From assembly GCF_029227855.1 (NCBI RefSeq), contig NZ_CP074356.1: a stretch of 64,000 bases of DNA; one strand, written 5' to 3'. The DNA is from Escherichia coli. GTDB lineage: Bacteria; Pseudomonadota; Gammaproteobacteria; Enterobacterales; Enterobacteriaceae. Both the position numbers and the translations under genes were made by a program. Positions 1-64,000 of the stretch are shown one piece after another. A model generated the notes under the pieces. It did not search any database and had not been told where the DNA came from. It was given only the letters and a program-made list of their open reading frames with translations. Every line of letters begins with the position of its first letter. Positions within the stretch are counted from its first letter, which is position 1.

Positions 1-102
1 GACACTGCGCTGGATCGTCTGATGCAGGGTGCACCGGCACCGCTGGCTGCAGGTAACCCGGCATCTGATGCCGTTAACGATTTGCTGAACACACCAGTGT
101 AA
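1..102 (+). CDS. C: 3' end of lambda gpC/Nu3 (capsid protease/scaffold), truncated by the window edge
   Basis: Frame 1 is open from base 1 and ends ...DAVNDLLNTPV with TAA at 100-102, just upstream of D. The DNA matches my memory of lambda immediately before D. Confidence 0.75.
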   Translation, partial: DTALDRLMQGAPAPLAAGNPASDAVNDLLNTPV

Positions 103-111
103 GGGATGTTT

Positions 112-444
112 ATGACGAGCAAAGAAACCTTTACCCATTACCAGCCGCTGGGCAACAGTGACCCGGCTCATACCGCAACCGCGCCAGGCGGATTGAGTGC
201 GAAAGCGCCTGCAATGACCCCGCTGATGCTGGACACCTCCACCCGTAAGCTGGTTGCGTGGGATGGCACCACCGACGGTGCTGCTGTCGGCATTCTTGCT
301 GTTGCTGCTGACCAGACCAGCACCACGCTGACGTTCTACAAGTCCGGCACGTTCCGTTATGAGGATGTGCTCTGGCCGGAGGCTGCCAGCGACGAGACGA
401 AAAAACGGACCGCGTTTGCCGGAACGGCAATCAGCATCGTTTAA
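112..444 (+). CDS. D: Head decoration protein gpD
   Basis: [12 protein letters not shown]...FAGTAISIV is essentially the lambda gpD sequence (110 aa). The ATG at 112 is preferred over the ATG at 106 because lambda D starts MTSKE. Confidence 0.95.
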
Positions 445-465
445 CCTTACCCTTCATCACTAAAG

Positions 466-486
466 GCCGCCTGTGCGGCTTTTTTT
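466..486 (+). terminator. Small hairpin plus T-run between D and E, as in lambda
   Basis: GCCGC (466-470) pairs with GCGGC (475-479), followed by T7 at 480-486. Confidence 0.5.
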
Positions 487-499
487 ACGGGATTTTTTT

Positions 500-775
500 A
501 TGTCGATGTACACAACCGCCCAGCTGCTGGCGGCAAATGAGCAGAAATTTAAGTTTGATCCGCTGTTTCTGCGTCTCTTTTTCCGTGAGAGCTATCCCTT
601 CACCACGGAGAAAGTCTATCTCTCACAAATTCCGGGGCTGGTAAACATGGCGCTGTACGTTTCGCCGATTGTTTCCGGTGAGGTTATCCGCTCCCGTGGC
701 GGCTCCACCTCTGAATTTACGCCGGGATATGTCAAGCCGAAGCACTTAGCATGGCTTTCTGAGGCTTTCGTGTAG
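500..775 (+). pseudogene. E: Major capsid protein gpE, 5' fragment (codons 1-82) running into island DNA
   Basis: MSMYTTAQLLAANEQKFKFDPLFL...SEFTPGYVKPKH matches lambda gpE residues 1-82. After base 745 the frame reads LAWLSEAFV and stops at 773-775. The rest of E resumes at 11872. Confidence 0.93.
735..744 (+). repeat. Left copy of the 10-bp direct repeat AGCCGAAGCA (attL core)
   Basis: Identical 10-mer at 11864-11873. Both copies lie on the E codons for K-P-K-H. Confidence 0.8.
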
Positions 776-872
776 CTGCTGGTTTTTACACTTAATCTTT
801 TGATAATAAAGAATAAGTTTATCTGGCGCTTTCACTGAATTTTCCTCGTTATCTGTGTGTTGCAATCATCTC

Positions 873-893
873 TGTATTGCAGCTTGTATTGCT
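873..893 (+). repeat. Tandem TGTATTGC motif (TGTATTGCAGCTTGTATTGCT), candidate arm-type Int binding site, left arm
   Basis: A near-identical 21-mer (TGTATTGCAGCATGTATTGCT) lies in the same orientation at 11768-11788. A degenerate third copy, TGTGTTGCAA, lies at 857-866. Confidence 0.5.
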
Positions 894-907
894 TTTTGGG
901 GCTAAAA

Positions 908-2143
908 ATGGCTGGCGAGAACAAACTGAGCGACAAAGCGCTTAAAGGATATCTGGGGAAACCCAGAGAAAAGCAGATCACCATTGCTGATGGAAAGGGG
1001 CTTTCTATTCGTGTGAGTACTAAAGGGGCTGTGAGCTTTGTTTTCTTCTACAGGTTAGCAGGTGGCCGGGCTGCTCCGGTCTGGCTAACGTTGGGTAAAT
1101 ATCCTGATATGTCACTCAAACAGGCAAGGGAAAAGCGCGACGAGTGCCGTGGTTGGTTGGCTGACAAACGTGATCCGCGTATCCAGATTAAGATTCAGGC
1201 TGAAGAACGCTTAAAGCCGGTCACAGTGGAGGATGCACTAAATTACTGGTATGAAAATTACTGTAAGGTGCGTCGTAAAACTCATGCTGTAACGCTTGGC
1301 AGATTTCGAAAGCATATCTTTCCCTATATCGGTCATTTGCCCGTAAATGACACTCACCTATATGAATAGCTGGACTGTTTTGACCGAATTAAACGTAATG
1401 CACCAGTTATGGCGGCGTATGTTTTTTCTGACACTAAATTAGCTCTTCGTTTTTGTCGGGTACGCCAGTACGCGACGTGTGATGCTTTAAAGGATTTGCG
1501 CATGAGTGATGTGGGGCAGATTGCAGGTAAGCGGGATCGGGTTCTGGATGAGGTCGAACTCGGCCAGCTCTGGAAGGCAATTTTTGTCGAGCCTGATTTA
1601 AAACTAATGTCTGAATACACGCGAAAAATGTTTGTGCTTTGTACAGTATTTGGATGTCGAATGAGTGAAGCCCGATTATCAGAATGGAGCGAATGGGATC
1701 TCGAAAGTTGGGTTTGGACTGTGCCAAAAGATCACTCAAAAACTGGTGTTGAAATCGTCAGACCAGTACCTGAAATTCTACGACAGTGGGTAACGGATGT
1801 TCACGAAGAGACAAAACATACTGGTTATGTGCTGGGAAGTCTGCGAATTAGAGAAAGCGTAAGCAAGATTGGGGGGAAAATCGGTAAACGTTTGGGCCAT
1901 GAAAAACAATGGTCACTACACGACCTTAGAAGAACGCTATCTACTCATCTAAGTGATCTCGGTGTTGAATTTTATGTAGTAGAACAACTGTTAGGCCATG
2001 CGCTACCTGGCGTGGCAGGTGTTTACAACCGGAGTAAGTTTATGGCTAAAAAACTGGATGCTCTGGAACTCTGGACTACATATCTCAATAGCATCGCAGC
2101 TGCTGATTCAAAAGTGACAATCCTCAAACAAAAGGCTGGTTAG
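908..2143 (+). pseudogene. int: P4-family tyrosine integrase interrupted by one in-frame amber codon
   Basis: ORFs 857-1369 and 1409-2143 are in the same frame, separated only by TAG at 1367-1369 (context LYE*LDCFDRI; TGG/Trp would fit). The C-terminal part has HDLRRT, LLGH and GVYNRS catalytic-type motifs. The ATG at 908 gives MAGENKLSDKALK. Confidence 0.85.
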
Positions 2144-2144
2144 C

Positions 2145-2375
2145 ATGAAAAAAATGGCAATTGTTGATAAAAAGGGTCTGGAGTACATTCCTAACATTGA
2201 CCGAATGATCCGTGAGAAAGAATGTCGGGAGCTAACTACTCTTGCGAACAGCACACGCTGGAAGCTGGAGAAGGAAGGAAAATTTCCTAAGCGGATCAAG
2301 ATTGGTTCCACTGCTGTTGCATATCGTCTTTCAGAAGTGCAGGCATGGATTCGAGGTGAGTGGGAAACAACTTAA
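2145..2375 (+). CDS. alpA: AlpA-family HTH regulator/excisionase-like protein
   Basis: 76 aa. IREKECRELTTLANSTRWKLEKEGKFPKRIKIGSTAVAYRLSEVQAWI fits the AlpA pattern (G-FP-P-K-G ... W-x-x-EV-x-W). The ATG lies 1 nt after the int stop. Confidence 0.8.
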   Translation: MKKMAIVDKKGLEYIPNIDRMIREKECRELTTLANSTRWKLEKEGKFPKRIKIGSTAVAYRLSEVQAWIRGEWETT

Positions 2376-2382
2376 CTATTAG

Positions 2383-3213
2383 GTGGGCATTGTGGCTATA
2401 TTTCATTATACAGATCTTTTTGGTTTGAAAGGTATATTAGACTCTAATTCTTTATGGGCTACAAACATATATTTCTTAAATGATAAAGAGGAGTCTAACC
2501 ATGGATGTGAATGCTTTCGAAATACAATTAAAATAGTTGATGACAATATCATTCCAAAAGATAAGAAAACTATTTTGCTCAAGTCTCTTGACATGTATGA
2601 GAAAGGGAGGTTACAAAAAGAAAAAGGGATTGATAAACATGTTTATAGCATCTCTTTTTGTAAGGAAAACGATAAGTTAAGTCAGTGGAGAGGTTACGGA
2701 AATAAACAGGGTGTTTGCATTGAGTTTGATGCGGATGAACTTGTGAGCTTTTCTCAAAATATTTATTTAAATTGTGTTGCACATGATGTTATATATTCAA
2801 ATAATAACGATATTACTAAGATGAGTAAGGAGTTGGGAGAGTTTTTTTCTTGTAATGGTATTAATATTAAAGAAATGAATGATCATTTTGTAACAATGGT
2901 CTCTACGTATCAATTTATATCTAAATACATCCCATTTTTTAAACATCCTAGTTTTATCGAAGAGAATGAATTTAGATTGGTATTTACTCCGTGGATGCAA
3001 ATGCCAGATGTGCACTTCAGAATAAATAATAATGGGATCATCCCTTATATCATCATTGATAATAAAGATAATAGAAAGTTACCAATTAAAAGCATTACAA
3101 TTGGCCCGACAAACGATTATGATTTCATTGAGGCTGGTATAAAAATGTTCTTGGATTCAAGAGGATTTAGTTCTGTGGAAATTAAATCCTCATCAATTCC
3201 ATTCAGGGGGTAA
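2383..3213 (+). CDS. DUF2971-like protein (AT-rich cargo)
   Basis: 276 aa with a GTG start. Motifs FHYTD...GIL, FLNDKEE, SISFC...DKLSQWRGYG..GVCIEF and KHPSFIEENEFR resemble the DUF2971 signature. The gene is markedly AT-rich compared with its neighbours. Confidence 0.6.
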   Translation: MGIVAIFHYTDLFGLKGILDSNSLWATNIYFLNDKEESNHGCECFRNTIKIVDDNIIPKDKKTILLKSLDMYEKGRLQKEKGIDKHVYSISFCKENDKLSQWRGYGNKQGVCIEFDADELVSFSQNIYLNCVAHDVIYSNNNDITKMSKELGEFFSCNGINIKEMNDHFVTMVSTYQFISKYIPFFKHPSFIEENEFRLVFTPWMQMPDVHFRINNNGIIPYIIIDNKDNRKLPIKSITIGPTNDYDFIEAGIKMFLDSRGFSSVEIKSSSIPFRG

Positions 3214-3258
3214 GGATTAACACTTTTAATCTATGATATTATAAAAATGGTGGATAAA

Positions 3259-3278
3259 GGCGACCAGAATTGGTCGCC
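3259..3278. terminator. Hairpin between the convergent cargo genes
   Basis: GGCGACCA (3259-3266) pairs with TGGTCGCC (3271-3278). Confidence 0.4.
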
Positions 3279-3344
3279 AATGTGAGTATATAGTTAGCCT
3301 TAATCAGAATACGAGGTTATCGCCTGATAGGCAATGTGAACAGT

Positions 3345-3701
3345 TCAATATTTAGGTGGTTCAACAAGAGCGTTTATCATTGCTCTCAAATTATCGCGAA
3401 CACTTATCCAAGTCTGTTCTGCTCGTTCTAACTCATCAGTGTACAACTTTAATGTTTTATCTATGCCATATGTGGCTATTAAATTTATAGCTTCTTGTAA
3501 TTTTTCAGGATTATTCCTTCTTGGGGGAGTGAATATACCACGGATTTTTCCGGTAATTAAAGCTTTACGGTGTCTACATAGAATACCTTTACTTCCTGCT
3601 GGACAATTACAAGTCATGATTAGCGAGCCAGAATCGTTTGATACAGTGACTATGTATACATCCAAACTACTGCTACTTGTTGCGAAGAATTCGTATTTCA
3701 T
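3345..3701 (-). CDS. Small SWIM-type zinc-finger protein
   Basis: 118 aa. CNCPAGSKGILCRHRKAL fits the CxC...CxH SWIM motif. Convergent with the DUF2971-like gene. Confidence 0.6.
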   Translation of the reverse strand: MKYEFFATSSSSLDVYIVTVSNDSGSLIMTCNCPAGSKGILCRHRKALITGKIRGIFTPPRRNNPEKLQEAINLIATYGIDKTLKLYTDELERAEQTWISVRDNLRAMINALVEPPKY

Positions 3702-3728
3702 GTGTTAGCTCCTTGACTTCAATTATTC

Positions 3729-3920
3729 TTATCCTTTTGGTTCAATACCGCGCCGTAGCAGCTCTTTGCGCCCTAATTCTTTAAGCCAGTTGGCTAGGCT
3801 TATGCCGTCGCTCTGCGCTTCTTTGTCGAATTGCTCTTTTAGCTCTGGAGAAATTCGCATTCTGAATTGTGGAGATTGCCCATCACCCTTAGGACTTTTA
3901 TCGCGTTTGATCGTTGACAA
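3729..3920 (-). CDS. Arc/Mnt-like ribbon-helix-helix repressor candidate
   Basis: SPQFRMRISPELKEQFDKEAQSDGISLANWLKE resembles the Arc N-terminus (PQFNLRWPREVLDLV...). I prefer the TTG start at 3920, which is preceded by AGGTGG. The ATG at 4043 in the ORF track would add a low-complexity extension that overlaps the divergent leader. Confidence 0.55.
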   Translation of the reverse strand: MSTIKRDKSPKGDGQSPQFRMRISPELKEQFDKEAQSDGISLANWLKELGRKELLRRGIEPKG

Positions 3921-3965
3921 GTGACCACCTATTGAATTAGCCTTTTCATTGTTAGGTGACCACCT
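3921..3965. promoter_or_regulatory. Two direct copies of GTGACCACCT, candidate operators in the divergent control region
   Basis: Exact 10-mers at 3921-3930 and 3956-3965. The second copy lies within the palindrome AGGTGACCACCT. The first abuts the repressor start. Confidence 0.4.
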
Positions 3966-3991
3966 TAACACGGGGGCACTTAAAAAAGCAA

Positions 3992-4022
3992 AGCCCGAAG
4001 GTGCTGGGAACACCAACGGGCT
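3992..4022 (+). ncRNA. Structured hairpin in the leader of the early operon (possible C4/CI-like immunity RNA element)
   Basis: AGCCCG-AA-GGTG-CTGGGAA-CACC-AA-CGGGCT forms a two-tier stem with a symmetric AA/AA internal loop. It lies about 40 nt upstream of an icd-like gene, the position of c4 in P1 immI. Confidence 0.3.
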
Positions 4023-4059
4023 TCTAACCACCAACGATAGCAACAGTATCGAGGTAGCT

Positions 4060-4263
4060 ATGAGAAATCATACCACACACCCGCAAGGGCGGGACCCGCA
4101 CAACCTGAATAAATACATCTGGCGTTTTATCGCCTTGAGTACGGCACAACCGCGCATGATTACCATCGAGGCCATCAGCGAACAGGAAGCCCGCCAGCAA
4201 TCCCCAACTGGCTGCGTGATGGTATTCGCCGCCCGTATTCGTCAGGAGGTGTGCCGTGCTTAA
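4060..4263 (+). CDS. Icd-like (cell division inhibitor-like) small protein
   Basis: 67 aa. KYIWRFIALSTAQPRMITIEAISEQEARQQSP...FAARIRQEV matches my memory of Icd-like proteins from P4-type satellites. GAGGT lies 5 nt upstream of the ATG at 4060. Confidence 0.55.
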   Translation: MRNHTTHPQGRDPHNLNKYIWRFIALSTAQPRMITIEAISEQEARQQSPTGCVMVFAARIRQEVCRA

Positions 4264-4441
4264 AACCTTCCGTGTATTTGCCCGAGCTGTTAACCCACTG
4301 GGCCACACAATTGGTATCACTCAGAACGTGAAGGCTGTTAATGTTCAGACGGCTATTGCTGCGGTGAGAAGCGAATCATCAGAATATGGCTTATCACAAG
4401 TCATTATTTCAGCAGTGTATGAATTAAAAGAGGTGCATTAA
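4256..4441 (+). CDS. Hypothetical protein
   Basis: 61 aa with a GTG start overlapping the upstream stop. Part of a tightly packed same-strand operon. Confidence 0.45.
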   Translation: MLKTFRVFARAVNPLGHTIGITQNVKAVNVQTAIAAVRSESSEYGLSQVIISAVYELKEVH

Positions 4442-4632
4442 TGCAGGAAATCACATTACACGAAGCCGCTGAACGTGCGCACCAGACAGAAATTATTTGC
4501 CGCCTTCTTGAGGTATACCCGAACAAAATTACAGATGCTGATATATCCGCGCTGGCGAGCCTACTGGCGCGCCTTTCGGGAAGTGTCGCTAGTTTCCTGA
4601 TTGAGGAAGAAAGTAAGCTGGTGGGGGATTAA
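4441..4632 (+). CDS. Hypothetical protein
   Basis: 63 aa. TAATG overlap with the upstream gene suggests translational coupling. Confidence 0.5.
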   Translation: MQEITLHEAAERAHQTEIICRLLEVYPNKITDADISALASLLARLSGSVASFLIEEESKLVGD

Positions 4633-4854
4633 ATGAATACAGAACGGGAAGTCTTTTTTAAATTGTTAGCATGTGCAGAAAGTTCATTAACTTTAAATAA
4701 TTCAGCAAAAGCAATATTAAATATGTGGCTTGATTGCATAAATGACAATGAAGATGCAAATATTGCTTATGGCCTGTTGTCACTTATTGATGAATCAGCA
4801 GAAAAACTCAATGACGCAATAAATAGTGCCCTGCTATCAAATAAGTCGAGTTAA
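4633..4854 (+). CDS. Hypothetical protein (AT-rich)
   Basis: 73 aa. The ATG directly follows the upstream TAA. Confidence 0.5.
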   Translation: MNTEREVFFKLLACAESSLTLNNSAKAILNMWLDCINDNEDANIAYGLLSLIDESAEKLNDAINSALLSNKSS

Positions 4855-4871
4855 GTCGAGGAATAAATAAT

Positions 4872-5171
4872 ATGGAAATGAAAAATTCTGGCTTTATTGC
4901 CAGCGGCCCCGCTCGGCCTGAATTTATGAACGGCGATATTTACCGCGATAAATACGGCGGCACGGTAACGATTAAAGGCGTGGCAGAACGGCGCATCACT
5001 TACCGCCGTGAGGGGTATAGCTATGACTGCGTGATGCCTGTTTATCAGTTCCGGCGTGATTTTTCCCTGGTATATGCCGCACCCCGCAGTAAGCCCATCA
5101 GCAGGGAAAAAGCGCGGGGAAACATCCAGAAAATGAAAAGCATGATTAACGCATTCAGGGGCAAAAAATGA
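4872..5171 (+). CDS. Hypothetical protein
   Basis: 99 aa. ATGA overlap with the primase-helicase gene. Confidence 0.55.
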   Translation: MEMKNSGFIASGPARPEFMNGDIYRDKYGGTVTIKGVAERRITYRREGYSYDCVMPVYQFRRDFSLVYAAPRSKPISREKARGNIQKMKSMINAFRGKK

Positions 5172-6919
5172 AACTGGCACCGAACTTAAAAAAACAGCCA
5201 CGCGACAGACTGACAGAGGTAATCATCTTTGCAGGTAGTGATGCGTGGAGCCATGCGAAAGAGTGGCGGGAATGGGCGGGTAAACATATTGCCGCCGACG
5301 ATGTGCCGCCTGTCGTGCTGGCTGATGAGCAACTGAAAAATATCACCGATTACCGGATCATTGATGAAGATCGTCAGTGTGTGCGTGTTTACCGCGCAGG
5401 ACATATCACAGAGCACAGCATGACGCAGATTGTTACGTTACTGGCTGTGGCTGGAGTGAAGACCGTACACGAATACGCGGGGATTACTGACACCAGCCCA
5501 GTGGATTTATCCGAGCAGTTGCCGCGACTCAAAGAGGAATGCGAGCGTGGGGAAAGTCTGGTGCTTAATCTTCCGACGAAGCAAAAGGCGCAACTTTCAC
5601 AGATGGCAGACAGTGAACGTGCACAACTACTTGCCGATCGCTTTGATGGTGTGTGTGTTCATGCAGAAAGTGAAATCGTCCACGTATGGCGCGGCGGGGT
5701 ATGGTGTCCGGTCAGCACAATGGAGCTGAGCCGCGAAATGGTGGCGATCTATTCAGAGCACAGGGCCACGTTCAGCAAACGTGTAATCAATAACGCCGTG
5801 GAAGCGTTAAAAGTTATTGCCGACCCCATGGGGGAGCCGTCCGGTGATTTGCTACCGTTCACTAATGGTGTGCTTAACCTGAAAACGGGGGAATTTTCTC
5901 CGCACTCGCCGGAGCACTGGAGCACCACGCACAATGGCATTGAGTACACGCCACCAGTAGCAGGGGAAAACATCCGCGATAATGCGCCAAATTTCCATAA
6001 ATGGCTTGAACATGCTGCAAGAAAAGACCCGCGCAAGATGATGCGTATATGTGCCGCGTTATACATGATTATGGCGAACCGCTACGACTGGCAGATGTTC
6101 ATTGAGGCCACCGGAGACGGGGGAAGCGGTAAGAGTACATTTACCCATATTGCCACCCTGCTTGCTGGCAAACAGAACACCGTAAGCGCGGAGATGACAT
6201 CACTCGATGATGCAGGAGGGCGCGCGCAGGTTGTCGGGAGTCGTCTTATCGTCCTTGCCGATCAGCCGAAATATACGGGGGAAGGCACGGGCATCAAGAA
6301 AATCACGGGAGGCGATCCCGTTGAAATTAACCCGAAATATGAGAAGCGATTCACGACGATAATAAGGGCGGTGGTACTGGCAACCAATAACGACCCGATG
6401 ATCTTTACCGAACGGGCCGGAGGTGTGTCACGCCGTCGGGTGATTTTCCGGTTCGACAACATTGTAAGGGAGGACGAAAAAGACAAGGAATTACCGGAAA
6501 AGATAGCGGCAGAAATCCCCGTAATTATCCGCCGCTTGCTGGCTAATTTTGCTGACCCTGAAAAGGCACGGGCTTTATTACTGGAACAGCGTGACGGTGA
6601 TGAAGCTCTGGCAATAAAGCAGCAAACGGATCCGGTTGTTGAGCTTTGCGCGGCGCTGGAGTTTCTGGAGGAAGCTCGTGGGCTAATGATGGGCGGTGGT
6701 GGTGACACCGTGAAGTACACGACCAGAAACAGCCTTTACCGTGTCTATATGGCCTTCATGGCATACACAGGAAAGGGGAAATGTTTGAGCGTGAATGAGT
6801 TCGGAAAGGCTATGAGGTCAGCGGCGAAAGTTTACGGATATGAATATATTACGCGAAAAGTTAAGGGAGTCACGCAGACCAACGCAACGACTACTGATGA
6901 TTGCGATGCGTTTTTATAA
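5168..6919 (+). CDS. P4/D5-family primase-helicase (replication initiator, pri-rep type)
   Basis: 583 aa. FHKWLEHAARKD...YDWQMFIEATGDGGSGKSTF fits the phage/plasmid primase P4-family C-terminal NTPase with a Walker A motif. An iteron field lies immediately downstream. Confidence 0.8.
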   Translation: MKLAPNLKKQPRDRLTEVIIFAGSDAWSHAKEWREWAGKHIAADDVPPVVLADEQLKNITDYRIIDEDRQCVRVYRAGHITEHSMTQIVTLLAVAGVKTVHEYAGITDTSPVDLSEQLPRLKEECERGESLVLNLPTKQKAQLSQMADSERAQLLADRFDGVCVHAESEIVHVWRGGVWCPVSTMELSREMVAIYSEHRATFSKRVINNAVEALKVIADPMGEPSGDLLPFTNGVLNLKTGEFSPHSPEHWSTTHNGIEYTPPVAGENIRDNAPNFHKWLEHAARKDPRKMMRICAALYMIMANRYDWQMFIEATGDGGSGKSTFTHIATLLAGKQNTVSAEMTSLDDAGGRAQVVGSRLIVLADQPKYTGEGTGIKKITGGDPVEINPKYEKRFTTIIRAVVLATNNDPMIFTERAGGVSRRRVIFRFDNIVREDEKDKELPEKIAAEIPVIIRRLLANFADPEKARALLLEQRDGDEALAIKQQTDPVVELCAALEFLEEARGLMMGGGGDTVKYTTRNSLYRVYMAFMAYTGKGKCLSVNEFGKAMRSAAKVYGYEYITRKVKGVTQTNATTTDDCDAFL

Positions 6920-6932
6920 AAAATGGCAATGG

Positions 6933-7161
6933 TTATCTACCTTGTCTACCTGACTGAAAGAAAATACTTTTATTTCAATGTATTAATGCAGGTAGATAAC
7001 TATTTTTCACTGTCTACCTGTTATCTACCTTATCTACCCATTTTTGTAGACAGGTAAGGAGACGGGTAGAGATGAGGTAGACAGCTATTTGGGGCTGTCT
7101 ACCTCCCTGAAACCCGCGCCATTACTGGCCTGATAACTAATCAGGTAGACAAGGTAGACAA
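6933..7161. repeat. Iteron field, candidate satellite origin of replication
   Basis: At least 10 copies of GGTAGA(C/T)A or its complement, in both orientations: 6933-6941, 6942-6950, 6991-6999, 7011-7018, 7021-7029, 7030-7038, 7077-7085, 7095-7103, 7144-7152, 7153-7161. AT-rich spacers lie around 6955-6990. Confidence 0.75.
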
Positions 7162-7208
7162 GGTGGTGGTGCACAAAAAACTTTTTAAACGAGGGGGTAA
7201 AAATAAAA

Positions 7209-7466
7209 ATGCACACTTCAGGAAAACTGAACAAACATATAAAGCCACATTACCGCGCCCTTGATATGGCTGAACACTGGCTAAGGGTGGCGATTAAGGC
7301 AATAGACCGCAACGCCGGGGAAGGATACGCGAAAGCACATCCCGAACTGATAAGCGCATTCATGACAACGGCGGCTGCAAACTTTGCCACGCTGACCGAA
7401 CGGGAGATTGCTGAAGCGGAGGAAGTGACAACAATCAATATTAAGTCCGGAGAGCAGGCAGCATGA
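7209..7466 (+). CDS. Hypothetical protein
   Basis: 85 aa. ATGA overlap with the SSB gene. Confidence 0.5.
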   Translation: MHTSGKLNKHIKPHYRALDMAEHWLRVAIKAIDRNAGEGYAKAHPELISAFMTTAAANFATLTEREIAEAEEVTTINIKSGEQAA

Positions 7467-7912
7467 CGGCGCAAATATCAGTTTACGGGCGGTTGGTGGA
7501 CGACCCGCAGACAAAACAGACCAGCAAGGGCACCCCCATGACGCTGGCGCGTATGGCGGTATCACTGCCCTGCAGTCAGTCGGATGACGGTCTGGCGACG
7601 TTGTGGTTATCTGTCCTGGCGTTTGGCAGACAAGCCGACGCGCTGGCAAAGCATCACAAAGGCGAACTCCTGAGCGTGGCGGGTAACATGCAGATGAGCC
7701 AGTGGACTGGACAGAACGGCGAAACGCGGCAGGGCTGGCAGGTTATCGCAGACAGCGTAATCAGTGCGCGATCGGTGCGACCGGGCGGCAAAAAAGGCCA
7801 ACAGGGGCAGGCTACTGACGCACTGAACAGAGCAAAACAACAGGCAGATCAGCAAGGAAGCCAGCCACCAGAGGGAGATAATGAGCAATGGGGAGATGAT
7901 ATCCCGTTTTAA
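7463..7912 (+). CDS. ssb: Single-stranded DNA-binding protein (SSB family)
   Basis: 149 aa. OB-fold-type N-terminus (VYGRLVDDPQTKQT...WLSVLAFGRQAD...KGELLSVAGNMQMSQW), a Gln/Gly-rich linker, and the canonical acidic tip DDIPF. Confidence 0.8.
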   Translation: MTAQISVYGRLVDDPQTKQTSKGTPMTLARMAVSLPCSQSDDGLATLWLSVLAFGRQADALAKHHKGELLSVAGNMQMSQWTGQNGETRQGWQVIADSVISARSVRPGGKKGQQGQATDALNRAKQQADQQGSQPPEGDNEQWGDDIPF

Positions 7913-7923
7913 ATATTGCCAAT

Positions 7924-7954
7924 AAAAAAAGCCGGAAAAAATAAATTTTCCGGC
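7924..7954 (-). terminator. Hairpin with its T-run only on the minus strand, between the replication and capsid modules
   Basis: GCCGGAAAA (7931-7939) pairs with TTTTCCGGC (7946-7954). A7 at 7924-7930 gives a U-tract only for leftward transcription. Confidence 0.4.
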
Positions 7955-8128
7955 ATGCTACATAAATCCCGACCAAAGGGAGTGAAGATATTAACACTAA
8001 TTGTCCGCACTGAAGTTGTCACACCAAAACTTTATACAACATTGCACTCGGTTGCATGTGTTCGCATGACAAATATCGGTGATAGCATATATCCACAATT
8101 ATTTTTAATGAATGCAAAGAGGATGCGT

Positions 8129-9169
8129 ATGGTTGATTTATATTCGCCTACTCAGCTTGTACAGGTAGTTAATGCTGTAGATGTACAAAAACAACTAAAT
8201 GCGTTGTTTACCAGTTTGTTTTTTACTCGCTCGGTAATGTTTGAATCGCGCGATATTATTCTTGATACAATCGACGATCCAAATATCCCAATTGCAGCGT
8301 TTTGTTCTCCTATGGTGGGTAGTAAAGTTTCACGTGACGAAGGGTACGAATCAAAAACAATTCGTCCAGGCTATATGAAGCCGAAAAGCAGCATTGATCC
8401 AAATAAGTTAGCTGTGCGCCCTGCTGGTGTGTCACCTGAGCAATACAATGCTTTTGGGGCGCGTAATATTAAAGTTAAACAGGCGATTGTAAATCAGGCT
8501 AAAGCTATTCGTGCACGTATTGAATGGCTTGCTGTTCAGGCAATCACAACGGGGAAAAATATCATTGAGGGCGATGGTATTGAACGTTATGAGCTGGACT
8601 GGAATATAAAACCACAAAATATCATCACTCAGTCTGGCGGTACTGAGTGGTCAGGTAAGGATAAAGAAACTTTTGATCCAAATGATGATATTGAGAGCTA
8701 CGCAGAATTTAGTGAGGGCGTCACTAATATCATCATTATGGGTGGTAATGTATGGAAGAAATACCGTTCATTCAGAGCGATAAAAGAGGCTTTGGATACC
8801 CGTCGTGGTTCTAATTCCGAACTGGAAACGGCCCTTAAAGACCTTGGTGATTCGGTGAGTTTTAAAGGGTATATGGGCGATGTTGCGATTGTTGTTTACA
8901 GCGGGCGTTATACCGACGAGGACGGAACAGAAAAACATTTCCTTGATCCTGATTTGATGGTGCTTGGCAATACGGCTCTTCAGGGGATTGTCGCCTATGG
9001 CGGTATTCAGGATCCGGAGCTAATCCGAATGGGGCTGACTAAAGCCGAACTTGCACCGAAAAACTATATTGTGCCTGGTGATCCGGCTATTGAATATGTG
9101 CAGACACATTCAGCACCACAGCCAATACCGGCCCGCATCAATCGTTTTGTTACCGTTCGCATTGGCTAA
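8129..9169 (+). CDS. Satellite-encoded major capsid protein, gpE (lambda E) family
   Basis: 346 aa. The C-terminal half aligns by eye with lambda gpE: ITQSGGTEWSGKDKETFDPNDDIESYA, LDTRRGSNSELETALKDLG, YMGDVAIVVYSGRY, MVLGNTA, PGDPA. The N-terminal half is much more diverged. The ATG at 8129 has AAGAGGA 6 nt upstream. The longer ORF from 7916 has no homology support. Confidence 0.88.
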   Translation: MVDLYSPTQLVQVVNAVDVQKQLNALFTSLFFTRSVMFESRDIILDTIDDPNIPIAAFCSPMVGSKVSRDEGYESKTIRPGYMKPKSSIDPNKLAVRPAGVSPEQYNAFGARNIKVKQAIVNQAKAIRARIEWLAVQAITTGKNIIEGDGIERYELDWNIKPQNIITQSGGTEWSGKDKETFDPNDDIESYAEFSEGVTNIIIMGGNVWKKYRSFRAIKEALDTRRGSNSELETALKDLGDSVSFKGYMGDVAIVVYSGRYTDEDGTEKHFLDPDLMVLGNTALQGIVAYGGIQDPELIRMGLTKAELAPKNYIVPGDPAIEYVQTHSAPQPIPARINRFVTVRIG

Positions 9170-9178
9170 GGGGGAGCA

Positions 9179-9520
9179 ATGGCTACTCATTACACTGAAC
9201 TCATGGCTGGCACTGAAGCACTGGTGACTACGCTGGGGATATTTTCAGCTAATAAAGGGGTAATTCCTGCATTTACGCCACTGATGCAGGAAGATGCAAC
9301 AGGTGCACTGGTGGTATGGGATGGTTCGAGCGTAGGTAAAGCGGTTTATGTTTCCGCTGTACAAATCGACACCGCGAAAAAAACACAGGCTCAGGTCTAT
9401 AAGACAGGTGTCTTAAATGTTGATGCTCTGAACTGGCCTGAGTCTGTTAAAGAACTGTCAGTAAAGGTTGCAGCGTTTGTTGGCTCAGGTATTTCTGTTC
9501 AGCCGCTGGCTCGTGTGTAA
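9179..9520 (+). CDS. Satellite-encoded head decoration protein, gpD family
   Basis: 113 aa. Shares TPLM, LVxWDG, YKxG, LxWPE and AFxGxGIS with lambda gpD in the same order. Confidence 0.75.
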   Translation: MATHYTELMAGTEALVTTLGIFSANKGVIPAFTPLMQEDATGALVVWDGSSVGKAVYVSAVQIDTAKKTQAQVYKTGVLNVDALNWPESVKELSVKVAAFVGSGISVQPLARV

Positions 9521-9531
9521 AGGGGGATACA

Positions 9532-9915
9532 ATGCAGAATGATTACAATGACCTTAAGCCAATTGCCGAAATGATGTACCCGAATCAAGCTGTAGAGGAA
9601 TTAAAAGCTATCGCTGACAAAATGTGTTTAAGCGAGCGCCTTGTTGATATGAATCAGGTGATGGAAATTACAACCCTGAGTCGTCGTACACTGCTAAACC
9701 TTGAGGCTAGTGGAGAGTTCCCGGAGCGTGTGCAGGTTACGGAAGGGCGTAAGGCCTGGTATTTAAGTGAAGTGATCGACTGGATAAATAATATTCCTCG
9801 CGCTTCTGAATATTGCCGCGTACCTGTCCCAAAAAAGCCAGATGCGGCGCTATGCCTCAAGATTGAGCGTGTACGCCGCAATGCACGGGATGGTCGCTAT
9901 AAGCTGATTGGTTGA
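9532..9915 (+). CDS. AlpA/MerR-like winged-HTH protein immediately upstream of cos
   Basis: 127 aa. MNQVMEITTLSRRTLLNLEASGEFPERVQVTEGRKAWYLSEVIDWI fits the AlpA pattern. It is the last gene before the cos site. Confidence 0.65.
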   Translation: MQNDYNDLKPIAEMMYPNQAVEELKAIADKMCLSERLVDMNQVMEITTLSRRTLLNLEASGEFPERVQVTEGRKAWYLSEVIDWINNIPRASEYCRVPVPKKPDAALCLKIERVRRNARDGRYKLIG

Positions 9916-9922
9916 TGAAATT

Positions 9923-9948
9923 AGGACCCGCTCTGGCTGGCGGGTCCT
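9923..9948 (+). terminator. Hairpin after the capsid module
   Basis: AGGACCCGC (9923-9931) pairs with GCGGGTCCT (9940-9948), followed by TTCC (a weak T-run). Confidence 0.45.
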
Positions 9949-9954
9949 TTCCGG

Positions 9955-10140
9955 CGATCCAGAACGTTACGGGGCGTCAGGCGCGCAGTTTTTCGCTATT
10001 TGTGAAAATTTTCCTGTTTAAGGCGTTTCCGTTCTTCTTCGCCGTAACTTAATGTTTTTATTAAAAACACCCCCTAAAAAGAAAGGAAACGACAGGTGCT
10101 AAAAACAGGCTTTTTGGCCTCTGTCGTTTCCTTTCTCTGG
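9955..10140 (+). other. cos: Lambda-type cos site (cosN plus cosB R3-I1-R2-R1) with no adjacent terminase genes
   Basis: CGTTACG|GGGCGTCAGGCG|CGCAGTTTTTCGCTATTTGTGAAAATTTTCCTGTTTAAGGCGTTTCCGTTCTTCTTCG...GAAAGGAAACGACAGGTGCT...GGCTTTTTGGCCTCTGTCGTTTCCTTTCTCTG is collinear with my memory of the first ~180 bp of lambda. The R-site repeats CGTTTCC lie at about 10023-10034, 10081-10095 (inverted) and 10121-10135. The predicted 12-nt end at 9972-9983 matches lambda GGGCGGCGACCT at 7 of 12 positions. Confidence 0.85.
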
Positions 10141-10479
10141 TTTTGTTGCCATCCGTCGCGGTCTATCACCAGAAAAAATCTTATCCCTGAGTTGAATCAG
10201 GCCCTATTCAGAAGCGGCCAATAACGCGCCGCTAGCTTCACTTCATAGTTATGGCCTACTTCTGCGCCATTGCAATTGCTTTATGCGCCTTGATGGTGGA
10301 ATATAGAGCAAGCAGTTTGCGAATAACAAAGTTTCATATGTTTTTTGCTGTGTGGCTAGACAACTTTACAGCAGAGTTTTGTGTCAGTTCTTTATGTGTG
10401 CAAGCAAGCTTGAGGGGGAATTACTTCTGGCTGTATCTTTGCTTAAGAACAGCAATAATTTAATCATAAGGAAATGTAT

Positions 10480-10506
10480 ATAAGCCTGATTAAATTTCAG
10501 GCTTAT
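10480..10506 (-). terminator. Hairpin just downstream of the TIR gene
   Basis: ATAAGCCTGA (10480-10489) pairs with TCAGGCTTAT (10497-10506), 8 nt past the stop of the minus-strand gene. Confidence 0.5.
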
Positions 10507-10513
10507 TGAAATG

Positions 10514-11656
10514 TTAACTCCTTATTAGAGAGTAAATTCCATCCTCTTTAAGGAAGTCTATTACTTCAAAGAATGAGATAAAGAATTCCCAAGAACCAAA
10601 AGCATATGCATGAATTTCGTAAGGTGCAAAATGGAATCTAAATCCATCACTATTTATTGTGAACGAGTCTAAGTTACTATCCATGATACCCGTTGCAAAC
10701 GTACTAATGTCGTCCTCACTTGGTTTTTCACCAGTTTTCTCCCAAAATTCACGAGCTGATTCAGAGATTATTTTTTGTTTTATCTTATTAATCGCTTCTT
10801 GCTCTTTCCCTTCGGTAAATACATCCCATAAACTAAATTTGTATGCGTAGTCATCCTTGGTTATTACGAAATTACTAGTTTCAAAATGACTGTTAGGGTG
10901 TGCTGCTCCCGCACCATACCAATGTACGGAATGAAGGATGCTCATGACATTTTCGTTACAGTATGAGATGTTATAACTTTCATTATAGGAACTAGTGTAA
11001 GTGTGTTTATATTCTTCATCCCAATATGGTGTTCCTGGCCATAGTGATGTGCGTTCAGAAAAAATATGTAAAGCCGCTTTTCCTGAAAAGTAATCACTAA
11101 TGAGTTTTGCTGATTTCGGTAATGTATGGCTTTCAATTCTTGGATATGCTATTTCAATTTCATGCCCTGGGATCTTGTTATATTCTTCCTTGAAAACCTC
11201 GCTGCTAAAGTTAAATGGCCCATAAGTGATACCTTGAGATATTTCAAGTTTTTGTTGCGATGCTGCTAATCTTAAAGATCTAGATAAAATGTCCCAACCA
11301 TCATTTCTCTTAAAATCAATGAATTGGAGCTTGCTTGATATGTAGGCGGGTACTTCGCAATCATCAATAAGTAATGGTATCACGAACACATCATCTGGTT
11401 TGTAATACTTTAGTTTATCAATGGCGTCATTTATTTCGCGGCGAATATAACCATTTTTCTGAGTGCTCACTTTGCTAAGGATAAGGATTATCAAGTTTGA
11501 ATTAGCGAAGTTTTTTTGGATTTCATAATCCCAGTTTACGCCAGCGGGTATATCTTTTACATCCATCCAAGGGGAATATCCTCCACTTTTTAGCCTTTCA
11601 TAGATTTCTTCAGTTATCGTTTCATCTTCTTTTGCATGAGCAAGAAAAATTTTCAT
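10514..11656 (-). CDS. TIR-domain protein fused to a DUF4163/DUF3298 (RsiV-like) C-terminal domain
   Basis: 380 aa with no signal peptide or TM segment visible. The N-terminus (MKIFLAHAKEDE...GYSPWMDVKDIPAGVNWDYEI...SNLIILILSKVSTQKNGYIRREINDAI) fits the TIR_2 pattern, including the conserved Glu position. The C-terminus has IEIAYPRI... and HWYGAGAAHPNSHFETSNF...FSLWDVF, resembling the DUF4163 and DUF3298 motifs. AT-rich. Confidence 0.7.
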   Translation of the reverse strand: MKIFLAHAKEDETITEEIYERLKSGGYSPWMDVKDIPAGVNWDYEIQKNFANSNLIILILSKVSTQKNGYIRREINDAIDKLKYYKPDDVFVIPLLIDDCEVPAYISSKLQFIDFKRNDGWDILSRSLRLAASQQKLEISQGITYGPFNFSSEVFKEEYNKIPGHEIEIAYPRIESHTLPKSAKLISDYFSGKAALHIFSERTSLWPGTPYWDEEYKHTYTSSYNESYNISYCNENVMSILHSVHWYGAGAAHPNSHFETSNFVITKDDYAYKFSLWDVFTEGKEQEAINKIKQKIISESAREFWEKTGEKPSEDDISTFATGIMDSNLDSFTINSDGFRFHFAPYEIHAYAFGSWEFFISFFEVIDFLKEDGIYSLIRS

Positions 11657-11767
11657 TGAATATTCCTTTATAATTTAACTAATTAAGTGAAGGAGGCTTT
11701 ACTTGGCTGTGTTAGAAAAAATTCGGTTTGTTTTTTGTACGATGCCAAGAAGGCTTTTCCCTAACCA

Positions 11768-11788
11768 TGTATTGCAGCATGTATTGCT
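11768..11788 (+). repeat. Tandem TGTATTGC motif (TGTATTGCAGCATGTATTGCT), candidate arm-type Int site, right arm
   Basis: Matches 873-893 at 20 of 21 positions, in the same orientation. Confidence 0.5.
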
Positions 11789-11863
11789 ACGTAATTCTGC
11801 ACCCTCTCATTTATAAAATAAATCTCTGTTAAATCAAGTATCTTTTTTCTATTTGACTCATGT

Positions 11864-11873
11864 AGCCGAAGCA
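11864..11873 (+). repeat. Right copy of the 10-bp direct repeat AGCCGAAGCA (attR core)
   Basis: Identical to 735-744. Followed by TGAGGTGAATCCGCAG, the continuation of lambda E (H-E-V-N-P-Q). Confidence 0.8.
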
Positions 11874-12699
11874 TGAGGTGAATCCGCAGATGACCCTGCG
11901 TCGCCTGCCGGATGAAGATCCGCAGAATCTGGCGGACCCGGCTTACCGCCGCCGTCGCATCATTATGCAGAACATGCGTGACGAAGAGCTGGCCATTGCC
12001 CAGGTCGAAGAGATGCAGGCAGTTTCTGCCGTGCTTAAGGGCAAATACACCATGACCGGTGAAGCCTTCGATCCGGTTGAGGTGGATATGGGCCGCAGTG
12101 AGGCGAATAACATCACGCAGTCCGGCGGCACGGAGTGGAGCAAGCGTGACAAGTCCACGTATGACCCGACCGACGATATCGAAGCCTACGCGCTGAACGC
12201 CAGCGGAGTGGTGAATATCATCGTGTTTGATCCGAAAGGCTGGGCGCTGTTCCGTTCCTTCAAAGCCGTCAAGGAGAAGCTGGATACTCGTCGCGGCTCT
12301 CATTCCGAGCTGGAGACAGCGGTGAAAGACCTGGGCAAAGCGGTGTCCTACAAGGGGATGTATGGCGATGTGGCCATCGTCGTGTATTCCGGACAGTACG
12401 TGGAAAACGGCGTCAAAAAGAACTTCCTGCCGGACAACACGATGGTGCTGGGGAACACTCAGGCACGCGGTCTGCGCACCTATGGCTGCATTCAGGATGC
12501 GGACGCACAGCGCGAAGGCATTAACTCCTCTGCCCGTTACCCGAAAAACTGGGTGACCACCGGCGATCCGGCGCGTGAGTTCACCATGATTCAGTCAGCA
12601 CCGCTGATGCTGCTGGCTGACCCTGATGAGTTCGTGTCCGTACAACTGGCGCAATCGTGGCCCTTCGGGGCCATTTTCTCTCTGTGGAGGAGTCCATGA
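11872..12699 (+). pseudogene. E: Major capsid protein gpE, 3' fragment (codons 82-341), with loss of the normal stop
   Basis: HEVNPQMTLRRLPDEDPQNLADPAYRRRR...DPDEFVSVQLA matches lambda gpE 82-341. The expected TAA is CAA (12652-12654), so the frame runs 15 more codons (QSWPFGAIFSLWRSP) to TGA at 12697-12699. Confidence 0.93.
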
Positions 12700-13091
12700 C
12701 GAAAGATGAACTGATTGTCCGTCTCCGGTCGCTGGGTGAGCAACTGAACCGTGATGTCAGCCTGACGGGGACGAAAGAAGAACTGGCGCTCCGTGTGGCA
12801 GAGCTGGAAGAGGAGCTTGATGACACGGATGACGCTGCCGGTCAGGATACCCCTCTCAGACCGGAAAATGCGCTGACCGGACATGAAAATGAGGTGGTAT
12901 CAGAGCAGCCGGATACCATGATTGATACGGCTGCTCTGGTCACGGTCGTGGCACTGGTGACGCTGCATACTGATGCACTTCACGCCACGCGGGATGAACC
13001 TGTGGCATTTGTGCTGCCGGGAACGGCGTTTCGTGTCTCTGTCGGTGTGGCAGCCGAAATGACAGAACGTGGCCTGGCCAGAATGCAATAA
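12696..13091 (+). CDS. FI: DNA-packaging/head-completion protein FI
   Basis: MTKDELIVRLRSLGEQLNRDVSLTGTKEELALRVAELEEEL...MTERGLARMQ is close to lambda gpFI. Confidence 0.92.
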   Translation: MTKDELIVRLRSLGEQLNRDVSLTGTKEELALRVAELEEELDDTDDAAGQDTPLRPENALTGHENEVVSEQPDTMIDTAALVTVVALVTLHTDALHATRDEPVAFVLPGTAFRVSVGVAAEMTERGLARMQ

Positions 13092-13102
13092 CGGGAGGCG
13101 CT

Positions 13103-13456
13103 GTGGCTGATTTCGATAACCTGTTCGATGCTGCCATTGCCCGCGCCGATGAAACGATACGCGGGTACATGGGAACGTCAGCCACCATGACATCCGGTGA
13201 GCAGTCCGGCGCTGTGATACGTGGTGTTTTTGATGACCCTGAAAATATCAGCTATGCCGGACAGGGCGTACGCGTTGAAGGCTCCAGCCCGTCCCTGTTT
13301 GTCCGGACTGATGATGTGCGGCAACTGCGGCGTGGAGACACGCTGACCATCGGTGAGGAAAACTTCTGGATAGATCGTGTTTCGCCGGATGATGGCGGAA
13401 GCTGTCATCTCTGGCTTGGGCGGGGCGTACCGCCTGCCGTTAACCGTCGCCGCTGA
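13103..13456 (+). CDS. FII: Head-tail joining protein FII
   Basis: GTG start as in lambda. ADFDNLFDAAIARADETIRGYMG...GRGVPPAVNRRR. Confidence 0.92.
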   Translation: MADFDNLFDAAIARADETIRGYMGTSATMTSGEQSGAVIRGVFDDPENISYAGQGVRVEGSSPSLFVRTDDVRQLRRGDTLTIGEENFWIDRVSPDDGGSCHLWLGRGVPPAVNRRR

Positions 13457-13467
13457 AAGGGGGATGT

Positions 13468-14046
13468 ATGGCCATAAAAGGTCTTGAGCAGGCCGTTGAA
13501 AACCTCAGCCGTATCAGCAAAACGGCGGTGCCTGGTGCCGCCGCAATGGCCATTAACCGCGTTGCTTCATCCGCGATATCGCAGTCGGCGTCACAGGTTG
13601 CCCGTGAGACAAAGGTACGCCGGAAACTGGTAAAGGAAAGGGCCAGGCTGAAAAGGGCCACGGTTAAAAATCCGCAGGCCAGAATCAGGGTTAACCGGGG
13701 GGATTTGCCCGTAATCAGGCTGGGTAATGCGCGGGTTGTCCTGTCCCGACGCAGGCGTCGTAAAAAGGGGCAGCGTTCATCCCTGAAAGGTGGCGGCAGC
13801 GTGCTTGTGGTGGGAAACCGTCGTATTCCCGGCGCGTTTATTCAGCAACTGAAAAATGGCCGGTGGCATGTTATGCAGCGTGTGGCCGGGAAAAACCGTT
13901 ACCCCATTGATGTGGTGAAAATCCCGATGGCGGTGCCACTGACCACGGCGTTTAAACAGAATATTGAACGGATACGGCGTGAGCGTCTTCCGAAAGAGCT
14001 GGGCTATGCGCTGCAGCATCAACTGAGAATGGTAATAAAGCGATGA
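13468..14046 (+). CDS. Z: Tail completion protein Z
   Basis: 192 aa. MAIKGLEQAVENLSRISKTAVPGAAAMAINRV... matches lambda gpZ. Confidence 0.92.
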   Translation: MAIKGLEQAVENLSRISKTAVPGAAAMAINRVASSAISQSASQVARETKVRRKLVKERARLKRATVKNPQARIRVNRGDLPVIRLGNARVVLSRRRRRKKGQRSSLKGGGSVLVVGNRRIPGAFIQQLKNGRWHVMQRVAGKNRYPIDVVKIPMAVPLTTAFKQNIERIRRERLPKELGYALQHQLRMVIKR

Positions 14047-14438
14047 AACATACTGAACTCCGTGCAGCCGTACTGGATGCACTGGAGAAGCATGACACCG
14101 GGGCGACGCTTTTTGATGGTCGCCCCGCTGTTTTTGATGAGGCGGATTTTCCGGCAATTGCCGTTTATCTCACCGGCGCTGAATACACGGGCGAAGAGCT
14201 GGACAGCGATACCTGGCAGGCGGAGCTGCATATTGAAGTTTTCCTGCCTGCTCAGGTGCCGGATTCAGAGCTGGATTCGTGGATGGAGTCCCGGATTTAT
14301 CCGGTGATGAGCGATGTCCCGGCACTGTCAGATTTGATCACCAGTATGGTGGCCAGTGGCTATGACTACCGGCGCGACGATGATGCGGGCCTGTGGAGTT
14401 CAGCCGATCTGACTTATGTCATTACCTATGAAATGTGA
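14043..14438 (+). CDS. U: Tail tube terminator protein U
   Basis: 131 aa. [33 protein letters not shown]... matches lambda gpU. Confidence 0.92.
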
Positions 14439-14445
14439 GGACGCT

Positions 14446-15186
14446 ATGCCTGTACCAAATCCAGTAATGCCGGTGAAAGGGGCCGGGACCACACTGTGGG
14501 TTTATAAGGGGAACGGTGACCCTTATGCGAACCCGCTTTCAGACGTTGACTGGTCGCGTCTGGCTAAAGTTAAAGACCTGACGCCCGGCGAACTGACCGC
14601 TGAGTCCTATGACGACAGCTATCTCGATGATGAGGATGCGGACTGGACTGCGACCGGGCAGGGGCAGAAATCTGCCGGAGATACCAGCTTCACGCTGGCG
14701 TGGATGCCCGGAGAGCAGGGGCAGCAGGCGCTGCTGGCGTGGTTTAATGAAGGCGATACCCGTGCCTATAAAATCCGCTTCCCGAACGGCACGGTCGATG
14801 TGTTCCGTGGCTGGGTCAGCAGTATCGGTAAGGCGGTGACGGCGAAGGAAGTGATCACCCGCACGGTGAAAGTCACCAATGTGGGACGTCCGTCGATGGC
14901 AGAAGATCGCAGCATGGTAACAGCGGCAACCGGCATGACCGTGACGCCTGCCAGCACCTCGGTGGTGAAAGGGCAGAGCACCACGCTGACCGTGGCCTTC
15001 CAGCCGGAGGGCGTAACCGACAAGAGCTTTCGTGCGGTGTCTGCGGATAAAACAAAAGCCACCGTGTCGGTCAGTGGTATGACCATCACCGTGAACGGCG
15101 TTGCTGCAGGCAAGGTCAACATTCCGGTTGTATCCGGTAATGGTGAGTTTGCTGCGGTTGCAGAAATTACCGTCACCGCCAGTTAA
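14446..15186 (+). CDS. V: Major tail tube protein V
   Basis: 246 aa from the ATG at 14446. [22 protein letters not shown]...AEITVTAS matches lambda gpV, including the Ig-like C-terminus. Confidence 0.93.
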
Positions 15187-15201
15187 TCCGGAGAGTCAGC
15201 G

Positions 15202-15624
15202 ATGTTCCTGAAAACCGAATCATTTGAACATAACGGTGTGACCGTCACGCTTTCTGAACTGTCAGCCCTGCAGCGCATTGAGCATCTCGCCCTGATGAAA
15301 CGGCAGGCAGAACAGGCGGAGTCAGACAGCAACCGGAAGTTTACTGTGGAAGACGCCATCAGAACCGGCGCGTTTCTGGTGGCGATGTCCCTTTGGCATA
15401 ACCATCCGCAGAAGACGCAGATGCCGTCCATGAATGAAGCCGTTAAACAGATTGAGCAGGAAGTGCTTACCACCTGGCCCACGGAGGCAATTTCTCATGC
15501 TGAAAACGTGGTGTACCGGCTGTCCGGTATGTCTGAGTTTGTGGTGAATAATGCCCCTGAACAGACAGAGGACGCCGGGCCCGCAGAGCCTGTTTCTGCG
15601 GGAAAGTGTTCGACGGTGAGCTGA
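15202..15624 (+). CDS. G: Tail assembly chaperone G
   Basis: 140 aa. MFLKTESFEHNGVTVTLSELSALQRIEHLALMKRQ... matches lambda gpG. Confidence 0.92.
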   Translation: MFLKTESFEHNGVTVTLSELSALQRIEHLALMKRQAEQAESDSNRKFTVEDAIRTGAFLVAMSLWHNHPQKTQMPSMNEAVKQIEQEVLTTWPTEAISHAENVVYRLSGMSEFVVNNAPEQTEDAGPAEPVSAGKCSTVS

Positions 15625-16040
15625 GTTTTGCCCTGAAACTGGCGCGTGAGATGGGGCGACCCGACTGGCGTGCCATGCTTGCCGGGATGTCATCCACGGA
15701 GTATGCCGACTGGCACCGCTTTTACAGTACCCATTATTTTCATGATGTTCTGCTGGATATGCACTTTTCCGGGCTGACGTACACCGTGCTCAGCCTGTTT
15801 TTCAGCGATCCGGATATGCATCCGCTGGATTTCAGTCTGCTGAACCGGCGCGAGGCTGACGAAGAGCCTGAAGATGATGTGCTGATGCAGAAAGCGGCAG
15901 GGCTTGCCGGAGGTGTCCGCTTTGGCCCGGACGGGAATGAAGTTATCTCCGCTTCCCCGGATGTGGCGGACATGACGGAGGATGACGTAATGCTGATGAC
16001 AGTATCAGAAGGGATCGCAGGAGGAGTCCGGTATGGCTGA
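15202..16040 (+). CDS. T: Tail assembly chaperone fusion G-T (via -1 frameshift at 15600-15606)
   Basis: The T-frame ORF (15606-16040) reads ...LSFALKLAREMGRPDWRAMLAGMSSTEYADWHRFY..., matching lambda gpT. Confidence 0.85.
15600..15606 (+). other. Programmed -1 frameshift slippery heptamer G GGA AAG (G to G-T)
   Basis: GGGAAAG is in the correct phase of the G frame (codons GCG GGA AAG). The T frame is the -1 frame. Confidence 0.85.
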
Positions 16041-18594
16041 ACCGGTAGGCGATCTGGTCGTTGATTTGAGTCTGGATGCGGCCAGATTTGACGAGCAGAT
16101 GGCCAGAGTCAGGCGTCATTTTTCCGGTACGGAAAGTGATGCGAAAAAAACAGCGGCAGTCGTTGAACAGTCGCTGAGCCGACAGGCGCTGGCTGCACAG
16201 AAAGCGGGGATTTCCGTCGGGCAGTATAAAGCCGCCATGCGTATGCTGCCTGCACAGTTCACCGACGTGGCCACGCAGCTTGCAGGGGGGCAGAATCCGT
16301 GGCTCATCCTGCTGCAACAGGGGGGGCAGGTGAAGGACTCCTTCGGCGGGATGATCCCCATGTTCAGGGGGCTTGCCGGTGCGATCACCCTGCCGATGGT
16401 GGGGGCCACCTCGCTGGCGGTGGCGACCGGTGCACTGGCGTATGCCTGGTATCAGGGCAACTCAACCCTGTCCGATTTCAACAAAACGCTGGTCCTTTCC
16501 GGCAATCAGGCGGGACTGACGGCAGATCGTATGCTGGTCCTGTCCAGAGCCGGGCAGGCGGCAGGGCTGACGTTTAACCAGACCAGCGAGTCACTCAGCG
16601 CACTGGTTAAGGCGGGGGTAAGCGGTGAGGCTCAGATTGCGTCCATCAGCCAGAGTGTGGCGCGTTTCTCCTCTGCATCCGGCGTGGAGGTGGACAAGGT
16701 CGCTGAAGCCTTCGGGAAGCTGACCACAGACTCGACGTCGGGGCTGACGGCGATGGCACGCCAGTTCCATAACGTGACGGCGGAGCAGATTGCGTATGTT
16801 GCTCAGTTGCAGCGTTCCGGCGATGAAGCCGGGGCATTGCAGGCGGCGAACGAGGCCGCAACGAAAGGGTTTGATGACCAGACCCGCCGCCTGAAAGAGA
16901 ACATGGGCACGCTGGAGACCTGGGCAGACAGGACTGCGCGGGCATTCAAATCCATGTGGGATGCGGTGCTGGATATTGGTCGTCCTGATACCGCGCAGGA
17001 GATGCTGATTAAGGCAGAGGCTGCGTTTAAGAAAGCAGACGACATCTGGAATCTGCGCAAGGATGATTATTTTGTTAACGATGAAGCGCGGGCGCGTTAC
17101 TGGGATGATCGTGAAAAGGCCCGTCTTGCGCTTGAAGCCGCCCGAAAGAAGGCTGAGCAGCAGACTCAACAGGACAAAAATGCGCAGCAGCAGAGCGATA
17201 CCGAAGCGTCACGGCTGAAATATACCGAAGAGGCGCAGAAGGCTTACGAACGGCTGCAGACGCCGCTGGAGAAATATACCGCCCGTCAGGAAGAACTGAA
17301 CAAGGCACTGAAAGACGGGAAAATCCTGCAGGCGGATTACAACACGCTGATGGCGGCGGCGAAAAAGGATTATGAAGCGACGCTGAAAAAGCCGAAACAG
17401 TCCGGCGTGAAGGTGTCTGCGGGCGATCGTCAGGAAGACAGTGCTCATGCTGCCCTGCTGACGCTTCAGGCAGAACTCCGGACGCTGGAGAAGCATGCCG
17501 GAGCAAATGAGAAAATCAGCCAGCAGCGCCGGGATTTGTGGAAGGCGGAGAGTCAGTTCGCGGTACTGGAGGAGGCGGCGCAACGTCGCCAGCTGTCTGC
17601 ACAGGAGAAATCCCTGCTGGCGCATAAAGATGAGACGCTGGAGTACAAACGCCAGCTTGCTGCACTTGGCGACAAGGTTACGTATCAGGAGCGCCTGAAC
17701 GCGCTGGCGCAGCAGGCGGATAAATTCGCACAGCAGCAACGGGCAAAACGGGCCGCCATTGATGCGAAAAGCCGGGGGCTGACTGACCGGCAGGCAGAAC
17801 GGGAAGCCACGGAACAGCGCCTGAAGGAACAGTATGGCGATAATCCGCTGGCGCTGAATAACGTCATGTCAGAGCAGAAAAAGACCTGGGCGGCTGAAGA
17901 CCAGCTTCGCGGGAACTGGATGGCAGGCCTGAAGTCCGGCTGGAGTGAGTGGGAAGAGAGCGCCACGGACAGTATGTCGCAGGTAAAAAGTGCAGCCACG
18001 CAGACCTTTGATGGTATTGCACAGAATATGGCGGCGATGCTGACCGGCAGTGAGCAGAACTGGCGCAGCTTCACCCGTTCCGTGCTGTCCATGATGACAG
18101 AAATTCTGCTTAAGCAGGCAATGGTGGGGATTGTCGGGAGTATCGGCAGCGCCATTGGCGGGGCTGTTGGTGGCGGCGCATCCGCGTCAGGCAGTACAGC
18201 CATTCAGGCCGCTGCGGCGAAATTCCATTTTGCAACCGGAGGATTTACGGGAACCGGCGGCAAATATGAGCCAGCGGGGATTGTTCACCGTGGTGAGTTT
18301 GTCTTCACGAAGGAGGCAACCAGCCGGATTGGCGTGGGGAATCTTTACCGGCTGATGCGCGGCTATGCCACTGGTGGTTATGTCGGTGGCACCGGAAGTC
18401 CGGCACAAATGCGGCGTTCAGAGGGTATCAGATTTGAGCAGAACAACAACGTGGTGATTCAGAACGACGGTACGAATGGTCTGCCAGGTCCACAGATGCT
18501 GAAGGCGGTGTATGACATGGCCCGCAAGGGTGCCCGTGATGAAATTCAGGCACAGATGCGTGATGGTGGTCTGTTCTCCGGAGGTGGACGATGA
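16033..18594 (+). CDS. H: Tape measure protein H
   Basis: 853 aa, the same length as lambda gpH. MAEPVGDLVVDLSLDAARFDEQMARVRRHF... Confidence 0.93.
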   Translation: MAEPVGDLVVDLSLDAARFDEQMARVRRHFSGTESDAKKTAAVVEQSLSRQALAAQKAGISVGQYKAAMRMLPAQFTDVATQLAGGQNPWLILLQQGGQVKDSFGGMIPMFRGLAGAITLPMVGATSLAVATGALAYAWYQGNSTLSDFNKTLVLSGNQAGLTADRMLVLSRAGQAAGLTFNQTSESLSALVKAGVSGEAQIASISQSVARFSSASGVEVDKVAEAFGKLTTDSTSGLTAMARQFHNVTAEQIAYVAQLQRSGDEAGALQAANEAATKGFDDQTRRLKENMGTLETWADRTARAFKSMWDAVLDIGRPDTAQEMLIKAEAAFKKADDIWNLRKDDYFVNDEARARYWDDREKARLALEAARKKAEQQTQQDKNAQQQSDTEASRLKYTEEAQKAYERLQTPLEKYTARQEELNKALKDGKILQADYNTLMAAAKKDYEATLKKPKQSGVKVSAGDRQEDSAHAALLTLQAELRTLEKHAGANEKISQQRRDLWKAESQFAVLEEAAQRRQLSAQEKSLLAHKDETLEYKRQLAALGDKVTYQERLNALAQQADKFAQQQRAKRAAIDAKSRGLTDRQAEREATEQRLKEQYGDNPLALNNVMSEQKKTWAAEDQLRGNWMAGLKSGWSEWEESATDSMSQVKSAATQTFDGIAQNMAAMLTGSEQNWRSFTRSVLSMMTEILLKQAMVGIVGSIGSAIGGAVGGGASASGSTAIQAAAAKFHFATGGFTGTGGKYEPAGIVHRGEFVFTKEATSRIGVGNLYRLMRGYATGGYVGGTGSPAQMRRSEGIRFEQNNNVVIQNDGTNGLPGPQMLKAVYDMARKGARDEIQAQMRDGGLFSGGGR

Positions 18595-18920
18595 AAACCT
18601 TCCGCTGGAAAGTGAAACCCGGTATGGATGTGGCTTCGGCCCCTTCCGTAAGAAAGGTGCGCTTTGGTGATGGCTATTCCCAGCGAGCGCCTGCCGGGCT
18701 GAACGCTGACCTGAAAACGTACAGCGTGACGCTTTCTGTTCACCGTTGGGAGGCCACGGCGCTGGAGTCGTTTCTGGCTGAGCACGGGGGCTGGAAGGCC
18801 TTTCTGTGGACGCCGCCTTATGAGTGGCGGCAGATAAAGGTGACCTGCGCAAAATGGACGTCGCGGGTCAGTATGCTGCGTGTTGAGTTCAGCGCAGAGT
18901 TTGAACAGGTGGTGAACTGA
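18591..18920 (+). CDS. M: Tail tip protein M
   Basis: 109 aa. MKTFRWKVKPGMDVASAPSVRKVRFGDGYSQ... Confidence 0.92.
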   Translation: MKTFRWKVKPGMDVASAPSVRKVRFGDGYSQRAPAGLNADLKTYSVTLSVHRWEATALESFLAEHGGWKAFLWTPPYEWRQIKVTCAKWTSRVSMLRVEFSAEFEQVVN

Positions 18921-19618
18921 TGCAGGATATCCGGCAGGAAACACTGAATGAATGCACCCGTGCGGAGCAGTCGGCCAGCGTGGTGCTCTGGGAAATCGAT
19001 CTGACAGAGGTCGGTGGAGAACGTTATTTTTTCTGTAATGAGCAGAACGAAAAAGGTGAGCCGGTCACCTGGCAGGGGCGGCAGTATCTGGCGTATCCCA
19101 TTCAGGGGAGTGGTTTTGAACTGAATGGCAAAGGCACCAGTACGCGCCCCATGCTGGCAGTCTCTAACCTGTACGGCATGGTCACCGGGATGGCGGAAGA
19201 CCTGCAGAGTCTGGTCGGCGGAACGGTGGTCAGGCGTAAGGTTTACGCCCGTTTTCTGGATGCGGTGAACTTCGTCAACGGAAACAGCGATGCCGATCCG
19301 GAGCAGGAGGTGATCAGCCGCTGGCGCATCGAACAGTGCAGCGAACTGAGCGCGGTCAGTGCCTCTTTTGTACTGTCCACACCGACGGAAACGGACGGCG
19401 CTGTTTTTCCGGGGCGCATCATGCTGGCCAACACCTGCACCTGGACCTATCGCGGTGATGAGTGCGGTTATAACGGTCCGGCGGTCGCGGATGAATATGA
19501 CCAGCCGACGTCCGATATCACGAAGGATAAATGCAGCAAATGCCTGAGTGGCTGTAAGTTTCGCAATAATGTCGGCAACTTTGGCGGCTTCCTTTCCATT
19601 AACAAACTTTCGCAGTAA
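18920..19618 (+). CDS. L: Tail tip protein L
   Basis: 232 aa. MQDIRQETLNECTRAEQSASVVLWEIDLTEVGGERYFFCNE... Confidence 0.92.
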   Translation: MQDIRQETLNECTRAEQSASVVLWEIDLTEVGGERYFFCNEQNEKGEPVTWQGRQYLAYPIQGSGFELNGKGTSTRPMLAVSNLYGMVTGMAEDLQSLVGGTVVRRKVYARFLDAVNFVNGNSDADPEQEVISRWRIEQCSELSAVSASFVLSTPTETDGAVFPGRIMLANTCTWTYRGDECGYNGPAVADEYDQPTSDITKDKCSKCLSGCKFRNNVGNFGGFLSINKLSQ

Positions 19619-19623
19619 ATCCC

Positions 19624-20367
19624 ATGACAGAGACAGAATCAGCGATTCTGGCGCACGCCCGGCGATGTGCGCCAGCGGAGTCGTGCGGCTTCGTGGTGAG
19701 AACGCCGGAAGGGGAAAGATATTTTCCCTGCGTGAATATCTCCGGTGAGCCGGAGGCGTATTTCCGGATGTCGCCGGAGGACTGGCTGCGGGCAGAGATG
19801 CAGGGTGAGATTGTGGCGCTGGTCCACAGCCACCCCGGTGGCCTGCCCTGGCTGAGTGAGGCTGACAGGCGGCTGCAGGTGCAGAGCGATTTGCCTTGGT
19901 GGCTGGTCTGCCGGGGTGAGATTCATAAATTCCGCTGTGTGCCGCATCTTACCGGGCGGCGCTTTGAGCACGGGGCGACGGACTGTTACACGCTGTTCCG
20001 GGATGCTTATCATCTGGCGGGGATTGAGATGCCGGACTTTCATCGTGAGGATGACTGGTGGTGTAACGGCCAGAATCTCTATCTGGATAATCTGGAGGCC
20101 ACAGGGCTGTATCAGGTGCCGTTGTCAGCGGCGCAGCCGGGCGATGTGCTGCTGTGCTGTTTTGGTTCATCGGTGCCGAATCATGCCGCCATTTACTGCG
20201 GCGACGGTGAGCTGTTGCACCATATTCCTGAACAACTGAGCAAACGAGAGAGGTATACCGACAAATGGCAGCGACGCACACACTCCCTCTGGCGTCACCG
20301 GGCATGGCACGCATCTGCCTTTACGGGGATTTACAACGATTTGGCCGCCGCATCGACCTTCGTGTAA
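19624..20367 (+). CDS. K: Tail tip assembly protein K (JAB/MPN plus NlpC/P60-like)
   Basis: MTETESAILAHARRCAPAESCGFVV...HSHPGG...TDCYTLFRDAYH matches lambda gpK. The exact start was not verified. Confidence 0.85.
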   Translation: MTETESAILAHARRCAPAESCGFVVRTPEGERYFPCVNISGEPEAYFRMSPEDWLRAEMQGEIVALVHSHPGGLPWLSEADRRLQVQSDLPWWLVCRGEIHKFRCVPHLTGRRFEHGATDCYTLFRDAYHLAGIEMPDFHREDDWWCNGQNLYLDNLEATGLYQVPLSAAQPGDVLLCCFGSSVPNHAAIYCGDGELLHHIPEQLSKRERYTDKWQRRTHSLWRHRAWHASAFTGIYNDLAAASTFV

Positions 20368-20912
20368 AAACGGGGGCTGAAGCCATCCGGGCGTTGTCCA
20401 CACAGCTCCCGGCGTTTCGTCAGGAACTGAATGACGGCTGGTATCAGGTGCGCATTGCCGGGCGTGATGCAGGTGAAACCGAATTATCTGCCCGTCTTAA
20501 TGAGCCGCTGGCAAATGGTGCCGTGATCCACATCGTGCCGCGTCTGGCGGGAGCTAAAAGTGGCGGTGTGTTTCAGGTGGTGCTGGGGGCGGCGCTGATT
20601 GCGGTGGCATGGTGGAACCCTGTGGGCTGGCTGGGAGCCGCGGCTGTATCGGGTATGTATGCGGCAGGGGCCAGTATGATCCTGGGCGGAGTGGCGCAGA
20701 TGCTGGCACCGAAAGCCAGGACGCCCACGGCAGCAAGTACAGATAACGGCAAACAGAACACCTATTTCTCCTCACTGGATAACATGGTTGCCCAGGGCAA
20801 TGTTCTGCCCGTTCTGTACGGTGAAATGCGCGTGGGGTCGCGGGTGGTCTCTCAGGAGATCAGCACGGCAGACGAAGGGGATGGTGGTCAGGTTGTGGTG
20901 ATTGGCCGCTGA
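20265..20912 (+). CDS. I: Tail tip assembly protein I
   Basis: MAATHTLPLASPGMARICLYGDLQRFGRRIDLRVKTG...GGQVVVIGR. Overlaps the K 3' end as in lambda. The central Gly/Ala-rich region differs from lambda. Confidence 0.88.
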   Translation: MAATHTLPLASPGMARICLYGDLQRFGRRIDLRVKTGAEAIRALSTQLPAFRQELNDGWYQVRIAGRDAGETELSARLNEPLANGAVIHIVPRLAGAKSGGVFQVVLGAALIAVAWWNPVGWLGAAAVSGMYAAGASMILGGVAQMLAPKARTPTAASTDNGKQNTYFSSLDNMVAQGNVLPVLYGEMRVGSRVVSQEISTADEGDGGQVVVIGR

Positions 20913-20972
20913 TGCAAAATATTTCATGTGAAACCGCCTCCGGGCGGTTTTGTCGTTTATGGAGTATGACGA

Positions 20973-23900
20973 ATGGGCAAAGGAAGCAGTAAGGGGCATA
21001 CCCCGCGCGAAGCGAAGGACAACCTGAAGTCCACGCAACTGCTGAGTGTGATTGATGCCATCAGCGAAGGGCCGATTGAAGGTCCGGTGGATGGATTAAA
21101 AAGCGTGCTGCTGAACAGTACGCCAGTGCTGGACACTGAGGGGAATACCAACATCTCCGGCGTCACGGTGGTGTTCCGGGCCGGTGAGCAGGAGCAGACA
21201 CCGCCGGAGGGATTTGAATCCTCCGGCTCCGAGACGGTGCTGGGTACGGAAGTGAAATACGACACGCCGATCACCCGGACCATCACGTCGGCAAACATTG
21301 ACCGACTGCGTTTTACCTTCGGCGTGCAGGCACTGGTGGAAACCACCTCAAAGGGGGACAGGAATCCGTCGGAAGTCCGCCTGCTGGTTCAGATACAACG
21401 TAACGGTGGCTGGGTGACGGAAAAAGACATCACCATTAAAGGCAAAACCACCTCACAGTATCTGGCCTCGGTGGTGGTGGGTAACCTGCCGCCGCGCCCG
21501 TTCAATATCCGGATGCGCAGGATGACGCCGGACAGCACCACAGACCAACTGCAGAACAAAACGCTCTGGTCGTCATACACCGAAATCATCGATGTGAAAC
21601 AGTGCTACCCGAACACGGCACTGGTTGGCGTGCAGGTGGACTCGGAGCAGTTCGGCAGCCAGCAGGTGAGCCGTAATTATCATCTTCGCGGGCGCATTCT
21701 GCAGGTGCCGTCGAACTATAACCCGCAGACGCGGCAATACAGCGGTATCTGGGACGGAACGTTAAAACCGGCATACAGCAACAACATGGCCTGGTGTCTG
21801 TGGGATATGCTGACCCATCCGCGCTACGGCATGGGGAAACGTCTTGGTGCGGCGGATGTGGATAAATGGGCGCTGTATGTCATCGGCCAGAATTGCGACC
21901 AGTCAGTGCCGGACGGCTTTGGCGGCACGGAGCCACGCATCACCTGTAATGCATACCTGGCCACACAGCGCAAGGCGTGGGATGTGCTCAGTGATTTCTG
22001 CTCGGCGATGCGCTGTATGCCGGTATGGAACGGGCAGACGCTGACGTTCGTGCAGGACCGACCGTCCGATAAGGTGTGGACCTATAACCGCAGTAATGTG
22101 GTGATGCCGGATGATGGCGCGCCGTTCCGCTACAGCTTCAGCGCCCTGAAGGACCGCCATAATGCCGTTGAGGTGAACTGGATTGACCCGGATAACGGCT
22201 GGGAGACGGCGACAGAGCTTGTGGAGGACACGCAGGCCATTGCCCGTTACGGTCGTAACGTCACGAAAATGGATGCTTTTGGCTGTACCAGCCGGGGGCA
22301 GGCACACCGCGCCGGGCTGTGGCTGATTAAAACGGAGCTGCTGGAAACGCAGACCGTGGACTTCAGCGTGGGCGCAGAAGGGCTGCGCCATGTACCGGGT
22401 GATGTTATTGAAATCTGCGATGATGACTATGCGGGGATCAGCATTGGCGGGCGCGTGCTGGCGGTGAACAGCCAGACCCGGACGCTGACGCTCGACCGTG
22501 AAATCACGCTGCCATCCTCCGGTACCACGCTGATAAGCCTGGTTGACGGAAGTGGCAATCCGGTCAGCGTGGAGGTTCAGTCCGTCACCGACGGCGTGAA
22601 GGTAAAAGTGAGCCGTGTTCCTGACGGCGTTGCCGGATACAGCGTATGGGGGCTGAAGCTGCCGACGCTGCGCCAGCGCCTGTTCCGCTGCGTGAGTATC
22701 CGTGAGAACGACGACGGCACGTATGCCATCACCGCCGTGCAGCATGTGCCGGAAAAAGAGGCCATCGTGGATAACGGGGCGCACTTTGACGGCGAACAGA
22801 GTGGCACGGTGAATGGTGTCACGCCGCCAGCGGTGCAGCACCTGACCGCAGAAGTCACTGCAGACAGCGGGGAATATCAGGTGCTGGCGCGATGGGACAC
22901 ACCGAAGGTGGTGAAGGGCGTGAGCTTCCTGCTCCGTCTGACCGTAACAGCGGACGACGGCAGTGAGCGGCTGGTCAGCACGGCCCGGACGACGGAAACA
23001 ACATACCGCTTCAGGCAGCTGGCGCTGGGGAACTACAGGCTGACAGTCCGGGCAGTAAATGCCTGGGGGCAGCAGGGAGACCCGGCGTCGGTATCGTTCC
23101 GGATTGCCGCACCGGCAGCGCCGTCACAGATTGAGCTGACTCCGGGCTATTTTCAGATAACCGCCACGCCGCATCTTGCGGTTTATGATCCGACGGTACA
23201 GTTTGAGTTCTGGTTCTCGGAAAAGCGGATTGCGGATATCAGGCAGGTTGAAACCACAGCACGCTATCTTGGCACGGCGCTGTACTGGATAGCCGCCAGT
23301 ATCAATATCAAACCGGGCCATGATTATTATTTTTACATCCGCAGTGTGAACACCGTTGGCAAATCGGCATTTGTGGAGGCTGTTGGCCAGCCGAGTGATG
23401 ATGCATCCGGCTATCTGAATTTTTTCAAAGGAGAGATAGGGAAAACCCATCTGGCTCAGGAGCTGTGGACGCAGATTGATAACGGTCAGCTTGCGCCTGA
23501 CCTGGCGGAAATCAGAACGTCCATCACGGATGTCAGTAATGAAATCACGCAGACCGTCAATAAGAAACTGGAAGACCAGAGTGCGGCAATCCAGCAGATA
23601 CAGAAGGTTCAGGTTGATACAAATAATAACCTGAACAGCATGTGGGCTGTGAAGCTGCAGCAGATGCAGGACGGACGCCTTTATATCGCGGGTATTGGTG
23701 CCGGTATTGAGAATACCCCTGACGGTATGCAGAGTCAGGTGCTGCTGGCGGCGGACAGGATTGCGATGATTAATCCTGCGAATGGCAACACAAAACCGAT
23801 GTTTGTTGGTCAGGGCGATCAGATATTCATGAACGAAGTGTTCCTGAAATATCTGACGGCTCCCACCATTACCAGCGGCGGTAATCCTCCGGCATTTTCC

Positions 23901-24452
23901 CTGACACCGGACGGGCGGCTGACGGCGAAAAATGCCGATATTAGCGGTAACGTGAATGCGAACTCCGGGACGCTCAACAACGTCACGATTAACGAGAACT
24001 GCCGGGTTCTGGGAAAACTGTCCGCGAACCAGATTGAAGGCGATCTCGTTAAAACAGTGGGCAAAGCTTTCCCCCGGGACTCCCGTGCACCGGAACGGTG
24101 GCCATCAGGGACCATTACCGTCAGGGTTTATGACGATCAGCCGTTTGACCGGCAGATTGTTATTCCGGCGGTGGCATTCAGCGGCGCTAAACATGAGAGA
24201 GAGCATACTGATATTTACTCCTCATGCCGTCTGATAGTGCGGAAAAACGGTGCTGAAATTTATAACCGTACCGCGCTGGATAATACGCTGATTTACAGTG
24301 GCGTTATTGATATGCCTGCCGGTCACGGTCACATGACGCTGGAGTTTTCGGTGTCAGCATGGCTGGTAAATGACTGGTATCCCACAGCAAGTATCAGCGA
24401 TCTGCTGGTTGTGGTGATGAAGAAAGCCACCGCAGGCATCAGTATCAGCTGA
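20973..24452 (+). CDS. J: Central tail fibre / host specificity protein J
   Basis: 1159 aa. [37 protein letters not shown]... The lambda-like C-terminus reads ...[38 protein letters not shown]. Confidence 0.93.
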
Positions 24453-24470
24453 ATTTTATAACCCATATAC

Positions 24471-24495
24471 GGGCGCCAGAAATGGCGCCTTTTTT
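24471..24495 (+). terminator. Rho-independent terminator after J
   Basis: GGGCGCC ... GGCGCC followed by T6 (24490-24495). Confidence 0.6.
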
Positions 24496-24519
24496 ATTGC
24501 AGAAAAGCGAGAGGTAATT

Positions 24520-25119
24520 ATGCGTAAAGTTTGTGCCGCCATTTTTTCCGCAGCCATTTGTCTGGCCGTATCCGGTGCGCCTGCATGGGCATCTGAACAT
24601 CAGTCCACGCTGAGCGCGGGGTATCTTCATGCCTCGACGAACGTTCCCGGCAGCGATGATCTGAACGGGATTAACGTGAAATACCGTTATGAGTTTACGG
24701 ACACACTGGGGATGGTGACGTCATTCAGCTATGCAGGAGACAAGAATCGCCAGCTTACCCGTTACAGCGATACCCGCTGGCATGAAGATTCCGTGCGTAA
24801 CCGCTGGTTCAGCGTGATGGTGGGGCCGTCTGTGCGCGTGAATGAATGGTTCAGCGCGTATGCGATGGCGGGTATGGCTTACAGCCGTGTTTCGACTTTC
24901 TCCGGAGATTATATCCGCGTAACTGACAACAAGGGGAAAACGCACGATGTGCTGACCGGAAGTGATGACGGTCGCCACAGCGACACGTCTCTGGCATGGG
25001 GGGCTGGCGTGCAGTTTAACCCGACCGAATCCGTGGCCATTGATATTGCTTATGAAGGTTCCGGCAGTGGCGACTGGCGCACTGACGGTTTCATCGTGGG
25101 TGTCGGTTATAAATTCTGA
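24520..25119 (+). CDS. lom: Outer membrane beta-barrel protein Lom (Ail/Lom family)
   Basis: 199 aa with a signal peptide ([24 protein letters not shown]) and the terminal sequence ...FIVGVGYKF. Confidence 0.92.
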
Positions 25120-25145
25120 TTAGCCAGATAACACAGTGTTATGAC

Positions 25146-25172
25146 AGCCCGCCGGTTCAGGCGGGCTTTTTT
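25146..25172 (+). terminator. Rho-independent terminator after lom
   Basis: AGCCCGCC (25146-25153) pairs with GGCGGGCT (25160-25167), followed by a T-run. Confidence 0.7.
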
Positions 25173-25183
25173 GTGGAGTGGAT

Positions 25184-27583
25184 ATGGCAGCAGTAAAAAT
25201 CTCAGGTGTGCTGAAAGATGGTGCGGGAAAACCAATACAGAACTGCACTATTCAACTGAAGGCAAAGCGTAACAGCACCACGGTACTGGTGAACACGGTG
25301 GCCTCTGAAAATCCGGATGAAGCCGGGCGTTACAGCATGGATGTTGAGTATGGCCAGTACAGCGTCACCCTGCTGGTTGAAGGTTTTCCGCCTTCGCATG
25401 CCGGGACCATTACCGTCTATGAAGGTTCCAGACCAGGTACGCTGAATGATTTTCTCGGTGCCATGACGGAAGAGGATGTCATGCCGGAGGCATTGCGCCG
25501 TTTTGAGGAAATGGTGGAAGAAGCGGCACGCAACGCCGAAGCCGCCTCTCAGAGCGCAGCGGCGGCAAAGAAATCCGAAACGGCTGCGGCATCATCGAAG
25601 AACGCGGCGAAAACCTCAGAAACGAATGCAGCTAATAGTGCACAGGCGGCAGCGACCTCAAAGACTGCATCGGCAAACTCCGCGACAGCAGCCAAAAAAT
25701 CAGAAACCAACGCGAAAAATAGCGAGACAGCCGCAAAGACGAGCGAAACCAACGCAAAGTCCAGCCAGACGGCAGCGAAAACCAGCGAAACGAATGCCAA
25801 AGCCAGTGAAACTGCGGCAAAAAACAGCCAGGTTGCAGCAGCCCAAAGCGAGAGCGCGGCAGCCGGTTCTGCGACTTCAGCAGCTGGATCAGCAACTGCT
25901 GCGGCTAACAGCCAGAAAGCTGCGAAGACGAGTGAAACTAACGCAAAGTCCAGCCAGACGGCAGCGAAGACCAGCGAAACGAATGCCAAAGCCAGCGAAA
26001 CTGCGGCGAAAAACAGCCAGGTTGCAGCAGCCCAAAGCGAGAGCGCGGCAGCTGGTTCTGCAAGCGCGGCGGCTGCTTCTGCCACTGCATCAGCCAACAG
26101 TCAAAAAGCGGCAAAAACCAGTGAAACCAATGCAAAGACAAGCGAGACTGCAGCGGCGAACTCGGCGAAAGCATCGGCAGCAAGCCAGACAGCAGCTAAA
26201 GCAAGTGAAGACGCAGCCAGAGAGTATGCAAGTCAGGCAGCAGAGCCGTATAAATATGTCTTACAGCCACTGCCTGATGTGTGGATACCGTTTAACGATT
26301 CACTGGATATGATTACGGGCTTTTCGCCGTCATATAAAAAAATTGTTATTGGTGATGATGAAATAACGATGCCTGGCGACAAGGTTGTTAAGTTTAAACG
26401 CGCATCAACTGCCACATATATCAATAAATCAGGCGTATTTAGTGTTGCTAAAATTGATGAGCCACGATTTGAAAAAGAAGGTTTATTGATTGAAGGACAG
26501 CGCACTAACTATTTTGTTAAATCCAATACTCCCGCTGAATGGACGAGTACCAGCAATATCGATAAAACTAATAATGGTGTTGATGAATTTGGTTTTTCAT
26601 ATGCCAAAATGCGAACAAAAGATAATATGACAGGACAATCATCTGCACTTAGTCTGCATACATGCAGTGCATCCCGGGGGATTGATGTTAGTGGCGATAA
26701 TAAGTATTGCACTGTTTCATGCAGGGTTAAAGCTCCTGATGGTCTTCGTTGTCGTTTGCGTTTTGAAAAATACGATGGGTCGGTTTATACATTTTTAGGA
26801 GATGCTTATTTAACTTTCGGAACTCTGATAATAGAAAAAACTGGCGGAGCAGCCAATAGAATAGCAGCTACTGCAACTAAAGATCCGGTTACAGGGTGGA
26901 TTTTCTATGAGGCAACTATAGAAGCTGTTGAAGGTGAAGCCTTAATTGGCGCAATGATTCAGTATGCGCCGAAAAAAGGTGGTATAACTGAAGCGGGAGA
27001 TTATATTTACCTTGCAACACCACAATTTGAAAACGGCGGATGTGCTTCATCTTTTGTTATTACGACAACTGCACCCGCAACCCGCTCCAGTGATATGGTG
27101 ACGATCCCAACTGAAAATAATATCTATAATAGACCGCTTACGTGTCTTGTCGAGGTCAATAGAAATTGGGGCGATATTCCTCCTAATGTAGCACCGCGTA
27201 TTTTTGATTTTTCTGGTGTGCCACCTATTGAGTCAATTACATACGCTTTTAACACAACTGAGAAATATTACGGTCAGCTTTATATACAAACTTATAAAGC
27301 GTCGACAAGTACTTACGTTTCTAGTGTGTTTGCTGGTCGAACTGATGTTCGAAAATTCATTGGTGGTTTTAATATTTATTCTGATGGTACTAAACGAGTA
27401 GTTTCTAACGGTGAGGCTACTAAAACTATGAAAACGGAGTGGACGGGCGTAAAAACACGGACCTTTATTCGAATTGGAGGTCAAGCCACATCGGGAACTC
27501 GTCATCTATTCGGCCATTTGAGAAATCTTCGTCTCTGGCATAAAGAATTAACTGATGCGCAAATGGGGGAGAGTATTAAATGA
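25184..27583 (+). CDS. stf: Side tail fibre, mosaic (lambda Stf-like N-terminus, unrelated AT-richer C-terminal domain)
   Basis: MAAVKISGVLKDGAGKPIQNCTIQLKAKRNSTT...GRYSMDVEYGQYSV matches the lambda Stf N-terminus. An Ala/Ser/Thr-rich repeat region follows. From about 26230 a different domain ends ...GTRHLFGHLRNLRLWHKELTDAQMGESIK (LamG/concanavalin-like feel). Confidence 0.85.
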   Translation: MAAVKISGVLKDGAGKPIQNCTIQLKAKRNSTTVLVNTVASENPDEAGRYSMDVEYGQYSVTLLVEGFPPSHAGTITVYEGSRPGTLNDFLGAMTEEDVMPEALRRFEEMVEEAARNAEAASQSAAAAKKSETAAASSKNAAKTSETNAANSAQAAATSKTASANSATAAKKSETNAKNSETAAKTSETNAKSSQTAAKTSETNAKASETAAKNSQVAAAQSESAAAGSATSAAGSATAAANSQKAAKTSETNAKSSQTAAKTSETNAKASETAAKNSQVAAAQSESAAAGSASAAAASATASANSQKAAKTSETNAKTSETAAANSAKASAASQTAAKASEDAAREYASQAAEPYKYVLQPLPDVWIPFNDSLDMITGFSPSYKKIVIGDDEITMPGDKVVKFKRASTATYINKSGVFSVAKIDEPRFEKEGLLIEGQRTNYFVKSNTPAEWTSTSNIDKTNNGVDEFGFSYAKMRTKDNMTGQSSALSLHTCSASRGIDVSGDNKYCTVSCRVKAPDGLRCRLRFEKYDGSVYTFLGDAYLTFGTLIIEKTGGAANRIAATATKDPVTGWIFYEATIEAVEGEALIGAMIQYAPKKGGITEAGDYIYLATPQFENGGCASSFVITTTAPATRSSDMVTIPTENNIYNRPLTCLVEVNRNWGDIPPNVAPRIFDFSGVPPIESITYAFNTTEKYYGQLYIQTYKASTSTYVSSVFAGRTDVRKFIGGFNIYSDGTKRVVSNGEATKTMKTEWTGVKTRTFIRIGGQATSGTRHLFGHLRNLRLWHKELTDAQMGESIK
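25731..26108 (+). repeat. 189-bp (63-codon) tandem duplication inside stf
   Basis: AAKTSETNAKSSQTAAKTSETNAKASETAAKNSQVAAAQSESAAAGSA occurs twice. The DNA copies are offset by exactly 189 bp (for example AAGAC at 25736 and 25925). Confidence 0.85.
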
Positions 27584-27861
27584 AAGATTTAACACTCAAA
27601 TTTGCAGACAGGGCCGACTTTTCGGCCTTTATGGAGAGCATTGGCTATTATGATGACGAGTCGATGCAGGATGATATTCTTATTGACGTGATAGGTAATG
27701 TGTACAAAGAAACCGGAGAACTGACTGAAGATGGCGAACCGGTATGTGTTAAGGAAGACGGATATTTTGTAAACGTGCGCATCATTAATGATTCGCAAAT
27801 ATCGTCAATATTCGATGAATACGTGGTTGCTGTTGAGCATCAACTTCGTGGCTGGATGTGA
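27580..27861 (+). CDS. Hypothetical protein (fibre-module accessory)
   Basis: 93 aa. ATGA overlap with the stf stop. Confidence 0.55.
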   Translation: MKDLTLKFADRADFSAFMESIGYYDDESMQDDILIDVIGNVYKETGELTEDGEPVCVKEDGYFVNVRIINDSQISSIFDEYVVAVEHQLRGWM

Positions 27862-27870
27862 GGAAGAAAA

Positions 27871-28911
27871 ATGGCTACATCGACAGTAATTCCTGATGAC
27901 ATCAAAACGCTAAAATCCGACGTTAGCAAATTAAAAAACGATCAAGGAAGCTACGCAACAAAATTATATGTAGACAGCAAAGATGAAATCGTTGGTGACT
28001 GGTCTGTTTCATGGTATCAGCAGGTATTGCCAACTAGCGGAGCTATATTTGGGAGAAAACTCCGCTCAACTCACAGGACGGCAGGTGTTGAGGATGCGTA
28101 TTGCGAACTATACCTCAAAAAATGGATAGACAGTCCAGGTAACGCAATGGCGCGCCTTAACCTGAACGATAACGGGACAAACATTTGCTGGGACTTTACC
28201 AACCTTTATGGCGGTACGATGATTTTTCCCGGTGACAGCGGATACCTCAAAATGGGTAACTGCCTTATGTCATACAGCAAGCGTGGAAGTAACGCGCTTA
28301 TTAAATTTGATTACACCGACACATTACAGATCAAATATGCCAATCATGGGTCAACCATGACATTAAACACACAGGGAACCGCTTATGCTGGTGTTACTGC
28401 TCAATTGTGGGGCAACTCCAGCCGTCCTGTTGTTTATGAAGTCGGTGTTGATGGTGGCGCTTATATGTTCTATGCGCAGAAAAATACCGATAACACCTAT
28501 ATGTTAAGCGTTAATGGTGCATGTCATGCCACCGCATTTAACCAGCATTCCGACCGGGATCTGAAAGACAACATTCAGGTGATCGATAATGCAACCGACC
28601 GCATCCGTAAAATGAACGGCTATACATACACGCTTAAAGAAAACGGTATGCCCTATGCTGGTGTCATTGCACAGGAAGCTCTGGAAGCAATCCCAGAAGT
28701 TGTAGGTTCCGCAATGAAATATCAGGACGGTGCGAGCGGATCGGAAGGTGAAGAAGGTGAACGTTATTACACAGTAGATTATTCTGGTGTTACTGGCTTG
28801 CTTGTTCAGGTAGCCAGAGAGTCAGACGACAGAATAACAGCACTGGAAGAAGAAAACGCAGAATTAAGACAAAGATTATCTGCAATTGATGCGGCGCTTG
28901 CGTCTAAATAA
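27871..28911 (+). CDS. Tail fibre/spike protein with a C-terminal intramolecular chaperone (peptidase S74-type) domain
   Basis: 346 aa. SDRDLKDNIQVIDNATDRIRKMNGYTYTLKENGMPYAGVIAQEALEAIPEVV...YYTVDYSGVTGLLVQVARE... plus a terminal coiled coil resembles the endosialidase/T5 L-shaped-fibre chaperone domain. Confidence 0.75.
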   Translation: MATSTVIPDDIKTLKSDVSKLKNDQGSYATKLYVDSKDEIVGDWSVSWYQQVLPTSGAIFGRKLRSTHRTAGVEDAYCELYLKKWIDSPGNAMARLNLNDNGTNICWDFTNLYGGTMIFPGDSGYLKMGNCLMSYSKRGSNALIKFDYTDTLQIKYANHGSTMTLNTQGTAYAGVTAQLWGNSSRPVVYEVGVDGGAYMFYAQKNTDNTYMLSVNGACHATAFNQHSDRDLKDNIQVIDNATDRIRKMNGYTYTLKENGMPYAGVIAQEALEAIPEVVGSAMKYQDGASGSEGEEGERYYTVDYSGVTGLLVQVARESDDRITALEEENAELRQRLSAIDAALASK

Positions 28912-28917
28912 TATTAA

Positions 28918-28937
28918 GGGGCCGAGCGCCCCGTTTT
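28918..28937 (+). terminator. Rho-independent terminator after the fibre gene
   Basis: GGGGC (28918-28922) pairs with GCCCC (28928-28932), followed by GTTTT. Confidence 0.6.
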
Positions 28938-28953
28938 ATTGGGTAGGATGAAA

Positions 28954-29247
28954 ATGGATATAACACCTTTCCTTCATGCGCTTTGTGCTGTGGCTGCGCA
29001 GCTACTGATTGGTCTTTTTACCGGGAACTGGGCTTACGGGGCGATAGCCGGTTGTACGTTCTTCATTGCGCGTGAACACACCCAGGCAGAATATCGCTGG
29101 ATCGAAATGTTCGGGCATGGCAAGCGAATGAATATGCCGTGGTGGGGCGGTTTTGATCCACGCGCGTGGGATGTGGCAAGCCTGATGGATTTTGCTGTGC
29201 CGGTGGTGGCGTGTCTGCTGGTCTGGCTGTTGGTTAATCGTGGGTGA
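28954..29247 (+). CDS. Small predicted inner-membrane protein, function unknown
   Basis: About 97 aa with 2-3 hydrophobic segments ([45 protein letters not shown]). The start is ambiguous (28948 or 28954). Confidence 0.55.
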
Positions 29248-29257
29248 AAAAAGGTGG

Positions 29258-29386
29258 GCTGTATATGCAACGGAGGAAGAAACCACGTTGCTGGAAGCCT
29301 GGAAGAAGTATCGGGTGTTGCTGAACCGTGTTAATACAACAACTGCACCGGATATTGAATGGCCAACAGTACCCATTATCGAATAG
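29258..29386 (+). pseudogene. tfa: Tail fibre assembly protein (Tfa) C-terminal remnant
   Basis: [39 protein letters not shown] matches the conserved Tfa C-terminus. There is no matching N-terminal part or plausible start. Confidence 0.6.
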
Positions 29387-29459
29387 TGCATTACGAACTG
29401 CAGGATATTATATGGGATAATATTCTGCAGTTTATTGGGGCTGTATTTTAAAAAGGTGT

Positions 29460-30791
29460 TTATTTTGAGTGAATTATCACCTTGTTTTTTCCGGTTCTTT
29501 TGGCTTGATATAACGCTTTGTCGGCATTGACTAACATTTCAGATGGACTGAGATTATTCTCTTTTGAAGCAAAGCAACCAATACTGACAGTTATTTTCTC
29601 AGGTCCATGCGATAATAATTTTTCCGAGCATTGCTCTTCAATGTTTTTTCTGATTCGCTCTGCAATTGATAGCAAGAGTTTTTGAGTATTACCTTTAATG
29701 ATAATACCGAACTCCTCACCGCCTAAGCGCCCTAATATATCCTCTTTCCTGATGGATTTTTTTATTATTCTGGTAACCATTACTATGACTTGATCACCCA
29801 TATGATGCCCCCATTTGTCATTGATGCTTTTGAAACTGTCAATATCTAACATTATTACTGAGAAATCATGGTGTTTTGATATATTCTTCAATGAGTCAAT
29901 AAAGTATCTTCTATTGTATGTATTCGTTAGTGGATCATGAATTGCCATATGATTAGCATGATTTAATTTCCTGAAAACATAATACATGAGTGTTGAAATG
30001 ATATAAATCATTGATATCAATTCAAGAAATTTTGTCATGTACCATGCAGGATGGGATTTATCAATAAAATACAATAAAATTAGATTATTGCATACTGACA
30101 CTATACTAATAAGTATTATACACAACCATATTTTTGAGTAATTACGTATGCTGATGCATGAGCTGATAAGTAATACAAGCCAAAATACTGATATTATTTT
30201 GGTGTACACGATATTCCACGTCGACAAATGACGATTCAGCGAGTATTGTATAATATTAAGACTATATTTTATATGGTCACTGCTTAGATTTTTTGCTACA
30301 AACGGAGTAATAAAAAGAATTAATATTGACAAAACAACAATTATTATGTTTCTTTTATCTTCTAAAATACTTTTATTTTTAACATTGGTGGAATAAACAG
30401 CCAGAAAGATTATAGATATAAAGCTGAACTGACGGAATAGATAATATATTGCGATATCATTTGATTTCTGATAGATTGTAGATAAATCGTTACCTAACGG
30501 AGATAAAGAAATAATAGCCACTTCTAATAAATAATACGTGTTGCTCAAAAACGCGAATGAAAGAATTAAGAGATAACTTTGTCTCTGATTAGAAACATAG
30601 TAAAGCAATAGAAAAATAAAAATCATCAGGTTTATGAAAAAAAGCCCAATAATGAAAACACTATAACTTATTTGTGTTGTTTGTGTTATGTATATTCCAT
30701 TATTTTCATGCAGTAACAAAAATATAATAGAGATGCATGAAAATAAAAAGATGAAGATTTTTATTTTTATAGGTACCTGGTTGATAATCAT
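29460..30791 (-). CDS. Membrane-bound GGDEF diguanylate cyclase (AT-rich prophage-end cargo)
   Basis: 443 aa. About 8 TM segments, then HDPLTNTYNRRYF...DIDSFKSINDKWGHHMGDQV...GRLGGEEFGIII...ADKALYQAKRTGKNKV (intact GGEEF). Very AT-rich. Confidence 0.85.
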   Translation of the reverse strand: MIINQVPIKIKIFIFLFSCISIIFLLLHENNGIYITQTTQISYSVFIIGLFFINLMIFIFLLLYYVSNQRQSYLLILSFAFLSNTYYLLEVAIISLSPLGNDLSTIYQKSNDIAIYYLFRQFSFISIIFLAVYSTNVKNKSILEDKRNIIIVVLSILILFITPFVAKNLSSDHIKYSLNIIQYSLNRHLSTWNIVYTKIISVFWLVLLISSCISIRNYSKIWLCIILISIVSVCNNLILLYFIDKSHPAWYMTKFLELISMIYIISTLMYYVFRKLNHANHMAIHDPLTNTYNRRYFIDSLKNISKHHDFSVIMLDIDSFKSINDKWGHHMGDQVIVMVTRIIKKSIRKEDILGRLGGEEFGIIIKGNTQKLLLSIAERIRKNIEEQCSEKLLSHGPEKITVSIGCFASKENNLSPSEMLVNADKALYQAKRTGKNKVIIHSK

Positions 30792-31050
30792 GTACGCACC
30801 TGAGAATGATATATATATAATATGTATCGCTACAAATAACGATAATTTCTTACTGGTGATAGTATACTATTATTCTGGTTAATCGCTGTCAAATTGATGA
30901 TTTTGGTTAGTATTGCAATAGCGAAGGGTTTGATCCGGTAAGACTGGCTAGGCAAGGCTATACCAAAAAATCAGTGTAGGTTCAGAAAACGATGCACCAT
31001 ACAATCATCAATAATTTCAAATTGTCCATTGTGCATAAATCATAAAGAAA

Positions 31051-31085
31051 ACCGCAGCACGTCGTATGCAAGAACGTGCTGCGGT
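31051..31085 (-). terminator. 12-bp perfect-stem hairpin with a T-rich tail on the minus strand
   Basis: ACCGCAGCACGT (31051-31062) pairs with ACGTGCTGCGGT (31074-31085). On the minus strand it is followed by TTTCTTTATGAT. No obvious upstream gene. Confidence 0.35.
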
Positions 31086-31383
31086 TGGCTGGTGAGCTTT
31101 CGATAGTGCGAGTATTGAATGATTTCCAGACGTTACCGATTTTATATAACTGCAGTGGAATTATTCAACACACAGGCAAAACGGAATAAGCTGAGAAAAA
31201 AGCGTGCTTTCCCAATCTGGGGCAAATCACGTCTGAATGACACCTGAAAACAGGTGGTAGCCTCAAGAAGGCTTGGAATATTCTTCTTTAATGTTATGTA
31301 ATTCATTGATTTTTCTTGTACGATTTTAAGACATTTATTCCAAGAAAAATTTTTAACTCTTTGATTTTTCGACTCTGTATCAT

Positions 31384-31445
31384 CGGTCTCGAAAACCGGA
31401 GTAGGGGCAACTCTACCGGGGGTTCAAATCCCCCTCTCTCCGCCA
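31384..31445 (+). tRNA. serU: 3' 62-nt fragment of tRNA-Ser (serU-like), probable prophage attR core and not a functional tRNA
   Basis: CGGTCTCGAAAACCGGAGTAGGGGCAACTCTACCGGGGGTTCAAATCCCCCTCTCTCCGCCA covers the anticodon-stem 3' side, the long variable arm, the T-arm and the acceptor 3' end with CCA. The 5' half (GGAGAGATGCCGGAGCGG...) is absent. Confidence 0.8.
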
Positions 31446-31993
31446 CTTTATCAATGACTTATCTCCCGACTTCCCGCCTTGCTTTTCCTAAACAGAACAA
31501 TCGTAGAATATTCTTGAAGGGTTAGATCGTCACTGTTTTCTGTTCGATACTGTGACATTCAGCACTTGATTCGCTATGGATCTGACAGGAAGGTTTCGAG
31601 CGAAAATCTGCAATTATTCAGTCGTTTTCTTATCGGTCACCATTATTCTTTTAGACATTGATCCTACAAAGCTGCCGCAAAGTTGGTGGTGGGAACTGAA
31701 GTTGCGTAGAGAAGGGGGCAATAATTGAGCAAAAAAAGGAACGCGGCCGTCAGATTAAAGCCGCGGGACAAAGTCCATAATTTCCAAGAGTTGTTGAATT
31801 TCCCAGCTTTTTTGAAAGCCTTTGTATCATACTAACAAGTAAAAAAGGTTTAAATACCAAAATTAACCTATATTTCTGGTTAGCTTTACCATGACAGATG
31901 ACTTGCTCCTGGAGACATTGGCGCAGCCAGTCTGTATTGGTGAGTTGTGTATTTATTGTTCGCCGTTTTCTCAGTTTTTTTCTACAGACGTAA

Positions 31994-32027
31994 TAAAAAA
32001 GACACGTCTCAAGCATGAGCGTGTCTG
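31994..32027 (-). terminator. Rho-independent terminator downstream of zinT
   Basis: AGACACG (32000-32006) pairs with CGTGTCT (32020-32026). A6 at 31995-32000 gives a U-tract on the minus strand. Confidence 0.65.
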
Positions 32028-32114
32028 AGTTTGTCTTATTTATTTGTCTTGGTAAATTATTGTCGTTACTACCAGGCACTGTTCTGTTAAATAATTGAAG
32101 TCAGCGCAAAAAAA

Positions 32115-32765
32115 TCAATGAAACATCATCTCCTCGACCACTTCTTCGCTACTCAACTGATAGGGATAATACGTTGGCCAGTTTTCCATTTCATTTAATA
32201 AAGATTGTTGTGAATCATTACCCATAAAAATGTGAAAATGAGATGATTTTCGTGGTGCATTTATATGATCGCTAAATTGAATATATTTAGGGGCTTTGCT
32301 TTCAGGATCTTTACATTCGAATAAGTAACGAACACCTTTCTTGCCTGATTTATAGGTGAGTATTTTGTATCCATCGTAATCATATTTACAGGATGTTGTT
32401 TCATTATTTCTATGGAATTCAACAATGCCGTCCTCAATGCCAATCATCTCGATATCTGTCACATAACCTTTGCGATAATAATCTTTAATTTCAGCAAATG
32501 TTTTGGTTTTATCTGCATCCGCTTTTTTCTGAAAGACGGGGTCAAGTTTGCCACTTTGCAGTAAAGGATAAACGGATTGCCAGACTCCATCCCAGTCACT
32601 GAGCATTCGATTTTGTACATTGGCATCATCAAAAACACCATTAGCAGCTTTTTGTTCGATCTCTGTTAAAGGTTTGCCGTGTGAGTGATGACCATGCGAA
32701 AAGGCAGGAGCGCTAACAATAAAGACGCCTAAAGCAACAGCCAGTTTATGAAGACGAATCGCCAA
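32115..32765 (-). CDS. zinT: Periplasmic zinc/cadmium-binding protein ZinT (YodA)
   Basis: 216 aa. [35 protein letters not shown]... matches ZinT. Confidence 0.95.
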
Positions 32766-32801
32766 AACAGTTTCCTCCAGAGTTAATGTATATGATATGT
32801 A

Positions 32802-32818
32802 ATGTTATATTGTAACAT
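32802..32818. promoter_or_regulatory. Zur box in the zinT promoter
   Basis: The palindrome ATGTTA-TATTG-TAACAT lies about 40 bp upstream of the zinT start. zinT is a known Zur regulon member. Confidence 0.65.
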
Positions 32819-32954
32819 ATAACAAAATGCAACAACTCTTAGGAGACAAGAGAATAGTTCTCACAGGTGTGCTTATCTATCTTATTGAAATAAAATAAAT
32901 TATGTCGATGATTTGAGGTTGATGACAAACGAAACATAACTTGATGTGATCTGC

Positions 32955-32990
32955 GTAGGCCGGATAGGGCGCTCGCGCCGCATCCGGCAG
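32955..32990. repeat. REP (repetitive extragenic palindrome) element
   Basis: GTAGGCCGGATAGGGCGCTCGCGCCGCATCCGGCAG is a typical REP sequence. Confidence 0.8.
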
Positions 32991-33021
32991 GGATAACGCG
33001 TACTTTGTCGGCAATATGAAG

Positions 33022-33657
33022 TTATAGAGATAATTTGTTGTGAACCTGCTTGCGTAACCGGTTGAAAAGGGAAAGCAACTTCTTATACCGTAAGGCTAAA
33101 AGCAGTACCGCCAGCCCAGCGTAGATGAGTGGCTGCGGTGAAATAATCTTCACTGACCACAGATAATGTATTGGGGCCAGGATCGCGACAAGATAGACGA
33201 AGTTATGCAACTGTTGCCAGTGCTTGCCGAGTTTTCGCTGCATCGCCTGGGTTGAAGTAAACGCTAAAGCAAGCAAAATAACCCAGCTGATAATTCCTAA
33301 CGTTAAATAAGGCCGGGTAATTAACTCCTTACCTAATAACGCCAGATTATTCACGCCCAGCTCCAGTAATGCGTAACTGGTTAAATGCAGTGTCGCCCAG
33401 GCAAAGCACCATAAGCCTAACAGGCGGCGAGTGCGTATCAATAACGGCTGTTTTGCGTAGCGTGCCAGAGGTGTGATTAACAAGGTCGCCAGCAAAAATT
33501 TCAGTGCAGTGCGACCAGTAAAATGCTGAATATCTTTCACTGGATCGGCACCCAGTCCACCGTGATTGATCGCCCAGACCAGCCAGAGAAACGGCAACAA
33601 TCCGGCAAGATGCAGGCAAACTTTCATCCATGTCACCTGTTTTGCTGTCAGACGCAT
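33022..33657 (-). CDS. msrQ: Methionine sulfoxide reductase heme-binding membrane subunit MsrQ (YedZ)
   Basis: 211 aa. [48 protein letters not shown]... Confidence 0.95.
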
Positions 33658-34668
<1,011 letters not shown>

Positions 34669-34770
34669 TCACACTTTTTTGTCTTTAGCCAGAAAGAGCC
34701 GTTTACTGTTAATCTGTCAGGGAGTGTCCTCCCTAACAGTAGCAGAGATCTGCTTTTACATATTTATGCA

Positions 34771-35184
34771 TTAACTGCCACGATAGGTTGAATACCCATA
34801 TTGGCTAAGTAATAAAGGCACATGATAATGCTCGTTCACTTTATTAATATGAAATTCAACGGGGATCTCAGGGAAGAAACTTTCAAGATTTTGTTTCTTG
34901 AAATAGTCCCCGGTTTTAAATACGACACGGTAATCGCCCGTAGTCGCAGTTTGCTCGGGCCACAGTGCCTTAATTCGTCCATCCTTATCTGTTTTGGCGG
35001 TATTAAGTTGTAACCAGCCGTTATCCGCTTTCTTTTCAAGAGTGACTGTCACGTCGGCAGCGGGTTTTCCTGTTTGCTGGTTCAAAATGTGCACGCTAAG
35101 AATGTTTTGTTGTGCAGCATAGACCAAAGAAGGTAATGAAAATGCAGCCGTTACTACGGAGAGTACTAAATAACGCTTTAACAT
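34771..35184 (-). CDS. hiuH: 5-hydroxyisourate hydrolase, transthyretin-like (YedX)
   Basis: 137 aa ending ...[19 protein letters not shown]. Confidence 0.93.
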
Positions 35185-35253
35185 GTTTATATCCTTGTCA
35201 TGTGAATGAGTTTTGAGGATAGCGAAAAAACGTCTAGGGTAACCTTACAGCAG

Positions 35254-35271
35254 CATTACAATTTTGTAATG
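35254..35271. promoter_or_regulatory. HprR/CusR-type box in the hiuH-hprR intergenic region
   Basis: Inverted repeat CATTACA-ATTT-TGTAATG. The published HprR/CusR box, as I remember it, is CATTACAAAATTGTAATG. Confidence 0.55.
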
Positions 35272-35316
35272 AACCAGGCTGTTTCTATAACATATGATTT
35301 ATGGCATATTATTTTC

Positions 35317-35988
35317 ATGAAGATTTTACTTATTGAAGATAATCAAAGGACCCAGGAGTGGGTAACGCAGGGGCTTTCCGAAGCGGGTTATGTCATTGAT
35401 GCCGTTTCTGATGGCAGAGATGGGCTTTATCTTGCGCTGAAGGATGATTATGCATTGATCATTCTGGATATTATGCTTCCGGGTATGGATGGCTGGCAGA
35501 TCTTACAAACGTTAAGAACAGCAAAGCAAACCCCTGTTATTTGCCTTACTGCAAGGGATTCTGTCGATGACAGAGTCAGAGGGCTGGACAGTGGAGCAAA
35601 TGATTATCTGGTAAAACCTTTTTCATTTTCTGAGTTGCTGGCAAGGGTTCGGGCACAATTAAGGCAACATCACGCTTTGAATTCAACATTAGAAATCAGT
35701 GGCTTAAGAATGGACTCTGTTAGTCAAAGTGTGAGCAGGGACAATATCAGTATTACACTGACGCGCAAGGAGTTTCAGTTACTTTGGCTACTGGCCTCCA
35801 GAGCTGGCGAGATTATCCCCAGAACGGTTATTGCGAGTGAAATTTGGGGAATCAACTTTGATAGTGATACCAATACGGTGGACGTCGCCATTCGCAGGCT
35901 CCGCGCAAAAGTTGATGATCCTTTTCCTGAAAAGCTAATCGCCACAATCCGGGGGATGGGCTATTCATTCGTAGCGGTAAAAAAATAA
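35317..35988 (+). CDS. hprR: Response regulator HprR (YedW), OmpR family
   Basis: 223 aa from the ATG at 35317. MKILLIEDNQRTQEWVTQGLSEAGYVIDAVSDGRDG... Confidence 0.93.
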   Translation: MKILLIEDNQRTQEWVTQGLSEAGYVIDAVSDGRDGLYLALKDDYALIILDIMLPGMDGWQILQTLRTAKQTPVICLTARDSVDDRVRGLDSGANDYLVKPFSFSELLARVRAQLRQHHALNSTLEISGLRMDSVSQSVSRDNISITLTRKEFQLLWLLASRAGEIIPRTVIASEIWGINFDSDTNTVDVAIRRLRAKVDDPFPEKLIATIRGMGYSFVAVKK

Positions 35989-37346
35989 TGAAAAGATTAT
36001 CTATAACCGTCCGTTTAACCTTGCTTTTTATATTGCTGCTGTCTGTTGCTGGCGCTGGAATTGTCTGGACTCTCTATAATGGCCTGGCAAGTGAGTTGAA
36101 ATGGCGCGATGATACAACACTCATTAACCGGACAGCGCAGATCAAGCAGTTGTTAATTGATGGGGTAAATCCAGATACGTTACCTGTGTACTTTAACCGG
36201 ATGATGGATGTTAGTCAGGATATCTTGATCATTCATGGTGATAGCATCAACAAAATTGTTAACCGGACGAATGTCAGTGATGACATGTTAAATAACATAC
36301 CTGCTACTGAGACAATCAGCGCAGCTGGCATTTACAGAAGCATTATTAATGATACAGAGATAGATGCTTTACGAATTAATATTGATGAAGTTTCGCCATC
36401 ATTAACGGTTACTGTGGCTAAATTGGCTTCAGCCAGACATAACATGCTTGAACAGTATAAAATTAATAGCATTATAATTTGCATTGTCGCCATTATACTT
36501 TGCTCAGTATTAAGTCCGCTGTTAATCAGAACGGGGTTACGAGAGATCAAAAAGTTGAGTGGTGTAACGGAAGCGCTGAATTATAACGATAACCGGGAGC
36601 CTGTTGAGGTTAGCGCATTACCGAGAGAACTAAAACCTCTTGGGCAGGCGTTGAATAAAATGCACCAAGCCTTAGTCAAAGATTTTGAACGCCTAAGTCA
36701 ATTTGCTGACGATCTCGCTCATGAACTTAGAACGCCAATTAATGCATTACTGGGTCAGAATCAGGTTACGCTCAGTCAAACCAGAAGTATCGCTGAATAT
36801 CAAAAAACAATTGCCGGAAACATTGAAGAGCTGGAAAATATTTCGCGGTTAACAGAGAACATACTGTTTCTTGCCAGGGCAGATAAAAACAATGTTTTGG
36901 TGAAACTGGATTCGCTTTCTCTCAATAAGGAAGTCGAAAATTTGTTGGACTATCTTGAATACCTTTCAGACGAGAAAGAGATTTGCTTTAAGGTCGAGTG
37001 CAATCAGCAAATTTTTGCGGATAAAATTTTACTGCAACGAATGTTATCGAATCTTATTGTTAACGCTATTCGATATTCACCAGAAAAATCGCGCATTCTT
37101 ATAACCAGTTTTCTTGATACCAACGGCTCTCTTAATATTGATATCGCCAGCCCTGGAACGAAAATTAATGAGCCTGAAAAACTCTTCCGTAGATTTTGGC
37201 GCGGAGATAATTCGCGTCATTCCGTAGGTCAGGGACTTGGTCTTTCTTTAGTCAAAGCGATTGCCGAATTGCATGGAGGAAGTGCTACGTATCACTATCT
37301 CAATAAGCTTAATGTGTTCCGGATTACGTTACCGCAAAGAAATTAA
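35988..37346 (+). CDS. hprS: Sensor histidine kinase HprS (YedV)
   Basis: 452 aa. TAATG overlap with hprR. H-box FADDLAHELRTPINAL. Confidence 0.93.
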   Translation: MKRLSITVRLTLLFILLLSVAGAGIVWTLYNGLASELKWRDDTTLINRTAQIKQLLIDGVNPDTLPVYFNRMMDVSQDILIIHGDSINKIVNRTNVSDDMLNNIPATETISAAGIYRSIINDTEIDALRINIDEVSPSLTVTVAKLASARHNMLEQYKINSIIICIVAIILCSVLSPLLIRTGLREIKKLSGVTEALNYNDNREPVEVSALPRELKPLGQALNKMHQALVKDFERLSQFADDLAHELRTPINALLGQNQVTLSQTRSIAEYQKTIAGNIEELENISRLTENILFLARADKNNVLVKLDSLSLNKEVENLLDYLEYLSDEKEICFKVECNQQIFADKILLQRMLSNLIVNAIRYSPEKSRILITSFLDTNGSLNIDIASPGTKINEPEKLFRRFWRGDNSRHSVGQGLGLSLVKAIAELHGGSATYHYLNKLNVFRITLPQRN

Positions 37347-37453
37347 CATAGGGCTTCAGTACGCCATAAATTAACCGTGAAAAAACGCAGCCACGTCGTG
37401 AGTACTAACGCAGCTGCGATTGATTATGCGCTTACATTCAAACGTAACAGGGA

Positions 37454-38305
37454 TTAACCCGCGTAAGCTGCCAGCATTTCCTGCGCCGCCAGTTTACCCA
37501 ACGCATTCGCTGCGAAAGGACTGTCGCCGGTGAGAACTTTACGGTCCTTATGTACTCGCCCGGTGATGTCGTCATTAATAATGTTCATGCCCATTTTCTT
37601 CAGCTCTTCGCCGAAGTACCAGGTGAGATGACCCGGCATATAGCCTATCTCTGGCGTTTGTTTGTCTGCGGCGTCTGGGAATGCGCAAATGGAATAACCA
37701 TTCAGTGGGTTATCGCCGTGGCGAAGCGCCAGAAAAGCCGCCGGGCCGTGGCAAAGGGAGATAACAAAACGGTCATTTTTGATTGCCCACTGTAAAGCGG
37801 CAGCCACGTCCTGGCTTTCAGGTAAACCAATAAGTGCGCCATGACCACCAGGAACAAAGATTGCTGCATATTCGCTGTCTGCGTTGAGGCTGGCGACAAC
37901 ATCCGCGAGTTTCTTCGGATTGCGGAACAACGATTTATGCTGCTCAAAGAATGGCATTACTTTTTCATCTTTGTGCGGCATAGCCCAGTATTCAAACTTG
38001 GTCATCAGACCGGAAATGGTCGCCACTTCGAATTCGAAACCTGCAGCGTGGAGATGATACAACGGCAGCAACGTTTCAATCGGATGGTTACCGGTCGAGA
38101 ACAGTTTTCCGTTATCGGTCGGCAAATAACGTTCGTCCGCGGCGATCACCAGAATTTTATGTTTACCGCGATACGGTTTTGGATAGTCCACGCCATCAAG
38201 ATCAGAGACAGGACTGGTATATTGGCTAAGCGAATATTCTGAAGGGAAGAATGCATTATCTTCAGCAATATCGACCTGCGGATTTTTACTTGTTTGAACA
38301 GTCAT
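37454..38305 (-). CDS. hchA: Hsp31 glyoxalase III / protein deglycase HchA
   Basis: 283 aa. MTVQTSKNPQVDIAEDNAFFPSEYSLSQYTSPVSDLDG... Confidence 0.95.
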   Translation of the reverse strand: MTVQTSKNPQVDIAEDNAFFPSEYSLSQYTSPVSDLDGVDYPKPYRGKHKILVIAADERYLPTDNGKLFSTGNHPIETLLPLYHLHAAGFEFEVATISGLMTKFEYWAMPHKDEKVMPFFEQHKSLFRNPKKLADVVASLNADSEYAAIFVPGGHGALIGLPESQDVAAALQWAIKNDRFVISLCHGPAAFLALRHGDNPLNGYSICAFPDAADKQTPEIGYMPGHLTWYFGEELKKMGMNIINDDITGRVHKDRKVLTGDSPFAANALGKLAAQEMLAAYAG

Positions 38306-38816
38306 AGTGTATTCCTTATTGTTGCTTAGTTAGGGTAGTCACTATATTTGCGACTGAGCTGGTCGCTATTTTTAACCAGGCTGGAAAATTGAGTCAATAT
38401 ATCGAAAGCGGTAGTCGGCGGGTGTAAGTATGTAATGATGATGCTGCACTGGTGTTGAATATTATTCACGCCAAATTTTCCTTATTGAGCTACGTCGTCG
38501 CAAGTGGCCTCAATGATTTTAGACCATTATCAGAGGTACGGGGCGGCGGGGAGAGATTTAGTGCTGTGGAATATTGTGGTGCTGATGAATATTTATATCC
38601 CGGATTGGTAGAGAAAAAGCTTTTTCTATGCACTTTTTTTGCAAATATTTCTGTATGGGAGGCGGTTTTGTTGCAGATTAATTCATAAAGAAATGCATTT
38701 GGGTGTTGGCTGGAAGAGTCGCGGGTAGATGTTATTGTGCCAGCAGGGGCAGGGTAAGGTACTGTATCGATATGCTTTGGCAATTGCATGTGCCGCAGAG
38801 GGAGATGAAATGCCAA

Positions 38817-38853
38817 TAAAAAAGCCTGAGTTCGATGAGGGACGAACTCAGGC
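38817..38853 (-). terminator. Rho-independent terminator of the porin gene
   Basis: GCCTGAGTTCG (38824-38834) pairs with CGAACTCAGGC (38843-38853). The A-run at 38817-38823 gives a U-tract on the minus strand. Confidence 0.75.
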
Positions 38854-38896
38854 TAGTGTTAACTTTTACAGTAACACGCCGCGGCGCGTTGGCTGA

Positions 38897-40090
38897 TTAG
38901 AACTGGTAGACTAAGCCCACAGCAACGATATCATCGGTAGCGATGCCGTTTGCTTTGTAGAAGTCGTCGTCGTTGTCCAGCAGGTTGATTTTGTAATCAA
39001 CGTAGGTGGACATGTTTTTGTTGAAGTAGTAAGTCGCACCAATATCAACGTATTTAACCAGATCTTTATTGGTGTAACGTGGGTCGCCGTTGCCGTCATG
39101 AGCCCAACCACCTAAATCCTTACCTTTAGATTGCAGGTAAGCGATGGACGGGCGTAGGCCGAAGTCGAACTGATACTGAGCAACAACTTCAAAGTTTTGG
39201 GTTTTGTTCGCAATACCACCTCTGTCAATGTCGTTATTGTCTTTTCCGCTGCCATATGCAGTCATATTACGTGTTTCTGCATACATTGCCGCTAAATAGA
39301 CATTATTCGCATCATATTTAGCACCGACTGTCCATGCTTCAGCTGTTTCACCACCAGCATATTTATTCGAGCGTTGCTCACCTAAACCAGTAGCACGTTG
39401 GTTATCAGTACGGTCAGAGTTTGAATATGCAGCCCCGAGGCTTAACCCGAAGTCAAAGTCATAGGAAGTGGACATACCGAAACCGTCACCATTTTCTTTA
39501 GACAGTTTACGATTATTACCATTACCAGAACCTTCTTGATCCCAAAGCCCACCCGATCCTTCATTATTACCCTGATATTGCAGAGCAAAGTTCAGGCCAT
39601 CGACCTGACCAAAGAAGCCATTGTTACGGTAGGTTGCAACACCATTAGCACGACCGTTCATGAAGTTGTCGGCACCAGCATAGGTATCGCCACCAAATTC
39701 TGGCAGCATATCGGTCCATGCTTCGATGTCATATACGACACCGTAGTTACGACCATAGTCGAAAGTACCATTCTGACCAAAGCCTAAACCTGCAAATGCC
39801 AGACGCGTTGCGGTATTACCTTTGTCGCTTTCAGGACCGTTTGCGCCAATGTTAAATTCCCACTGACCATAACCAGTGAATTGGTCAGCGATCTGAGTTT
39901 CACCTTTGAAACCGATACGGGCATATGACATGTCGCCATCGCTGCCAGCATCATCAGAGAAGTAGTGCAGGCCCGCTACTTTTCCGTACAAATCCAGTTT
40001 ATTACCATCTTTATTATAGACTTCAGCCGCATTTGCTGCGCCAGCAACTAATAACGCCGGGACCAGCATTGCCAGAACTTTTCTTTTCAT
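38897..40090 (-). CDS. yedS: OmpC/OmpF-family general porin (intact yedS allele)
   Basis: 397 aa from the ATG at 40090. [38 protein letters not shown]...VGLVYQF. It sits at the yedS position between hchA and yedR. Confidence 0.88.
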
Positions 40091-40402
40091 TATGTATTCC
40101 CTTGTGATTATAATCTTCATGAATATATCAATAAGTGCCGTTATCCAAAAAAAAAGCACATTTGGATACTATTCTATGAAGTTCATTTTATTTTAAAGAT
40201 TACATGTAACAAATGTATTTAAAAGATTTCAAAATGTTTCTAATTTATTTAATATAATTCAGAATTATGAATTCTAAATATAAATATTCATGAAAATTAT
40301 AAATGTATATCAATATGTTATGAGTTGAGTGGAAACATGGGGGGTATCAATGAGTGTTGCGCCAAACGGCTGGTGTGATCACGCGCACATTAATGAAGGC
40401 AT

Positions 40403-40492
40403 AAAAAAAGCCGGCATCATGCCGGCCCAAAAAATATAAACAAGACGATAAAAGGCTAATAACGGAGGCATCATGACACAGAAAAATAAAAA
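40403..40492 (-). ncRNA. rseX: Candidate RseX sRNA
   Basis: The minus strand has TTCAAT-18 nt-TACAAT promoter-like hexamers (TACAAT = 40504-40499). About 90 nt downstream lies a terminator (GCCGGCA/TGCCGGC at 40410-40426, plus T7). From memory, K-12 rseX (about 91 nt) lies in the yedR-yedS intergenic region on the yedS strand. I cannot recall its sequence to confirm. Confidence 0.4.
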
Positions 40493-40719
40493 GGTATAAT
40501 TGTAATCAGTGCTAATATATTGATTGAATGAATTAATAAAGCCGATATCAAAGATAAATAAAATCGCTCAAAACGATTTTTCCTGTATTCACTGCCATTG
40601 CGCAAAAGTTATCTATTTGTTCAAAAAATGATTGAGTCTTGACTGGCTCATCCAATGTGGAAAAATGTGACTTTTATCACATAATAGTACTAAGTCTGAA
40701 TTTTCCGGGTTATCTCAAA

Positions 40720-41022
40720 ATGGAATACGGTTCGACAAAGATGGAAGAGAGACTCTCTCGCAGCCCTGGCGGCAAATTGGCTTTGTGGGCTTTCTATACA
40801 TGGTGTGGCTATTTTGTCTGGGCAATGGCGCGTTACATCTGGGTGATGAGCCGGATCCCCGATGCCCCCGTGTCGGGATTTGAAAGCGATTTAGGCTCTA
40901 CCGCGGGAAAGTGGTTAGGGGCACTGGTCGGATTTTTATTTATGGCTCTGGTCGGGGCATTGTTAGGCAGCATTGCCTGGTATACCCGACCTCGTCCCGC
41001 ACGTAGCAGACGCTATGAATAA
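40720..41022 (+). CDS. yedR: Small inner-membrane protein YedR
   Basis: MEYGSTKMEERLSRSPGGKLALWAFYTWCGYFVWAMARYIW... The start is uncertain among several ATGs. Confidence 0.8.
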   Translation: MEYGSTKMEERLSRSPGGKLALWAFYTWCGYFVWAMARYIWVMSRIPDAPVSGFESDLGSTAGKWLGALVGFLFMALVGALLGSIAWYTRPRPARSRRYE

Positions 41023-41061
41023 AAACTGCTAAGGTTGCGACTCTTTGGCAACGGGGCGCGT

Positions 41062-41757
41062 ATGGACGTACAACACTGGCAGGCACAGTTCGAAAACTGG
41101 TTGAAAAACCATCATCAGCACCAGGACGCGGCCCATGACGTATGTCATTTTCGCCGTGTCTGGGCTACGGCACAGAAGCTGGCGGCAGATGACGATGTCG
41201 ATATGCTGGTGATTTTAACCGCCTGTTATTTTCACGATATTGTGAGCCTGGCGAAAGATCATCCGCAACGGCAGCGTTCTTCAATCCTGGCGGCAGAAGA
41301 GACGCGTCGCCTGCTCCGTGAAGAGTTCGTGCAATTTCCGGCGGAGAAAATCGAGGCCGTTTGTCATGCCATTGCCGCTCACAGTTTCAGCGCGCAAATC
41401 GCCCCCTTAACAACGGAAGCTAAAATCGTCCAGGATGCGGATCGGCTGGAAGCCCTGGGGGCGATTGGCCTGGCGCGCGTGTTTGCCGTTTCAGGGGCAT
41501 TGGGCGTGGCGCTGTTTGATGGCGAAGATCCGTTCGCACAGCATCGCCCGCTGGATGATAAACGCTACGCGCTGGATCATTTCCAGACTAAGTTGCTGAA
41601 GCTACCGCAAACCATGCAAACCGCAAGAGGCAAGCAGCTGGCGCAGCACAACGCGCAATTTTTAGTCGAGTTTATGGCGAAGCTCAGTGCCGAACTGGCG
41701 GGGGAGAATGAAGGTGTCGATCACAAGGTGATAGATGCGTTTTCACCCGCGGGCTGA
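41062..41757 (+). CDS. yedJ: HD-domain phosphohydrolase YedJ
   Basis: 231 aa. [34 protein letters not shown]... Confidence 0.9.
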
Positions 41758-41823
41758 GCGCGTGGCCCTAAATGGCTGTAATTATGTTAACCTGTCGGCC
41801 ATCTCAGATGGCCGGTTAAATCT

Positions 41824-43242
41824 ATGCAGGAAAATATATCAGTAACCGATTCATACAGCACCGGGAATGCCGCACAGGCAATGCTGGAGAAACTGCTGCA
41901 AATTTATGATGTTAAAACGCTGGTGGCGCAGCTTAATGGTGTGGGTGAGAATCACTGGAGCGCGGCAATTTTAAAACGTGCACTGGCGAATGACTCGGCA
42001 TGGCACCGTTTAAGTGAGAAAGAGTTCGCCCATCTGCAAACGTTGTTACCCAAACCACCGGCACATCATCCGCATTATGCGTTTCGCTTTATCGATCTAT
42101 TCGCCGGAATTGGCGGCATTCGTCGCGGTTTTGAATCGATTGGCGGACAGTGCGTGTTTACCAGCGAATGGAACAAACATGCGGTTCGCACTTATAAAGC
42201 CAACCATTATTGCGATCCGGCGACGCATCATTTTAATGAAGATATCCGCGACATCACCCTCAGCCATAAAGAAGGCGTGAGTGATGAGGCGGCGGCGGAA
42301 CATATTCGTCAACACATTCCTGAACACGATGTATTACTGGCGGGTTTTCCTTGTCAGCCATTTTCGTTGGCTGGCGTATCGAAAAAGAACTCGCTCGGGC
42401 GGGCGCACGGTTTTGCCTGCGATACCCAGGGCACGCTGTTCTTTGATGTGGTGCGCATTATCGACGCGCGTCGTCCGGCGATGTTTGTGCTCGAAAACGT
42501 CAAAAACCTGAAAAGTCACGATAAAGGAAAAACGTTCCGCATCATCATGCAGACGCTGGACGAACTGGGCTATGACGTGGCTGATGCAGAAGATAACGGG
42601 CCAGACGATCCGAAAATCATCGACGGCAAACATTTTCTGCCGCAGCACCGTGAACGCATCGTGCTGGTGGGGTTTCGTCGCGATCTGAATCTGAAAGCCG
42701 ATTTTACCCTGCGTGATATCAGCGAATGTTTCCCTGCGCAGCGAGTGACGCTGGCGCAGCTGCTGGACCCGATGGTCGAGGCGAAATATATCCTGACGCC
42801 GGTGCTGTGGAAGTACCTCTATCGATATGCGAAAAAACATCAGGCGCGCGGTAACGGCTTCGGTTATGGAATGGTTTATCCGAACAATCCGCAAAGCGTC
42901 ACGCGTACGCTGTCTGCGCGTTATTACAAAGATGGCGCGGAAATTTTAATCGATCGCGGCTGGGATATGGCCACGGGTGAAAAAGACTTTGACGATCCGC
43001 TGAATCAGCAACATCGTCCACGTCGGTTAACGCCTCGTGAATGTGCGCGCTTAATGGGTTTTGAAGCGCCGGGAGAAGCGAAATTCCGCATTCCGGTTTC
43101 GGACACTCAGGCCTATCGCCAGTTCGGTAACTCGGTGGTCGTACCGGTCTTTGCCGCGGTGGCAAAACTGCTTGAGCCAAAAATCAAACAGGCGGTGGCG
43201 TTGCGTCAGCAAGAGGCACAACATGGCCGACGTTCACGATAA
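41824..43242 (+). CDS. dcm: DNA cytosine-5 methyltransferase Dcm
   Basis: 472 aa. [23 protein letters not shown] and ENVKNL motifs. Confidence 0.95.
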
Positions 43243-43693
43243 GGCCACTCGCAGCAAAAATATGCGCGCGATTGCCACGCGTGATACGGCGATTGAGAAG
43301 CGCCTCGCCAGTCTGTTAACCGGGCTGGGCCTGGCGTTTCGCGTTCAGGACGCCAGTCTGCCCGGACGCCCGGATTTTGTCGTTGATGAATATCGCTGCG
43401 TGATATTTACCCACGGCTGCTTCTGGCACCATCATCACTGCTATTTGTTTAAAGTGCCTGCGACTCGAACCGAGTTCTGGCTGGAGAAGATAGGTAAAAA
43501 TGTTGAACGCGATCGCCGCGATATCAGTCGCTTGCAGGAACTCGGCTGGCGCGTATTGATTGTCTGGGAGTGTGCGTTACGTGGGCGCGAGAAGCTGACG
43601 GATGAAGCGCTTAGCGAGCGTCTGGAAGAGTGGATCTGCGGCGAAGGTGCCAGCGCGCAGATCGACACGCAGGGGATTCATTTACTCGCTTGA
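43223..43693 (+). CDS. vsr: Very-short-patch repair endonuclease Vsr
   Basis: 156 aa. [32 protein letters not shown]... The 20-nt overlap with the dcm 3' end is the known arrangement. Confidence 0.95.
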
Positions 43694-44602
43694 TGCGTCC
43701 TGAATAACGGGCGCAACTACGGGTTTTGCCGGGAAGAGATATTTTCCCAACGTGACCAGTAACACCGCGAAGACAATCACGCCGAGCGCCAGCCATTCAA
43801 TCTTCGACAGCGTCTCTCCGCCCAGTCCCGTACCCAGCAAGACCGCGACCACCGGGTTAACGTAGGCGTAGCTGGTGGCGAGAGCCGGACTGACGTTGCG
43901 GATTAAATACATATAAGCGTTAATGGCGATAATCGAACCAAACAGCGCCAGATAGCCGACCGCAAGGAAGCCTGAAAGGGAAGGGAGCGCCGTCAGTTTT
44001 TCACCCGCAATCATCGACGCGATCATTAACACCACGCCTGCCGCCAGCATCTCAATCGCACCCGCCATCATCCCTACAGGTAAGGTAATGCGCGAGCCAT
44101 AAACCGAGCCAAACGCCCAGCTAATCGAGCCGATTAAAATCAGAATCGCGCCCCACGGATTGCCGCTTAAATTTCCACCGCTATTGAGCATGATGATTCC
44201 GGCAAGCCCAATGGCGATACCCACCCATTCCAGTTTGCGCGTTTTAATGCCAAACAGGCGGCTGAAGCACAGGGTAAAGAGGGGCACGGTTGCAACCACT
44301 ACGGCGGCGATGCCGGAAGGAACATTTTGATGCTCGGCAACCGTCACCATGCCATTACCGACAGCCAATAATAACAGGCCAATCAGTGCGGCATTGAGCA
44401 GCGGACGTAGCGGGGGGAGTTTGTGTCCGCGTAGTAGCAAAAATGCCAGCAATAAAATACCGGCTGCCAGGAATCGAACGCCCGCCATCATTAACGGCGG
44501 CCAGCTTTCCACGCCAATCCGAATGACAAAATAGGTTGAGCCCCAAATGATATACAACGCAAACAGCGCGCCAAAAAGCGGTAACAACTGGCGGAAACGC
44601 AT
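43682..44602 (-). CDS. yedA: EamA/DMT-family transporter YedA
   Basis: 306 aa, polytopic. MRFRQLLPLFGALFALYIIWGSTYFVIRIG... Confidence 0.93.
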   Translation of the reverse strand: MRFRQLLPLFGALFALYIIWGSTYFVIRIGVESWPPLMMAGVRFLAAGILLLAFLLLRGHKLPPLRPLLNAALIGLLLLAVGNGMVTVAEHQNVPSGIAAVVVATVPLFTLCFSRLFGIKTRKLEWVGIAIGLAGIIMLNSGGNLSGNPWGAILILIGSISWAFGSVYGSRITLPVGMMAGAIEMLAAGVVLMIASMIAGEKLTALPSLSGFLAVGYLALFGSIIAINAYMYLIRNVSPALATSYAYVNPVVAVLLGTGLGGETLSKIEWLALGVIVFAVLLVTLGKYLFPAKPVVAPVIQDASSE

Positions 44603-44774
44603 AATCCCTCACGGTGGAAATAAAAAGGTGGTTCATAGTAAACGTGAAAATCATTCTGCTGGCGAGAGATATAATTGCACTTGATTGTTAAAAAAATGTT
44701 GACCTGTGAAGCAAGTATCAGAGCTGCCGTTTTTGCTTCATACTTACACCCTTCAACAATAAAAATGAGAGGGA

Positions 44775-45692
44775 ATGCTTTTGGCCGGGAGTAGTTTACT
44801 GACGTTGCTCGATGATATCGCCACACTGCTGGACGATATCTCCGTGATGGGCAAACTGGCGGCGAAGAAAACCGCCGGTGTATTAGGGGATGACTTATCG
44901 CTCAATGCGCAACAAGTTTCAGGCGTGCGGGCCAACCGGGAACTTCCCGTGGTCTGGGGCGTGGCGAAAGGATCGCTGATCAATAAAGTGATTCTGGTGC
45001 CGCTGGCGCTGATCATCAGTGCGTTTATCCCGTGGGCGATTACGCCACTGTTGATGATTGGCGGCGCGTTTCTCTGCTTTGAAGGGGTAGAGAAAGTGCT
45101 GCATATGCTGGAGGCGCGTAAACATAAAGAAGATCCGGCGCAGAGTCAGCAGCGTCTGGAGAAGCTGGCGGCGCAGGATCCGCTGAAGTTTGAAAAAGAC
45201 AAAATAAAAGGGGCGATTCGTACCGATTTTATATTGTCTGCGGAAATCGTCGCCATCACGCTGGGGATTGTGGCAGAAGCGCCGTTGCTTAATCAGGTGC
45301 TGGTGCTTTCAGGCATCGCGCTGGTAGTGACCGTGGGCGTCTACGGTCTGGTAGGGGTTATCGTTAAGATTGATGACCTGGGGTATTGGCTGGTGGAAAA
45401 ATCCAGCGCGCTGATGCAGGCATTAGGTAAAGGGTTATTGATCATTGCGCCCTGGTTGATGAAGGCGTTATCGATTGTCGGCACGCTGGCGATGTTCCTC
45501 GTCGGCGGCGGGATTGTGGTACATGGTATTGCGCCGCTGCATCACGCCATTGAACATTTCGCCGGGCAGCAAAGTGCGGTGGTGGCGATGATATTACCGA
45601 CTGTTATAAATCTGATTCTTGGATTTATCATCGGCGGCATCGTGGTGCTGGGAGTGAAAGCAGTAGCGAAAATGCGCGGTCAGGCACATTAA
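44775..45692 (+). CDS. yedI: DUF808 inner-membrane protein YedI
   Basis: 305 aa. [41 protein letters not shown]... Confidence 0.92.
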
Positions 45693-45770
45693 TACTCGCA
45701 CTGGCTATTATGCAAAATTCGCCATCTTCAACTAAGGTGAACAAGTTTCACTCGAAAAAAGGAGGCGAGT

Positions 45771-45953
45771 ATGAGCTTTATGGTTAGTGAGGAAGTTACG
45801 GTTAAAGAGGGCGGCCCGCGGATGATTGTCACCGGATACTCCAGCGGTATGGTTGAGTGTCGTTGGTATGACGGTTACGGGGTCAAGCGGGAAGCTTTTC
45901 ATGAAACCGAGCTTGTTCCGGGGGAGGGGAGTCGTTCTGCGGAAGAAGTTTGA
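45771..45953 (+). CDS. yodC: Small protein YodC (DUF2158)
   Basis: 60 aa. MSFMVSEEVTVKEGGPRMIVTGYSSGMVECRWYDGYGVKREAFHETELV... Confidence 0.9.
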   Translation: MSFMVSEEVTVKEGGPRMIVTGYSSGMVECRWYDGYGVKREAFHETELVPGEGSRSAEEV

Positions 45954-46123
45954 AAGGGTATCATTTACACCAGGCCGGATCACATCCGGCCTGGTGTGCC
46001 AATGCCTGCAATGAATGATAGTCGCGTCTTATCATGCCACCATTATAAAATTATCGCTGTTTTGCGGTACGTTATCGCCGGGTTATGCCAGAATCATAAA
46101 AAAGCAGGTTGGGAGTCGTCAGG

Positions 46124-48648
<2,525 letters not shown>

Positions 48649-48827
48649 TTACCAGGATGATTCTCAAAACAGCACAAATTATCAAAGATGATTTTTTCGG
48701 GAGCGATCCCGTTGACGCCAGAGCCACCAAGGGGTGACGCGCGTCACATTTCTATTCATAAGTAGCGTTAATCATTCATATCACGAATATTTTCTTGTCA
48801 GCGAAAAAAATTGCGGATAAGGTGATG

Positions 48828-48914
48828 AACACATCAGATTTCCTGGTGTAACGAATTTTTTAAGTGCTTCTTGCTTAAGCAAGTTTCATCCCGACCCCCT
48901 CAGGGTCGGGATTT
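48828..48914 (+). ncRNA. dsrA: DsrA small regulatory RNA
   Basis: AACACATCAGATTTCCTGGTGTAACGAATTTTTTAAGTGCTTCTTGCTTAAGCAAGTTTCATCCCGACCCCCTCAGGGTCGGGATTTTTTT matches the DsrA sequence from memory, including the terminator hairpin. Confidence 0.93.
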
Positions 48915-48927
48915 TTTTATTGTGCAT

Positions 48928-49155
48928 TCAACGATTCACTTCAGAGACGCTGAAGTCATGAATATCCAGTTCGAAGGCATCCGCCAATTCACGCCATGTA
49001 TGATATTCACGTCCATCGACGCTAACGTGTTCAGAATCGTTCTGGCTGCGATGAACTTCGCTTTCGCTAATTTCATTGATCGCCGCCAGCAGGGCATCGA
49101 CATCGACGCTGACCTCACGTTTTGCGGTATCGCTGTACTCTTTTGCGGTTTTCAT
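48928..49155 (-). CDS. yodD: Stress-induced small protein YodD
   Basis: 75 aa. MKTAKEYSDTAKREVSVDVDALLAAINEISESEV... Confidence 0.9.
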   Translation of the reverse strand: MKTAKEYSDTAKREVSVDVDALLAAINEISESEVHRSQNDSEHVSVDGREYHTWRELADAFELDIHDFSVSEVNR

Positions 49156-49227
49156 CATCTTTCCTCGCAACCGTTACTCTGTTGTTGCCGCCAGTCGTTA
49201 AGTCCGCCTGGCATCTCTTAAGTATAG

Positions 49228-49506
<279 letters not shown>

Positions 49507-49549
49507 TCTAATTCAGCCTGACTGGTGGGAAGCCACCAGTCAGAATGTG

Positions 49550-50173
49550 TTAGCGCATGTTGACAAAAATACCATTAGTCACATTATCCGTCAGTCGGAC
49601 GACATGGTAGATAACCTGTTTATTATGCGTTTTGATCTTACGTTTAATATTACCTTTATGCGATGAAACGGTCTTGGCTTTGATATTCATTTGGTCGGAG
49701 ATTTGAATGGTTCCCTGACCTGCCATCCACATTCGCAACATACTCGATTCGGTTCGGCTCAATGATAACGTCGGCATATTTAAAAACGAGGTTATCGTTG
49801 TCTCTTTTTTCAGAATATCGCCAAGGATATCGTCGAGAGATTCCGGTTTAATCGATTTAGAACTGATCAATAAATTTTTTCTGACCAATAGATATTCATC
49901 AAAATGAACATTGGCAATTGCCATAAAAACGATAAATAACGTATTGGGATGTTGATTAATGATGAGCTTGATACGCTGACTGTTAGAAGCATCGTGGATG
50001 AAACAGTCCTCATTAATAAACACCACTGAAGGGCGCTGTGAATCACAAGCTATGGCAAGGTCATCAACGGTTTCAATGTCGTTGATTTCTCTTTTTTTAA
50101 CCCCTCTACTCAACAGATACCCGGTTAAACCTAGTCGGGTGTAACTACATAAATCCATAATAATCGTTGACAT
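49550..50173 (-). CDS. rcsA: Colanic acid capsule co-activator RcsA (LuxR-type HTH)
   Basis: 207 aa. [38 protein letters not shown]... Confidence 0.95.
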
Positions 50174-50462
50174 GGCATACCCTCACTCAATGCGTAACGA
50201 TAATTCCCCTTACCTGAATATTTCATCATGACTAAACGGAACAACATGGGTCACCTAATGCGCCACTCTCGCGATTTTTCAGGCGGACTTACTATCCCGT
50301 AAAGTACTGTATAATTTGCCTGGAATTGTCTTAAAGTAAAGTAAATGTTGCGATATGTGAGTGAGCTTAAAACAAATATTTCGCCGCAGGAGTATCCTGG
50401 AAGATGTTCGTAGGTATTATTTTTCGGATAATCCTTAGGATAACATGATAAACGTTACGGAA

Positions 50463-51248
50463 TTATATTAATGGCAATTCACTAATAATATCAGCCAGCA
50501 AATTAAACATCTCACTGAATAAATGTTCGCAAAAAGGCGCAATTAACGGCATTAATGCCGCCATTAAAGAGATACCGACAGTCAGAGTTAATGGAAATCC
50601 AATAACAAAAATGGATAATTGCGGGGCCATACGATTCAGTAAACCTAATGCCAGATTCAGGGTCAGCAGCAGAGTAATGAGCGGTAACGCCAGCATCAGC
50701 CCGTTAAGGAAAATCAAACTCCCTGCTTTGGTGAGTGCCAGAAACGCATTGCTGTTCAACGGTTCGCCACCAATTGGCAGGGTGTGAAAGGTATCGACCA
50801 GCAGTGAAATCAACCATAAATGACCGTTAAATGTCAGGAACAGCAGTAACGCCAGCATATCCATGATACGCGCTAAAACGGGCATATTGAGATGGCTGGC
50901 CGGATCGACAAACGTCGCAAATGACAGCCCCATTTGCAGACCGATAATTTCACCAGCGGTTCGCACAGCGGCAAAGGCAAATTGCATGGTAAAACCAAGC
51001 GCAATGCCGATCAGGATCTGCTGCACGGCCAGCCACAGAGCAAAGAACGAAAAAACAGGAACATCGTTGGCAGGTAATGATGGGGCAATAGCGAACGTGA
51101 TCATCATTGCCAGACCCAGTTTTACCCGTTTCGGCACGCTGCGTTCGCTCAGAATTGGCGCGGTAGAAATGAGCGCCAGCACGCGCAGTAACGGCCAGAA
51201 GTACAGACTTAGCCAGGATAGCCATTGATCGCTTGTCACCTGCAACAT
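50463..51248 (-). CDS. fliR: Flagellar export apparatus protein FliR
   Basis: 261 aa, polytopic. Position and sequence as in fli region III. Confidence 0.95.
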
Positions 51249-51256
51249 TGTACGGG

Positions 51257-51526
51257 CTACCCGATGATATACGGCAGGTTAGTGAACAAGGTGCGGACGT
51301 AATCCAGCAACAGATTGAGCATCCACGGTCCGGCAATAATAATGGCGATAAATACGGCGATGATTTTCGGAATAAACGACAGCGTCATTTCGTTAATCTG
51401 CGTGGCGGCCTGCAAAATACTGATGATAAGGCCCGTGACCAACGCCACCAGCAACAGCGGGGCAGCCAGTGCCAGCGCGACTTTCATCGCTTCAGTCCCC
51501 ATCATCATGACCGATTCAGGTGTCAT
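51257..51526 (-). CDS. fliQ: Flagellar export apparatus protein FliQ
   Basis: 89 aa. [46 protein letters not shown]... Confidence 0.95.
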
Positions 51527-51535
51527 TTTGCCTCT

Positions 51536-52273
51536 CTAGCTGTAAAAGCTCTGCGCCAGCGAACCGACCAGCAATTGCCAGCCATCCACCAGTACAAACA
51601 GCATCAGTTTAAAGGGCAGAGCAATGGTGGCTGGGGGAACCATCATCATCCCCAATGCCATCAACACGCTGGCAATCACCAGGTCGATAATCAAAAAAGG
51701 AATGAAAATCGTGAAGCCTATCTGAAATGCGGTTTTCAACTCGCTGGTCACGTAGGCCGGGAGCAAAATGCGCATCGGCACGGCTTCAGGTCCCTGCAAC
51801 GGGCCGGTATTCGCTAGTCTGGCAAACAACCCTAAATCCGCCTCACGGGTCTGACGCAGCATAAACTCACGTAGCGGCTGCGCCCCTTTTTCCAGCGCCT
51901 CCTGCATTGATATTTTCTCTTCGCTAAATGGCTGGTACGCATCGACATAAATTTTGTCGATCACCGGCGACATAATAAAAAAGGTCAAAAACAGTGCCAG
52001 CCCCAGCAATACCTGGTTAGGTGGCGCGGAGGGTGTTCCCAGTGCGTTACGCAATAAACCAAAAACAATGATGATGCGGGTGAAACTGGTCATCATCAGT
52101 AAAATTGCCGGAATAAACGTCAACGAGGTAATGAACACCAGCGTCTGCACCGGGAGCGACCAGCTTTGTCCACCGCCAGGCAGCGGCTGGCTGGTGATAC
52201 CCGGCAGTTGCGCGAAGGCGAGGGGCGTAACCAGCCAGAGAAGGACAGGTGCGACAGACAACAAACGACGCAT
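51536..52273 (-). CDS. fliP: Flagellar export apparatus protein FliP
   Basis: 245 aa with a signal sequence and TM segments. Confidence 0.95.
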
Positions 52274-52638
52274 CAGGATCTCCCGCTACGCTTAAGCAAG
52301 TTTTTCATGACCGACTGAAAATCGGTCTGCGGTATCTCTTCCGTTGGTGCTGAAGGGGGAAGTTTATGCAGCAGATTGATTTGCCCAGCGGTAACGCCGA
52401 GCACCAGCCGTGCATCTTCCACATCGACCACCACGACCCGTTCACGCGCGCCCAGCGAAGCACTGGCGCTAATTTTCAGACCGTTAACGCCAGTGCGTTT
52501 CGGGGCAAATCCCAGCCGTTTTACCAGCCAGGCAGCAGCGAGGATCAGGGCAATAATGGCGATGAGTGCGCCGCTCACCTGCAGCAGTGGCGCAGCAGAA
52601 ACCGGCGCGGAAGATTGCACAGTAGCGTGGTTATTCAT
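52273..52638 (-). CDS. fliO: Flagellar protein FliO
   Basis: 121 aa from the ATG at 52638 (the GTG at 52641 is an alternative). [43 protein letters not shown]... Confidence 0.92.
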
Positions 52639-52640
52639 CA

Positions 52641-53054
52641 CTAACGGCTCAGGCGGCGCATCCGCTCAGACGGAGTAATGATATCGGTGATCCGCACGCC
52701 ATATTTATCAGCGACTACGACAACTTCGCCCTGAGCAATTAAATAACCGTTGATCAGAATATCCAGCGGTTCGCCCGCCAGACCGTCCAGCGCCACGACG
52801 GACCCTTGCGTCAGACGCAACAGCTCTTTGATGGTCATCCGCGTACGGCCCAGCTCGACGGTCAGCTTGACCGGAATATCCATAATCAGGTCGATATCCT
52901 GCAACGTTCCGCTGACATCACCACCGCCAAATTGCTGGAACACCGCGTCGGCAGCGCTTTTGCTGCTGGTTGATTTTTGTTCGCTCAACGCTTCAGCCCA
53001 CAGATCGTCCATTGCACCGTTGTTGTCATCGGCCGGATTATTCATGTCACTCAT
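52641..53054 (-). CDS. fliN: Flagellar motor switch protein FliN
   Basis: 137 aa. MSDMNNPADDNNGAMDDLWAEALSEQKS... Confidence 0.95.
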   Translation of the reverse strand: MSDMNNPADDNNGAMDDLWAEALSEQKSTSSKSAADAVFQQFGGGDVSGTLQDIDLIMDIPVKLTVELGRTRMTIKELLRLTQGSVVALDGLAGEPLDILINGYLIAQGEVVVVADKYGVRITDIITPSERMRRLSR

Positions 53055-54055
53055 TTGGGCTGTTCCTCGTTCAGAGAATTTAAAATCGGGTTAATCAAAT
53101 GTTCTATCCGTAACGCATATTGACCGTTGAGGGTGCCGTACTGACTGGTCAGCACCGGGACACCGTCAACATGGGCGATGATGCGGTCGGGTTTTTCTAT
53201 CGGCAGGACGTCACCTGGTTTCAGTTTTAAAATCTGCGACAGACGTAGCGAGATATCGGCAAAGTTGGCGACCAGCTCCAGCTGTGAATGCTGCACCTGG
53301 CGCACCAGGTTATCGCGCCAGTTCTGATCTTCATTACGCGAGTTTTCCAGCGGCGGGTTAACCAACAATTCCCGTAGCGGCTCGATCATGCTGAATGGCA
53401 GGCAGATATTAAATTCGCCGGTCAGGTTGCCAATCTCCACATGGAACGGCGTGTTAACCACAATGTCATTTGGTGAGGTGGTGATATTGGTAAATTTCAC
53501 CTGCATTTCCGAACGCACGTACTCAACTTCCAGCGGATTAATCGCCTTCCAGGCATCGCTATAGCCTTCAAGCGCCAGCTTTAACATGCGGTTGATGACG
53601 CGCTGTTCGGTATGGGTAAACTCGCGACCTTCCACTTTGGTCGGGAAGCGTCCATCGCCGCCAAACAGGTTATCCACGGCGATAAACACCAGACTCGGCG
53701 AGAACACCACCAGCCCAGTGCCGCGCAGCGGTTTCAGATGGATAAGGTTCAGGTTGGTCGGCACCGGCAGGTTGCGGGCAAATTCATGGTACGGCTGAAT
53801 GCGGATGGCCCCGACGGTAATGTCCGGGCTACGGCGCAGCAGGTTGAACAGCCCCATACGAAAATGGCGGGCAAAGCGCTCATTAATGATTTCCAGCGCC
53901 TGCAAACGTTCGCGCACAACCCGTCGTTGGGTATTCGGATCGTACGGACGAATGTCACTTTCGCCGCTAACACTGGCTGTCGGTTCGTCTTTGACTTCGC
54001 TGTCGCCATTCAACAGCGCATCAATTTCAGCTTGAGAAAGAATACTATCGCCCAT
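53051..54055 (-). CDS. fliM: Flagellar motor switch protein FliM
   Basis: 334 aa from the ATG at 54055. MGDSILSQAEIDALLNGDSEVKDEP... Confidence 0.95.
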   Translation of the reverse strand: MGDSILSQAEIDALLNGDSEVKDEPTASVSGESDIRPYDPNTQRRVVRERLQALEIINERFARHFRMGLFNLLRRSPDITVGAIRIQPYHEFARNLPVPTNLNLIHLKPLRGTGLVVFSPSLVFIAVDNLFGGDGRFPTKVEGREFTHTEQRVINRMLKLALEGYSDAWKAINPLEVEYVRSEMQVKFTNITTSPNDIVVNTPFHVEIGNLTGEFNICLPFSMIEPLRELLVNPPLENSRNEDQNWRDNLVRQVQHSQLELVANFADISLRLSQILKLKPGDVLPIEKPDRIIAHVDGVPVLTSQYGTLNGQYALRIEHLINPILNSLNEEQPK

Positions 54056-54059
54056 GTCG

Positions 54060-54524
54060 TTATCGCAGAATAAAAGCGGTATACAGCACGTCGGTGACAT
54101 CCTGTTTCGGTTGCCCGGCAACAAGCGGGGTGGAAAGTGTGGTTTTAATCTCGGCAATCAGTTTTTTCTTGCCTTCTTCTGTCGCCAGTACGGCAGCATC
54201 CTGACGCGAAAACAGTAACAGCAAGCGACTACGGACTTCCGGCAAATACTCACTCAGCCGCGAGCGGGTTGCTTCATCTTTCAGTCGCAGGGTTATGCCG
54301 ATATAAAGTACGCGATCCGCATCGCCCAGATTGACCGTAAAGGTATCCAGCGCATAGAAGACCGGGGAGGGCACGACGCGTTGCTGCGCTTTGTCGTCAG
54401 CGGCAACCTGATGCGAATGCCAGTAGCTGTAACCTGCGCTGGCACAGGCCGCGAGGGTAATGAATACCAGAATCGGGATCCAAAGCGATCGCTTGCTTTT
54501 CTTGCTTATCGCGTAATCAGTCAT
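54060..54524 (-). CDS. fliL: Flagellar basal-body-associated protein FliL
   Basis: 154 aa. [35 protein letters not shown]... Confidence 0.95.
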
Positions 54525-54628
54525 GTGTTGCGGTCTTCCTGTGTCGCTACTGCTTATCGGCTAATTATCCTGCGTCTTGAGCGCAACAAAGCGGGGAAAA
54601 GACGCGGATTACGGTGCTACCTCTGACA

Positions 54629-55756
54629 TTAGGCGAAAATATCAACGCCGCTGTTGCCTGTTACACGCCCTTGTAAAGAGACGGGAACCGGAAGCGTATC
54701 GTCGTCTTCCCCCGCCAGAGGTTCATGGTTTGCTGTGCGTTGGCTTTGCTGTTGCTGGGAAGCGGCCTGCTGCTGACCACTAAAGCTTTCGCCACTGATG
54801 TTGCTTTGCCCTAACTGAATGCCACTCTCGGCCAGCTGCGTACGCAGTACCGGCAGCGCTGCTTCCAGGGCGGCGCGCACGTGCTGATGCGGTGAAACCA
54901 TCTGGATTTGTGCCTGGTTATCATCCACTTTGAGGGAGATTTGCACTTCACCTAAATCCTGTGGGTGCAGACGCAACTCTGCACTTTGTTGCCCCTGGCG
55001 GGTGAACAGCGAAATATGCTGGCTTAATGATTGTTGCCATTCGTGAGAACCCAGCGGTTCACTCAAGACAGGCGCGGCGACGGTGGGCAGTGGCTGTGTC
55101 TGGTGTGGAGTGATTAGCGGGCTGGCGGCAGCGGTCACCGACGAAGGCGTGCTGATGACTTCCGCTTTACTCTGGGCTTCTGCTACCAGCGGTGTTAATG
55201 GCTGAGCTGGTGTGCCGGGGGCGTCATCAGGCTGTGCTGTTGTGAGTTGCGCAGAAGTCAGTTTTGTGAAGACCGTTGGTTTCTCTGCCGGTAACACGGT
55301 TGACGGCGCATCAGTCACTTTGGGCGTATTGTCAAAACCCGGCAACATCGCAAAAAGGGCACTCAGGCTTGCGGTGACGTCTTCATTCAGATCATCCGCT
55401 TTTTCGTCTTTTGCCGTATTGTTGTCAGCCACCGCAGCCAACGTCATCGCCTGAGCGGTGGTTAACGGTGTTGATGTGGATTGTTCGTCGTTGATGACAG
55501 GAAGTGTTTCATCCACAGGGATCAGTAAATCCGCTTGTTGCGCGTCGGAAACAATATCGCTGACCAGCGGCTCGCCTTTTGCCGTGGGCTTATCTGTTGC
55601 CACCAGCAACTGGGGAGTCGCTTTGTCGGTTGTTGCCTCGCCTGTTAATGCTTCGCTCAACAACGCGAGAAAATCTTGTGCAGCATCGCTGGCTTTGCCG
55701 CCAGGCAATGTGGCGTTATCAACGTCGGCGGTAATCAAGGGCGCTAAGCGAATCAT
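54629..55756 (-). CDS. fliK: Flagellar hook-length control protein FliK
   Basis: 375 aa. [33 protein letters not shown]... Confidence 0.95.
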
Positions 55757-56196
55757 TCAGGTTTCCTCATGGCGGCGCGCTGGGCGAACTCATCCATCTT
55801 TTTCTGATCGAGGCGGTTTTCTGCAAGCAGTGCCGCCGTGGATTGCCGTTCCTGCAGTGTCTGCCAGGCCTGCAAACGTTGTTTCTTTTCTCGCCAGCTG
55901 TTCAGGGCAATGTCAACTTTCTGCGTCCACTGATTAAGTTGCTGGCGATGCTGAGTAATGGCTTTTTCCAGCGTCTGGATAAACTGCTGATAGTTGATCC
56001 AGCGGTTGCTGGTCATCCCGGCACTCATATCGCTATTGAGGTTATTGCGATATTCATTCTGATAATCGATCAGCATTTTGAGCTGTTCTTCCGCCTGCTG
56101 ACATCCGCGACGCATTTCACCCAGCAGGCGCGCGGCATCCTCTACCTCTTTTTCTGCCAGATCTTTCAGGGTCGCCAGCGCACCATGTTCTGCCAT
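55753..56196 (-). CDS. fliJ: Flagellar export chaperone/stalk protein FliJ
   Basis: 147 aa. [31 protein letters not shown]... Confidence 0.95.
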
Positions 56197-56214
56197 CTGC
56201 CGTTATCTCCTGGG

Positions 56215-57587
56215 TTATGACACTGTCGGGAAAATACGCTCCAGCCCCTGGAGAGACGCTTCCCAGTCCGCGCGTTCAAAAATGCCTTGTTGCAAATAGC
56301 CCTCCAGCTGCGGCCACAGGGCGATGGCTTTGTCGAGCATCGGATCGCTGCCTTTGGCATACGCGCCGACGCTAACCAGATCGCGGTTACGCTGAAAACT
56401 CGACAACAGCTGTTTGAAGGTGCGCACTCGCGCATAATGTTGCTCGCTGATCAACGCCGTCATTGCGCGGCTGATCGACGCTTCAATATCGATAGCCGGA
56501 TAGTGCCCGGCTTCCGCCAGTCGGCGAGACAGCACAATATGACCGTCGAGGATGGCCCGCGCGGAGTCGGCAATGGGGTCCTGCTGGTCATCGCCTTCGG
56601 TGAGCACGGTATAAAACGCGGTAATCGAGCCGCCGCCGCTAATGCCATTTCCGGCACGCTCGACCAGTGCCGGTAATTTGGCAAACACCGACGGTGGATA
56701 ACCTTTAGTGGCAGGTGGTTCGCCAATCGCCAGCGCAATCTCACGCTGGGCCATCGCGTAGCGGGTGAGGGAGTCCATAATCAGCAACACATGCTGACCA
56801 CGATCGCGAAAATCTTCGGCAATGCGCGTGGCATAGGCGGCACCCTGCATTCGCAGGAGCGGAGAAACATCCGCCGGAGCGGCAATCACCACGGAGCGTG
56901 CACGCCCTTCGGCACCGAGGATATTCTCAATAAAATCTTTTACTTCGCGTCCGCGTTCACCAATCAAACCCACGACAATGACATCGGCGCGGGTGTAACG
57001 TGCCATCATCCCCAGCAGCACACTTTTACCAACGCCCGACCCGGCAAACAGCCCCATACGCTGCCCGCGCCCGACGGTAAGCAGGGCATTGATTGGGCGC
57101 ACGCCGGTGTCCAGCACATGTTCAATCGGTGTACGTTGCAACGGGTTAAATGGCGGGGTAATCAGCGCACCGGTTTCCGTCGTATCGGGGGAGGGGAGGC
57201 CATCGAGCGGTTTACCGCTGCCGTCCAGAACGCGACCTAATAACGCCGGACCGAGCGGCAACTGCTTGCCGCTTTGCAGCCCTTCTGCCGAAATGTTTTT
57301 GGCATAAACACGCGCGCCGGGCAGGACACCTTCCACTTCCTCCAGCGGCATTAAAAACAGCCGTTGGCCGTTAAAGCCAACGACTTCGCTTTCTACTTCG
57401 TGCGTTTCGCTGCCGTTCTGGCGTTCAATGACACAGGTTGCGCCGAGCGGCAATTGTAATCCGGTGGCTTCCAGCACCAGCCCGGTAGCGCGGGTTAATC
57501 GCCCGTAGCGACGTACCGCAGGCAACTGCGCCATTTTGGCTTCAAAGTTATCCAGCGTGGTTAGCCAGCGAGTCAGACGCGTGGTCA

Positions 57588-57588
<1 letters not shown>
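56215..57588 (-). CDS. fliI: Flagellum-specific ATPase FliI
   Basis: 457 aa. Walker A motif [13 protein letters not shown]. Confidence 0.95.
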
Positions 57589-60913
<3,325 letters not shown>

Positions 60914-61127
60914 CGCGCACCTCGTGGCTGATTATGGACGGCGTTAATGGCAAAGTGGAACAAGACTCACTCCCGGGTCAGCAAACTCGAAAAATTGACG
61001 CTGCCATTATTTGTGCTTTCGTTTTTTTCTATCCGCCAATAAACCCGTTTTTTTGTTGCTATTTAGCGCCTTTGTCTTATTGACTTACTGGTAGGCTTTG
61101 CTACCAGAAATTATCCGGGAGATGAAA

Positions 61128-61442
61128 ATGTCAGCGATACAGGGGATTGAAGGGGTTATCAGCCAGTTACAGACCACGGCGATGAGTGCACGTGCGCAGG
61201 AATCACTGCCGCAACCGACCATTAGTTTTGCCGGGCAGCTGCACGCCGCGCTCGATCGCATAAGCGATACACAAACAGCCGCCCGCACGCAGGCAGAAAA
61301 ATTCACTCTCGGTGAACCCGGCGTGGCGTTAAACGATGTGATGACCGATATGCAAAAAGCCTCAGTTTCAATGCAAATGGGGATTCAGGTGCGTAATAAG
61401 CTGGTGGCGGCGTATCAGGAAGTGATGAGCATGCAGGTGTAG
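61128..61442 (+). CDS. fliE: Flagellar hook-basal body protein FliE
   Basis: 104 aa from the ATG at 61128. [39 protein letters not shown]... Confidence 0.95.
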
Positions 61443-61792
61443 GTTGTGTAACCTGTTGTTAATTACATCCGATCTCACCGCGTGGGGCATGGATGGGGCA
61501 AACTCACTCTATTTCTGGTTTAAAATGGATACCTGATCCTGAACGTTTTCTGCCATCCACGATCCGTAAACGCAATAAACCCTTTGACCATCAGAGTGTC
61601 TCATTTGACACTCATCACCACGTCGGATGTTGTTACGACCACAGACGCAACAGTAACCTCTGGATAATTTAATCTTCGTTCTTATTTTTATTAATATACT
61701 GCGTTATAAAAATGAGCGATTTTTGATAGTGGTAATTTTATTGTGTTTTAGAATGCTCCCTGGGCAATATAATTTATTAAACAGGAGTGTAA

Positions 61793-62790
61793 ATGTTTCC
61801 ATTAAATGATCTGTCGTTAAAAGCTCAGTCGGTTCAATTAAATAAAATCACATCTAATACTGAGTCTACGATAAAACAACAAGATTTAGTATCTGATGAT
61901 GCAATGATAAATGAATTATCAAGTGAGTTAGTCAGTTGTCTTGGAAATGGTAGGTTTACACCAATTAGTGAAGACAGCAAATTACTGAATATGCTGTCAG
62001 AATTTAAGTTGTTGCACTCAGAATATTTCGGATGGGGTGATTATAGTCTCTGGTTTCAAGGTTTCTCGATTTATGATAAGACAGGTTTTATCATGATAGA
62101 AAAAAGTCAGGGAGCTGGTAATCCACCCATTCGGCATACATTAGAGTTTATATCGACTAATATTGCAGAGTTTCTAGACAAGTTAACGAAAATTACAGAT
62201 GCCAGACTTTGCAAAGGTTTCAGTGACTGGGCTAATTCAGTCAAAGAAGGCGCATCGAATGACTTCAAAGAAAATGTGGATATAGCATTGGTGAGATTGT
62301 TTAAATGTGTTGAACTCCACAATAGTAAACTTGACTTAACAGATCTTCACTTGGGGTCTTTGCCACCTCTTCCAGACTGGATTGAGGTGCTTTCTCTTCG
62401 TCATAATGGCCTTGCCACAATACAAATTCCCAAATTCTGCAAAGAATTAGAACTCGATTTTAATAATTATATGGTATTTCCAAAAGTATCCGATGGAATT
62501 ACCCAGGTCTCCGTAGATAATAATCTGATATCGCGTGTTGACTCATCTCCGTCAAAGGCTATGAAAATTTTTATTTATCGCAATAAAATATGGTAAATAC
62601 CAGCAATGCCTGAGACTACTAATCTGTTTAATTGTGGCGATAATAAGATAAAAAAATTCAATACTTCCCAAATCATCTGGAGACAGCACTTATGGAGTAT
62701 AATATTGAGGTTGTCCCTGCGATGCATAGCAATTTAAAATTCTTTTTTACAGGATGTAATCCTGTTGAAGAGACATTTTTATATCATGGG
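61793..62790 (+). pseudogene. yedN: IpaH/SspH-like leucine-rich-repeat effector remnant (yedN/yedM-like)
   Basis: ORF 61793-62596 ends in LPX-type LRRs (LDLTDLHLGSLPPLPDWIEVLSLRHNGLATIQIP...). After the stop, LRR-like coding continues in other frames to about 62790. No E3-ligase (NEL) domain is present. Confidence 0.6.
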
Positions 62791-63064
62791 CTTTGACAGG
62801 GATTTGCTATGAAAGATCGCAGCGAAAATATATTATTACGAATCCCGCCGATTATGATAAATATTCCGATATGGTTAAAAAGTATGTAATAGATGGTGAG
62901 GATCACATAATTAAATATTTTATGTAAGTAATTAGGCGTAATTGTGTCACTGGAATAGAGGTTTCTTGTGGCGCATGTGGAAGGGGCGTCTAGAGACAAG
63001 GCGTTTCCGGCTGGTGATAAATAAAGGCGCAGCGCGTCGAATGCAAGAATGTGCTGCGTCTGGC

Positions 63065-63544
63065 TCATGGCAATTCATTATTTTCGCATAGCGTCAATGA
63101 TAAAAATCGACTGTGTGGATCAAATCGATAATCAGCAAACGGTTCGCAATCAACGAAACCATGCTTCAAATAAAGTTGATGGCAGGCCGTAAATCCAGCC
63201 TGTGTACCCGTTTCTAAGCTCAGGCGATGAAGACATCTGTCCTGGGCGACCTGCAAAATGTGGCGTAAAATCAGACTGGCGACACCTCGACGTAAATAAT
63301 TTGGCGCGGTACGCATTGATTTCAGTTCGCCATGTTTATCATCCAGCAACTTCAGCGCACCAATTCCTGCGAGTTGTTCGCCTTCCCATACTGACCAGAA
63401 TGTTACTTTCGGGTTACGTAATTTTTGCACATCTAAAGCATGACTGCTTTCGGGGGGAGACTGCTGCAGCATGCCGGAAATATGGTAAGCCACTAATGCT
63501 TGCACTGCTGGATGGGTGAGATCATCTGTTTTAATCGTGAACAT
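63065..63544 (-). CDS. yedL: GNAT-family N-acetyltransferase YedL
   Basis: 159 aa. MFTIKTDDLTHPAVQALVAYHISGMLQQSPPESSHALD... Confidence 0.92.
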   Translation of the reverse strand: MFTIKTDDLTHPAVQALVAYHISGMLQQSPPESSHALDVQKLRNPKVTFWSVWEGEQLAGIGALKLLDDKHGELKSMRTAPNYLRRGVASLILRHILQVAQDRCLHRLSLETGTQAGFTACHQLYLKHGFVDCEPFADYRFDPHSRFLSLTLCENNELP

Positions 63545-63654
63545 AACGATTCCGCATTGGTGTTATTTTTGCAATATGCCAACAGGTAATGAAATCTTTG
63601 TCTAATAGAGATTTCTTATGACGCAGTATTGTTGATCAATAATCTTCAGGCTTG

Positions 63655-64000
63655 TCAAACAGGTTGAATTAACTCCGCGCCCTGGTTTTTGACATTACCC
63701 ACCGCGCGCGATACCGGGTGCCAGGTGAACTGGTTTGCTGGCACACAGCCACTGGTAGCGATTTCTGAGGCTTCTTTACCGCCAATATCTTGCCGCATCC
63801 ATTCCCGCGCAGCTTCTGGCGACAGTACCAGTGGGCGGCGGTCATGAATATCTACCAGACCCTGGTCTGCTGCTGCAGTGACAATCAAAAATCCTTCGGC
63901 TTCGTCACCGCGCTCGAACGGTGTGCTACCTATCGCGGCCAGAAAAACAGGTTGTCCATCAGCACGATAGATAAAATAAGGCTGCTTTTTGTCGCCTTCT
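63655..64000 (-). CDS. yedK: SRAP-domain abasic-site DNA-protein crosslink protein YedK, 3' part (continues beyond the window)
   Basis: The C-terminus reads ...IVTAAADQGLVDIHDRRPLVLSPEAAREWMRQ...VKNQGAELIQPV. The frame stays open to base 64000. Confidence 0.88.
   Translation of the reverse strand, partial: EGDKKQPYFIYRADGQPVFLAAIGSTPFERGDEAEGFLIVTAAADQGLVDIHDRRPLVLSPEAAREWMRQDIGGKEASEIATSGCVPANQFTWHPVSRAVGNVKNQGAELIQPV

Follow-up and report, generated by a model that had tools for sequence, protein, structure and literature searches.

Positions 3,729 to 4,263 of a 64,000-nucleotide stretch of an Escherichia coli genome (hereafter the window) probably contain a two-layer switch of the lysogeny type belonging to a helper-embedded PICI satellite. 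One layer would be an Arc-like ribbon-helix-helix (RHH) repressor with its operators, and the other a cis-antisense RNA directed against the start of the early operon.

The island and its control region

The island is a helper-embedded PICI (HE-PICI) of the capE type that lies inside a lambda-like prophage. It interrupts the capsid gene E at about 745 and 11878, and its cargo comprises int, alpA, primase, SSB, a major capsid gene and a decoration gene. The features that characterize this type are all present, namely insertion in and co-orientation with a lambdoid late gene, the int-alpA pair, a replication module and a capsid gene of its own. The description in PMC10111431 fits the island, and the HE-PICI '11capE' of that paper is of the same type, being about 11 kb in length and located in a lambda-like major capsid gene E, with int, alpA, primase, SSB and its own capsid gene. 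The non-hypothetical genes of '11capE' are described there as unidirectional, and a leftward RHH gene, operators and antisense RNA are not described for it. The genes flanking the control region of our island are as follows.

3345–3701, minus strand: SWIM zinc-finger protein gene (annotated; Pfam SWIM, E = 2.6e-5), with an AAGGAG Shine-Dalgarno sequence ahead of its ATG
3729–3920, minus strand: gene for a 63-amino-acid Arc-like RHH repressor (putative), with a TTG start at 3920–3918 and a stop at 3731–3729
4060–4263, plus strand: Icd-like gene (annotated; NCBIfam NF033153, 'host cell division inhibitor Icd-like')

The Icd-like gene is the first of the rightward early/replication operon, which extends to the primase gene (5168–6919). 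It matches NF033153 with 67.8 bits against a cut-off of 25 (E = 6e-19), and the first-pass annotation had identified it correctly. The RHH gene is followed after 27 nt by the SWIM gene, also on the minus strand, and the two probably form one operon. The RHH gene is unannotated in the RefSeq copies of the island, where PGAP calls a pseudogene on the opposite strand instead.

The 63-aa type of RHH gene was confirmed at 102 places in a collection with one genome per species, from which 80 loci spanning many Enterobacterales genera were retained. Of 5426 complete E. coli genomes, 1528 carry the module of hairpin, leader and icd. Searching 50,697 phage records with 3900–4270 by blastn gave no match, and tblastn with the RHH protein matched three of the phage records and no more.

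An Arc-like repressor and its proposed operators

The RHH protein has 55 homologues, the full-length copies being mostly 63–64 aa. It matches Pfam HicB with E = 5.5e-4 (20.2 bits against a cut-off of 21), and a profile search of the PDB returned P22 Arc with E = 0.0077. The AF2 model has a pLDDT of 80.8 overall and above 90 across the core, with an extended segment at residues 18–24 followed by helices at 25–37 and 42–56. As modelled, the protein has the Arc/MetJ/CopG RHH fold, with an N-terminal beta-strand and two helices in about 45 residues. Foldseek places Arc (1myl/1par) best with a probability of 0.99–1.00, and Arc, AmrZ and CopG are the top matches; the nearest solved relative is P22 Arc. 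Together the Pfam, PDB profile and Foldseek results uphold the earlier recognition of an Arc-like RHH gene facing the early operon. Homologues carry the NCBI label 'HicB family antitoxin', and in the literature they are recorded only as accessory genes, 'HicB antitoxin' or 'YlcI/YnfO prophage protein'.

The first-pass annotation had reported a 10-mer duplicated between the leftward RHH gene and the rightward operon. This is correct. Exact copies of GTGACCACCT lie at 3921–3930 and 3956–3965 and nowhere else on either strand of the 64 kb, and allowing one mismatch adds a single match, at 12553, which equals the chance expectation. The 10-mer is part of a 20-nt direct repeat (TCGTTGACAAGTGACCACCT / TCATTGTTAGGTGACCACCT) with a spacing of 35 bp, and the two copies form the cores of two 12-bp pseudo-palindromes, O1 and O2, with the consensus AGGT-NNNN-ACCT. 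They are interleaved with promoter-like elements in the following order.

3914–3919, plus strand: predicted -35 (TTGACA) of the rightward early promoter P_R, within RHH codons 1–3
3919–3930, no strand: candidate operator O1, AAGTGACCACCT, in the P_R spacer and overlapping the RHH start codon
3938–3943, plus strand: predicted -10 (TAGCCT) of P_R, 18-nt spacer from TTGACA
3954–3965, no strand: candidate operator O2, AGGTGACCACCT with arms AGGTG and CACCT, covering roughly +4 to +17 of P_R and the P_L -10
3962–3970, minus strand: candidate extended -10 (TGtTAAGGT) of the leftward RHH promoter P_L, with a putative start at about 3955

The minus-strand AGGTGG within O1 is likely to be the Shine-Dalgarno sequence of the RHH gene. 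The decisive evidence that the repeats exceed chance comes from comparison, as about 70 related loci from many Enterobacterales have two sites in this layout at the same fixed positions. In the same set of about 70 related islands the centre of the operator co-varies strongly with residues of the DNA-reading beta-strand of the RHH protein, and these residues align with Gln9 and Asn11 of Arc. The strand PTFQIR (46 loci) is paired with the operator core GTACGTAC, PQFRMR (8 loci) with GTGGTCAC or GTGACCAC, PQFKMR (3 loci) with GTGGCCAC and PPFHMR (6 loci) with GTGTACAC, while PMFNVR is found with GTATAGAC and PMLPIR with GCATATAC. At one locus (L003) both operator copies are inverted together. 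This pattern supports the view that the duplicated 10-mers behave as operators to which the RHH protein would bind.

Predicted opposed promoters around the operators

TTGACA occupies its fixed position in 60 of the 69 unique relatives, and the codon for Ser2 of the RHH protein is TCA in all 65 of 65, despite the availability of six serine codons. The predicted -35 element of P_R embedded in the RHH codons is thus under constraint at the nucleotide level, as judged from the alignment. In 47 of the 69 a TAnnnT follows the -35 by 16–18 nt, the spacing being 18 nt in 41 of them, and transcription from P_R would start at about 3948–3951. Of the 69 relatives, 54 have TGnTAnnnT on the minus strand at 40–95 nt from the RHH start, usually with an identical offset, compared with 10% of shuffled sequences, half of the motif being the O2 arm. 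The element at 3962–3970 is a likely -10 of a P_L that would drive leftward transcription of the RHH gene.

A simple scan of 3600–4500 for promoters and terminators flagged nothing, and none of the three promoters proposed here (P_R, P_L and the antisense promoter P_as described below) passes it. The scan requires at least four of six matches in each hexamer and an uninterrupted terminator stem, and relatives were used instead. P_R is unflagged in the window because TAGCCT fits the consensus at three of six bases only; in the relative L020 the scan flags TTGACA-18-TAGTAT.

The region had been taken as a simple divergent control region, and this does not hold, since P_R contains the RHH start codon, and the likely promoter of the RHH gene is found beyond the point where rightward transcription would begin.

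A predicted antisense RNA over the start of the icd-like gene

A two-tier hairpin had been noted ahead of the icd-like ORF, and it is indeed present as an inverted repeat (3991–4003 / 4011–4023) with 13-nt arms that are 85% complementary and a 7-nt loop. It had been read as a structured leader of the icd-like mRNA. Here we differ, as the asymmetry of G.U pairs, the U-run and a -10 element at fixed distance indicate the opposite strand. There the hairpin would be the terminator stem of a cis-antisense RNA, and not primarily a leader of the icd-like mRNA. The predicted elements are listed below.

3982–4061, minus strand: predicted sar-like cis-antisense small RNA of ~80 nt (from fold, covariation, and promoter-like and terminator-like signals)
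3982–3987, minus strand: U-run (TTTTTT) after SL2, predicted 3' end of the antisense RNA (from the sequence and relatives)
3990–4024, minus strand: SL2, predicted terminator stem-loop of the antisense RNA (from covariation and strand bias)
4025–4060, minus strand: SL1, predicted 5' stem-loop of the antisense RNA (from the MFE structure), complementary to the Shine-Dalgarno sequence (4051–4055) and AUG (4060) of the icd-like gene
4067–4075, minus strand: predicted extended -10 (TGgTATGAT) of the antisense promoter P_as, in codons 3–6 of the icd-like ORF

The minus-strand RNA folds with an MFE of -36.1 kcal/mol (z = -6.49), compared with -23.5 kcal/mol (z = -3.03) for the plus strand. In 79 of the 80 homologues the hairpin folds more stably as minus-strand RNA (p = 9e-15), with mean energies of -21.4 and -16.1 kcal/mol for minus and plus strands, respectively. 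G.U pairs number 51 for the minus strand against 18 for the plus, and what is G.U in the minus-strand stem is a C.A mismatch in its plus-strand counterpart. Covariation is found at 14 of 16 pairs of the hairpin, with a score of 0.614 against 0.244 in shuffles, and none of 500 shuffles reaches it; this was calculated on an alignment (A3) of 26 sequences, an ungapped subset selected for equal hairpin length. Paired cells make up 81.5% of SL2, and 40–55% when the partners are slid. The stem of SL1 also covaries (CGTTA/TAACG, CGATA/TATCG and TCAAC/GTTGA). MAFFT with RNAalifold on 54 full-length sequences of the antisense RNA recovered SL1 and not SL2, which was missed because indels shift its arms out of register.

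Of 71 relatives, 68 have a minus-strand TAnnnT at 41–45 nt from the hairpin, whichever protein family follows, and 29 have TG at -15/-14. The distance from this -10 to the hairpin is unchanged even where the ATG has moved by 6 nt. At 66 of 67 loci the T opposite position 2 of the P_as -10 falls on a synonymous third codon position; nine different codons are used there, and the base is never C. Synonymous-site constraint at the nucleotide level on the predicted -10 embedded in the icd-like codons is thereby shown. P_as has no recognisable -35. With an opposite-strand promoter predicted in the first codons of the target, coverage of the Shine-Dalgarno sequence and AUG, the stem at 4024–3990 and a run of six U, the element has the features of a sar-like cis-antisense RNA as a functional class. 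We conclude that an unannotated antisense RNA of ~80 nt, running from 4061 to 3982, very probably covers the icd-like ribosome-binding site. In the relatives the module precedes unlike first genes, with ORFs of 59, 96, 150 and 176 aa, and it would therefore guard the start of the operon and not a single toxin.

The U-run follows the hairpin in 37 of 71 main-group relatives, the window included, and is absent from 34, among them the Pectobacterium and Citrobacter groups. Intrinsic termination is therefore not universal, and the scan flags the element as a minus-strand terminator in L014 and L020. The relatives that lack the U-run would suit an arrangement with no separate small RNA, in which P_as would be the true promoter of the RHH-SWIM operon, the hairpin an attenuator or stability element in a 5' UTR of ~140 nt, and any antisense effect on icd a by-product of the repressor mRNA. 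In the Pantoea group, moreover, a mere 30 nt or so separate the hairpin from the RHH gene downstream of it and operators are absent, and the proposal of P_L is based on a short motif that overlaps an operator. On the other side, a canonical stem with U-run, as found in the window and 36 other main-group relatives, would halt most transcripts from P_as, TGnTAnnnT is fixed beside O2 in the 54 of 69 loci noted above, and P22 has a discrete sar RNA of the same geometry. We regard a long leader of this kind as unlikely, though it deserves to be kept in mind.

The hairpin might alternatively have its function on the plus strand, in the leader of the early mRNA, where it would act as an attenuator, stabilise the message or serve as a processing site, with the minus-strand promoter-like and terminator-like signals incidental. 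The sequence CTRACCA on the 3' side of the hairpin is nearly invariant, the plus strand folds too (z = -3.03), a second hairpin presents or sequesters the Shine-Dalgarno sequence, and half of the relatives have no minus-strand U-run. Yet CTRACCA is explained as the partner of the 5' end, AGCCA(U), within SL1 of the minus-strand RNA, and a function on the plus strand leaves unexplained the C.A mismatches, the weaker mean energy, the lack of a U-run on that strand and the synonymous sites constrained to preserve the minus-strand TAnnnT. A leader function is decidedly unlikely. A plus-strand tRNA-like minihelix with ACCA as a substrate of RNase P was also considered, and was dropped since the strand test favoured minus and CTRACCA was accounted for by the pairing in SL1.

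Toxin-antitoxin and known RNA families

The NCBI name, the Pfam HicB match and the co-oriented downstream gene raise the question of whether the RHH protein is a HicB-type antitoxin forming a toxin-antitoxin or defence pair with the SWIM protein, regulating only itself and exerting no control over the early operon. The similarity to HicB is confined to its RHH part, however; the protein is only 63 aa, the RNase H-like domain is absent, there is no HicA, and the neighbour is a SWIM protein or none. We therefore reject membership of HicAB. The SWIM partner is missing at three loci (L002, L004 and L086) where the layout of RHH gene, operators and icd is kept, and O1 lies in the spacer of a rightward consensus promoter. 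A self-contained antitoxin pair is accordingly very improbable.

At gathering score, the only Rfam matches in the whole window are DsrA and RseX, both distant from the control region. Between 3600 and 4500 Rfam gives no match at all on either strand at E ≤ 10, C4, isrK, c4-a1b1 and sar included, and at gathering score 20 relatives gave no C4, isrK or c4-a1b1 and no match for the antisense RNA. As positive controls, the same library finds C4 (74.9 bits), isrK (60.8 bits) and c4-a1b1 (44.1 bits) in phage P4, and sar (RF00262) is found in P22 with 97.8 bits. An nhmmer profile of the antisense-RNA family detected no similarity in P22 or P4, and did not find P22 sar. On these grounds we reject C4 / P4 CI RNA (RF01695, clan CL00128), whose model has two hairpins enclosed by a long closing stem and for which the P4 control is positive; target repeats of the C4 type (c4-a1b1 or isrK-like, seqA/seqC), P4 having both; and membership of the sar family, for which Rfam and the reciprocal nhmmer search are both negative. 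The antisense RNA would be sar-like in its proposed working, yet is no detectable member of the sar family.

The first-pass annotation had suggested an RNA of the C4/CI type, and the Rfam scan it proposed goes against this. A same-sense immunity RNA processed from the leader upstream of icd, as in P1 C4 or P4 CI, has in its favour the analogous position of the P4 CI RNA (C4 family) directly upstream of an Icd-like ORF and the C4/isrK matches reported for some PICIs (PMC10111431), but with the covariance models negative beside positive P4 controls, complementary target repeats absent and the pairing of the stem favouring the opposite strand in all but one of 80 homologues, it can for practical purposes be set aside.

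Comparison with P22 immI and other switches

The P1 immI region and P4 had been offered as models. The correct classical analogue is immI of P22, which comprises the Mnt and Arc RHH repressors, the overlapping promoters Pant and Pmnt and the sar antisense RNA. Combined control by protein and RNA had been anticipated, and this survives in part: the operator-like 10-mers co-vary with the RHH protein and an RNA layer is likely, whereas the RNA is not a relative of C4 (P1) or CI (P4).

Both P22 immI and the island have an RHH repressor gene that reads leftward, and in both the palindromic operators, which are candidates in the island, sit among opposed promoters that overlap. Omnt of P22, AGGTCCAC-G-GTGGACCT, has AGGT...ACCT ends, as do O1 and O2. 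According to the annotation of its record, the sar promoter lies inside the first ant codons and the RNA starts 1 nt before the ATG, is 70 nt long and has a terminator hairpin, which has no long U-run. Like sar, the RNA predicted here would be 70–80 nt in length, with a promoter in the first codons of the regulated gene, a 5' end at the start codon and a long GC-rich hairpin at its end. There is no sequence homology between the two that is detectable with Rfam sar or nhmmer. The systems differ further in that the island has a single RHH gene, with no arc between promoter and antisense RNA, where P22 has two; its target is an Icd-like gene and replication operon instead of an antirepressor; its promoters appear face-to-face, while those of P22 are back-to-back and overlapping; and the element is a satellite (PICI) and not a phage.

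In P4 (CI) and P1/P7 immI (C4), and by prediction in the island, an RNA regulator immediately precedes the Icd-like gene that opens an early operon, and in P4, as in the island, this operon continues into primase. The P4 CI and P1/P7 C4 RNAs are same-sense, processed from the leader by RNase P, and act on repeated target sites (seqA/seqC; a, b). The RNA of the island is predicted to be antisense with its own promoter, and the island also has a protein repressor with candidate operators.

The predicted arrangement also resembles cis-antisense control of the SymR/SymE type and other type I toxin-antitoxin pairs, where the ribosome-binding site of a small, potentially toxic protein is spanned by a short antisense RNA that begins a little way into the coding region; Icd-like proteins are annotated as cell-division inhibitors. 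The island differs in that its RNA module precedes varied first genes.

A model for the switch and its implications

In the model that we favour, the RHH repressor encoded at 3729–3920 on the minus strand would bind O1 (3919–3930) and O2 (3954–3965). With O1 in the P_R spacer and O2 just past the P_R start, occupancy would silence the icd-like/replication operon, and through the overlap of O2 with the P_L -10 the repressor would limit its own synthesis. In the second layer, P_as (TGgTATGAT, 4075–4067) would make the ~80-nt RNA ending at the hairpin and U-run (4024–3982). Being fully complementary to the leader, Shine-Dalgarno sequence and AUG of the icd-like mRNA, this RNA would block translation of transcripts that escape the repressor, and probably trigger their decay. 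Once P_R was derepressed by a presumed inducing signal, head-on transcription across P_as would swamp the antisense RNA.

In the literature searched, a switch in the style of P22 immI is not described for Gram-negative satellites. For Gram-negative PICIs, induction is described there through the activator AlpA alone and no repressor is mentioned, and the cf-PICI paper does not contain the word 'repressor'. Searches of the literature for Icd-like with antisense, PICI with small RNA, YnfO/YlcI, and PICI with RHH gave no description of such a switch, and the combination of PICI with ribbon-helix-helix was not found.

More tentatively, and with somewhat more doubt than conviction, we suggest that the module might be the missing 'immunity' cassette of many Gram-negative PICIs, cf-PICIs and HE-PICIs. 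A conserved sar-like RNA would guard the first early gene, while an exchangeable RHH protein with a beta-strand/operator code of at least eight specificity classes, together with a second, unrelated 59-aa RHH of the YlcI/YnfO type that most E. coli copies carry, would govern hetero-immunity among co-resident satellites. If so, the helper must defeat this switch, beyond activating alpA, for the island to be induced.

If the switch operates as proposed, it would provide a concrete, testable mechanism for silencing both the replication of the satellite and a potentially toxic Icd-like protein, and would add an unannotated family of small RNAs to enterobacterial genomes. It would offer a natural table of operator specificities for RHH beta-strands, useful for engineering, and would mean that the logic of P22 immI has been reused in satellites.

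The satellite island

The control region lies in a ~11-kb island (about 745-11870) that splits the lambda-like major capsid gene E of a prophage, with the N-terminal part (473-745) ending near 745 and the C-terminal part (11878-12699) resuming at 11878. The island contains int, alpA, DUF2971, primase and SSB genes, capsid (to 9169) and decoration (9179-9520) genes of its own, and one cargo gene. It is of the 'helper-embedded PICI' type 11capE (PMC10111431), a study that treats the named genes as unidirectional, mentions C4/isrK immunity RNAs for some PICIs, and contains no description of the ribbon-helix-helix (RHH) gene, operators or antisense RNA analysed here. Rfam matches to DsrA (48828-48914, plus strand, 102.5 bits) and RseX (40403-40492, minus strand, 96.7 bits) place the window in the dsrA-yedS region of the E. 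coli chromosome.

The island integrase (908-2143, plus strand) is interrupted in frame by a stop at codon 154 (1367-1369), whereas in VCSW7 it is annotated as a single intact CDS of 411 aa. The island in the window may be unable to excise, and the helper capsid gene would then be permanently split. Two AlpA-family proteins (Pfam PF05930, E 3e-15 and 7.5e-9) are encoded on the plus strand, the first (2145-2375) after int and the second (9532-9915), which is longer, past the capsid and decoration genes. At the right end the cargo gene (10514-11656, minus strand) has an N-terminus that is TIR-like by eye. The otherwise near-identical VCSW7 island has an 'abortive infection family protein' there, and the position looks like a defence-gene hotspot.

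An Arc-like repressor gene

The first-pass annotation described a duplicated 10-mer and a two-tier hairpin between a leftward RHH gene and a rightward icd-like gene, and each of these elements is present.

Features of the control region
3729-3920, minus strand: RHH gene, 63 aa, TTG start
3914-3919, rightward: -35 of the putative early promoter P_R, TTGACA
3919-3930: predicted operator O1, AAGTGACCACCT, 12-bp pseudo-palindrome
3938-3943, rightward: -10 of putative P_R, TAGCCT
3954-3965: predicted operator O2, AGGTGACCACCT, 12-bp pseudo-palindrome
3970-3962, minus strand: candidate RHH promoter P_L, TGnTAnnnT, TGTTAAGGT
3991-4003 and 4011-4023: inverted repeat forming the hairpin
About 4061 to 3982, minus strand: predicted antisense RNA, 80 nt, two stem-loops
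4075-4067, minus strand: extended -10 of putative antisense promoter P_as, TGgTATGAT
4060-4263, rightward: Icd-like ORF (NF033153, E 6e-19)

RefSeq leaves the RHH gene unannotated in its copy and instead calls a spurious pseudogene on the other strand. Homologues of the RHH gene (n=55, the full-length ones mostly 63-64 aa) are found across Enterobacterales under the NCBI name 'HicB family antitoxin'. The best solved relative of the family in a profile search is P22 Arc (E 0.0077; residues 11-58 against Arc 2-49). The AlphaFold model (pLDDT 80.8) has an extended segment and two helices, as for an RHH monomer, and Foldseek places Arc structures top (probability 0.99-1.00; rmsd 1.0 Å over 42 columns), with AmrZ, CopG and RHH antitoxins next. 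Arc contacts bases through Gln9, Asn11 and Arg13, and the profile alignment sets Q18, R20 and R22 opposite these residues. On the same strand, 27 nt downstream of the RHH gene, lies a SWIM zinc-finger gene (3345-3701, minus strand) that is missing in three related loci (L002, L004 and L086); its product could be a sensor or antirepressor partner in the switch.

Predicted operators and promoters

The 10-mer GTGACCACCT occurs exactly twice in the window (3921-3930 and 3956-3965), each copy forming the core of a pseudo-palindrome within a 20-nt direct repeat with a spacing of 35 bp. We compared the operators of 80 loci encoding relatives (one genome per species) and four E. coli copies. In most loci outside a divergent Pantoea group the first palindrome abuts the RHH start codon and the second lies 30-35 bp beyond it. 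The outer arms AGGT...ACCT are conserved, and the central bases vary along with the β-strand motif of the RHH protein. In L003, a locus 78% identical to the window, the two central bases are inverted identically in both copies.

Operator core by β-strand motif of the RHH protein
PTFQIR, 46 loci: GTACGTAC
PQFRMR, 8 loci: GTGGTCAC or GTGACCAC
PQFKMR, 3 loci: GTGGCCAC
PPFHMR, 6 loci: GTGTACAC
PMFNVR: GTATAGAC
PMLPIR: GCATATAC

Only a binding assay would give stronger evidence than this co-variation of protein and site, from which we read the 10-mers as the probable operators of the RHH repressor.

The -35 hexamer of P_R has the same position in 60/69 unique loci. It is encoded by RHH codons 1-3, and the Ser2 codon is TCA in 65/65 loci, with six serine codons possible. 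A TAnnnT sequence, TAGCCT in the window, follows 16-18 nt after TTGACA in 47/69 loci, and in the related locus L020 a promoter scan independently reported TTGACA-18-TAGTAT. These positions would have O1 filling the P_R spacer and O2 lying just past the start site. On the minus strand TGnTAnnnT is present in 54/69 loci compared with 10% of shuffles, mostly at one offset adjoining O2, and half of the motif is an operator arm. This is likely to be P_L, repressed through O2. A simple promoter scan of the window did not flag its promoters, one hexamer of each being too weak.

A hairpin that probably acts on the minus strand

The hairpin had been proposed to be a C4/CI-type immunity RNA, and in phage P4 the CI RNA precedes an Icd-like ORF. 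That identity is rejected: both strands of 3600-4500 were scanned with Rfam without a match at E<=10, while the same library detected C4 (74.9 bits), isrK (60.8) and c4-a1b1 (44.1) in P4. Nor did the control regions of 20 relatives match Rfam at gathering score.

Every relative has the hairpin, in widely different sequences. Across 26 examples of equal length, aligned without gaps, compensatory double changes are seen in 14/16 pairs, and 81.5% of cells pair, compared with 40-55% for slid partners. Covariation scores 0.614; shuffles score 0.244, and none of 500 reached the observed value. The pairing is strand-biased, with 51 G.U cells on the minus strand (C.A mismatches on the plus) and 18 the reverse way, and the minus-strand RNA is the stabler in 79/80 unique homologues (mean -21.4 vs -16.1 kcal/mol; p=9e-15). 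This rules out a DNA palindrome and favors a minus-strand transcript.

The putative P_as sits within the opening codons of the ORF that follows the hairpin. A minus-strand TAnnnT is found 41-45 nt from the hairpin in 68/71 loci, with TG at -15/-14 in 29; no -35 was recognized. It keeps this place whatever ORF follows, Icd-like or unrelated (59, 96, 150 or 176 aa), and its distance to the hairpin is unchanged even where the ATG is displaced by 6 nt. The base opposite position 2 of the -10 is a synonymous third position in 66/67 loci, spread over nine different codons; T is invariably found there, and the synonymous C never. The sequence features are observed, as are their conservation, the covariation, the strand bias and the constraint on synonymous sites.

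The predicted RNA folds with an MFE of -36.1 kcal/mol (z -6.49), compared with -23.5 (z -3.03) for the plus strand. Its 5' stem-loop, SL1, is complementary to the Shine-Dalgarno (4051-4055) and AUG (4060) of the icd-like gene. In many relatives the anti-Shine-Dalgarno lies in the SL1 loop, facing an mRNA hairpin with the Shine-Dalgarno in its loop, which suggests that pairing begins loop to loop. The near-invariant CTRACCA, considered as a plus-strand signal, is explained instead as the SL1 partner of the AGCCA(U) 5' end. SL2 would be the terminator: in the window UGCUUUUUU follows the stem on the minus strand, a U-run is present in 37/71 main-group relatives and absent in about half, and a scan tool called the hairpin a terminator in the related loci L014 and L020. 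The missing -35 of P_as and the relatives that have no U-run are the main weak points of this reading. A real alternative would have transcripts from P_as acting as the RHH mRNA or running on into it.

Comparison with P22 immI

The reading as a separate antisense RNA has its closest known parallel in the P22 immunity region, immI. In the P22 genome record mnt lies on the left, the Pant and Pmnt promoters overlap, with Arc and Mnt operators, and the opposite strand encodes sar, an RNA of 70 nt with a long hairpin at its end. The sar promoter (15097-15125) lies inside the first ant codons, with the 5' end at 15090, one base before the ant ATG. The sar -10 is at ATG+7 to +12 and that of P_as at ATG+8 to +13, so that the geometry is equal to within one base. 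The ends of Omnt (AGGTCCAC-G-GTGGACCT) resemble those of the operators here. The sar terminator, too, has no long U-run, which softens the objection from relatives lacking one. The Rfam sar model (97.8 bits on P22) has no match here, and the profile of our antisense RNA family did not find sar in P22. Thus the element may work like immI/sar, yet membership of the sar family could not be demonstrated.

Spread and modularity

Part of 3729-4263 is matched in 1528/5426 complete E. coli genomes, most sharing only the hairpin, leader and icd part, from about 3980-4018 onward. In such copies that we examined the leftward gene encodes an unrelated 59-aa 'YlcI/YnfO family' protein, with triple palindromes of its own, GTGGCTGACAC (L002, 2890-2990) or GTGTT(C/T)AACAC (L086, 2400-2460). 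The RNA/icd and repressor modules therefore recombine independently. L002 has clear divergent promoters (TTGACG-17-TAGTAT). In some E. coli islands (L087, 2353-2871) the hairpin, leader and icd start fall under an annotation of an 'ash family protein' pseudogene, and Icd-like fragments are duplicated around the RHH gene, suggesting frequent recombination at this module. The Pantoea group (L074-L084) has the RHH gene without operators, and the covarying hairpin with a U-run only some 30 nt upstream of it on the same strand (interval of about 30-70 nt). In L074, the only member that was scanned, genes for the OmrA/B sRNAs are close by. The module here has another use, a chromosomal one.

The island type, RHH repressors and sar-like antisense RNAs are already known. 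In the literature searched we found no description of their combination as a Gram-negative satellite control cassette, of this unannotated repressor gene, or of the β-strand/operator specificity code; the antisense RNA family is likewise undescribed there, and absent from Rfam 15.

A proposed switch

We infer the binding, start sites, termination and regulatory outcome as follows. At rest, RHH dimers occupying O1 and O2 would shut P_R and restrain P_L. P_as would provide an antisense RNA that pairs with escaped early transcripts, preventing translation of the icd-like gene and probably triggering cleavage. Because the next ORF, from 4256, already begins within the end of icd, downstream genes may be coupled to icd. 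The switch might be induced by an antirepressor, by AlpA or by the co-transcribed SWIM protein. On derepression P_R, with its consensus -35, would fire head-on across P_as, about 110 bp away, and the mRNA would outrun the antisense RNA.

Follow-up and report, generated by a model that had tools for sequence, protein, structure and literature searches.

The repeat field at 6934-7160, together with flanks reaching to ~7189, is very probably the vegetative replication origin of a PICI of the EcCICFT073 type, carried by the 64-kb stretch of Escherichia coli DNA analyzed here (hereafter the window, to which unmarked positions refer). Three lines of comparison support this reading: the homology of the module to the tested one of EcCICFT073, the selective conservation of the iterons, and the co-inheritance of the iteron type with the helicase/DNA-binding cassette of the initiator. 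On these grounds we uphold the original prediction, which placed a candidate ori directly 3' of a PICI initiator gene. Features of this kind were known before and had been tested in the nearest homologue, and the type of island has likewise been published. No new principle is involved: how E. coli PICI origins are laid out and what the homologue does have been in print since 2018, and the embedded configuration since 2023. Narrowing the island origin to ~230 bp and recognizing that the island is of the helper-embedded PICI type (HE-PICI) are useful for annotation and for predicting compatible Rep alleles. The exchange of cassettes with four iteron types, the tracking of specificity with the wing of the winged helix, and the division of the field into ori-like and crr-like halves, all described below, are incremental, and could guide experiments on origin specificity and incompatibility in satellites.

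The octamer GGTAGAYA has 13 exact matches on the two strands of the 64-kb window, 10 of which fall within 6934-7160, and dinucleotide-preserving shuffles of the window gave a mean of 1.64 matches (sd 1.28), with 13 or more in none of 100 shuffles. Two further copies inside the field, each with one mismatch (TGTAGACA at 7045 and GGTAGAGA at 7065), bring the total to 12 sites, which bears out the earlier count of at least ten copies of GGTAGA(C/T)A within 230 bp. All 11 copies of the core hexamer (GGTAGA/TCTACC) in 1-13000 lie inside the field, and the densest 300-bp stretch outside the field in the whole window contains 3. When aligned, the 12 sites give the extended consensus a-GGTAGAYA-r; their orientations read --+---+++-++ and their centre-to-centre spacings are 9, 48, 20, 11, 9, 14, 20, 11, 20, 48, and 9 bp. 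Tandem copies were correctly recognized at the outset, as there are three pairs with a 9-bp spacing (6934/6943, 7022/7031, and 7144/7153), and the outer two pairs mirror each other as inverted repeats, with arms of 21 nt that are 95% complementary.

The field occupies the intergenic region 6920-7208, between a 583-aa ORF (rep, 5168-6919) and an 85-aa ORF (7209-7466). With rep ending at 6919 and the first iteron beginning at 6934, the two are 14 nt apart, exactly as first reported. The left tandem pair (6934-6950), which consists of GGTAGATA and GGTAGACA on the minus strand, is found at the same place in EcCICFT073, in Nissle, and in other genera. It is followed by an AT-rich 40-bp spacer (6951-6990), a candidate DNA-unwinding site with counterparts in the P4 ori and in other alleles. 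The iterons flanking this spacer point apart, with 2 sites to its left and 10 to its right. Its nearest-neighbour dG is -44.0 (element mean, -52.5), which places it among the least stable 4% of the 40-bp windows of the island, yet not at the minimum. The central-left iteron block (6991-7038) comprises sites at 6991-6998 (+), 7011-7018 (-), 7022-7029 (-), and 7031-7038 (-), and the central-right block (7045-7103) comprises the degenerate copy at 7045-7052 (+), the other one-mismatch copy at 7065-7072 (+), and sites at 7076-7083 (+) and 7096-7103 (-), an order that is kept in relatives.

A second 40-bp spacer (7104-7143) separates the last reverse iteron from the right tandem pair. AT-rich spacers had been noted between the repeats, which is true of 6951-6990 (23% GC) but not of 7104-7143 (50% GC). 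The latter contains a conserved 23-nt GC-rich block outside the iterons, CTGAAACCCGCGCCATTACTGGC (7107-7129), which is kept in E. coli, Raoultella, and Symbiopectobacterium loci while the adjacent spacer bases diverge; no match of the block to a known binding-site consensus was found. A conserved hairpin in this GC-rich spacer was considered and rejected, as consensus folding of 10 loci paired only the iteron arms, with no covariation. The right tandem pair (7144-7160, plus strand) consists of two copies of GGTAGACA. The right edge of the field is formed by the A/T tract AAAAAACTTTTTAAA (7175-7189), past which lies the ribosome-binding site of the downstream gene; AAAACTTTT at this edge is kept across genera and is also found at the end of both crr units of P4.

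A scan of 6700-7400 predicted neither a promoter nor a terminator, and patterns for DnaA boxes, IHF, Fis-like sites, and GATC gave no match in 6900-7230, so that boxes of this kind for host initiators are not part of the field. No RNA family was detected by Rfam over 1-13000 at E ≤ 0.1. These results fit an initiator-only origin through which transcription from upstream passes. Two small ORFs within the field (6923-7057, plus strand; 7085-7234, minus strand) were dismissed as spurious: they overlap the repeats and are annotated in no relative.

The most direct support comes from EcCICFT073. Fillol-Salom et al. (2018, PMC6092414) found that a clone carrying its pri-rep-ori module keeps a temperature-sensitive plasmid at the restrictive temperature. 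The rep mutant of this clone gave no colonies, and deletion of ori gave significantly fewer colonies (PMC6092414). The cloning experiment that had been proposed for the window fragment has thus already been carried out on its homologue (PMC6092414). The deletion primer from that paper matches the start of the spacer in our locus L005, the CFT073 island, which identifies the L005 gene as the pri of the paper. Its product, the 584-aa Pri-Rep of EcCICFT073, is 80% identical to the Rep of the window, the N-terminal module being only 44% identical. Both islands have DUF4222, rep, the field, the 85-aa gene, SSB, capsid, and decoration genes in the same order. Both fields are built on the GGTAGA core, with all 11-12 sites at the same position and in the same orientation, and both have the AT-rich spacer and the conserved GC-rich block, although the spacer bases differ. 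When the spacers of the window, Nissle 1917, and EcCICFT073 were aligned, all iterons were in register, and the mean column identity of this three-sequence alignment was 90%. The two islands differ in location: EcCICFT073 sits between roxA and phoQ, whereas the window island lies inside a prophage capsid gene.

Rep (583 aa, 5168-6919, plus strand) was identified as an SF3 helicase-initiator by Pfam, NCBIfam, PDB, and BLASTP searches. It can be divided into an N-terminal module (residues 1 to ~136), a D5_N/DUF5906 helicase (residues 137-486) with the Walker A motif GDGGSGKST, and a winged helix (residues 487-578). Pfam gave D5_N, DUF5906, and a weak C-terminal match to Pox_D5, and the NCBIfam model "P4 family primase C-terminal" scored slightly under its cut-off. 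Residues 219-441 match the helicase structure of the SaPI5 PriRep (7OLA, E 5e-15), and residues 487-578 match the origin-binding winged helix of the P4 alpha protein (PDB 1KA8, E 2e-7). By BLASTP, residues 137-578 of Rep align to residues 321-762 of alpha with 41% identity, and nothing in Rep aligns to alpha residues 1-320. Pfam detects both Zn_Ribbon_Prim and Toprim in alpha but neither domain in any of the PICI proteins, among them the Rep of the window. Because the match to alpha is limited to the helicase and the origin-binding domain, and because the Zn-ribbon and Toprim domains are missing, Rep is, as judged from its sequence, a helicase-initiator without a recognizable primase domain. 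The gene had been called a primase-helicase; the helicase half of this name holds, and the primase half does not.

Over its first ~100 residues, the N-terminal module of Rep shares 60% identity with the start of an unrelated helicase of the AAA_25/RepA type, which occupies the same slot in an island of O157:H7 (L003, 7352-8749), and the module (5168 to ~5470) remains in the island backbone when the helicase-ori cassette is exchanged. The sole Pfam match to the module at E ≤ 5 was a weak one to DUF4332. Matches of the module to designed repeat proteins in a phmmer search of the PDB were rejected as spurious, and a single-sequence AlphaFold model was unusable (mean pLDDT, 40.6).

Conservation within the field is concentrated in the iterons. 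In alignments of 5 E. coli spacers and of 9 spacers from several genera, the columns of the iteron hexamers are 87% identical to the window, and the remaining field columns are 47-49% identical. The orientation string of the window field is also found in Xenorhabdus and Symbiopectobacterium loci. A megablast search of 5426 complete E. coli genomes matched the region in 199, in all cases on the chromosome; the identity is ≥99% in 75 of these.

The iteron is specific to the Rep allele. On otherwise homologous backbones there are four cassette types with four iterons: GGTAGAYA with the Rep of the window, GGTGAACA with an SF3 allele of 604-606 aa in the same slot, and AAAGTGAGG or AAAGTGGGG with the RepA-type alleles. 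Outside about 5461-7255 (the left limit lies at about 5272-5461), the window shares 97-99% identity with L010, and within this segment there is almost no nucleotide homology; the homology of the window with other alleles resumes at 7245-7282. Because homology between the window and L010 is missing just there, the helicase, the origin-binding domain, and the field move as one block. In a wider sample of 80 loci, taken from contigs of one genome per species, 59 were scored, and 36 of the 59 had one of ten core hexamers present 5 or more times within 350 bp downstream of the rep homologue; these hexamers were mostly GGT-NN-ACA variants. About 25 homologues from Xenorhabdus, Photorhabdus, and related bacteria (L039-L071), whose ORFs are mostly ~800 aa and in some cases cut by contig ends, showed no clear iteron cluster within 350 nt downstream. 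In a Pantoea stewartii locus (L081, 4360-4456), the ORF is 802 aa long and is followed by the left, ori-like half (--+---) alone.

Natural chimeras suggest which part of Rep sets the iteron type. L076 and L077 combine an L010-like helicase (72%) with a wing segment of the GGTAGA class, and have GGTAGA iterons. Rep C-termini and the 350 nt downstream were also compared between L032 and L079 on one side and L010, L026, and L030 on the other: in L032 and L079 the helicase shares 91-93% identity with that of L010, which is of the GGTGAACA class, the wing has a 5-aa insertion, and the iterons are GGTAGACA. This insertion looks like a natural specificity switch as far as sequence can tell. Judging from these two sets of loci, the iteron type follows the winged-helix domain, in the segment aligned to residues ~561-575 of the window Rep.

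The comparison with P4, for which we relied on the GenBank annotation of NC_001609, cuts both ways. In that record, crr lies directly downstream of alpha and ori is ~4.5 kb off, with type-1 repeats in both. The position of the window field is therefore that of the P4 crr, which is required in cis in P4 and is not the initiation site, and this counts against the origin reading. The earlier statement that PICI/SaPI and P4 origins alike are iteron arrays beside the initiator gene accordingly stands for SaPI/PICI and fails for P4, where the array beside alpha is crr. The iterons of the two elements share the format GGT-NN-ACA but differ at positions 4 and 5: the P4 iteron is GGTGAACA, and the type-1 iteron TGTTCACC, to which alpha binds, is replaced by GGTAGAYA in the window, the P4 octamer being found in the PICI alleles L010 and L011. 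P4 has two clusters, ori and crr, ~4.5 kb apart, with the crr unit duplicated, whereas the island has a single contiguous field, and alpha carries the Zn-ribbon and Toprim domains of a DnaG-type primase at its N-terminus, whereas the Rep of the window has neither.

The L010 allele bridges the two arrangements. Positions 13-115 of its spacer, which contain two iterons, an AT-rich spacer, and then one plus three iterons, are collinear with the P4 ori (73% over 109 nt, E 1e-8), and positions 186-241, which contain the last reverse iteron, a spacer, and a tandem pair, align to each of the P4 crr units (E 3e-8 and 2e-5). In the window itself, the first six sites (--+---) reproduce the orientation string of the P4 ori, including the AT-rich spacer, and the right end, consisting of a reverse iteron, CTGAAA, a tandem pair, and an A/T tract, resembles a P4 crr unit; the right tandem pair of the window is collinear, via the L010 allele, with the pair that ends each crr unit. 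From this layout and the one bridging allele, the PICI field seems to combine a half resembling the P4 ori with an end resembling crr.

Could the field then be a crr-like enhancer only, bound by Rep in cis, with initiation at a separate ori elsewhere in the island or prophage? Its place directly downstream of rep and the alignment of the right end of the L010 field to each crr unit speak for such a role. The left half of the field, however, has the six-iteron order and AT-rich spacer of the P4 ori, to which the L010 allele aligns. Because there is no second GGTAGA cluster in 1-13000, and because the homologous pri-rep-ori fragment of EcCICFT073 sufficed for plasmid maintenance, we regard a crr-only role as very unlikely.

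A larger reading of the same likeness, taken as a whole, is possible but rather doubtful: the PICI field would be a compact ancestral ori plus crr, the split in P4 would be derived, and the N-terminal module of Rep would recruit host factors. The left half (two iterons, the AT-rich spacer, and one plus three iterons) would then be the ori proper, and the right end (an iteron, CTGAAA with the 23-bp GC-rich block, the tandem pair, and the A/T tract) would be a separately required cis element of the crr type. The ~100-aa N-terminal module, common to unrelated PICI helicases of the RepA type, would recruit host priming or loading factors, and the separated ori and crr of P4 would have arisen by rearrangement of an ancestral single field.

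Iteron-binding plasmid initiators often autoregulate. The repeats might accordingly be mainly operator sites, through which Rep or another island regulator controls the downstream SSB, capsid, and late genes; the field does lie between rep and the downstream operon, and with neither a terminator nor a promoter predicted there, a bound protein could modulate read-through. Yet the sites are downstream of rep and not at its promoter, their layout around an AT-rich spacer matches that of known origins, deletion of ori in the EcCICFT073 homologue lowered plasmid maintenance, and the iterons accompany the cassette of helicase and origin-binding domain rather than the genes downstream. We consider this explanation highly improbable. 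The least credible proposal is that the field is a packaging (cos or pac) site or a decayed, non-functional relic: terminase-binding sites can be short repeats and the integrase of the window island is broken, but a search of the window for lambda cosN found none, the repeats differ between Rep alleles whereas the side of the island with capsid and terS is constant, the core hexamers are kept across genera, and the region is present at ≥99% identity in the 75 E. coli genomes mentioned above. Operator-only and packaging roles are both disfavored because they leave unexplained why the repeats travel with the helicase cassette.

As an origin, the field fits the model described for the SaPIs. According to Qiao et al. 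(2022, PMC9371898) and work cited there, the SaPI origin lies directly 3' of rep, and its 6-12 short iterons form two oppositely oriented sets with an AT-rich region between them. At least two iterons lie on each side of this region, Rep is SF3-like with a C-terminal winged helix, and the iterons are Rep-specific (PMC9371898). The window field likewise lies directly 3' of rep and has opposed iteron sets, with 6934 (-) and 6943 (-), the 23%-GC spacer, and then 6991 (+) and nine further sites. The helicase core of the SaPI protein is detectably homologous to that of the window Rep, as the match to 7OLA indicates. The systems differ in that SaPIs belong to another host phylum, have iterons of 5-6 nt with unrelated sequences, and have divergent island transcription. 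Unlike in SaPI, the AT-rich spacer is off-centre in the window field.

The mechanism that we propose for the window follows the SaPI self-loading model, and from it we infer iteron binding by Rep, a melting site, loading of a double hexamer, and priming by the host. Once the rightward operon of the island is on, Rep would bind the 12 a-GGTAGAYA-r sites through its C-terminal winged helix and would load itself as an SF3 hexameric helicase on either side of the AT-rich spacer 6951-6990. The hexamers would then open this spacer, leading to theta-type replication. Because Rep has no primase domain, priming and synthesis would have to be supplied by host enzymes (priming perhaps by another partner), and SSB would come from the island.

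The island spans ~11.1 kb (735-11873, plus strand) and is bounded by the 10-bp repeat AGCCGAAGCA at 735-744 and 11864-11873. It splits a lambda-E-like capsid gene of the prophage (parts at 500-744 and ~11874-12699) at ...VKPKH|EVNPQ... and is co-oriented with that gene; D lies upstream of the split gene, and FI, tape-measure, and J genes lie downstream. The island is annotated in the same split-capsid setting in a relative, H1. The int frame (~909-2143) is followed by alpA (2145-2375; Pfam E 3e-15) and by an accessory zone with a DUF2971 protein (2383-3213, plus strand) and a SWIM zinc-finger protein (3345-3701, minus strand). In H1, this zone instead holds another hypothetical protein and a HicB antitoxin. 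DUF4222 (4872-5171) precedes rep, and the field is followed by the 85-aa protein (7209-7466, plus strand; phrog_1231) and SSB (7463-7912, plus strand), both of which are present whatever the Rep allele, and then by the capsid gene of the island itself (7916-9169) and a decoration gene (9179-9520). Just past the latter lies a gene for a second AlpA-family protein (9532-9915, plus strand; Pfam E 7.5e-9; phrog "excisionase and transcriptional regulator"). At the right end, a 380-aa protein with TIR_2 and DUF3298 is encoded on the opposite strand (10514-11656, minus strand). In strain RM14723, which has a near-identical island, an abortive-infection family protein occupies the slot of the TIR_2 protein, and this slot looks like a variable site for anti-phage cargo.

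In annotated relatives the gene order is int, alpA, Icd-like, small genes, DUF4222, "primase", spacer, hypothetical, SSB, major capsid, and decoration, which is the organization of Gram-negative PICIs such as EcCICFT073. The rightward transcription of int, alpA, and rep and the length of the island also agree with Gram-negative PICIs (10-20 kb). A search of a phage database with 6600-7500 gave no match, consistent with a satellite rather than a phage. By its gene content and location in the sequence, the island is an EcCICFT073-type PICI in the helper-embedded configuration (HE-PICI), of the 11capE type. Eco567.11capE was described as an 11-kb HE-PICI with its own capsid gene, a "primase", and an ori (Tommasini, Mageeney and Williams, 2023, PMC10111431). 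Like the window island, which we compared with the published description of Eco567.11capE, it is a PICI that interrupts a lambda-E-like capsid gene in the same orientation and has a 10-bp identity block at att.

The integrase sets the window island apart from Eco567.11capE. The window Int aligns full-length to that of EcCICFT073, with an in-frame TAG (1367-1369) in place of a Trp codon, and the gene is probably a recent pseudogene, judging from the reading frame. In H1, a 99%-identical relative, the integrase is annotated as frameshifted. The in-frame TAG makes excision of the window island doubtful. Autonomous replication of the excised island, which had been predicted, is hence supported as far as an iteron-type PICI origin is concerned, but its excision is in doubt, given the integrase TAG and the location inside a prophage; the island may be decaying, and this strain may not use the origin on an excised circle.

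The surrounding prophages differ as well. Beyond the tail genes of the window prophage, 29460-43242 encodes a MASE4-GGDEF diguanylate cyclase, a two-component sensor kinase, a porin, and a Dcm-type cytosine methylase. The helper prophage of 11capE is located at icd, whereas the prophage in the window is followed by the diguanylate cyclase, porin, and methylase genes, and because of these chromosomal genes it is apparently not at icd.

Follow-up and report, generated by a model that had tools for sequence, protein, structure and literature searches.

A capsid and head-decoration gene pair of a helper-embedded PICI inside gene E of an Escherichia coli lambdoid prophage

Satellites with Their Own Capsid Genes

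Capsid genes have been described in several kinds of phage satellites. As early as 2018, the island EcCICFT073 of E. coli CFT073, the model Gram-negative PICI, was reported to contain the capsid gene c1499 followed by the head-decoration gene c1500 (PMC6092414), and the SatelliteFinder PICI model counts a capsid-E gene among its core components (PMC10085698). The DNA packaged by EcCICFT073 was all of phage size, deletion of c1499 or c1500 left both transfer and interference unchanged, no phenotype was found by the authors for c1499, and when the late genes were expressed singly, lambda was blocked only by c1503 (RppA) (PMC6092414). The founding helper-embedded PICI is 11 kb long, lies inside capsid gene E and has its own capsid gene (PMC10111431, Tommasini 2023); elements of this type, named 11capE, show a 10-bp identity block at the insertion (PMC10111431). 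In other satellites, Ccm of SaPIbov5, a satellite capsid homologue, redirects capsid size and shape (cited in PMC6092414), and PmCI172, which also has a capsid homologue, makes small heads (PMC6092414). Capsid trees place the PICI proteins apart from those of cf-PICIs (PMC10085698).

The element described here lies at 735–11873 of a stretch of 64,000 nt of E. coli DNA (hereafter the window), with 11,129 bp between its att cores, and belongs to the published 11capE type of helper-embedded PICIs. Both the gene pair, E′ and D′, and the element type were already in the literature, so that the novelty implied by an earlier note on this DNA has to be given up as a repetition of the 2018 and 2023 work. 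Set beside the features that define PICIs in Fillol-Salom 2018 and in the SatelliteFinder PICI model, the element has a terminal integrase followed in the same orientation by an AlpA-type regulator, its own primase/replicase with a neighbouring putative origin, a Phage_cap_E capsid gene in the late zone and a cos site as packaging determinant, with no TerS or Rpp found by tblastn; its length lies within 10–20 kb, and tail, lysis, portal and large-terminase genes are absent from it according to Pfam, PHROG and tblastn searches. E′, D′, an AlpA-like regulator and cos form its late module, the part of a classical enterobacterial PICI that serves morphogenesis and packaging. The features are collected in Table 1.

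Table 1. Positions of the satellite and helper features in the window.
Feature	Position	Strand	Basis or remark
Helper prophage gpD gene	106–444		38% identity to D′
5′ part of helper major capsid gene E (about codons 1–82), cut by the satellite	500–744	+	
attL core AGCCGAAGCA	735–744	+	identical 10-bp block at both junctions
Tyrosine integrase	908–2143	+	Pfam Arm-DNA-bind_3, SAM-like, Phage_integrase
AlpA regulator/excisionase	2145–2375	+	Pfam Phage_AlpA 3e-15
Primase/replicase (D5_N, DUF5906)	5168–6919	+	Pfam domains
Iteron-like repeats, probable ori	6932–7104		3′ of primase; repeat families D1 and D6
Single-strand DNA-binding protein	7463–7912	+	Pfam SSB 2e-15
Promoter-like region 5′ of E′	8029–8090	+	TTTATACA, repeats, then TGATAGCAT (extended -10-like)
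E′, satellite major capsid protein (lambda gpE family, HK97 fold, predicted)	8129–9169	+	346 aa
D′, satellite head-decoration protein (gpD/SHP family, predicted)	9179–9520	+	113 aa
Second AlpA-like HTH protein (alpA2)	9532–9915	+	Pfam Phage_AlpA 7.5e-9
Satellite cos site (cosQ, cosN, lambda-like cosB)	9940–10145	+	
Variant 12-nt cosN overhang GGGCGTCAGGCG	9972–9983		within satellite cos
TIR-domain cargo gene	10514–11656	-	PADLOC TIR models 1.6e-17
attR core AGCCGAAGCA	11864–11873	+	second copy, 11,129 bp from attL
3′ part of helper gene E	11874–12699	+	stop codon altered

Comparison with Described Systems

In the closest studied relative, EcCICFT073, the two genes likewise lie 3′ of the primase and ori, capsid first and decoration second. 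E′ is 55% identical to c1499 and D′ 54% to c1500, the capsid proteins belong to the same clade, apart from phage E, and both elements have lambdoid helpers and cos-type packaging. However, EcCICFT073 occupies a chromosomal site, contains two cos sites with a non-lambda cosB and needs RppA (c1503) to redirect the helper TerS, whereas the window element has a lambda-like cosB and neither Rpp nor TerS, and the genes that follow D′ are unrelated. These differences in packaging, together with an identity of only 55%, limit how far the comparison with EcCICFT073 can be carried. Eco567.11capE, in prophage 50icd of E. coli NRG857c, was compared by its published description: it is also about 11 kb long, lies co-oriented inside gene E with the 10-bp block, and has its own E-family capsid gene, int, alpA and primase, while the window copy differs in its TIR cargo, its int nonsense codon and the loss of the stop codon in helper E.

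The cf-PICIs, which produce small capsids themselves, encode portal, protease/scaffold, head–tail adaptors, TerS and TerL. With such elements (e.g., EcCIEDL933), the window satellite has in common that an HK97-fold capsid protein is encoded by the satellite itself, but portal, protease/scaffold, adaptors, TerS and TerL are all absent from it; the earlier note had drawn the same contrast, and no own portal, large terminase, adaptor/connector or protease/scaffold was found in 735–11873. With SaPIbov5 it shares a satellite homologue of the helper major capsid protein and no other head gene, but Ccm has no decoration partner, and it alters capsid geometry, whereas the E. coli PICI relative packaged only phage-sized DNA. 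As with Sid and Psu of P4, shell-acting proteins are supplied by the satellite, one of them decorating or stabilising. However, Sid acts as an external scaffold and Psu as a decoration of shells made of helper gpN, and neither is a capsid or gpD homologue; P4 encodes no shell subunit, and the window primase is D5-type. The distinction from P4 that had been proposed before also stands, since no ORF was assigned to the Sid, Psu, Delta or P4 alpha-type families by Pfam and PHROG.

Insertion Site and Helper Prophage

The satellite sits on the same strand inside gene E of a lambdoid (lambda-like) prophage, between D and FI. The translation of the 5′ part of E corresponds to lambda-type gpE as far as ...PGYVKPKH and is divergent beyond, and the att core falls at about codons 79–82 of E, which fits the published site (10 bp, near codon 80). 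The motif TGTATTGCAGCtTGTATTGCT, in doubled form, occurs near both ends of the element, at 873–893 and 11768–11788. The same split-E arrangement, with annotation as partial major capsid protein, was seen in loci L001 and L002, and the arrangement is present in other E. coli genomes; among the complete E. coli genomes of the collection, no whole-element match was obtained, the best coverage being 86%.

Two lesions were located by alignment. First of all, the integrase is broken by a TGG-to-TAG nonsense codon at 1367–1369, as seen against L001 and L002. L001 has an intact integrase of 411 aa that shares 99% identity with the window copy, and integrases 83–88% identical to this copy are found in two other E-embedded satellites. 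Judging from these alignments, the satellite integrase is inactivated. Secondly, the stop codon of the helper E remnant is changed from TAA to CAA at 12652–12654, which adds 15 residues. With E split, int broken by the nonsense codon and the original stop of the E remnant lost, helper E is not intact in the window. The only major capsid (shell) gene there that is intact is E′, and the rest of the head/tail module looks intact.

The E′ and D′ Proteins

The coordinates and gene content that the earlier note had given for the E-like and D-like reading frames were right: both are intact, and both are matched by alignment and by Pfam. E′ aligns end to end with the reconstructed gpE of the prophage (42% identity, E 6e-86) and matches Pfam Phage_cap_E at 1e-41. 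The greater divergence that had been noticed in its N-terminal half was borne out, with 31% identity to helper E over residues 1–160 and 54% over residues 161–346; by analogy with other HK97-type capsids, the diverged half probably holds the N-arm and the E-loop. Modelled with AlphaFold2 (pLDDT 82), E′ superimposes on 3BQW with a TM of 0.93 and on lambda gpE 7SJ5 with a TM of 0.88. Among them, 3BQW is the best PDB match and is a CFT073 protein, apparently c1499 of EcCICFT073. On its full-length match to gpE in sequence and predicted fold, E′ is a full-length member of the gpE family.

D′ is 38% identical to the prophage gpD (E 1e-17) and matches Pfam HDPD at 4.5e-15. Its AlphaFold2 model (pLDDT 81) matches SHP 1TD0 at a TM of 0.82/0.91, and gpD 1C5E was also matched. 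By sequence and modelled fold, D′ is a member of the lambda gpD/phage 21 SHP decoration family. The pairwise alignment and structure prediction that had been proposed as a check thus returned an HK97 fold for E′ and a gpD/SHP fold for D′.

In the promoter-like region 5′ of E′, the repeats ATTGCAC-n4-TTGCAT-n3-TTCGCA lie between TTTATACA and TGATAGCAT. The blocks of this region are kept in eight satellites from six genera, while the flanking sequence varies, and the region may act as a promoter; a consensus scan called no sigma-70 promoter upstream of E′. On the other side of the pair, alpA2 stands after D′ in 53 of 80 loci, has a dN/dS of 0.07, and matches PHROG 2790 at 3e-49 and PDB 8C3T at 2e-9. 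E′, D′ and alpA2 move together as a three-gene module. The product of alpA2 was also considered as an Rpp and dropped, having no sequence match to Rpp structures and only one to the AlpA entry 8C3T.

Lineage, Distribution and Selection

Among 50,697 phage records, the highest identity was 42.3% for E and 40% for D. Identity within the E′ clade is at least 46%, and that to phage E is below 43%. On these comparisons and the contexts given below, E′–D′ belongs to a satellite-only lineage. This is new in the present analysis, as are the constancy of the gene order, the strength of purifying selection and the presence of protease/scaffold and TerS genes in some relatives. Two apparent exceptions, P0043 and L071, were rejected: both are E/E′ recombinants and not phages using E′. 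Related loci were obtained mainly from an alignment-based scan of viral contigs (IMG/VR), which was far more productive than a single-protein query against genome contigs, by which four loci were found; the RefSeq protein accessions had no match in a literature search. In 78 of the 80 related viral-contig loci D′ lies directly 3′ of E′, so that the reversal of the lambda order pointed out in the earlier note is real. The pair is present in 394 of 5,426 complete E. coli genomes (about 7%), and it is found in PICIs across Enterobacterales.

Purifying selection is strong (dN/dS 0.05–0.1, with an unsaturated dS of about 0.17–0.21); the value is 0.045 for E′, compared with L017, and 0.076 for D′. 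On these substitution rates, the spread of the pair among genomes and its constant order, the function of E′ and D′ is retained. One rival explanation is that the pair consists of recently captured or decaying prophage D/E genes without a function of their own. Helper late genes do get captured by PICI late zones, and E/E′ recombinants exist; against this stand the lack of any close phage copy at the identities given above, a gene order reversed from that of phages across genera, the low dN/dS and reading frames that are intact in hundreds of genomes. This explanation is already disfavoured and extremely improbable, and the copied-prophage alternative that the earlier note had named against itself was not upheld in the 50,697 records.

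All the contexts examined are PICIs, among them some embedded in a portal gene or in a tail region and some at the chromosomal fis, cspD-clpS and abgR-smrA sites. This variety bears on the suggestion of Tommasini et al. that the pair is a backup copy replacing the helper capsid gene that the satellite interrupts. In the window the suggestion agrees with the split E, with E′ as sole intact major capsid gene, and with the nonsense codon of int and the lost stop of the E remnant, and helper E fragments are found at the flanks of 37 of the 80 related loci. However, the module is also carried by PICIs interrupting the portal gene with helper E and D intact (L008 and L043), by a PICI embedded in a tail region (L014) and by PICIs that lie in the chromosome without a helper next to them (L010, L011, L015, L016, L017 and CFT073); moreover, D is uninterrupted in the window, yet D′ is always carried along. 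These contexts argue against a gain of E′–D′ only in the E-site integrase subclade. Because of the contexts outside the E site, replacement of the interrupted gene would be at most a secondary benefit of the E-site subgroup, and as the explanation of the pair it is rather unlikely.

The cos Site and the Packaged Length

The other half of the head module was searched for in 735–11873. No match came from tblastn with the helper proteins Nu1, A, W, B, C, FI, U and V, nor with RppA, a PICI protease and a PICI TerS, and the other ORFs gave no portal, protease/scaffold, terminase or connector gene in Pfam and PHROG scans. The statement of the earlier note that other head genes are absent is thereby confirmed. 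RppA (c1503), c1501, c1504 and helper Nu1 had no tblastn match anywhere in the window. TerS or RppA is carried by relatives.

The canonical lambda cosN, GGGCGGCGACCT, was first sought, but the window contains no copy of it, mismatched ones included; the variant cos was located by BLAST instead. Over 206 nt, the satellite cos shares 89% identity with the cos region that precedes Nu1 in the helper of L001. At this identity, helper-type cosQ and cosB are kept, but 5 of the 12 positions of the cosN overhang differ from the helper's, which weakens the expectation of efficient cutting by the helper terminase.

Lambda packages roughly 75–105% of 48.5 kb. Three units of the satellite amount to 33.4 kb, four (4 × 11,129) to 44,516 bp and five to 55.6 kb, and a four-unit content is proposed because only 44,516 bp falls within the lambda packaging range. 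The alternative, for which the earlier note had opted, is size redirection: E′ with D′ would replace or co-assemble with gpE and form T=3 or T=4 heads, which would take one or two units and exclude the helper genome. That satellite capsid homologues can redirect size and shape (SaPIbov5 Ccm), that PmCI172, a carrier of such a homologue, has small heads, and that E′ diverges strongly over its N-terminal half all speak for it. However, for the closest studied relative, EcCICFT073, smaller heads are contradicted by its phage-sized packaged DNA, deletion of c1499 or c1500 neither relieved interference nor lowered transfer, a normal lambda head holds exactly four units, and no scaffold or size-determination gene was found in the element by Pfam, PHROG and tblastn. 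Size redirection is thus quite improbable, and it is better to assume a head of normal size filled with four units in tandem (44.5 kb); this was the fallback of the earlier note and agrees with the EcCICFT073 data.

Proposed Role of the Pair

The reading given somewhat better than even weight is that E′–D′ is a helper-independent supply of shell proteins, by which normal lambda-sized heads are built for satellite tetramers. The pair would be expressed late, from its own conserved promoter-like region, from helper late transcripts that run on into it, or from both. As a true subunit of the shell, E′ would then assemble by itself or together with helper gpE on the helper portal and protease/scaffold, and the resulting heads of normal lambda size would be stabilised by D′ as the cognate cement of E′. 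Finally, the helper terminase would recognise the lambda-like cos of the satellite and fill the head with about four tandem units. The pair may be dispensable while helper E and D are intact, and important when they are not.

A hint that E′ really assembles is seen in L010 and L015, where an S49 protease gene is added directly after D′. The lambda equivalent of the S49 protease gene is gene C, within which the scaffold Nu3 is encoded. The diverged N-terminal 160 residues of E′ and the co-travelling cognate D′ give a further hint in the same direction.

Because the c1499 and c1500 deletions were null in EcCICFT073, the pair may also act otherwise than in heads. One such role would be interference or deception, in which E′–D′ poison or titrate helper head assembly or serve as a decoy for capsid-sensing host defences. 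Interference genes typical of PICIs lie in the same zone, and strong purifying selection combined with a null transfer phenotype would fit a role against particular phages or defences only. But among the late genes of EcCICFT073 only c1503 (RppA) blocked lambda, deletion of c1499 or c1500 brought no relief, and a poison has no obvious need of a co-evolving decoration partner or of the cognate protease/scaffold of the relatives; this role is very unlikely.

A further reading can be imagined, in which E′–D′ makes the element a "half capsid-forming" satellite, with its own shell and cement on helper portal, scaffold/protease and terminase, and with heads even when helper E is unavailable, be it split by the satellite as in the window, mutated or targeted by a host defence. 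It is an unlikely reading. If it were true, relatives with protease/scaffold and TerS genes would be steps on a graded path from classical PICI to cf-PICI, and the knock-outs in the literature would have been null because they were tried only with helpers having intact E and D. The question matters in that the pair is widespread and under strong purifying selection, yet the only published knock-outs are without phenotype, and the window, with its split E, dead int and E remnant without a stop, is a natural test case. If composite heads are built from E′–D′, classical PICIs supply structural parts instead of only stealing them, and the boundary to cf-PICIs blurs.

Other Features of the Satellite

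A shared operator was considered between the doubled motif of the att arms and the TTGCA repeats 5′ of E′. It was rejected, as the spacings are 12 and 10 nt, respectively, and the pattern counts in the window are no higher than chance. An Icd-like gene is also present in the satellite. The segment from cos to attR is a variable slot, which contains another gene in L001 and the same TIR gene in L002 and L006.

Layout of the Helper Prophage and the Insert

A lambda-like prophage (the helper) contributes the left ~26 kb of the window, which is its head and tail module; its gene E is interrupted. Since identical 10-bp cores lie at both junctions, an insert of 11,129 bp is delimited, and its features are collected in the table. 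The doubled motif near each end probably corresponds to the arm-type "doubled DNA motif", which has been reported to be unique to helper-embedded PICIs (Tommasini et al., PMC10111431). The iteron-like repeats are the probable origin of replication of the satellite. The TIR, DUF2971 and SWIM proteins are probably anti-phage cargo. The top PADLOC matches of the TIR gene are TIR modules belonging to Argonaute-associated and Thoeris-like systems, and the same slot in L001 (an E. coli locus with the same satellite-in-E arrangement) holds an unrelated gene.

Features of the helper gene E region and of the inserted satellite (window coordinates)
Feature	Position	Strand	Remark
Helper gene D	106-444		
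Helper gene E, 5' part	500-744		tracks lambda gpE to ...PGYVKPKH, then interrupted
att core, left copy	735-744		AGCCGAAGCA
Doubled motif	873-893 and 11768-11788		TGTATTGCAGC(T/A)TGTATTGCT, just inside each element end
Tyrosine integrase		+	
AlpA		+	
DUF2971 protein	2383-3213	+	with the SWIM gene, between alpA and the replication genes
SWIM zinc-finger protein	3345-3701	-	
Icd-like gene and several small ORFs		+	
DUF4222 protein		+	
D5_N/DUF5906 primase		+	
Iteron-like repeats	6932-7104		GTTATCTACCTTRTCTACC x2; AGGTAGAYARCTATTT...CTGTCTACCT x2; immediately 3' of the primase gene
85-aa ORF		+	
SSB		+	
Promoter-like region	8029-8090		upstream of E'; TTTATACA, three TTGCA-like repeats at 10-nt spacing, then TGATAGCAT
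E' (capsid)	8129-9169	+	
D' (decoration)	9179-9520	+	
alpA2 (second AlpA-like HTH protein)	9532-9915	+	
Satellite cos site	9940-10145		3' of the E'-D'-AlpA-like module; 89% identity over 206 nt to the L001 helper cos upstream of Nu1
TIR-domain gene	10514-11656	-	variable slot between cos and attR
att core, right copy	11864-11873		AGCCGAAGCA
Helper gene E, 3' part	from 11874		resumes with EVNPQMTLRRLP...

Neither the gene pair nor this type of element is new to the literature. Tommasini, Mageeney and Williams (2023) described Eco567.11capE, whose att identity block of 10 bp lies in a lambda-E-like prophage gene, named this configuration the helper-embedded PICI (phage-inducible chromosomal island; HE-PICI), and mapped 491 further HE-PICIs, the commonest site being in E; among the late genes of Gram-negative PICIs, the capsid gene was the most common, with 21 of 29 reference elements carrying it (PMC10111431). 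SatelliteFinder likewise counts the capsid gene among five core PICI components, commoner in Proteobacteria (PMC10085698). At least 80% of the present element occurs in 25 complete E. coli genomes, within a split "major capsid protein" gene in both of the two inspected, and the E'-D' pair occurs in 394 of 5,426 complete E. coli genomes.

Sequence and Fold of E' and D'

E' and D' are intact members of the gpE and gpD families, to which the earlier note had correctly likened them. E' (346 aa) aligns over its full length with the reconstructed helper gpE (42% identity, E 6e-86) and matches Pfam Phage_cap_E at 1e-41; D' (113 aa) has 38% identity to helper gpD (E 1e-17) and matches Pfam HDPD. The N-terminal half of E', described in that note as the more diverged, is 31% identical to gpE over residues 1-160, against 54% over the remainder. 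In the PDB, E' matches 3BQW (2.7e-121) and lambda gpE 7VI9 (4.7e-77) by sequence, and its AlphaFold2 model (pLDDT 82) has a TM of 0.93 to 3BQW and 0.88 to gpE 7SJ5. D' matches phage 21 SHP (1TD0) and gpD by sequence, and its predicted model (pLDDT 81) has a TM of 0.82/0.91 to SHP and matches gpD as well. The element was also said to carry no other head genes, which agrees with the tblastn searches: neither helper Nu1, A, W, B, C, FI, U and V nor RppA, a PICI protease and a PICI TerS had a match within the element.

The nearest characterized relative is EcCICFT073, a PICI of strain CFT073, whose capsid protein c1499 and decoration protein c1500 are 55% and 54% identical to E' and D', respectively; on comparison of the CFT073 locus, both are nearer to E' and D' than any phage protein. 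3BQW, entitled "putative capsid protein of prophage (E. coli CFT073)", appears from this title and from its chain length of 351 residues, equal to that of c1499, to be c1499 itself.

A Satellite-Only Lineage under Selection

In 50,697 phage records, the closest proteins reach 42.3% identity for E and 40% for D. In a collection of 5.8 billion proteins, identity to E' runs unbroken from 99% to ~50% and is then at most 43%. In average-linkage clustering, 45 full-length sequences including c1499 form one group with within-group identity of at least 46%; the other group takes in all three helper E proteins. On these sequence comparisons, the E'-D' pair is a satellite-only lineage. Every E' relative whose context was read lies in a PICI: satellites embedded in E (Cedecea, Kosakonia), PICIs without E embedding (Kluyvera, Superficieibacter), a satellite within the portal gene with helper D and E intact alongside (Edwardsiella), PICIs adjoining fis (Lelliottia, Serratia, one metagenome), a satellite within the tail region of a myovirus prophage (Salmonella), and chromosomal PICIs of E. 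coli that have other integrases and encode a RepA helicase. The control from the 42% group is a normal phage head operon, Nu1-A-W-B-C-D-E-FI.

The gene order, noted earlier as the reverse of that in lambda, is almost invariant: D' is directly 3' of E' in 78 of 80 IMG/VR loci; of the two exceptions, one is a truncated contig and the other a recombinant. In 53 of these loci the AlpA-like gene comes next, helper E fragments flank 37, a TerS-like gene lies downstream in 39, and RppA in 9. In two fis-site PICIs, an S49 protease gene stands immediately 3' of D' (L010 11409-12752; L015 11418-12659), to which L015 adds a Nu1-like TerS (13530-14078). Their E'-D'-C' order is the exact reverse of phage C-D-E, with the strand unchanged. 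The lambda equivalent of the S49 protease gene, gene C, has the scaffold Nu3 nested within it. The two elements have the appearance of intermediate forms between the classical and the capsid-forming PICIs.

Purifying selection on E', D' and the AlpA-like gene is strong. Between the window and the related locus L017, a pair that is unsaturated (dS ~0.17-0.29), E' has a dN/dS of 0.045, D' of 0.076 and the AlpA-like gene of 0.07; in more distant pairs the ratio is 0.02-0.16.

Two natural chimeras were also observed. In L018 (2801-3829, metagenome scaffold), helper E codons ~1-222 are joined within ~13-nt microhomology to E' sequence for the C-terminal third, and D' and alpA2 come next; this is a single short contig, for which an assembly artefact is possible. 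In L071 (10001-11035, IMG/VR), the N-terminal part of E' is joined to the C-terminus of helper E and leads straight into FI, in a prophage remnant full of IS elements. Taken as sequenced, L018 and L071 show that satellite and helper capsid genes recombine.

Cos Site and Packaging

Both cosQ and cosB fall within the 89%-identity stretch shared with the L001 helper cos. Unlike EcCICFT073, the window element has a lambda-type cosB and is without Rpp or TerS, so the helper terminase could, judging by the site itself, recognise the satellite cos directly. The 12-nt overhang position (9972-9983) reads GGGCGTCAGGCG, not GGGCGGCGACCT; among the satellite cos sites of L004-L007 and L019-L098, GGGCGTCAGGCG was counted 31 times and the canonical GGGCGGCGACCT 33 times, next to six rarer variants. 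The cohesive-end position is thus variable in satellite cos sites, in contrast to the conserved cosQ and left nick-site flank.

The packaging range of lambda is roughly 75-105% of 48.5 kb, and four units (44,516 bp) are the only multiple of 11,129 bp inside it. This arithmetic favours full-size heads, which the earlier note had given as its alternative, and is in line with the packaging of multimers demonstrated for EcCICFT073. The preferred interpretation of that note, that E' redirects assembly to smaller heads, is contradicted for the nearest relative, since the packaged DNA of EcCICFT073 was entirely phage-sized (PMC6092414), although the capsid protein of that relative is only 55% identical to E'. 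The interpretation in the note is supported in part: the intact capsid and decoration pair stands, and smaller heads are unlikely for E'.

Proposed Role of the Pair

The remaining interest lies in the function of this capsid/decoration pair, which is widespread among satellites and under strong selection. The satellite-only clade, the invariant gene order and the graded relatives with protease and TerS genes, which are the additions made here, lead to a sharper hypothesis: we infer that E' and D' are working shell subunits of lambda-sized heads. Both would be produced late, E' as the shell subunit and D' as the cement subunit, and would enter lambda-sized heads on the helper portal, scaffold/protease and terminase. 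This reading is drawn because the cognate D' is always retained beside E', because the divergence of E' is concentrated in the N-terminal 160 residues, which may include the elements that bind gpD, and because some relatives have a cognate protease gene, which is hard to explain without E' assembly. Against it stand the null phenotypes of EcCICFT073: deletion of c1499 or c1500 did not bring back lambda plaques (Fillol-Salom et al. 2018, PMC6092414) and left transfer unaltered (Table 1, PMC6092414), and c1499 yielded no phenotype (PMC6092414). The helpers in those tests had intact E and D.

As for expression, E' is located in the path of helper late transcription, and the promoter-like block upstream of it, conserved across six genera, could act as an activator-dependent or extended -10 promoter of the E'-D'-alpA2 unit.

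Another explanation is that the pair serves as a backup for the interrupted helper E. This cannot be the general reason, as the module is equally present in PICIs interrupting the portal gene or tail region and in those at chromosomal sites.

State of This Copy

The window locus is a useful natural test case for the proposed role of E' and D' as shell subunits. Its integrase is interrupted at 1367-1369 by a nonsense codon (TGG to TAG), which the near-identical copies in L001 and L002 (a further E. coli satellite-in-E locus) do not have; this copy is probably unable to excise by itself, so that the split in helper gene E would persist. In the helper E remnant, the TAA stop codon at 12652-12654 has become CAA, adding 15 residues up to a TGA at 12697-12699, and both L001 and L002 retain the TAA. 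The two lesions suggest that helper E is decaying with E' remaining intact, and E' is therefore the only unimpaired major capsid gene here, next to an unimpaired D'. In the tail region of the window, the long ORFs appear unbroken. In L001 (21412-26889, E. coli strain 10), the helper is decaying, with frameshifts in FII, Z, G, T and H, and the satellite genes are annotated as intact.

Follow-up and report, generated by a model that had tools for sequence, protein, structure and literature searches.

Helper-embedded PICIs (HE-PICIs) were described by Tommasini, Mageeney and Williams in 2023 (NAR Genom Bioinform, PMC10111431). Eco567.11capE of E. coli NRG857c is an 11-kb PICI that disrupts the lambda-E-like capsid gene of a prophage and carries a capsid gene of its own; it has a 10-bp identity block, and its site is named E:Phage_cap_E:80 (PMC10111431). 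The same study lists 201 instances at this site and 290 at 13 other late-gene sites. For NRG857c only, mitomycin C was shown to be followed by precise excision of the composite, its replication and then precise excision of the satellite, which restores the capsid gene; virions were not obtained for the type element 11capE (PMC10111431). A doubled motif, tgTGTATTGCantgTGTATTGCa, flanks the attP centre at 81 ± 2 bp on the upstream side and 132 ± 2 bp on the downstream side, and the supplement gives agccgaagca, aacccaagca, agcccaagca, aagca and AGCCGAA as the identity blocks of the site group (PMC10111431). The attP carries no replacement fragment of the target gene, and the islands of the sister integrases, at the 13 other late-gene sites, lack a corresponding gene (PMC10111431). 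Figure 1A of that paper sets the att region beside its counterpart in the capsid gene that the island carries, and self-integration is there judged unlikely.

The window analysed here (64,000 nucleotides of the E. coli contig NZ_CP074356.1) starts among the late genes of a lambda-like prophage whose lambda-E-type capsid gene is split by an island of ~11.1 kb (~745-11863). The split falls right after the codons for PGYVKPKH, that is, after codon 82, with head and tail genes on either side (Table 1). The direct repeat at the island ends is the 10-mer AGCCGAAGCA, and joining 500-744 to the sequence from 11874 onward gives an uninterrupted capsid protein. The reading frame of the 5' capsid fragment continues into unrelated island DNA as far as a stop at 773-775. 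In the island, int, alpA and the primase gene share the strand of the split gene. Its order of modules as read from Pfam matches and coordinates (int-alpA, variable zone, primase/replication, late zone) fits, at 11.1 kb, the 10-20 kb layout of Gram-negative PICIs. The upstream arm motif ends ~81 bp before the core centre and the downstream one starts ~133 bp after it.

Table 1. Features of the island and of the flanking helper prophage genes (positions are those of the window)
Feature	Position	Strand	Basis
Helper head-decoration gene (lambda D type), directly upstream of the split capsid gene	106..444	+	ORF list; same position in homologous locus L001 annotated 'head decoration protein'
Helper major capsid gene (lambda E type), 5' fragment, codons 1-82, ending PGYVKPKH	500..744	+	L001: partial major capsid protein
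attL copy of the 10-bp identity block AGCCGAAGCA	735..744	+	Listed as E_Phage_cap_E_80 identity block in the PMC10111431 supplement
Doubled arm motif TGTATTGCAGCTTGTATTGC, ~132 bp downstream of attP centre	873..892	+	Motif and spacing as in PMC10111431
Tyrosine integrase (Arm-DNA-bind_3, SAM-like and Phage_integrase domains), TAG-broken	908..2143	+	Pfam; intact 411-aa homologue annotated in L001
AlpA-family regulator / excisionase candidate	2145..2375	+	Pfam Phage_AlpA, E = 3e-15
DUF2971 protein, variable zone	2383..3213	+	Pfam
SWIM zinc-finger protein, variable zone	3345..3701	-	Pfam; L001 annotation
Primase/helicase, D5_N / DUF5906 type, replication zone	5168..6919	+	Pfam
Single-stranded DNA-binding protein	7463..7912	+	Pfam SSB
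Satellite's own major capsid gene, Phage_cap_E family, 346 aa	8129..9169	+	Pfam E = 1e-41; BLASTP 42% identity to helper gpE, E = 6e-86
Flagged 13-mer AAGCCGAAAAGCA, Lys-Pro-Lys-Ser codons and first base of the next Ser codon	8378..8390	+	Codons homologous to helper codons 79-82
Satellite head-decoration (lambda D-like) gene	9179..9520	+	Pfam HDPD, E = 4.5e-15
Helix-turn-helix regulator	9532..9915	+	ORF; L001 homologue annotated helix-turn-helix transcriptional regulator
Lambda cos-like region (cosB-like and flanking sequence, diverged cosN)	~9950..10150	+	Sequence reading
TIR-DUF3298 cargo gene, candidate defence gene, adjoining attR	10514..11656	-	Pfam TIR_2 and DUF3298
Doubled arm motif TGTATTGCAGCATGTATTGC, ~81 bp upstream of attP centre	11768..11787	+	Motif and spacing as in PMC10111431
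attR copy of the 10-bp identity block AGCCGAAGCA	11864..11873	+	
Helper capsid gene, 3' fragment, from third base of codon 82 on	11874..12699	+	Stop codon mutated

The cargo of the island varies, other islands of the group carrying different genes at the position of the TIR-DUF3298 gene. With PADLOC, the TIR-DUF3298 protein gave matches limited to the TIR domain of several defence families, and the cargo genes as a whole gave TIR-domain-level or weak matches only. No P4-like immunity RNA (C4, isrK) reached the gathering score when the island region was scanned with Rfam. The segment between the helix-turn-helix gene and the cargo gene appears lambda cos-like on comparison with the lambda cos sequence; the cosN 12-mer of lambda has no match in the island, and the helper's own cos falls outside the window. 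A cos-like segment is common to 11capE and its helper (PMC10111431).

The element in the window is another instance of the HE-PICI '11capE' type, at E:Phage_cap_E:80 and outside the type strain: its position in the capsid gene, its identity block AGCCGAAGCA and its doubled TGTATTGC motif with the published spacing are those of this site. By its domain architecture the integrase is a candidate member of the HE-PICI clade of P4-like tyrosine integrases, and islands at this site in other genomes have 99.5% identity to the attL-spanning DNA that covers it. With the Eco567.11capE group the window island shares its ~11-kb size, its co-oriented place in codon ~80 of a lambda-E-type capsid gene, the family of 10-bp blocks, the arm motif with its spacing and the gene order int, alpA, variable zone, primase, SSB, capsid, decoration, cos. 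It differs from the type element, which has the core aacccaagca and another right arm, in its core AGCCGAAGCA, its TIR-DUF3298 cargo, a nonsense codon in the integrase and a mutated helper capsid stop. The system, the site, the 10-bp block and the comparison with the own capsid gene were thus already known in 2023; what the present analysis documents is the anatomy of this copy, the homology of the two capsid genes and the natural variation of the junctions.

More distant relatives are the EcCICFT073-type PICIs (Fillol-Salom et al. 2018, 2019, as cited in PMC10111431), which resemble the window island in size class and layout, many of them with a lambda-E-like capsid gene, and have lambdoid cos phages as helpers. 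They sit in chromosomal genes, however, and meet their helpers only in trans, whereas the window island lies inside the helper's capsid gene. Satellite P4 shares the clade of P4-like tyrosine integrases (integrase tree, PMC10111431) and a primase-based replication module, but its tRNA-gene site, P2-type helper and Sid remodelling of capsid size have no counterpart here. As in 'regulated gene integrity' islands, the target gene is split, attP holds no replacement copy and only precise excision restores the gene; in the present case, however, the gene that is split is part of a second mobile element, and it is the satellite that benefits from the regulation.

Versions of the same element with an intact integrase occur at the same site in other E. 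coli genomes; WP_000896724.1 is one example of the intact protein. In the window copy, codon 1367-1369 of the integrase is an in-frame TAG, where all 41 of 41 related loci have TGG (Trp). The stop codon of the helper capsid gene (12652-12654), present in 154 of 154 related genes (153 TAA, 1 TGA), has become CAA, and its loss extends the reading frame by 15 codons, into the start of the next gene. The composite looks decayed, its helper capsid gene apparently staying split, and because of the nonsense codon in its integrase the island copy would probably not excise by itself, without another integrase. Beyond the tail genes lies a porin-like ORF (OmpC/NmpC type, 420 aa, 38897-40159, - strand); it was considered as icd, the prophage site of the type element, and rejected, the protein being porin-like. 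The chromosomal site of the prophage in the window is not obviously icd, unlike that of the type strain.

According to the original prediction, the satellite's own capsid gene carries a near-copy of the att core at the homologous K-P-K codons, differing from it by one inserted A. The strings themselves are where they were said to be: the 13-mer AAGCCGAAAAGCA has its sole match in the window within the satellite capsid gene, GGATATGTCAAGCCGAAGCA lies at 725-744, and PGYMKPKS of the satellite aligns without gaps to PGYVKPKH of the helper, the satellite capsid and the reconstituted helper gpE being 42-43% identical. The difference between them had been misread. Thirteen nucleotides against eleven amount to two As, and the codons align in frame without any indel (AAG CCG AAG CAT GAG in the helper, AAG CCG AAA AGC AGC in the satellite). 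Nor is the 11-mer that was taken for the att core repeated at the island ends, since with its leading A it occurs once in the window, where a second copy was sought and none found; the true repeat is the 10-mer. In register, the two genes share 8 identical nucleotides (AAGCCGAA), followed by 0 of 8 (own gene AGCCGAAAAGCAGC, gpE AGCCGAAGCATGAG). The eight are identical because P-G-Y-x-K-P-K is invariant in both capsid homologues, and the right-hand half of the site is absent from the own gene because the next two codons differ, Lys-His-Glu of the helper being Lys-Ser-Ser in the satellite (Ser-Ser for His-Glu). Set beside the attB variants of gpE, GTCAAGCCGAAGCATGAGGTG for type 1 and GTTAAGCCGAAACACGAATTT for type 2, the own-gene sequence reads ATGAAGCCGAAAAGCAGCATT.

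As a bare string the 13-mer is not beyond chance. Within an edit distance of two from the 11-mer there are 58 distinct places in the window; the two capsid genes share 10 in-register runs of 8 nt or more, this one included, the longest measuring 10 nt; and the match of the best window spanning the att core is equalled or bettered by 13-20% of sliding windows (13, 20 or 30 nt). Its position at homologous codons is explained by common ancestry. The DNA resemblance between the helper site and the satellite site is not conserved among relatives. Eighty intact close gpE genes have AAGCCGAAGCA (53 genes), AAACCCAAGCA (25) or AAGCCCAAGCA (2), and satellite capsid genes have either AAGCCGAAAAGC or AAACCGAAAAGC, many of them the latter.

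That the integration site lies in a motif conserved across the gpE family is borne out by the alignment. P75, G76, Y77, K79, P80 and K81 are invariant in the satellite capsid and in helper-type relatives as distant as 68% identity, and K-P-K-H is kept in phage-type gpE relatives down to ~42% identity (42-48%). The further proposal that many lambda-like phages could be targeted is likewise supported, by an intact close gpE gene in 3154 of 5426 complete E. coli genomes, by a gpE::integrase (attL) junction in 173 of the 5426, and by occupied sites with the core variants AGCCGAAGCA, AACCCAAGCA and AGCCCAAGCA. Occupied sites were also found in a gpE type of ~62% identity (L095, L098) and in Kosakonia and Cedecea, and the published supplement includes Salmonella instances (PMC10111431). 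Tabulating the 10-mer over the aligned gpE motif upheld the invariance of the protein motif but not that of its DNA: wobble positions vary among species representatives, and the exact 10-mer is present in only roughly a third of their capsid genes (our own tally, lambda contamination left out). That contamination consists of lambda capsid sequence, mostly 99-100% identical, in unrelated bacteria, among them Chromatium, Neobacillus, Pseudomonas and Enterococcus, where it lies on contigs that are short and of low coverage (loci L164-L179, L197, L199, L203, L208, L210, L212-L219 and others), and it almost certainly stems from lambda control DNA in the assemblies. Two protein clusters match gpE, P0096 (260 aa, 1605 members) and P0104 (254 aa, 2046 members). 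The length of gpE downstream of the insertion site (residues 82-341) is also 260 aa, and many members of both clusters may represent the attR-side part of genes into which this island family has inserted.

Comparing the two junctions of single islands gives some insight into the core. Where both could be read (37 islands), the core variant is the same at attL and attR in 28 and different in 9. As 9 of 37 islands are discordant and the published supplement holds blocks as short as AAGCA or AGCCGAA (PMC10111431), the exact 10-mer is not required for integration. Core positions 2 and 5 show the same variants in islands and in phages, which suggests that these positions are exchanged. At the ~62% gpE type the two junctions disagree at core position 8, G being retained in attL and A present in attR, so that they have no more than AGCCGAA in common; this attL was taken solely from the supplement of PMC10111431, the IMG/VR scan having returned no attL in this gpE type and the complete E. 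coli genomes no such junction. Loci L095 (7268-7300) and L098 (8916-8950) have the island family at the homologous codons of this gpE type (PKHEFNYQQAVER...). From these few natural variants we infer that AGCCGAA probably contains the point of strand exchange and that the reaction tolerates mismatches at positions 2 and 5. The own capsid gene contains AGCCGAA perfectly; if this is the overlap, exclusion of self-integration would rest entirely on the right-hand half-site. Linkage of core variants to flanking phage polymorphisms was also tried for placing the crossover and was dropped, there being little linkage in intact genes.

Satellites with a 99-100% identical capsid gene but with the att sequences of a different site were found at L083, L125, L129, L131, L133-L135, L138-L140 and L150. 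The site at L125 is codon ~305 of a lambda-type portal gene B, with attL reading ..GTGAAGGCGATTTATG.. and attR ..CATAAAGGCGATGTATGCC... With capsid genes so nearly identical in islands at other att sites, the late-zone genes are thus common to islands of different site specificities. The portal-site att sequence was sought in the window and is absent from it. At L137, a left arm of the portal-site type and a right arm of the capsid-site type stand 11 kb apart (arm motifs at 2875 and 14065); this locus may be chimeric or may stem from one prophage with two embedded satellites and a deletion between them.

Why, then, does the own capsid gene resemble the core? Very probably the 13-mer is ordinary coding sequence of the HE-PICI capsid gene and its look-alike character a by-product of homology, not a second att site; the likeness is homology plus codon usage on an invariant K-P-K. 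An unrelated chance near-match would agree with the 58 places within two edits of the 11-mer, but it has next to nothing to recommend it, the 13-mer lying exactly at the aligned codons of a homologous gene, for which common descent is the better explanation. Hardly more credible is the suggestion, made in the original prediction, that attP arose from a fragment of a capsid gene and that the look-alike records this history. The tropism of the integrase clade for late genes, the capture of helper late genes by PICIs (PMC10111431) and an ATGT close to the core in both attP and gpE would suit such an origin. When 310 bp of reconstructed attP were aligned locally, however, the score was 11 against gpE (shuffle mean 12) and 15 against the satellite capsid (shuffle mean 13.9), and no similarity to either capsid gene beyond the core was found against shuffles. 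Moreover, attP lacks a replacement gene fragment and attL ends in unrelated codons, likewise in PMC10111431, while the sister integrases at 13 other late-gene sites have no corresponding gene in their islands. A capsid-gene origin of attP accordingly finds nothing outside the core to point to.

Self-immunity by design, in which the own-gene sequence would have been selected to be unlike attB and so to spare the own capsid from insertion by the island or its siblings, deserves more attention and is nonetheless improbable. The own gene keeps AGCCGAA(A), a block sufficient as shared identity in secondary gpE targets, and loses every one of the next eight bases; Ser-Ser in place of His-Glu is a derived state, seen in the PICI-type capsid clade alone. 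Self-targeting would leave a recognizable signature, the island arm sequence CTTAGCATGGCTTTC joined to TATATGAARCCGAA. In IMG/VR, junctions of the island with a satellite-type left flank number 0 against 53 with a helper-type flank (both with uncertain denominators), and the 80 satellite capsid genes that were fetched and searched for interruption are all uninterrupted. These counts agree with the published statement (PMC10111431) that the own capsid gene is not a target. Yet 12 islands assigned to portal gene B by their att sequences also have K-P-K-S-S, as do PICIs with integrases of no more than 22-44% identity to that of the window island, and the sequence is therefore no specific adaptation of E-targeting islands against self-insertion. 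The residues on both sides of PGYxKPK have diverged as well, so that the change is not locally exceptional, and by our own calculation 0 of 8 matches would arise by chance with p ~0.1. The single-base difference that was suggested as possibly protective is a difference of two codons, shared with portal-targeting islands and with PICIs of unrelated integrases. Some selection at the Ser-Ser spot is conceivable, because Ser-Ser is derived and confined to the PICI clade and His is kept in phage-type relatives down to 42%; the replacement might then have been favoured for destroying the right-hand integrase half-site, making PICI capsids immune to E-targeting satellites, though we regard this too as unlikely. 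Self-immunity, if true, would illustrate on a small scale how a mobile element can adapt its cargo so as to escape its own integrase. The by-product of homology remains the preferred reading, against which no result speaks, and the 13-mer was not found to act as a functional att site, that is, as a recombination partner.

In the mechanism that we propose, the island's tyrosine integrase would recombine attP with an attB in the lambda-E-type capsid gene of a lambdoid prophage, at codons 79-82 (K-P-K-H). The attP would consist of the core AGCCGAAGCA between doubled TGTATTGC arm motifs, ~81 bp upstream and ~132 bp downstream, and late transcription of the helper may read into the island. Satellites seated in the capsid gene of their helper are an interesting case of parasite-within-parasite regulation, described in 2023. 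The refinements added here are that the exact 10-mer is dispensable, that strand exchange probably occurs in AGCCGAA, and that the difference in the own gene is a two-codon replacement common to PICIs that do not target the capsid gene.

Follow-up and report, generated by a model that had tools for sequence, protein, structure and literature searches.

A complete lambda-type cos site with an altered cohesive end in a helper-embedded satellite island of Escherichia coli

Inside the capsid gene of a prophage, the 64-kb stretch of E. coli DNA analysed here (the window) carries a satellite island with a complete lambda-type cos site, the 12-nt cohesive end of which, GGGCGTCAGGCG, differs from that of lambda (GGGCGGCGACCT). 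We put a probability of about 0.72 on the reading that this is a working site, which would be cut by a helper terminase of lambda specificity, and that the altered overhang is a tolerated allele inherited within the island lineage. Judged from the sequence, the altered overhang is most likely not a change of packaging specificity. The locus belongs to a published satellite family and its altered sticky end is shared with some phages.

The island (positions 745-11873, 11,129 bp) lies inside prophage capsid gene E and is an HE-PICI (a PICI embedded in a helper) of the published 11capE, or E:Phage_cap_E, type. Leftmost in the window are the final part of prophage gene C, then D, then 82 codons from the start of E; E is split at 744/11874, and joining positions 500-744 to 11874 onward gives an open E reading frame. 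To the right of the island we found the rest of E followed by FI, Z, U, V, G, T and H...J. The gene order within the island is integrase, AlpA, DUF2971, SWIM (minus strand), Icd-like, DUF4222, D5_N/DUF5906 primase, SSB, gpE-like, gpD-like, AlpA, cos and TIR-DUF3298 (minus strand), and the four zones of the HE-PICI layout (integration, Bro, replication with primase and SSB, late) follow one another in order. The type element, Eco567.11capE, was described by Tommasini, Mageeney and Williams (PMC10111431): it measures 11 kb, lies within gene E of a prophage at the icd site, has an att block of 10 bp and brings a capsid gene of its own. The present island resembles it in the 10-bp att block, in having a diverged E homolog of its own and in the succession of int/AlpA, primase/SSB and late zones, and it is unlike 11capE in carrying TIR-DUF3298 cargo after cos and an amber codon in int. 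Neither the place of the island inside the prophage capsid gene nor its membership in a published family had been recognised by the first-pass annotation, made from this DNA before the present analysis. The cf-PICI class, members of which encode a terminase, portal, protease and capsid set of their own and need only tails from the helper, was considered and rejected: only E-like and D-like genes are present, with no terminase, portal or protease homolog beyond the end of prophage gene C.

Table 1 Features of the island and its cos site, with positions in the window.
Feature	Position	Strand	Remarks
attL identity block AGCCGAAGCA	735-744	+	In prophage gene E; one of only two copies in the window
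Island integrase	908-2143	+	Amber TAG at 1367-1369 (W154); single in-frame stop in the translation
First AlpA-family gene	2145-2375		Follows the integrase
gpE-like major capsid gene	about 8129-9169	+	Pfam Phage_cap_E 2e-41; 42% identical to prophage E
gpD-like decoration gene	9179-9520	+	Pfam HDPD 4.5e-15; 38% identical to prophage D
Second AlpA-family wHTH gene (127 aa)	9532-9915	+	Pfam Phage_AlpA E = 7.5e-9; PDB 8c3t (AlpA protein) E = 2e-9
Complete lambda-type cos (cosQ-cosN-cosB)	9940-10146	+	Co-oriented with prophage late genes; BLAST and gap-free alignment
cosQ heptamer GGGTCCT	9942-9948	+	Identical to lambda; invariant in 21/21 island cos haplotypes
cosN overhang-equivalent 12-mer GGGCGTCAGGCG	9972-9983	+	Collinear with lambda GGGCGGCGACCT, 7/12 identical
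R3 AGGCGTTTCCGTTCTT	10021-10036	+	Critical TerS-binding element; identical to lambda; lambda bp 50-65 spacing
A/T-rich I1 (putative IHF site) region, R3 to R2	10037-10079	+	About 90% identical to lambda
R2, R element in inverted orientation (AGAAAGGAAACGACAG on the + strand)	10080-10095	-	Identical to lambda; core AAAAGAAAGGAAA invariant in 21 haplotypes
R1 CTGTCGTTTCCTTTCT	10121-10136	+	Identical to lambda; core kept in all haplotypes (CG/CATTTCCTTTCTC)
TIR + DUF3298 cargo gene	10514-11656	-	Pfam TIR_2 2.8e-21, DUF3298 1e-10; occupies the siblings' nu1-like terS slot
attR identity block AGCCGAAGCA	11864-11873	+	Agrees with the 10-bp block described for 11capE

The codon that is TAG in the integrase of this copy is TGG in three sibling islands, and the amber codon probably leaves this copy stuck in gene E. 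Since the integrase is truncated, the cos of this copy may be idle in this strain; the amber codon, suggesting that this copy cannot excise, counts against active packaging here. The right 25 kb of the window is 100% identical to E. coli JNEC-KY178, which has no prophage there, and the best prophage match is that of Ec-U3 (97.8%), at the same chromosomal site and without the island. The Ec-U3 prophage combines phage-21-type cosB and TerS with a canonical cosN, and a prophage with cosB and TerS of that type would not be expected to use the island cosB. The visible C/D/E flanks do not tell prophage types apart.

The cos site was identified by BLAST and alignment. Window positions 9940-10146 matched 102 of 50,697 phage records, among them PhiR46_1 and YDC107_1 (92.3% identity, E = 6e-80) and lambda, DE3 and HK629 (87.9% identity, E = 6e-67); chance resemblance to a phage cos was rejected on the E-value of 6e-80. 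When the island site was aligned with those of DE3/lambda, PhiR46_1, a resident prophage and an Stx1 phage (five sequences), no gaps appeared from cosQ through R1, so that lambda bp n corresponds to window position 9971+n. The distance from cosQ to cosN is that of lambda (cosQ about 30 bp upstream of the nick site), the cosN-R3 spacing is equally that of lambda and all three R elements are identical to their lambda counterparts, the position of R3 in lambda being taken from PMC9026076. The core of I1, GTAACT..TGTT.TTA, is conserved or largely conserved across island haplotypes. The collinearity with lambda cosN-cosB first noticed in the bare sequence, with three R repeats and I1, was thus confirmed, with CGTTACG at 9965-9971 and the end of R1 at about 10137-10139. 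The location then given to the site (9955-10140) was correct but left out cosQ. A promoter and terminator scan around cos gave nothing above shuffle expectation. No Rfam family reached its gathering score in window positions 1-13000, and hence no C4/isrK-type immunity RNA was found there at that score.

Alignment also confirmed the 7 of 12 match between the island 12-mer and the lambda overhang. The differences fall at bp 6, 8, 9, 10 and 12, with bp 1-5 the same, and two further differences from lambda lie at +16 and +18. The bases flanking the nicks, ACG before and CGC after the overhang, are unchanged with respect to lambda, in the context ...CGTTACG-GGGCGTCAGGCG-CGCAG..., and the top strand is predicted to be nicked at 9971/9972, the bottom strand at 9983/9984. 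The island site is therefore like lambda cos in subsite order, spacing, cosQ, R3/R2/R1, cosN bp 1-5 and nick flanks. It is unlike lambda cos in 5 of 12 overhang positions including bp 6, in having no Nu1 or A after it and in its setting, within a satellite and after an alpA-family gene rather than after the right arm of a phage. The second AlpA gene lies at -435 from cos in most of the siblings read, and at -396 in a diverged subgroup.

Similarity to phage cos ends at about 10146, 16 bp short of the expected Nu1 start codon (about 10162). No match to Nu1, the island Nu1-like protein, gpA, W or portal was observed anywhere in the 64-kb window by tblastn, and the earlier remark that no terminase gene accompanies the site is true of the whole window. 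In many siblings, nevertheless, the same cos is immediately followed by a gene of the Phage_Nu1 family, so the terminase-less state holds for this copy and not for the family. Because prophage gene C enters the window only with its final 33 codons, at the very start, the Nu1 and A genes of the resident prophage should lie just left of it. The + strand after cos carries nothing but a 70-aa ORF (10251-10463) that matched no Pfam family, and then comes the TIR gene on the opposite strand, for which the PADLOC match is at the level of the TIR domain only.

The module of E-like, D-like and AlpA-like genes and cos is constant in the family, and the content after cos varies between three configurations. 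In the first, to which this island belongs, a lambda cosB is followed by nothing terminase-like and by diverse cargo; such siblings with intact integrases are common (L001, L203, L204, L222-L224 and others). The second has a lambda-type cosB and then a Phage_Nu1 gene 72% identical to lambda Nu1 (L002 is an example), with an N-terminal DNA-binding segment almost identical to that of lambda Nu1, and the breakpoint of the present island against a sibling of this type lies at about 10146. In the third, a different cosB precedes a gene of the Phage_Nu1 family that encodes 183 aa, with about 35% identity to Nu1. Examined as a candidate Rpp, the Nu1-like protein of these alternative-cosB siblings had no PDB match and was assigned to Phage_Nu1 by Pfam. 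Given a lambda-type cosB and the absence of terS and terL from this copy, packaging by helper Nu1/gpA would be the natural reading, and the first-pass proposal of packaging by a helper terminase is supported to that extent.

We then compared cosN alleles of islands and phages from four sources. A cosQ-to-cosB pattern scan of IMG/VR returned at least 120 loci and a scan for the right half ...GGCG followed by CGC returned 80 loci. An intact sibling integrase recovered 68 IMG/VR loci (88-100% identity), taken with 10-kb flanks and so holding island and helper cos in one locus, and complete-genome relatives were added as the fourth source. The integrase-then-AlpA arrangement was seen in the loci with both flanks and a readable helper cos, and several loci at 90-92% had no cos match. 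Among the matches listed, the canonical 12-mer prevails at lambda-like cos sites. A second allele, GGGCGGAAGGCG, was found at the own cos of at least about 50 lambda-like IMG/VR contigs, beside Nu1 (93-100% identical to lambda Nu1) and gpA (99-100%), and is carried with Nu1/A by the isolated phage record PhiR46_1. Among the loci surveyed, GGGCGTCAGGCG occurs mostly in islands, and a few lambda-like prophages (L132, L202/L148 and L187) have it at their own cos as well, in a lambda-type right-arm context with 98-99% lambda Nu1; a donor or alternative helper of the type of L132, L202 and L187 is thus possible. The island 12-mer context was present in none of the INPHARED isolates. A one-genome-per-species scan gave 23 sites, none with the island 12-mer; about ten of these 23 come from non-enteric assemblies and reproduce the lambda sequence exactly, which is likely to be spike-in or vector DNA.

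Within the family, all 35 islands with lambda-type R elements carry GGGCGTCAGGCG, in 21 distinct cos haplotypes. These 35 are close relatives and hence not independent samples; still, invariance of the 12-mer in 35/35 despite mosaic flanks would not be expected under pure neutrality. Islands with an alternative cosB in the integrase-anchored set have GTCAGGCG (n=8), the canonical 12-mer (n=4) or GGAAGGCG (n=2), and five more with canonical cosN came from the first scan, among the matches listed (L052, L073, L084, L103, L145). In the 25 composites of island and resident prophage with both sites readable, the resident cosN was canonical in 22 and read GGGCGACGACCT, GGGCGGAAGGCG and GGGCGGCAGACT in one each; the GGGCGGAAGGCG case is L145, the island of which is canonical. 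Where both sites are visible in E. coli composites, the resident prophages have a cosB and a Nu1 of lambda type; the cosB of the Kosakonia composite (L260) is lambda-like and diverged. The 12-mers of island and resident differ in 22 of the 25 composites and are the same in L244, L263 and L260. In L001 and L203, the nearest relatives of this island with a readable resident cos, the resident cosN is canonical. The suggestion that the altered 12-mer might mirror the cos of the resident helper is not supported by these counts.

We then asked whether the terminase distinguishes between cosN alleles. Not one column among 62 gpA sequences of full length (641 aa) sorts with the type of cosN. One and the same 641-aa gpA is found beside canonical cosN (L068) and beside GGGCGGAAGGCG (L145), and equally canonical cosN and GGGCGTCAGGCG share an identical neighbouring Nu1. 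The only gpA beside GGGCGTCAGGCG (L187) is 99.5% identical to gpA beside canonical cosN. A separate gpA for each cosN allele was rejected, since no residue co-varies with the allele and the same proteins recur beside different alleles.

These observations agree with work on phages. Differences at bp 7-12 of cosN are common among lambda-like phages, for instance at bp 9 and 12 in N15 and at bp 8, 9 and 11 in Gifsy-1, and lambda TerL nicks right-half variants efficiently, with cleavage not measurably affected and with burst sizes and yields independent of the cosN allele (Feiss et al. 2015, PMC4669245). The sequence specificity of TerL is not high, and the enzyme is placed by R3-bound TerS at a critical spacing (Murialdo and Feiss 2022, PMC9026076). 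The variation of the island cosN is, like that of N15 and Gifsy-1, concentrated in bp 7-12: four of its five overhang changes fall in the tolerated right half, and G6T alone falls outside these data. The GGAAGGCG allele of PhiR46_1 and about 50 lambda-like contigs likewise lacks an intact central G6/C7 pair. As far as sequence comparison goes, the overhang difference of the island is within the known, tolerated variation of lambda-like cosN.

The pathway that we propose would begin with induction of a lambda-like helper, upon which the island would excise and replicate. Helper TerS (Nu1, of lambda specificity) would bind R3, R2 and R1 of the island, probably with IHF at I1, and would position helper TerL (gpA) to introduce the two predicted nicks, at 9971/9972 and 9983/9984, leaving ends with the 12-nt 5' overhangs GGGCGTCAGGCG. 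At the next cos, cosQ and cosN would terminate the packaging run. The 12-mer itself may have been acquired from an L132/L187-type phage. Both ends of a packaged molecule come from copies of the same cos, so that cyclisation would be unaffected by the change. With 5 of 12 positions non-complementary, ends of the island should not anneal productively to those of a canonical helper. In a composite that has not excised, packaging begun at the island cos and ended at the next helper cos would give ends that cannot cyclise. Cos-to-cos DNA usually must be 75-105% of lambda length. The island, at 11.1 kb, is far below that and would need either multimers (4 x 11.1 = 44.5 kb) or small capsids, the latter possibly from its own E and D homologs.

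It had been suggested at first sight of the sequence that the divergent overhang could make satellite ends incompatible with helper ends. As a physical consequence this stands, with five of 12 positions mismatched; an adaptive role is disfavoured, as right-half variation is common and is cleaved and the terminase does not co-vary with it. It is improbable, in our estimate, that a private 12-mer is kept by selection so that island ends cannot anneal to those of the helper and no helper-satellite chimeras form. The pattern among the composites does point in that direction: every lambda-R island (35/35) has GGGCGTCAGGCG where 23 of 25 resident helper sites are canonical or nearly so, the 12-mer is fixed amid mosaic cosN flanks, and the two islands that are canonical like their helper (L244 and L263) both have an alternative cosB with a Nu1-family gene of their own. 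In the E. coli composite sample, at least one of cosN and cosB always differs from that of the helper. The opportunity for chimeras would also exist, in that the two cos of a composite are co-oriented and about 15-16 kb apart, and in a composite of about 61 kb the run from island to helper would be about 45 kb, which is packageable; a mismatch of only 2 nt at the ends is viable and already costs about 4-fold in viable yield (PMC4669245). However, the integrases are 99-100% identical, the 35 islands are not independent and a single founder cos explains the pattern. Furthermore, the Kosakonia composite has the variant 12-mer GGGCGGCAGACT in both island and helper, chimeric packaging products carry no clear fitness cost to the island, and intramolecular cyclisation is favoured whatever the ends of the other element.

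The possibility that only lambda-like phages bearing GGGCGTCAGGCG cut the island efficiently, with the resident prophage a mere integration target, likewise appears unlikely. GGGCGTCAGGCG does occur in lambda-like prophage contexts, beside 98-99% lambda Nu1 and 99% gpA in L132, L202/L148 and L187, but the L187 gpA, 99.5% identical to a canonical-cosN gpA, has no diagnostic residues, identical Nu1 stands beside both alleles, and lambda TerL lacks cosN specificity for right-half changes (PMC4669245). The 12-mer is moreover in no INPHARED isolate, and Tommasini et al. (2023) report that excision of 11capE from the embedding prophage depends on induction.

Conservation across the 21 island haplotypes bears on whether the site is used at all. 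No variation was seen in cosQ, in its left flank, anywhere in cosN or in the R2 core, and a minority of the haplotypes differ at only one position in the cores of R3 and R1. Three stretches do vary: the 7 bp that separate cosQ from cosN, the 6 bp that follow cosN and, most strongly, the spacer from R2 to R1, of which almost nothing can be recognised in L216 and L218. Conserved subsites amid diverged spacers indicate purifying selection, as for a site that would be in use rather than a relic. That the cos is a decaying, non-functional remnant of a captured phage cos-nu1 module, with nu1 here replaced by the TIR gene, is very unlikely: siblings do have cos and then a 72%-identical nu1, the breakpoint in the window falls exactly at the nu1 start and the integrase of this copy is amber-truncated, but every functional subsite is intact and identical to lambda, the R cores, cosQ and cosN are held across haplotypes with diverged spacers, and the terS-less lambda-cosB layout is common in siblings with intact integrases. 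A functional site cut by the helper terminase, with an inherited overhang allele, remains our preferred reading.

Packaging of 11capE by its helper was presumed by Tommasini et al. 2023 (PMC10111431), who report a 258-bp stretch 90% identical to the helper cos; the cos call itself is therefore already published. The same study reports helper-dependent excision, replication and transfer of 11capE by qPCR and sequencing. The present island is like that type element in that the latter has no terS and has its cos-like stretch at the same place in the island. The word 'cosN' has no occurrence in the paper (PMC10111431), which describes neither the fixed non-canonical 12-mer nor its departure from the cos of the resident prophage. 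A fixed non-canonical 12-mer in islands with lambda cosB, set against embedding prophages that are almost always canonical, appears to be undescribed, as does the three-way cos/terS split of the family.

Other cos-packaged satellites differ more. PICIs of the EcCICFT073 type have cosQ and cosN like those of the helper and a cosB unrelated to the helper's, which is read by Rpp-TerS (Fillol-Salom 2018, 2019; Murialdo and Feiss 2022). Like the present island they are E. coli satellites of lambda-like helpers and need the helper terminase for cutting. They are unlike it in that rpp in the terS position retargets TerS, whereas here the terS position on the + strand is empty, and in that they sit at chromosomal sites, whereas this island is inside its helper. 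Their logic is inverted here, with the island cosB being that of the helper and cosN differing. An assignment to the Rpp-type PICI class was rejected because R3/R2/R1 are identical to lambda and to the resident cos and no gene occupies the rpp position after cos. Satellites of the SaPIbov5 type are also packaged by cos, with the cos type of the helper and a major capsid homolog (Ccm), like this island, and are unlike it in being Gram-positive elements with an unrelated cos sequence.

The composite of prophage and island is thus a natural replicon with two co-oriented cos of the same TerS specificity and different cohesive ends, and it is a convenient system for asking how far cohesive-end sequence affects packaging, cyclisation and chimera formation. 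It also presents a satellite packaging route unlike retargeting by Rpp, in which the cosB of the helper is kept and the satellite brings its own capsid and decoration proteins. It is doubtful, though conceivable, that the sticky end forms a second, unrecognised layer of packaging identity beside cosB/TerS, by which co-oriented cos would yield no cyclisable chimeras and no end-joining would follow co-injection. If this were true, private sticky ends would keep satellite and helper genomes from forming chimeras.

The cos sites of related islands (the siblings, of the 11capE family) were compared with window positions 9955-10146. The sites (loci L211, L215 and L141 from our searches, among others) are mosaic, and their breakpoints adjoin cosN, the 12-mer. 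On its left, cosN is flanked by either CAGAACGT or TGACAGGC, and on its right by CGCAGT, CGCAGA, CGCGGA or CGCGGG; cosB is either window-like or near-identical to that of lambda or the helper prophage. This mosaicism could have arisen by recombination, or by the joining of island and phage DNA through their cohesive ends. A composite of prophage and island was also found in another genus, on contig FONB01000025 of Kosakonia sp. S29 (L260 / L286, L296), with an integrase of 88% identity. It carries a single non-lambda 12-mer, GGGCGGCAGACT, at both the helper and the island cos, and the two cosB regions differ.

In E. coli Ec-U3, a prophage (L273, 1159-1400) occupies the same chromosomal site as that of the window. 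Its cosQ and cosN are canonical, its cosB is of the phage 21 type (CATGTCGG repeats) and its small terminase subunit, TerS, is 21-like; gene E holds an IS66 element in place of the island. The remaining head genes are ~98% identical to those in the window, and the locus is thus mosaic for TerS specificity. In the lineage of the window, the insertion of the composite prophage is recent or variable, as judged from the chromosomal flank (39001-64000; ompC, dcm-vsr, dgcQ and fli genes), which matches E. coli JNEC-KY178 at 100% identity; that strain has no prophage at the site.

Exact lambda cos/right-end sequence was also recovered from genome contigs of unrelated organisms (L274, L275, L283, L287, L291, L292, L294), namely Oceanobacillus, Neobacillus, Shewanella, Raphidiopsis, Aeromicrobium, Alicyclobacillus and a Chromatiales MAG. 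In several of these assemblies the lambda sequence stops directly after GGGCGGCGACCT. The matches resemble contamination from vectors or from lambda control DNA.

Island features around cos, with the island integrase and capsid genes
Feature	Position	Strand	Remarks
Amber codon (TAG), in-frame in island integrase	1367-1369, inside 908-2143		Trp154 (TGG) in three siblings
gpE-like capsid protein	within 8129-9520		Island-encoded; 42% identity to the prophage E that the island interrupts
gpD-like decoration protein	within 8129-9520		Island-encoded; 38% identity to prophage counterpart
Second AlpA-family wHTH protein, 127 aa	9532-9915		Longer, with 35-aa N-terminal extension; directly upstream of cos
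Perfect 8-bp inverted repeat, GGACCCGC-N8-GCGGGTCC	9924-9947		3' arm overlaps cosQ
TIR + DUF3298 protein, 380 aa	within 10150-11860	minus	PADLOC matches at TIR-domain level only

In the siblings that we read, the position of the 127-aa AlpA-family gene is kept (-435 from cos, or -396 in a diverged subgroup), independently of cosB type. Its product is a candidate late activator or excisionase, or may have a cos-related function. The inverted repeat is likewise kept in siblings, where an A/G change preserves a wobble pair, and it is specific to the islands because the sequence upstream of cosQ differs in phages. It was not called as a terminator in a simple terminator scan.

The interval between cos and attR, the right island junction (10150-11860), is a cargo hotspot across the family. 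Its TIR version is common to 15 complete E. coli genomes; in siblings the slot is taken by a nu1-like terS with DUF2971, by a hypothetical protein of 311 aa or by a restriction endonuclease.

Since the island is 11.1 kb long, its packaging needs either small capsids or lambda-size heads filled with 4-mers (44.5 kb). Its gpE-like and gpD-like proteins might serve to alter capsid size. Given the amber codon in its integrase, this copy can probably no longer excise; if so, gene E of the prophage would be split permanently.
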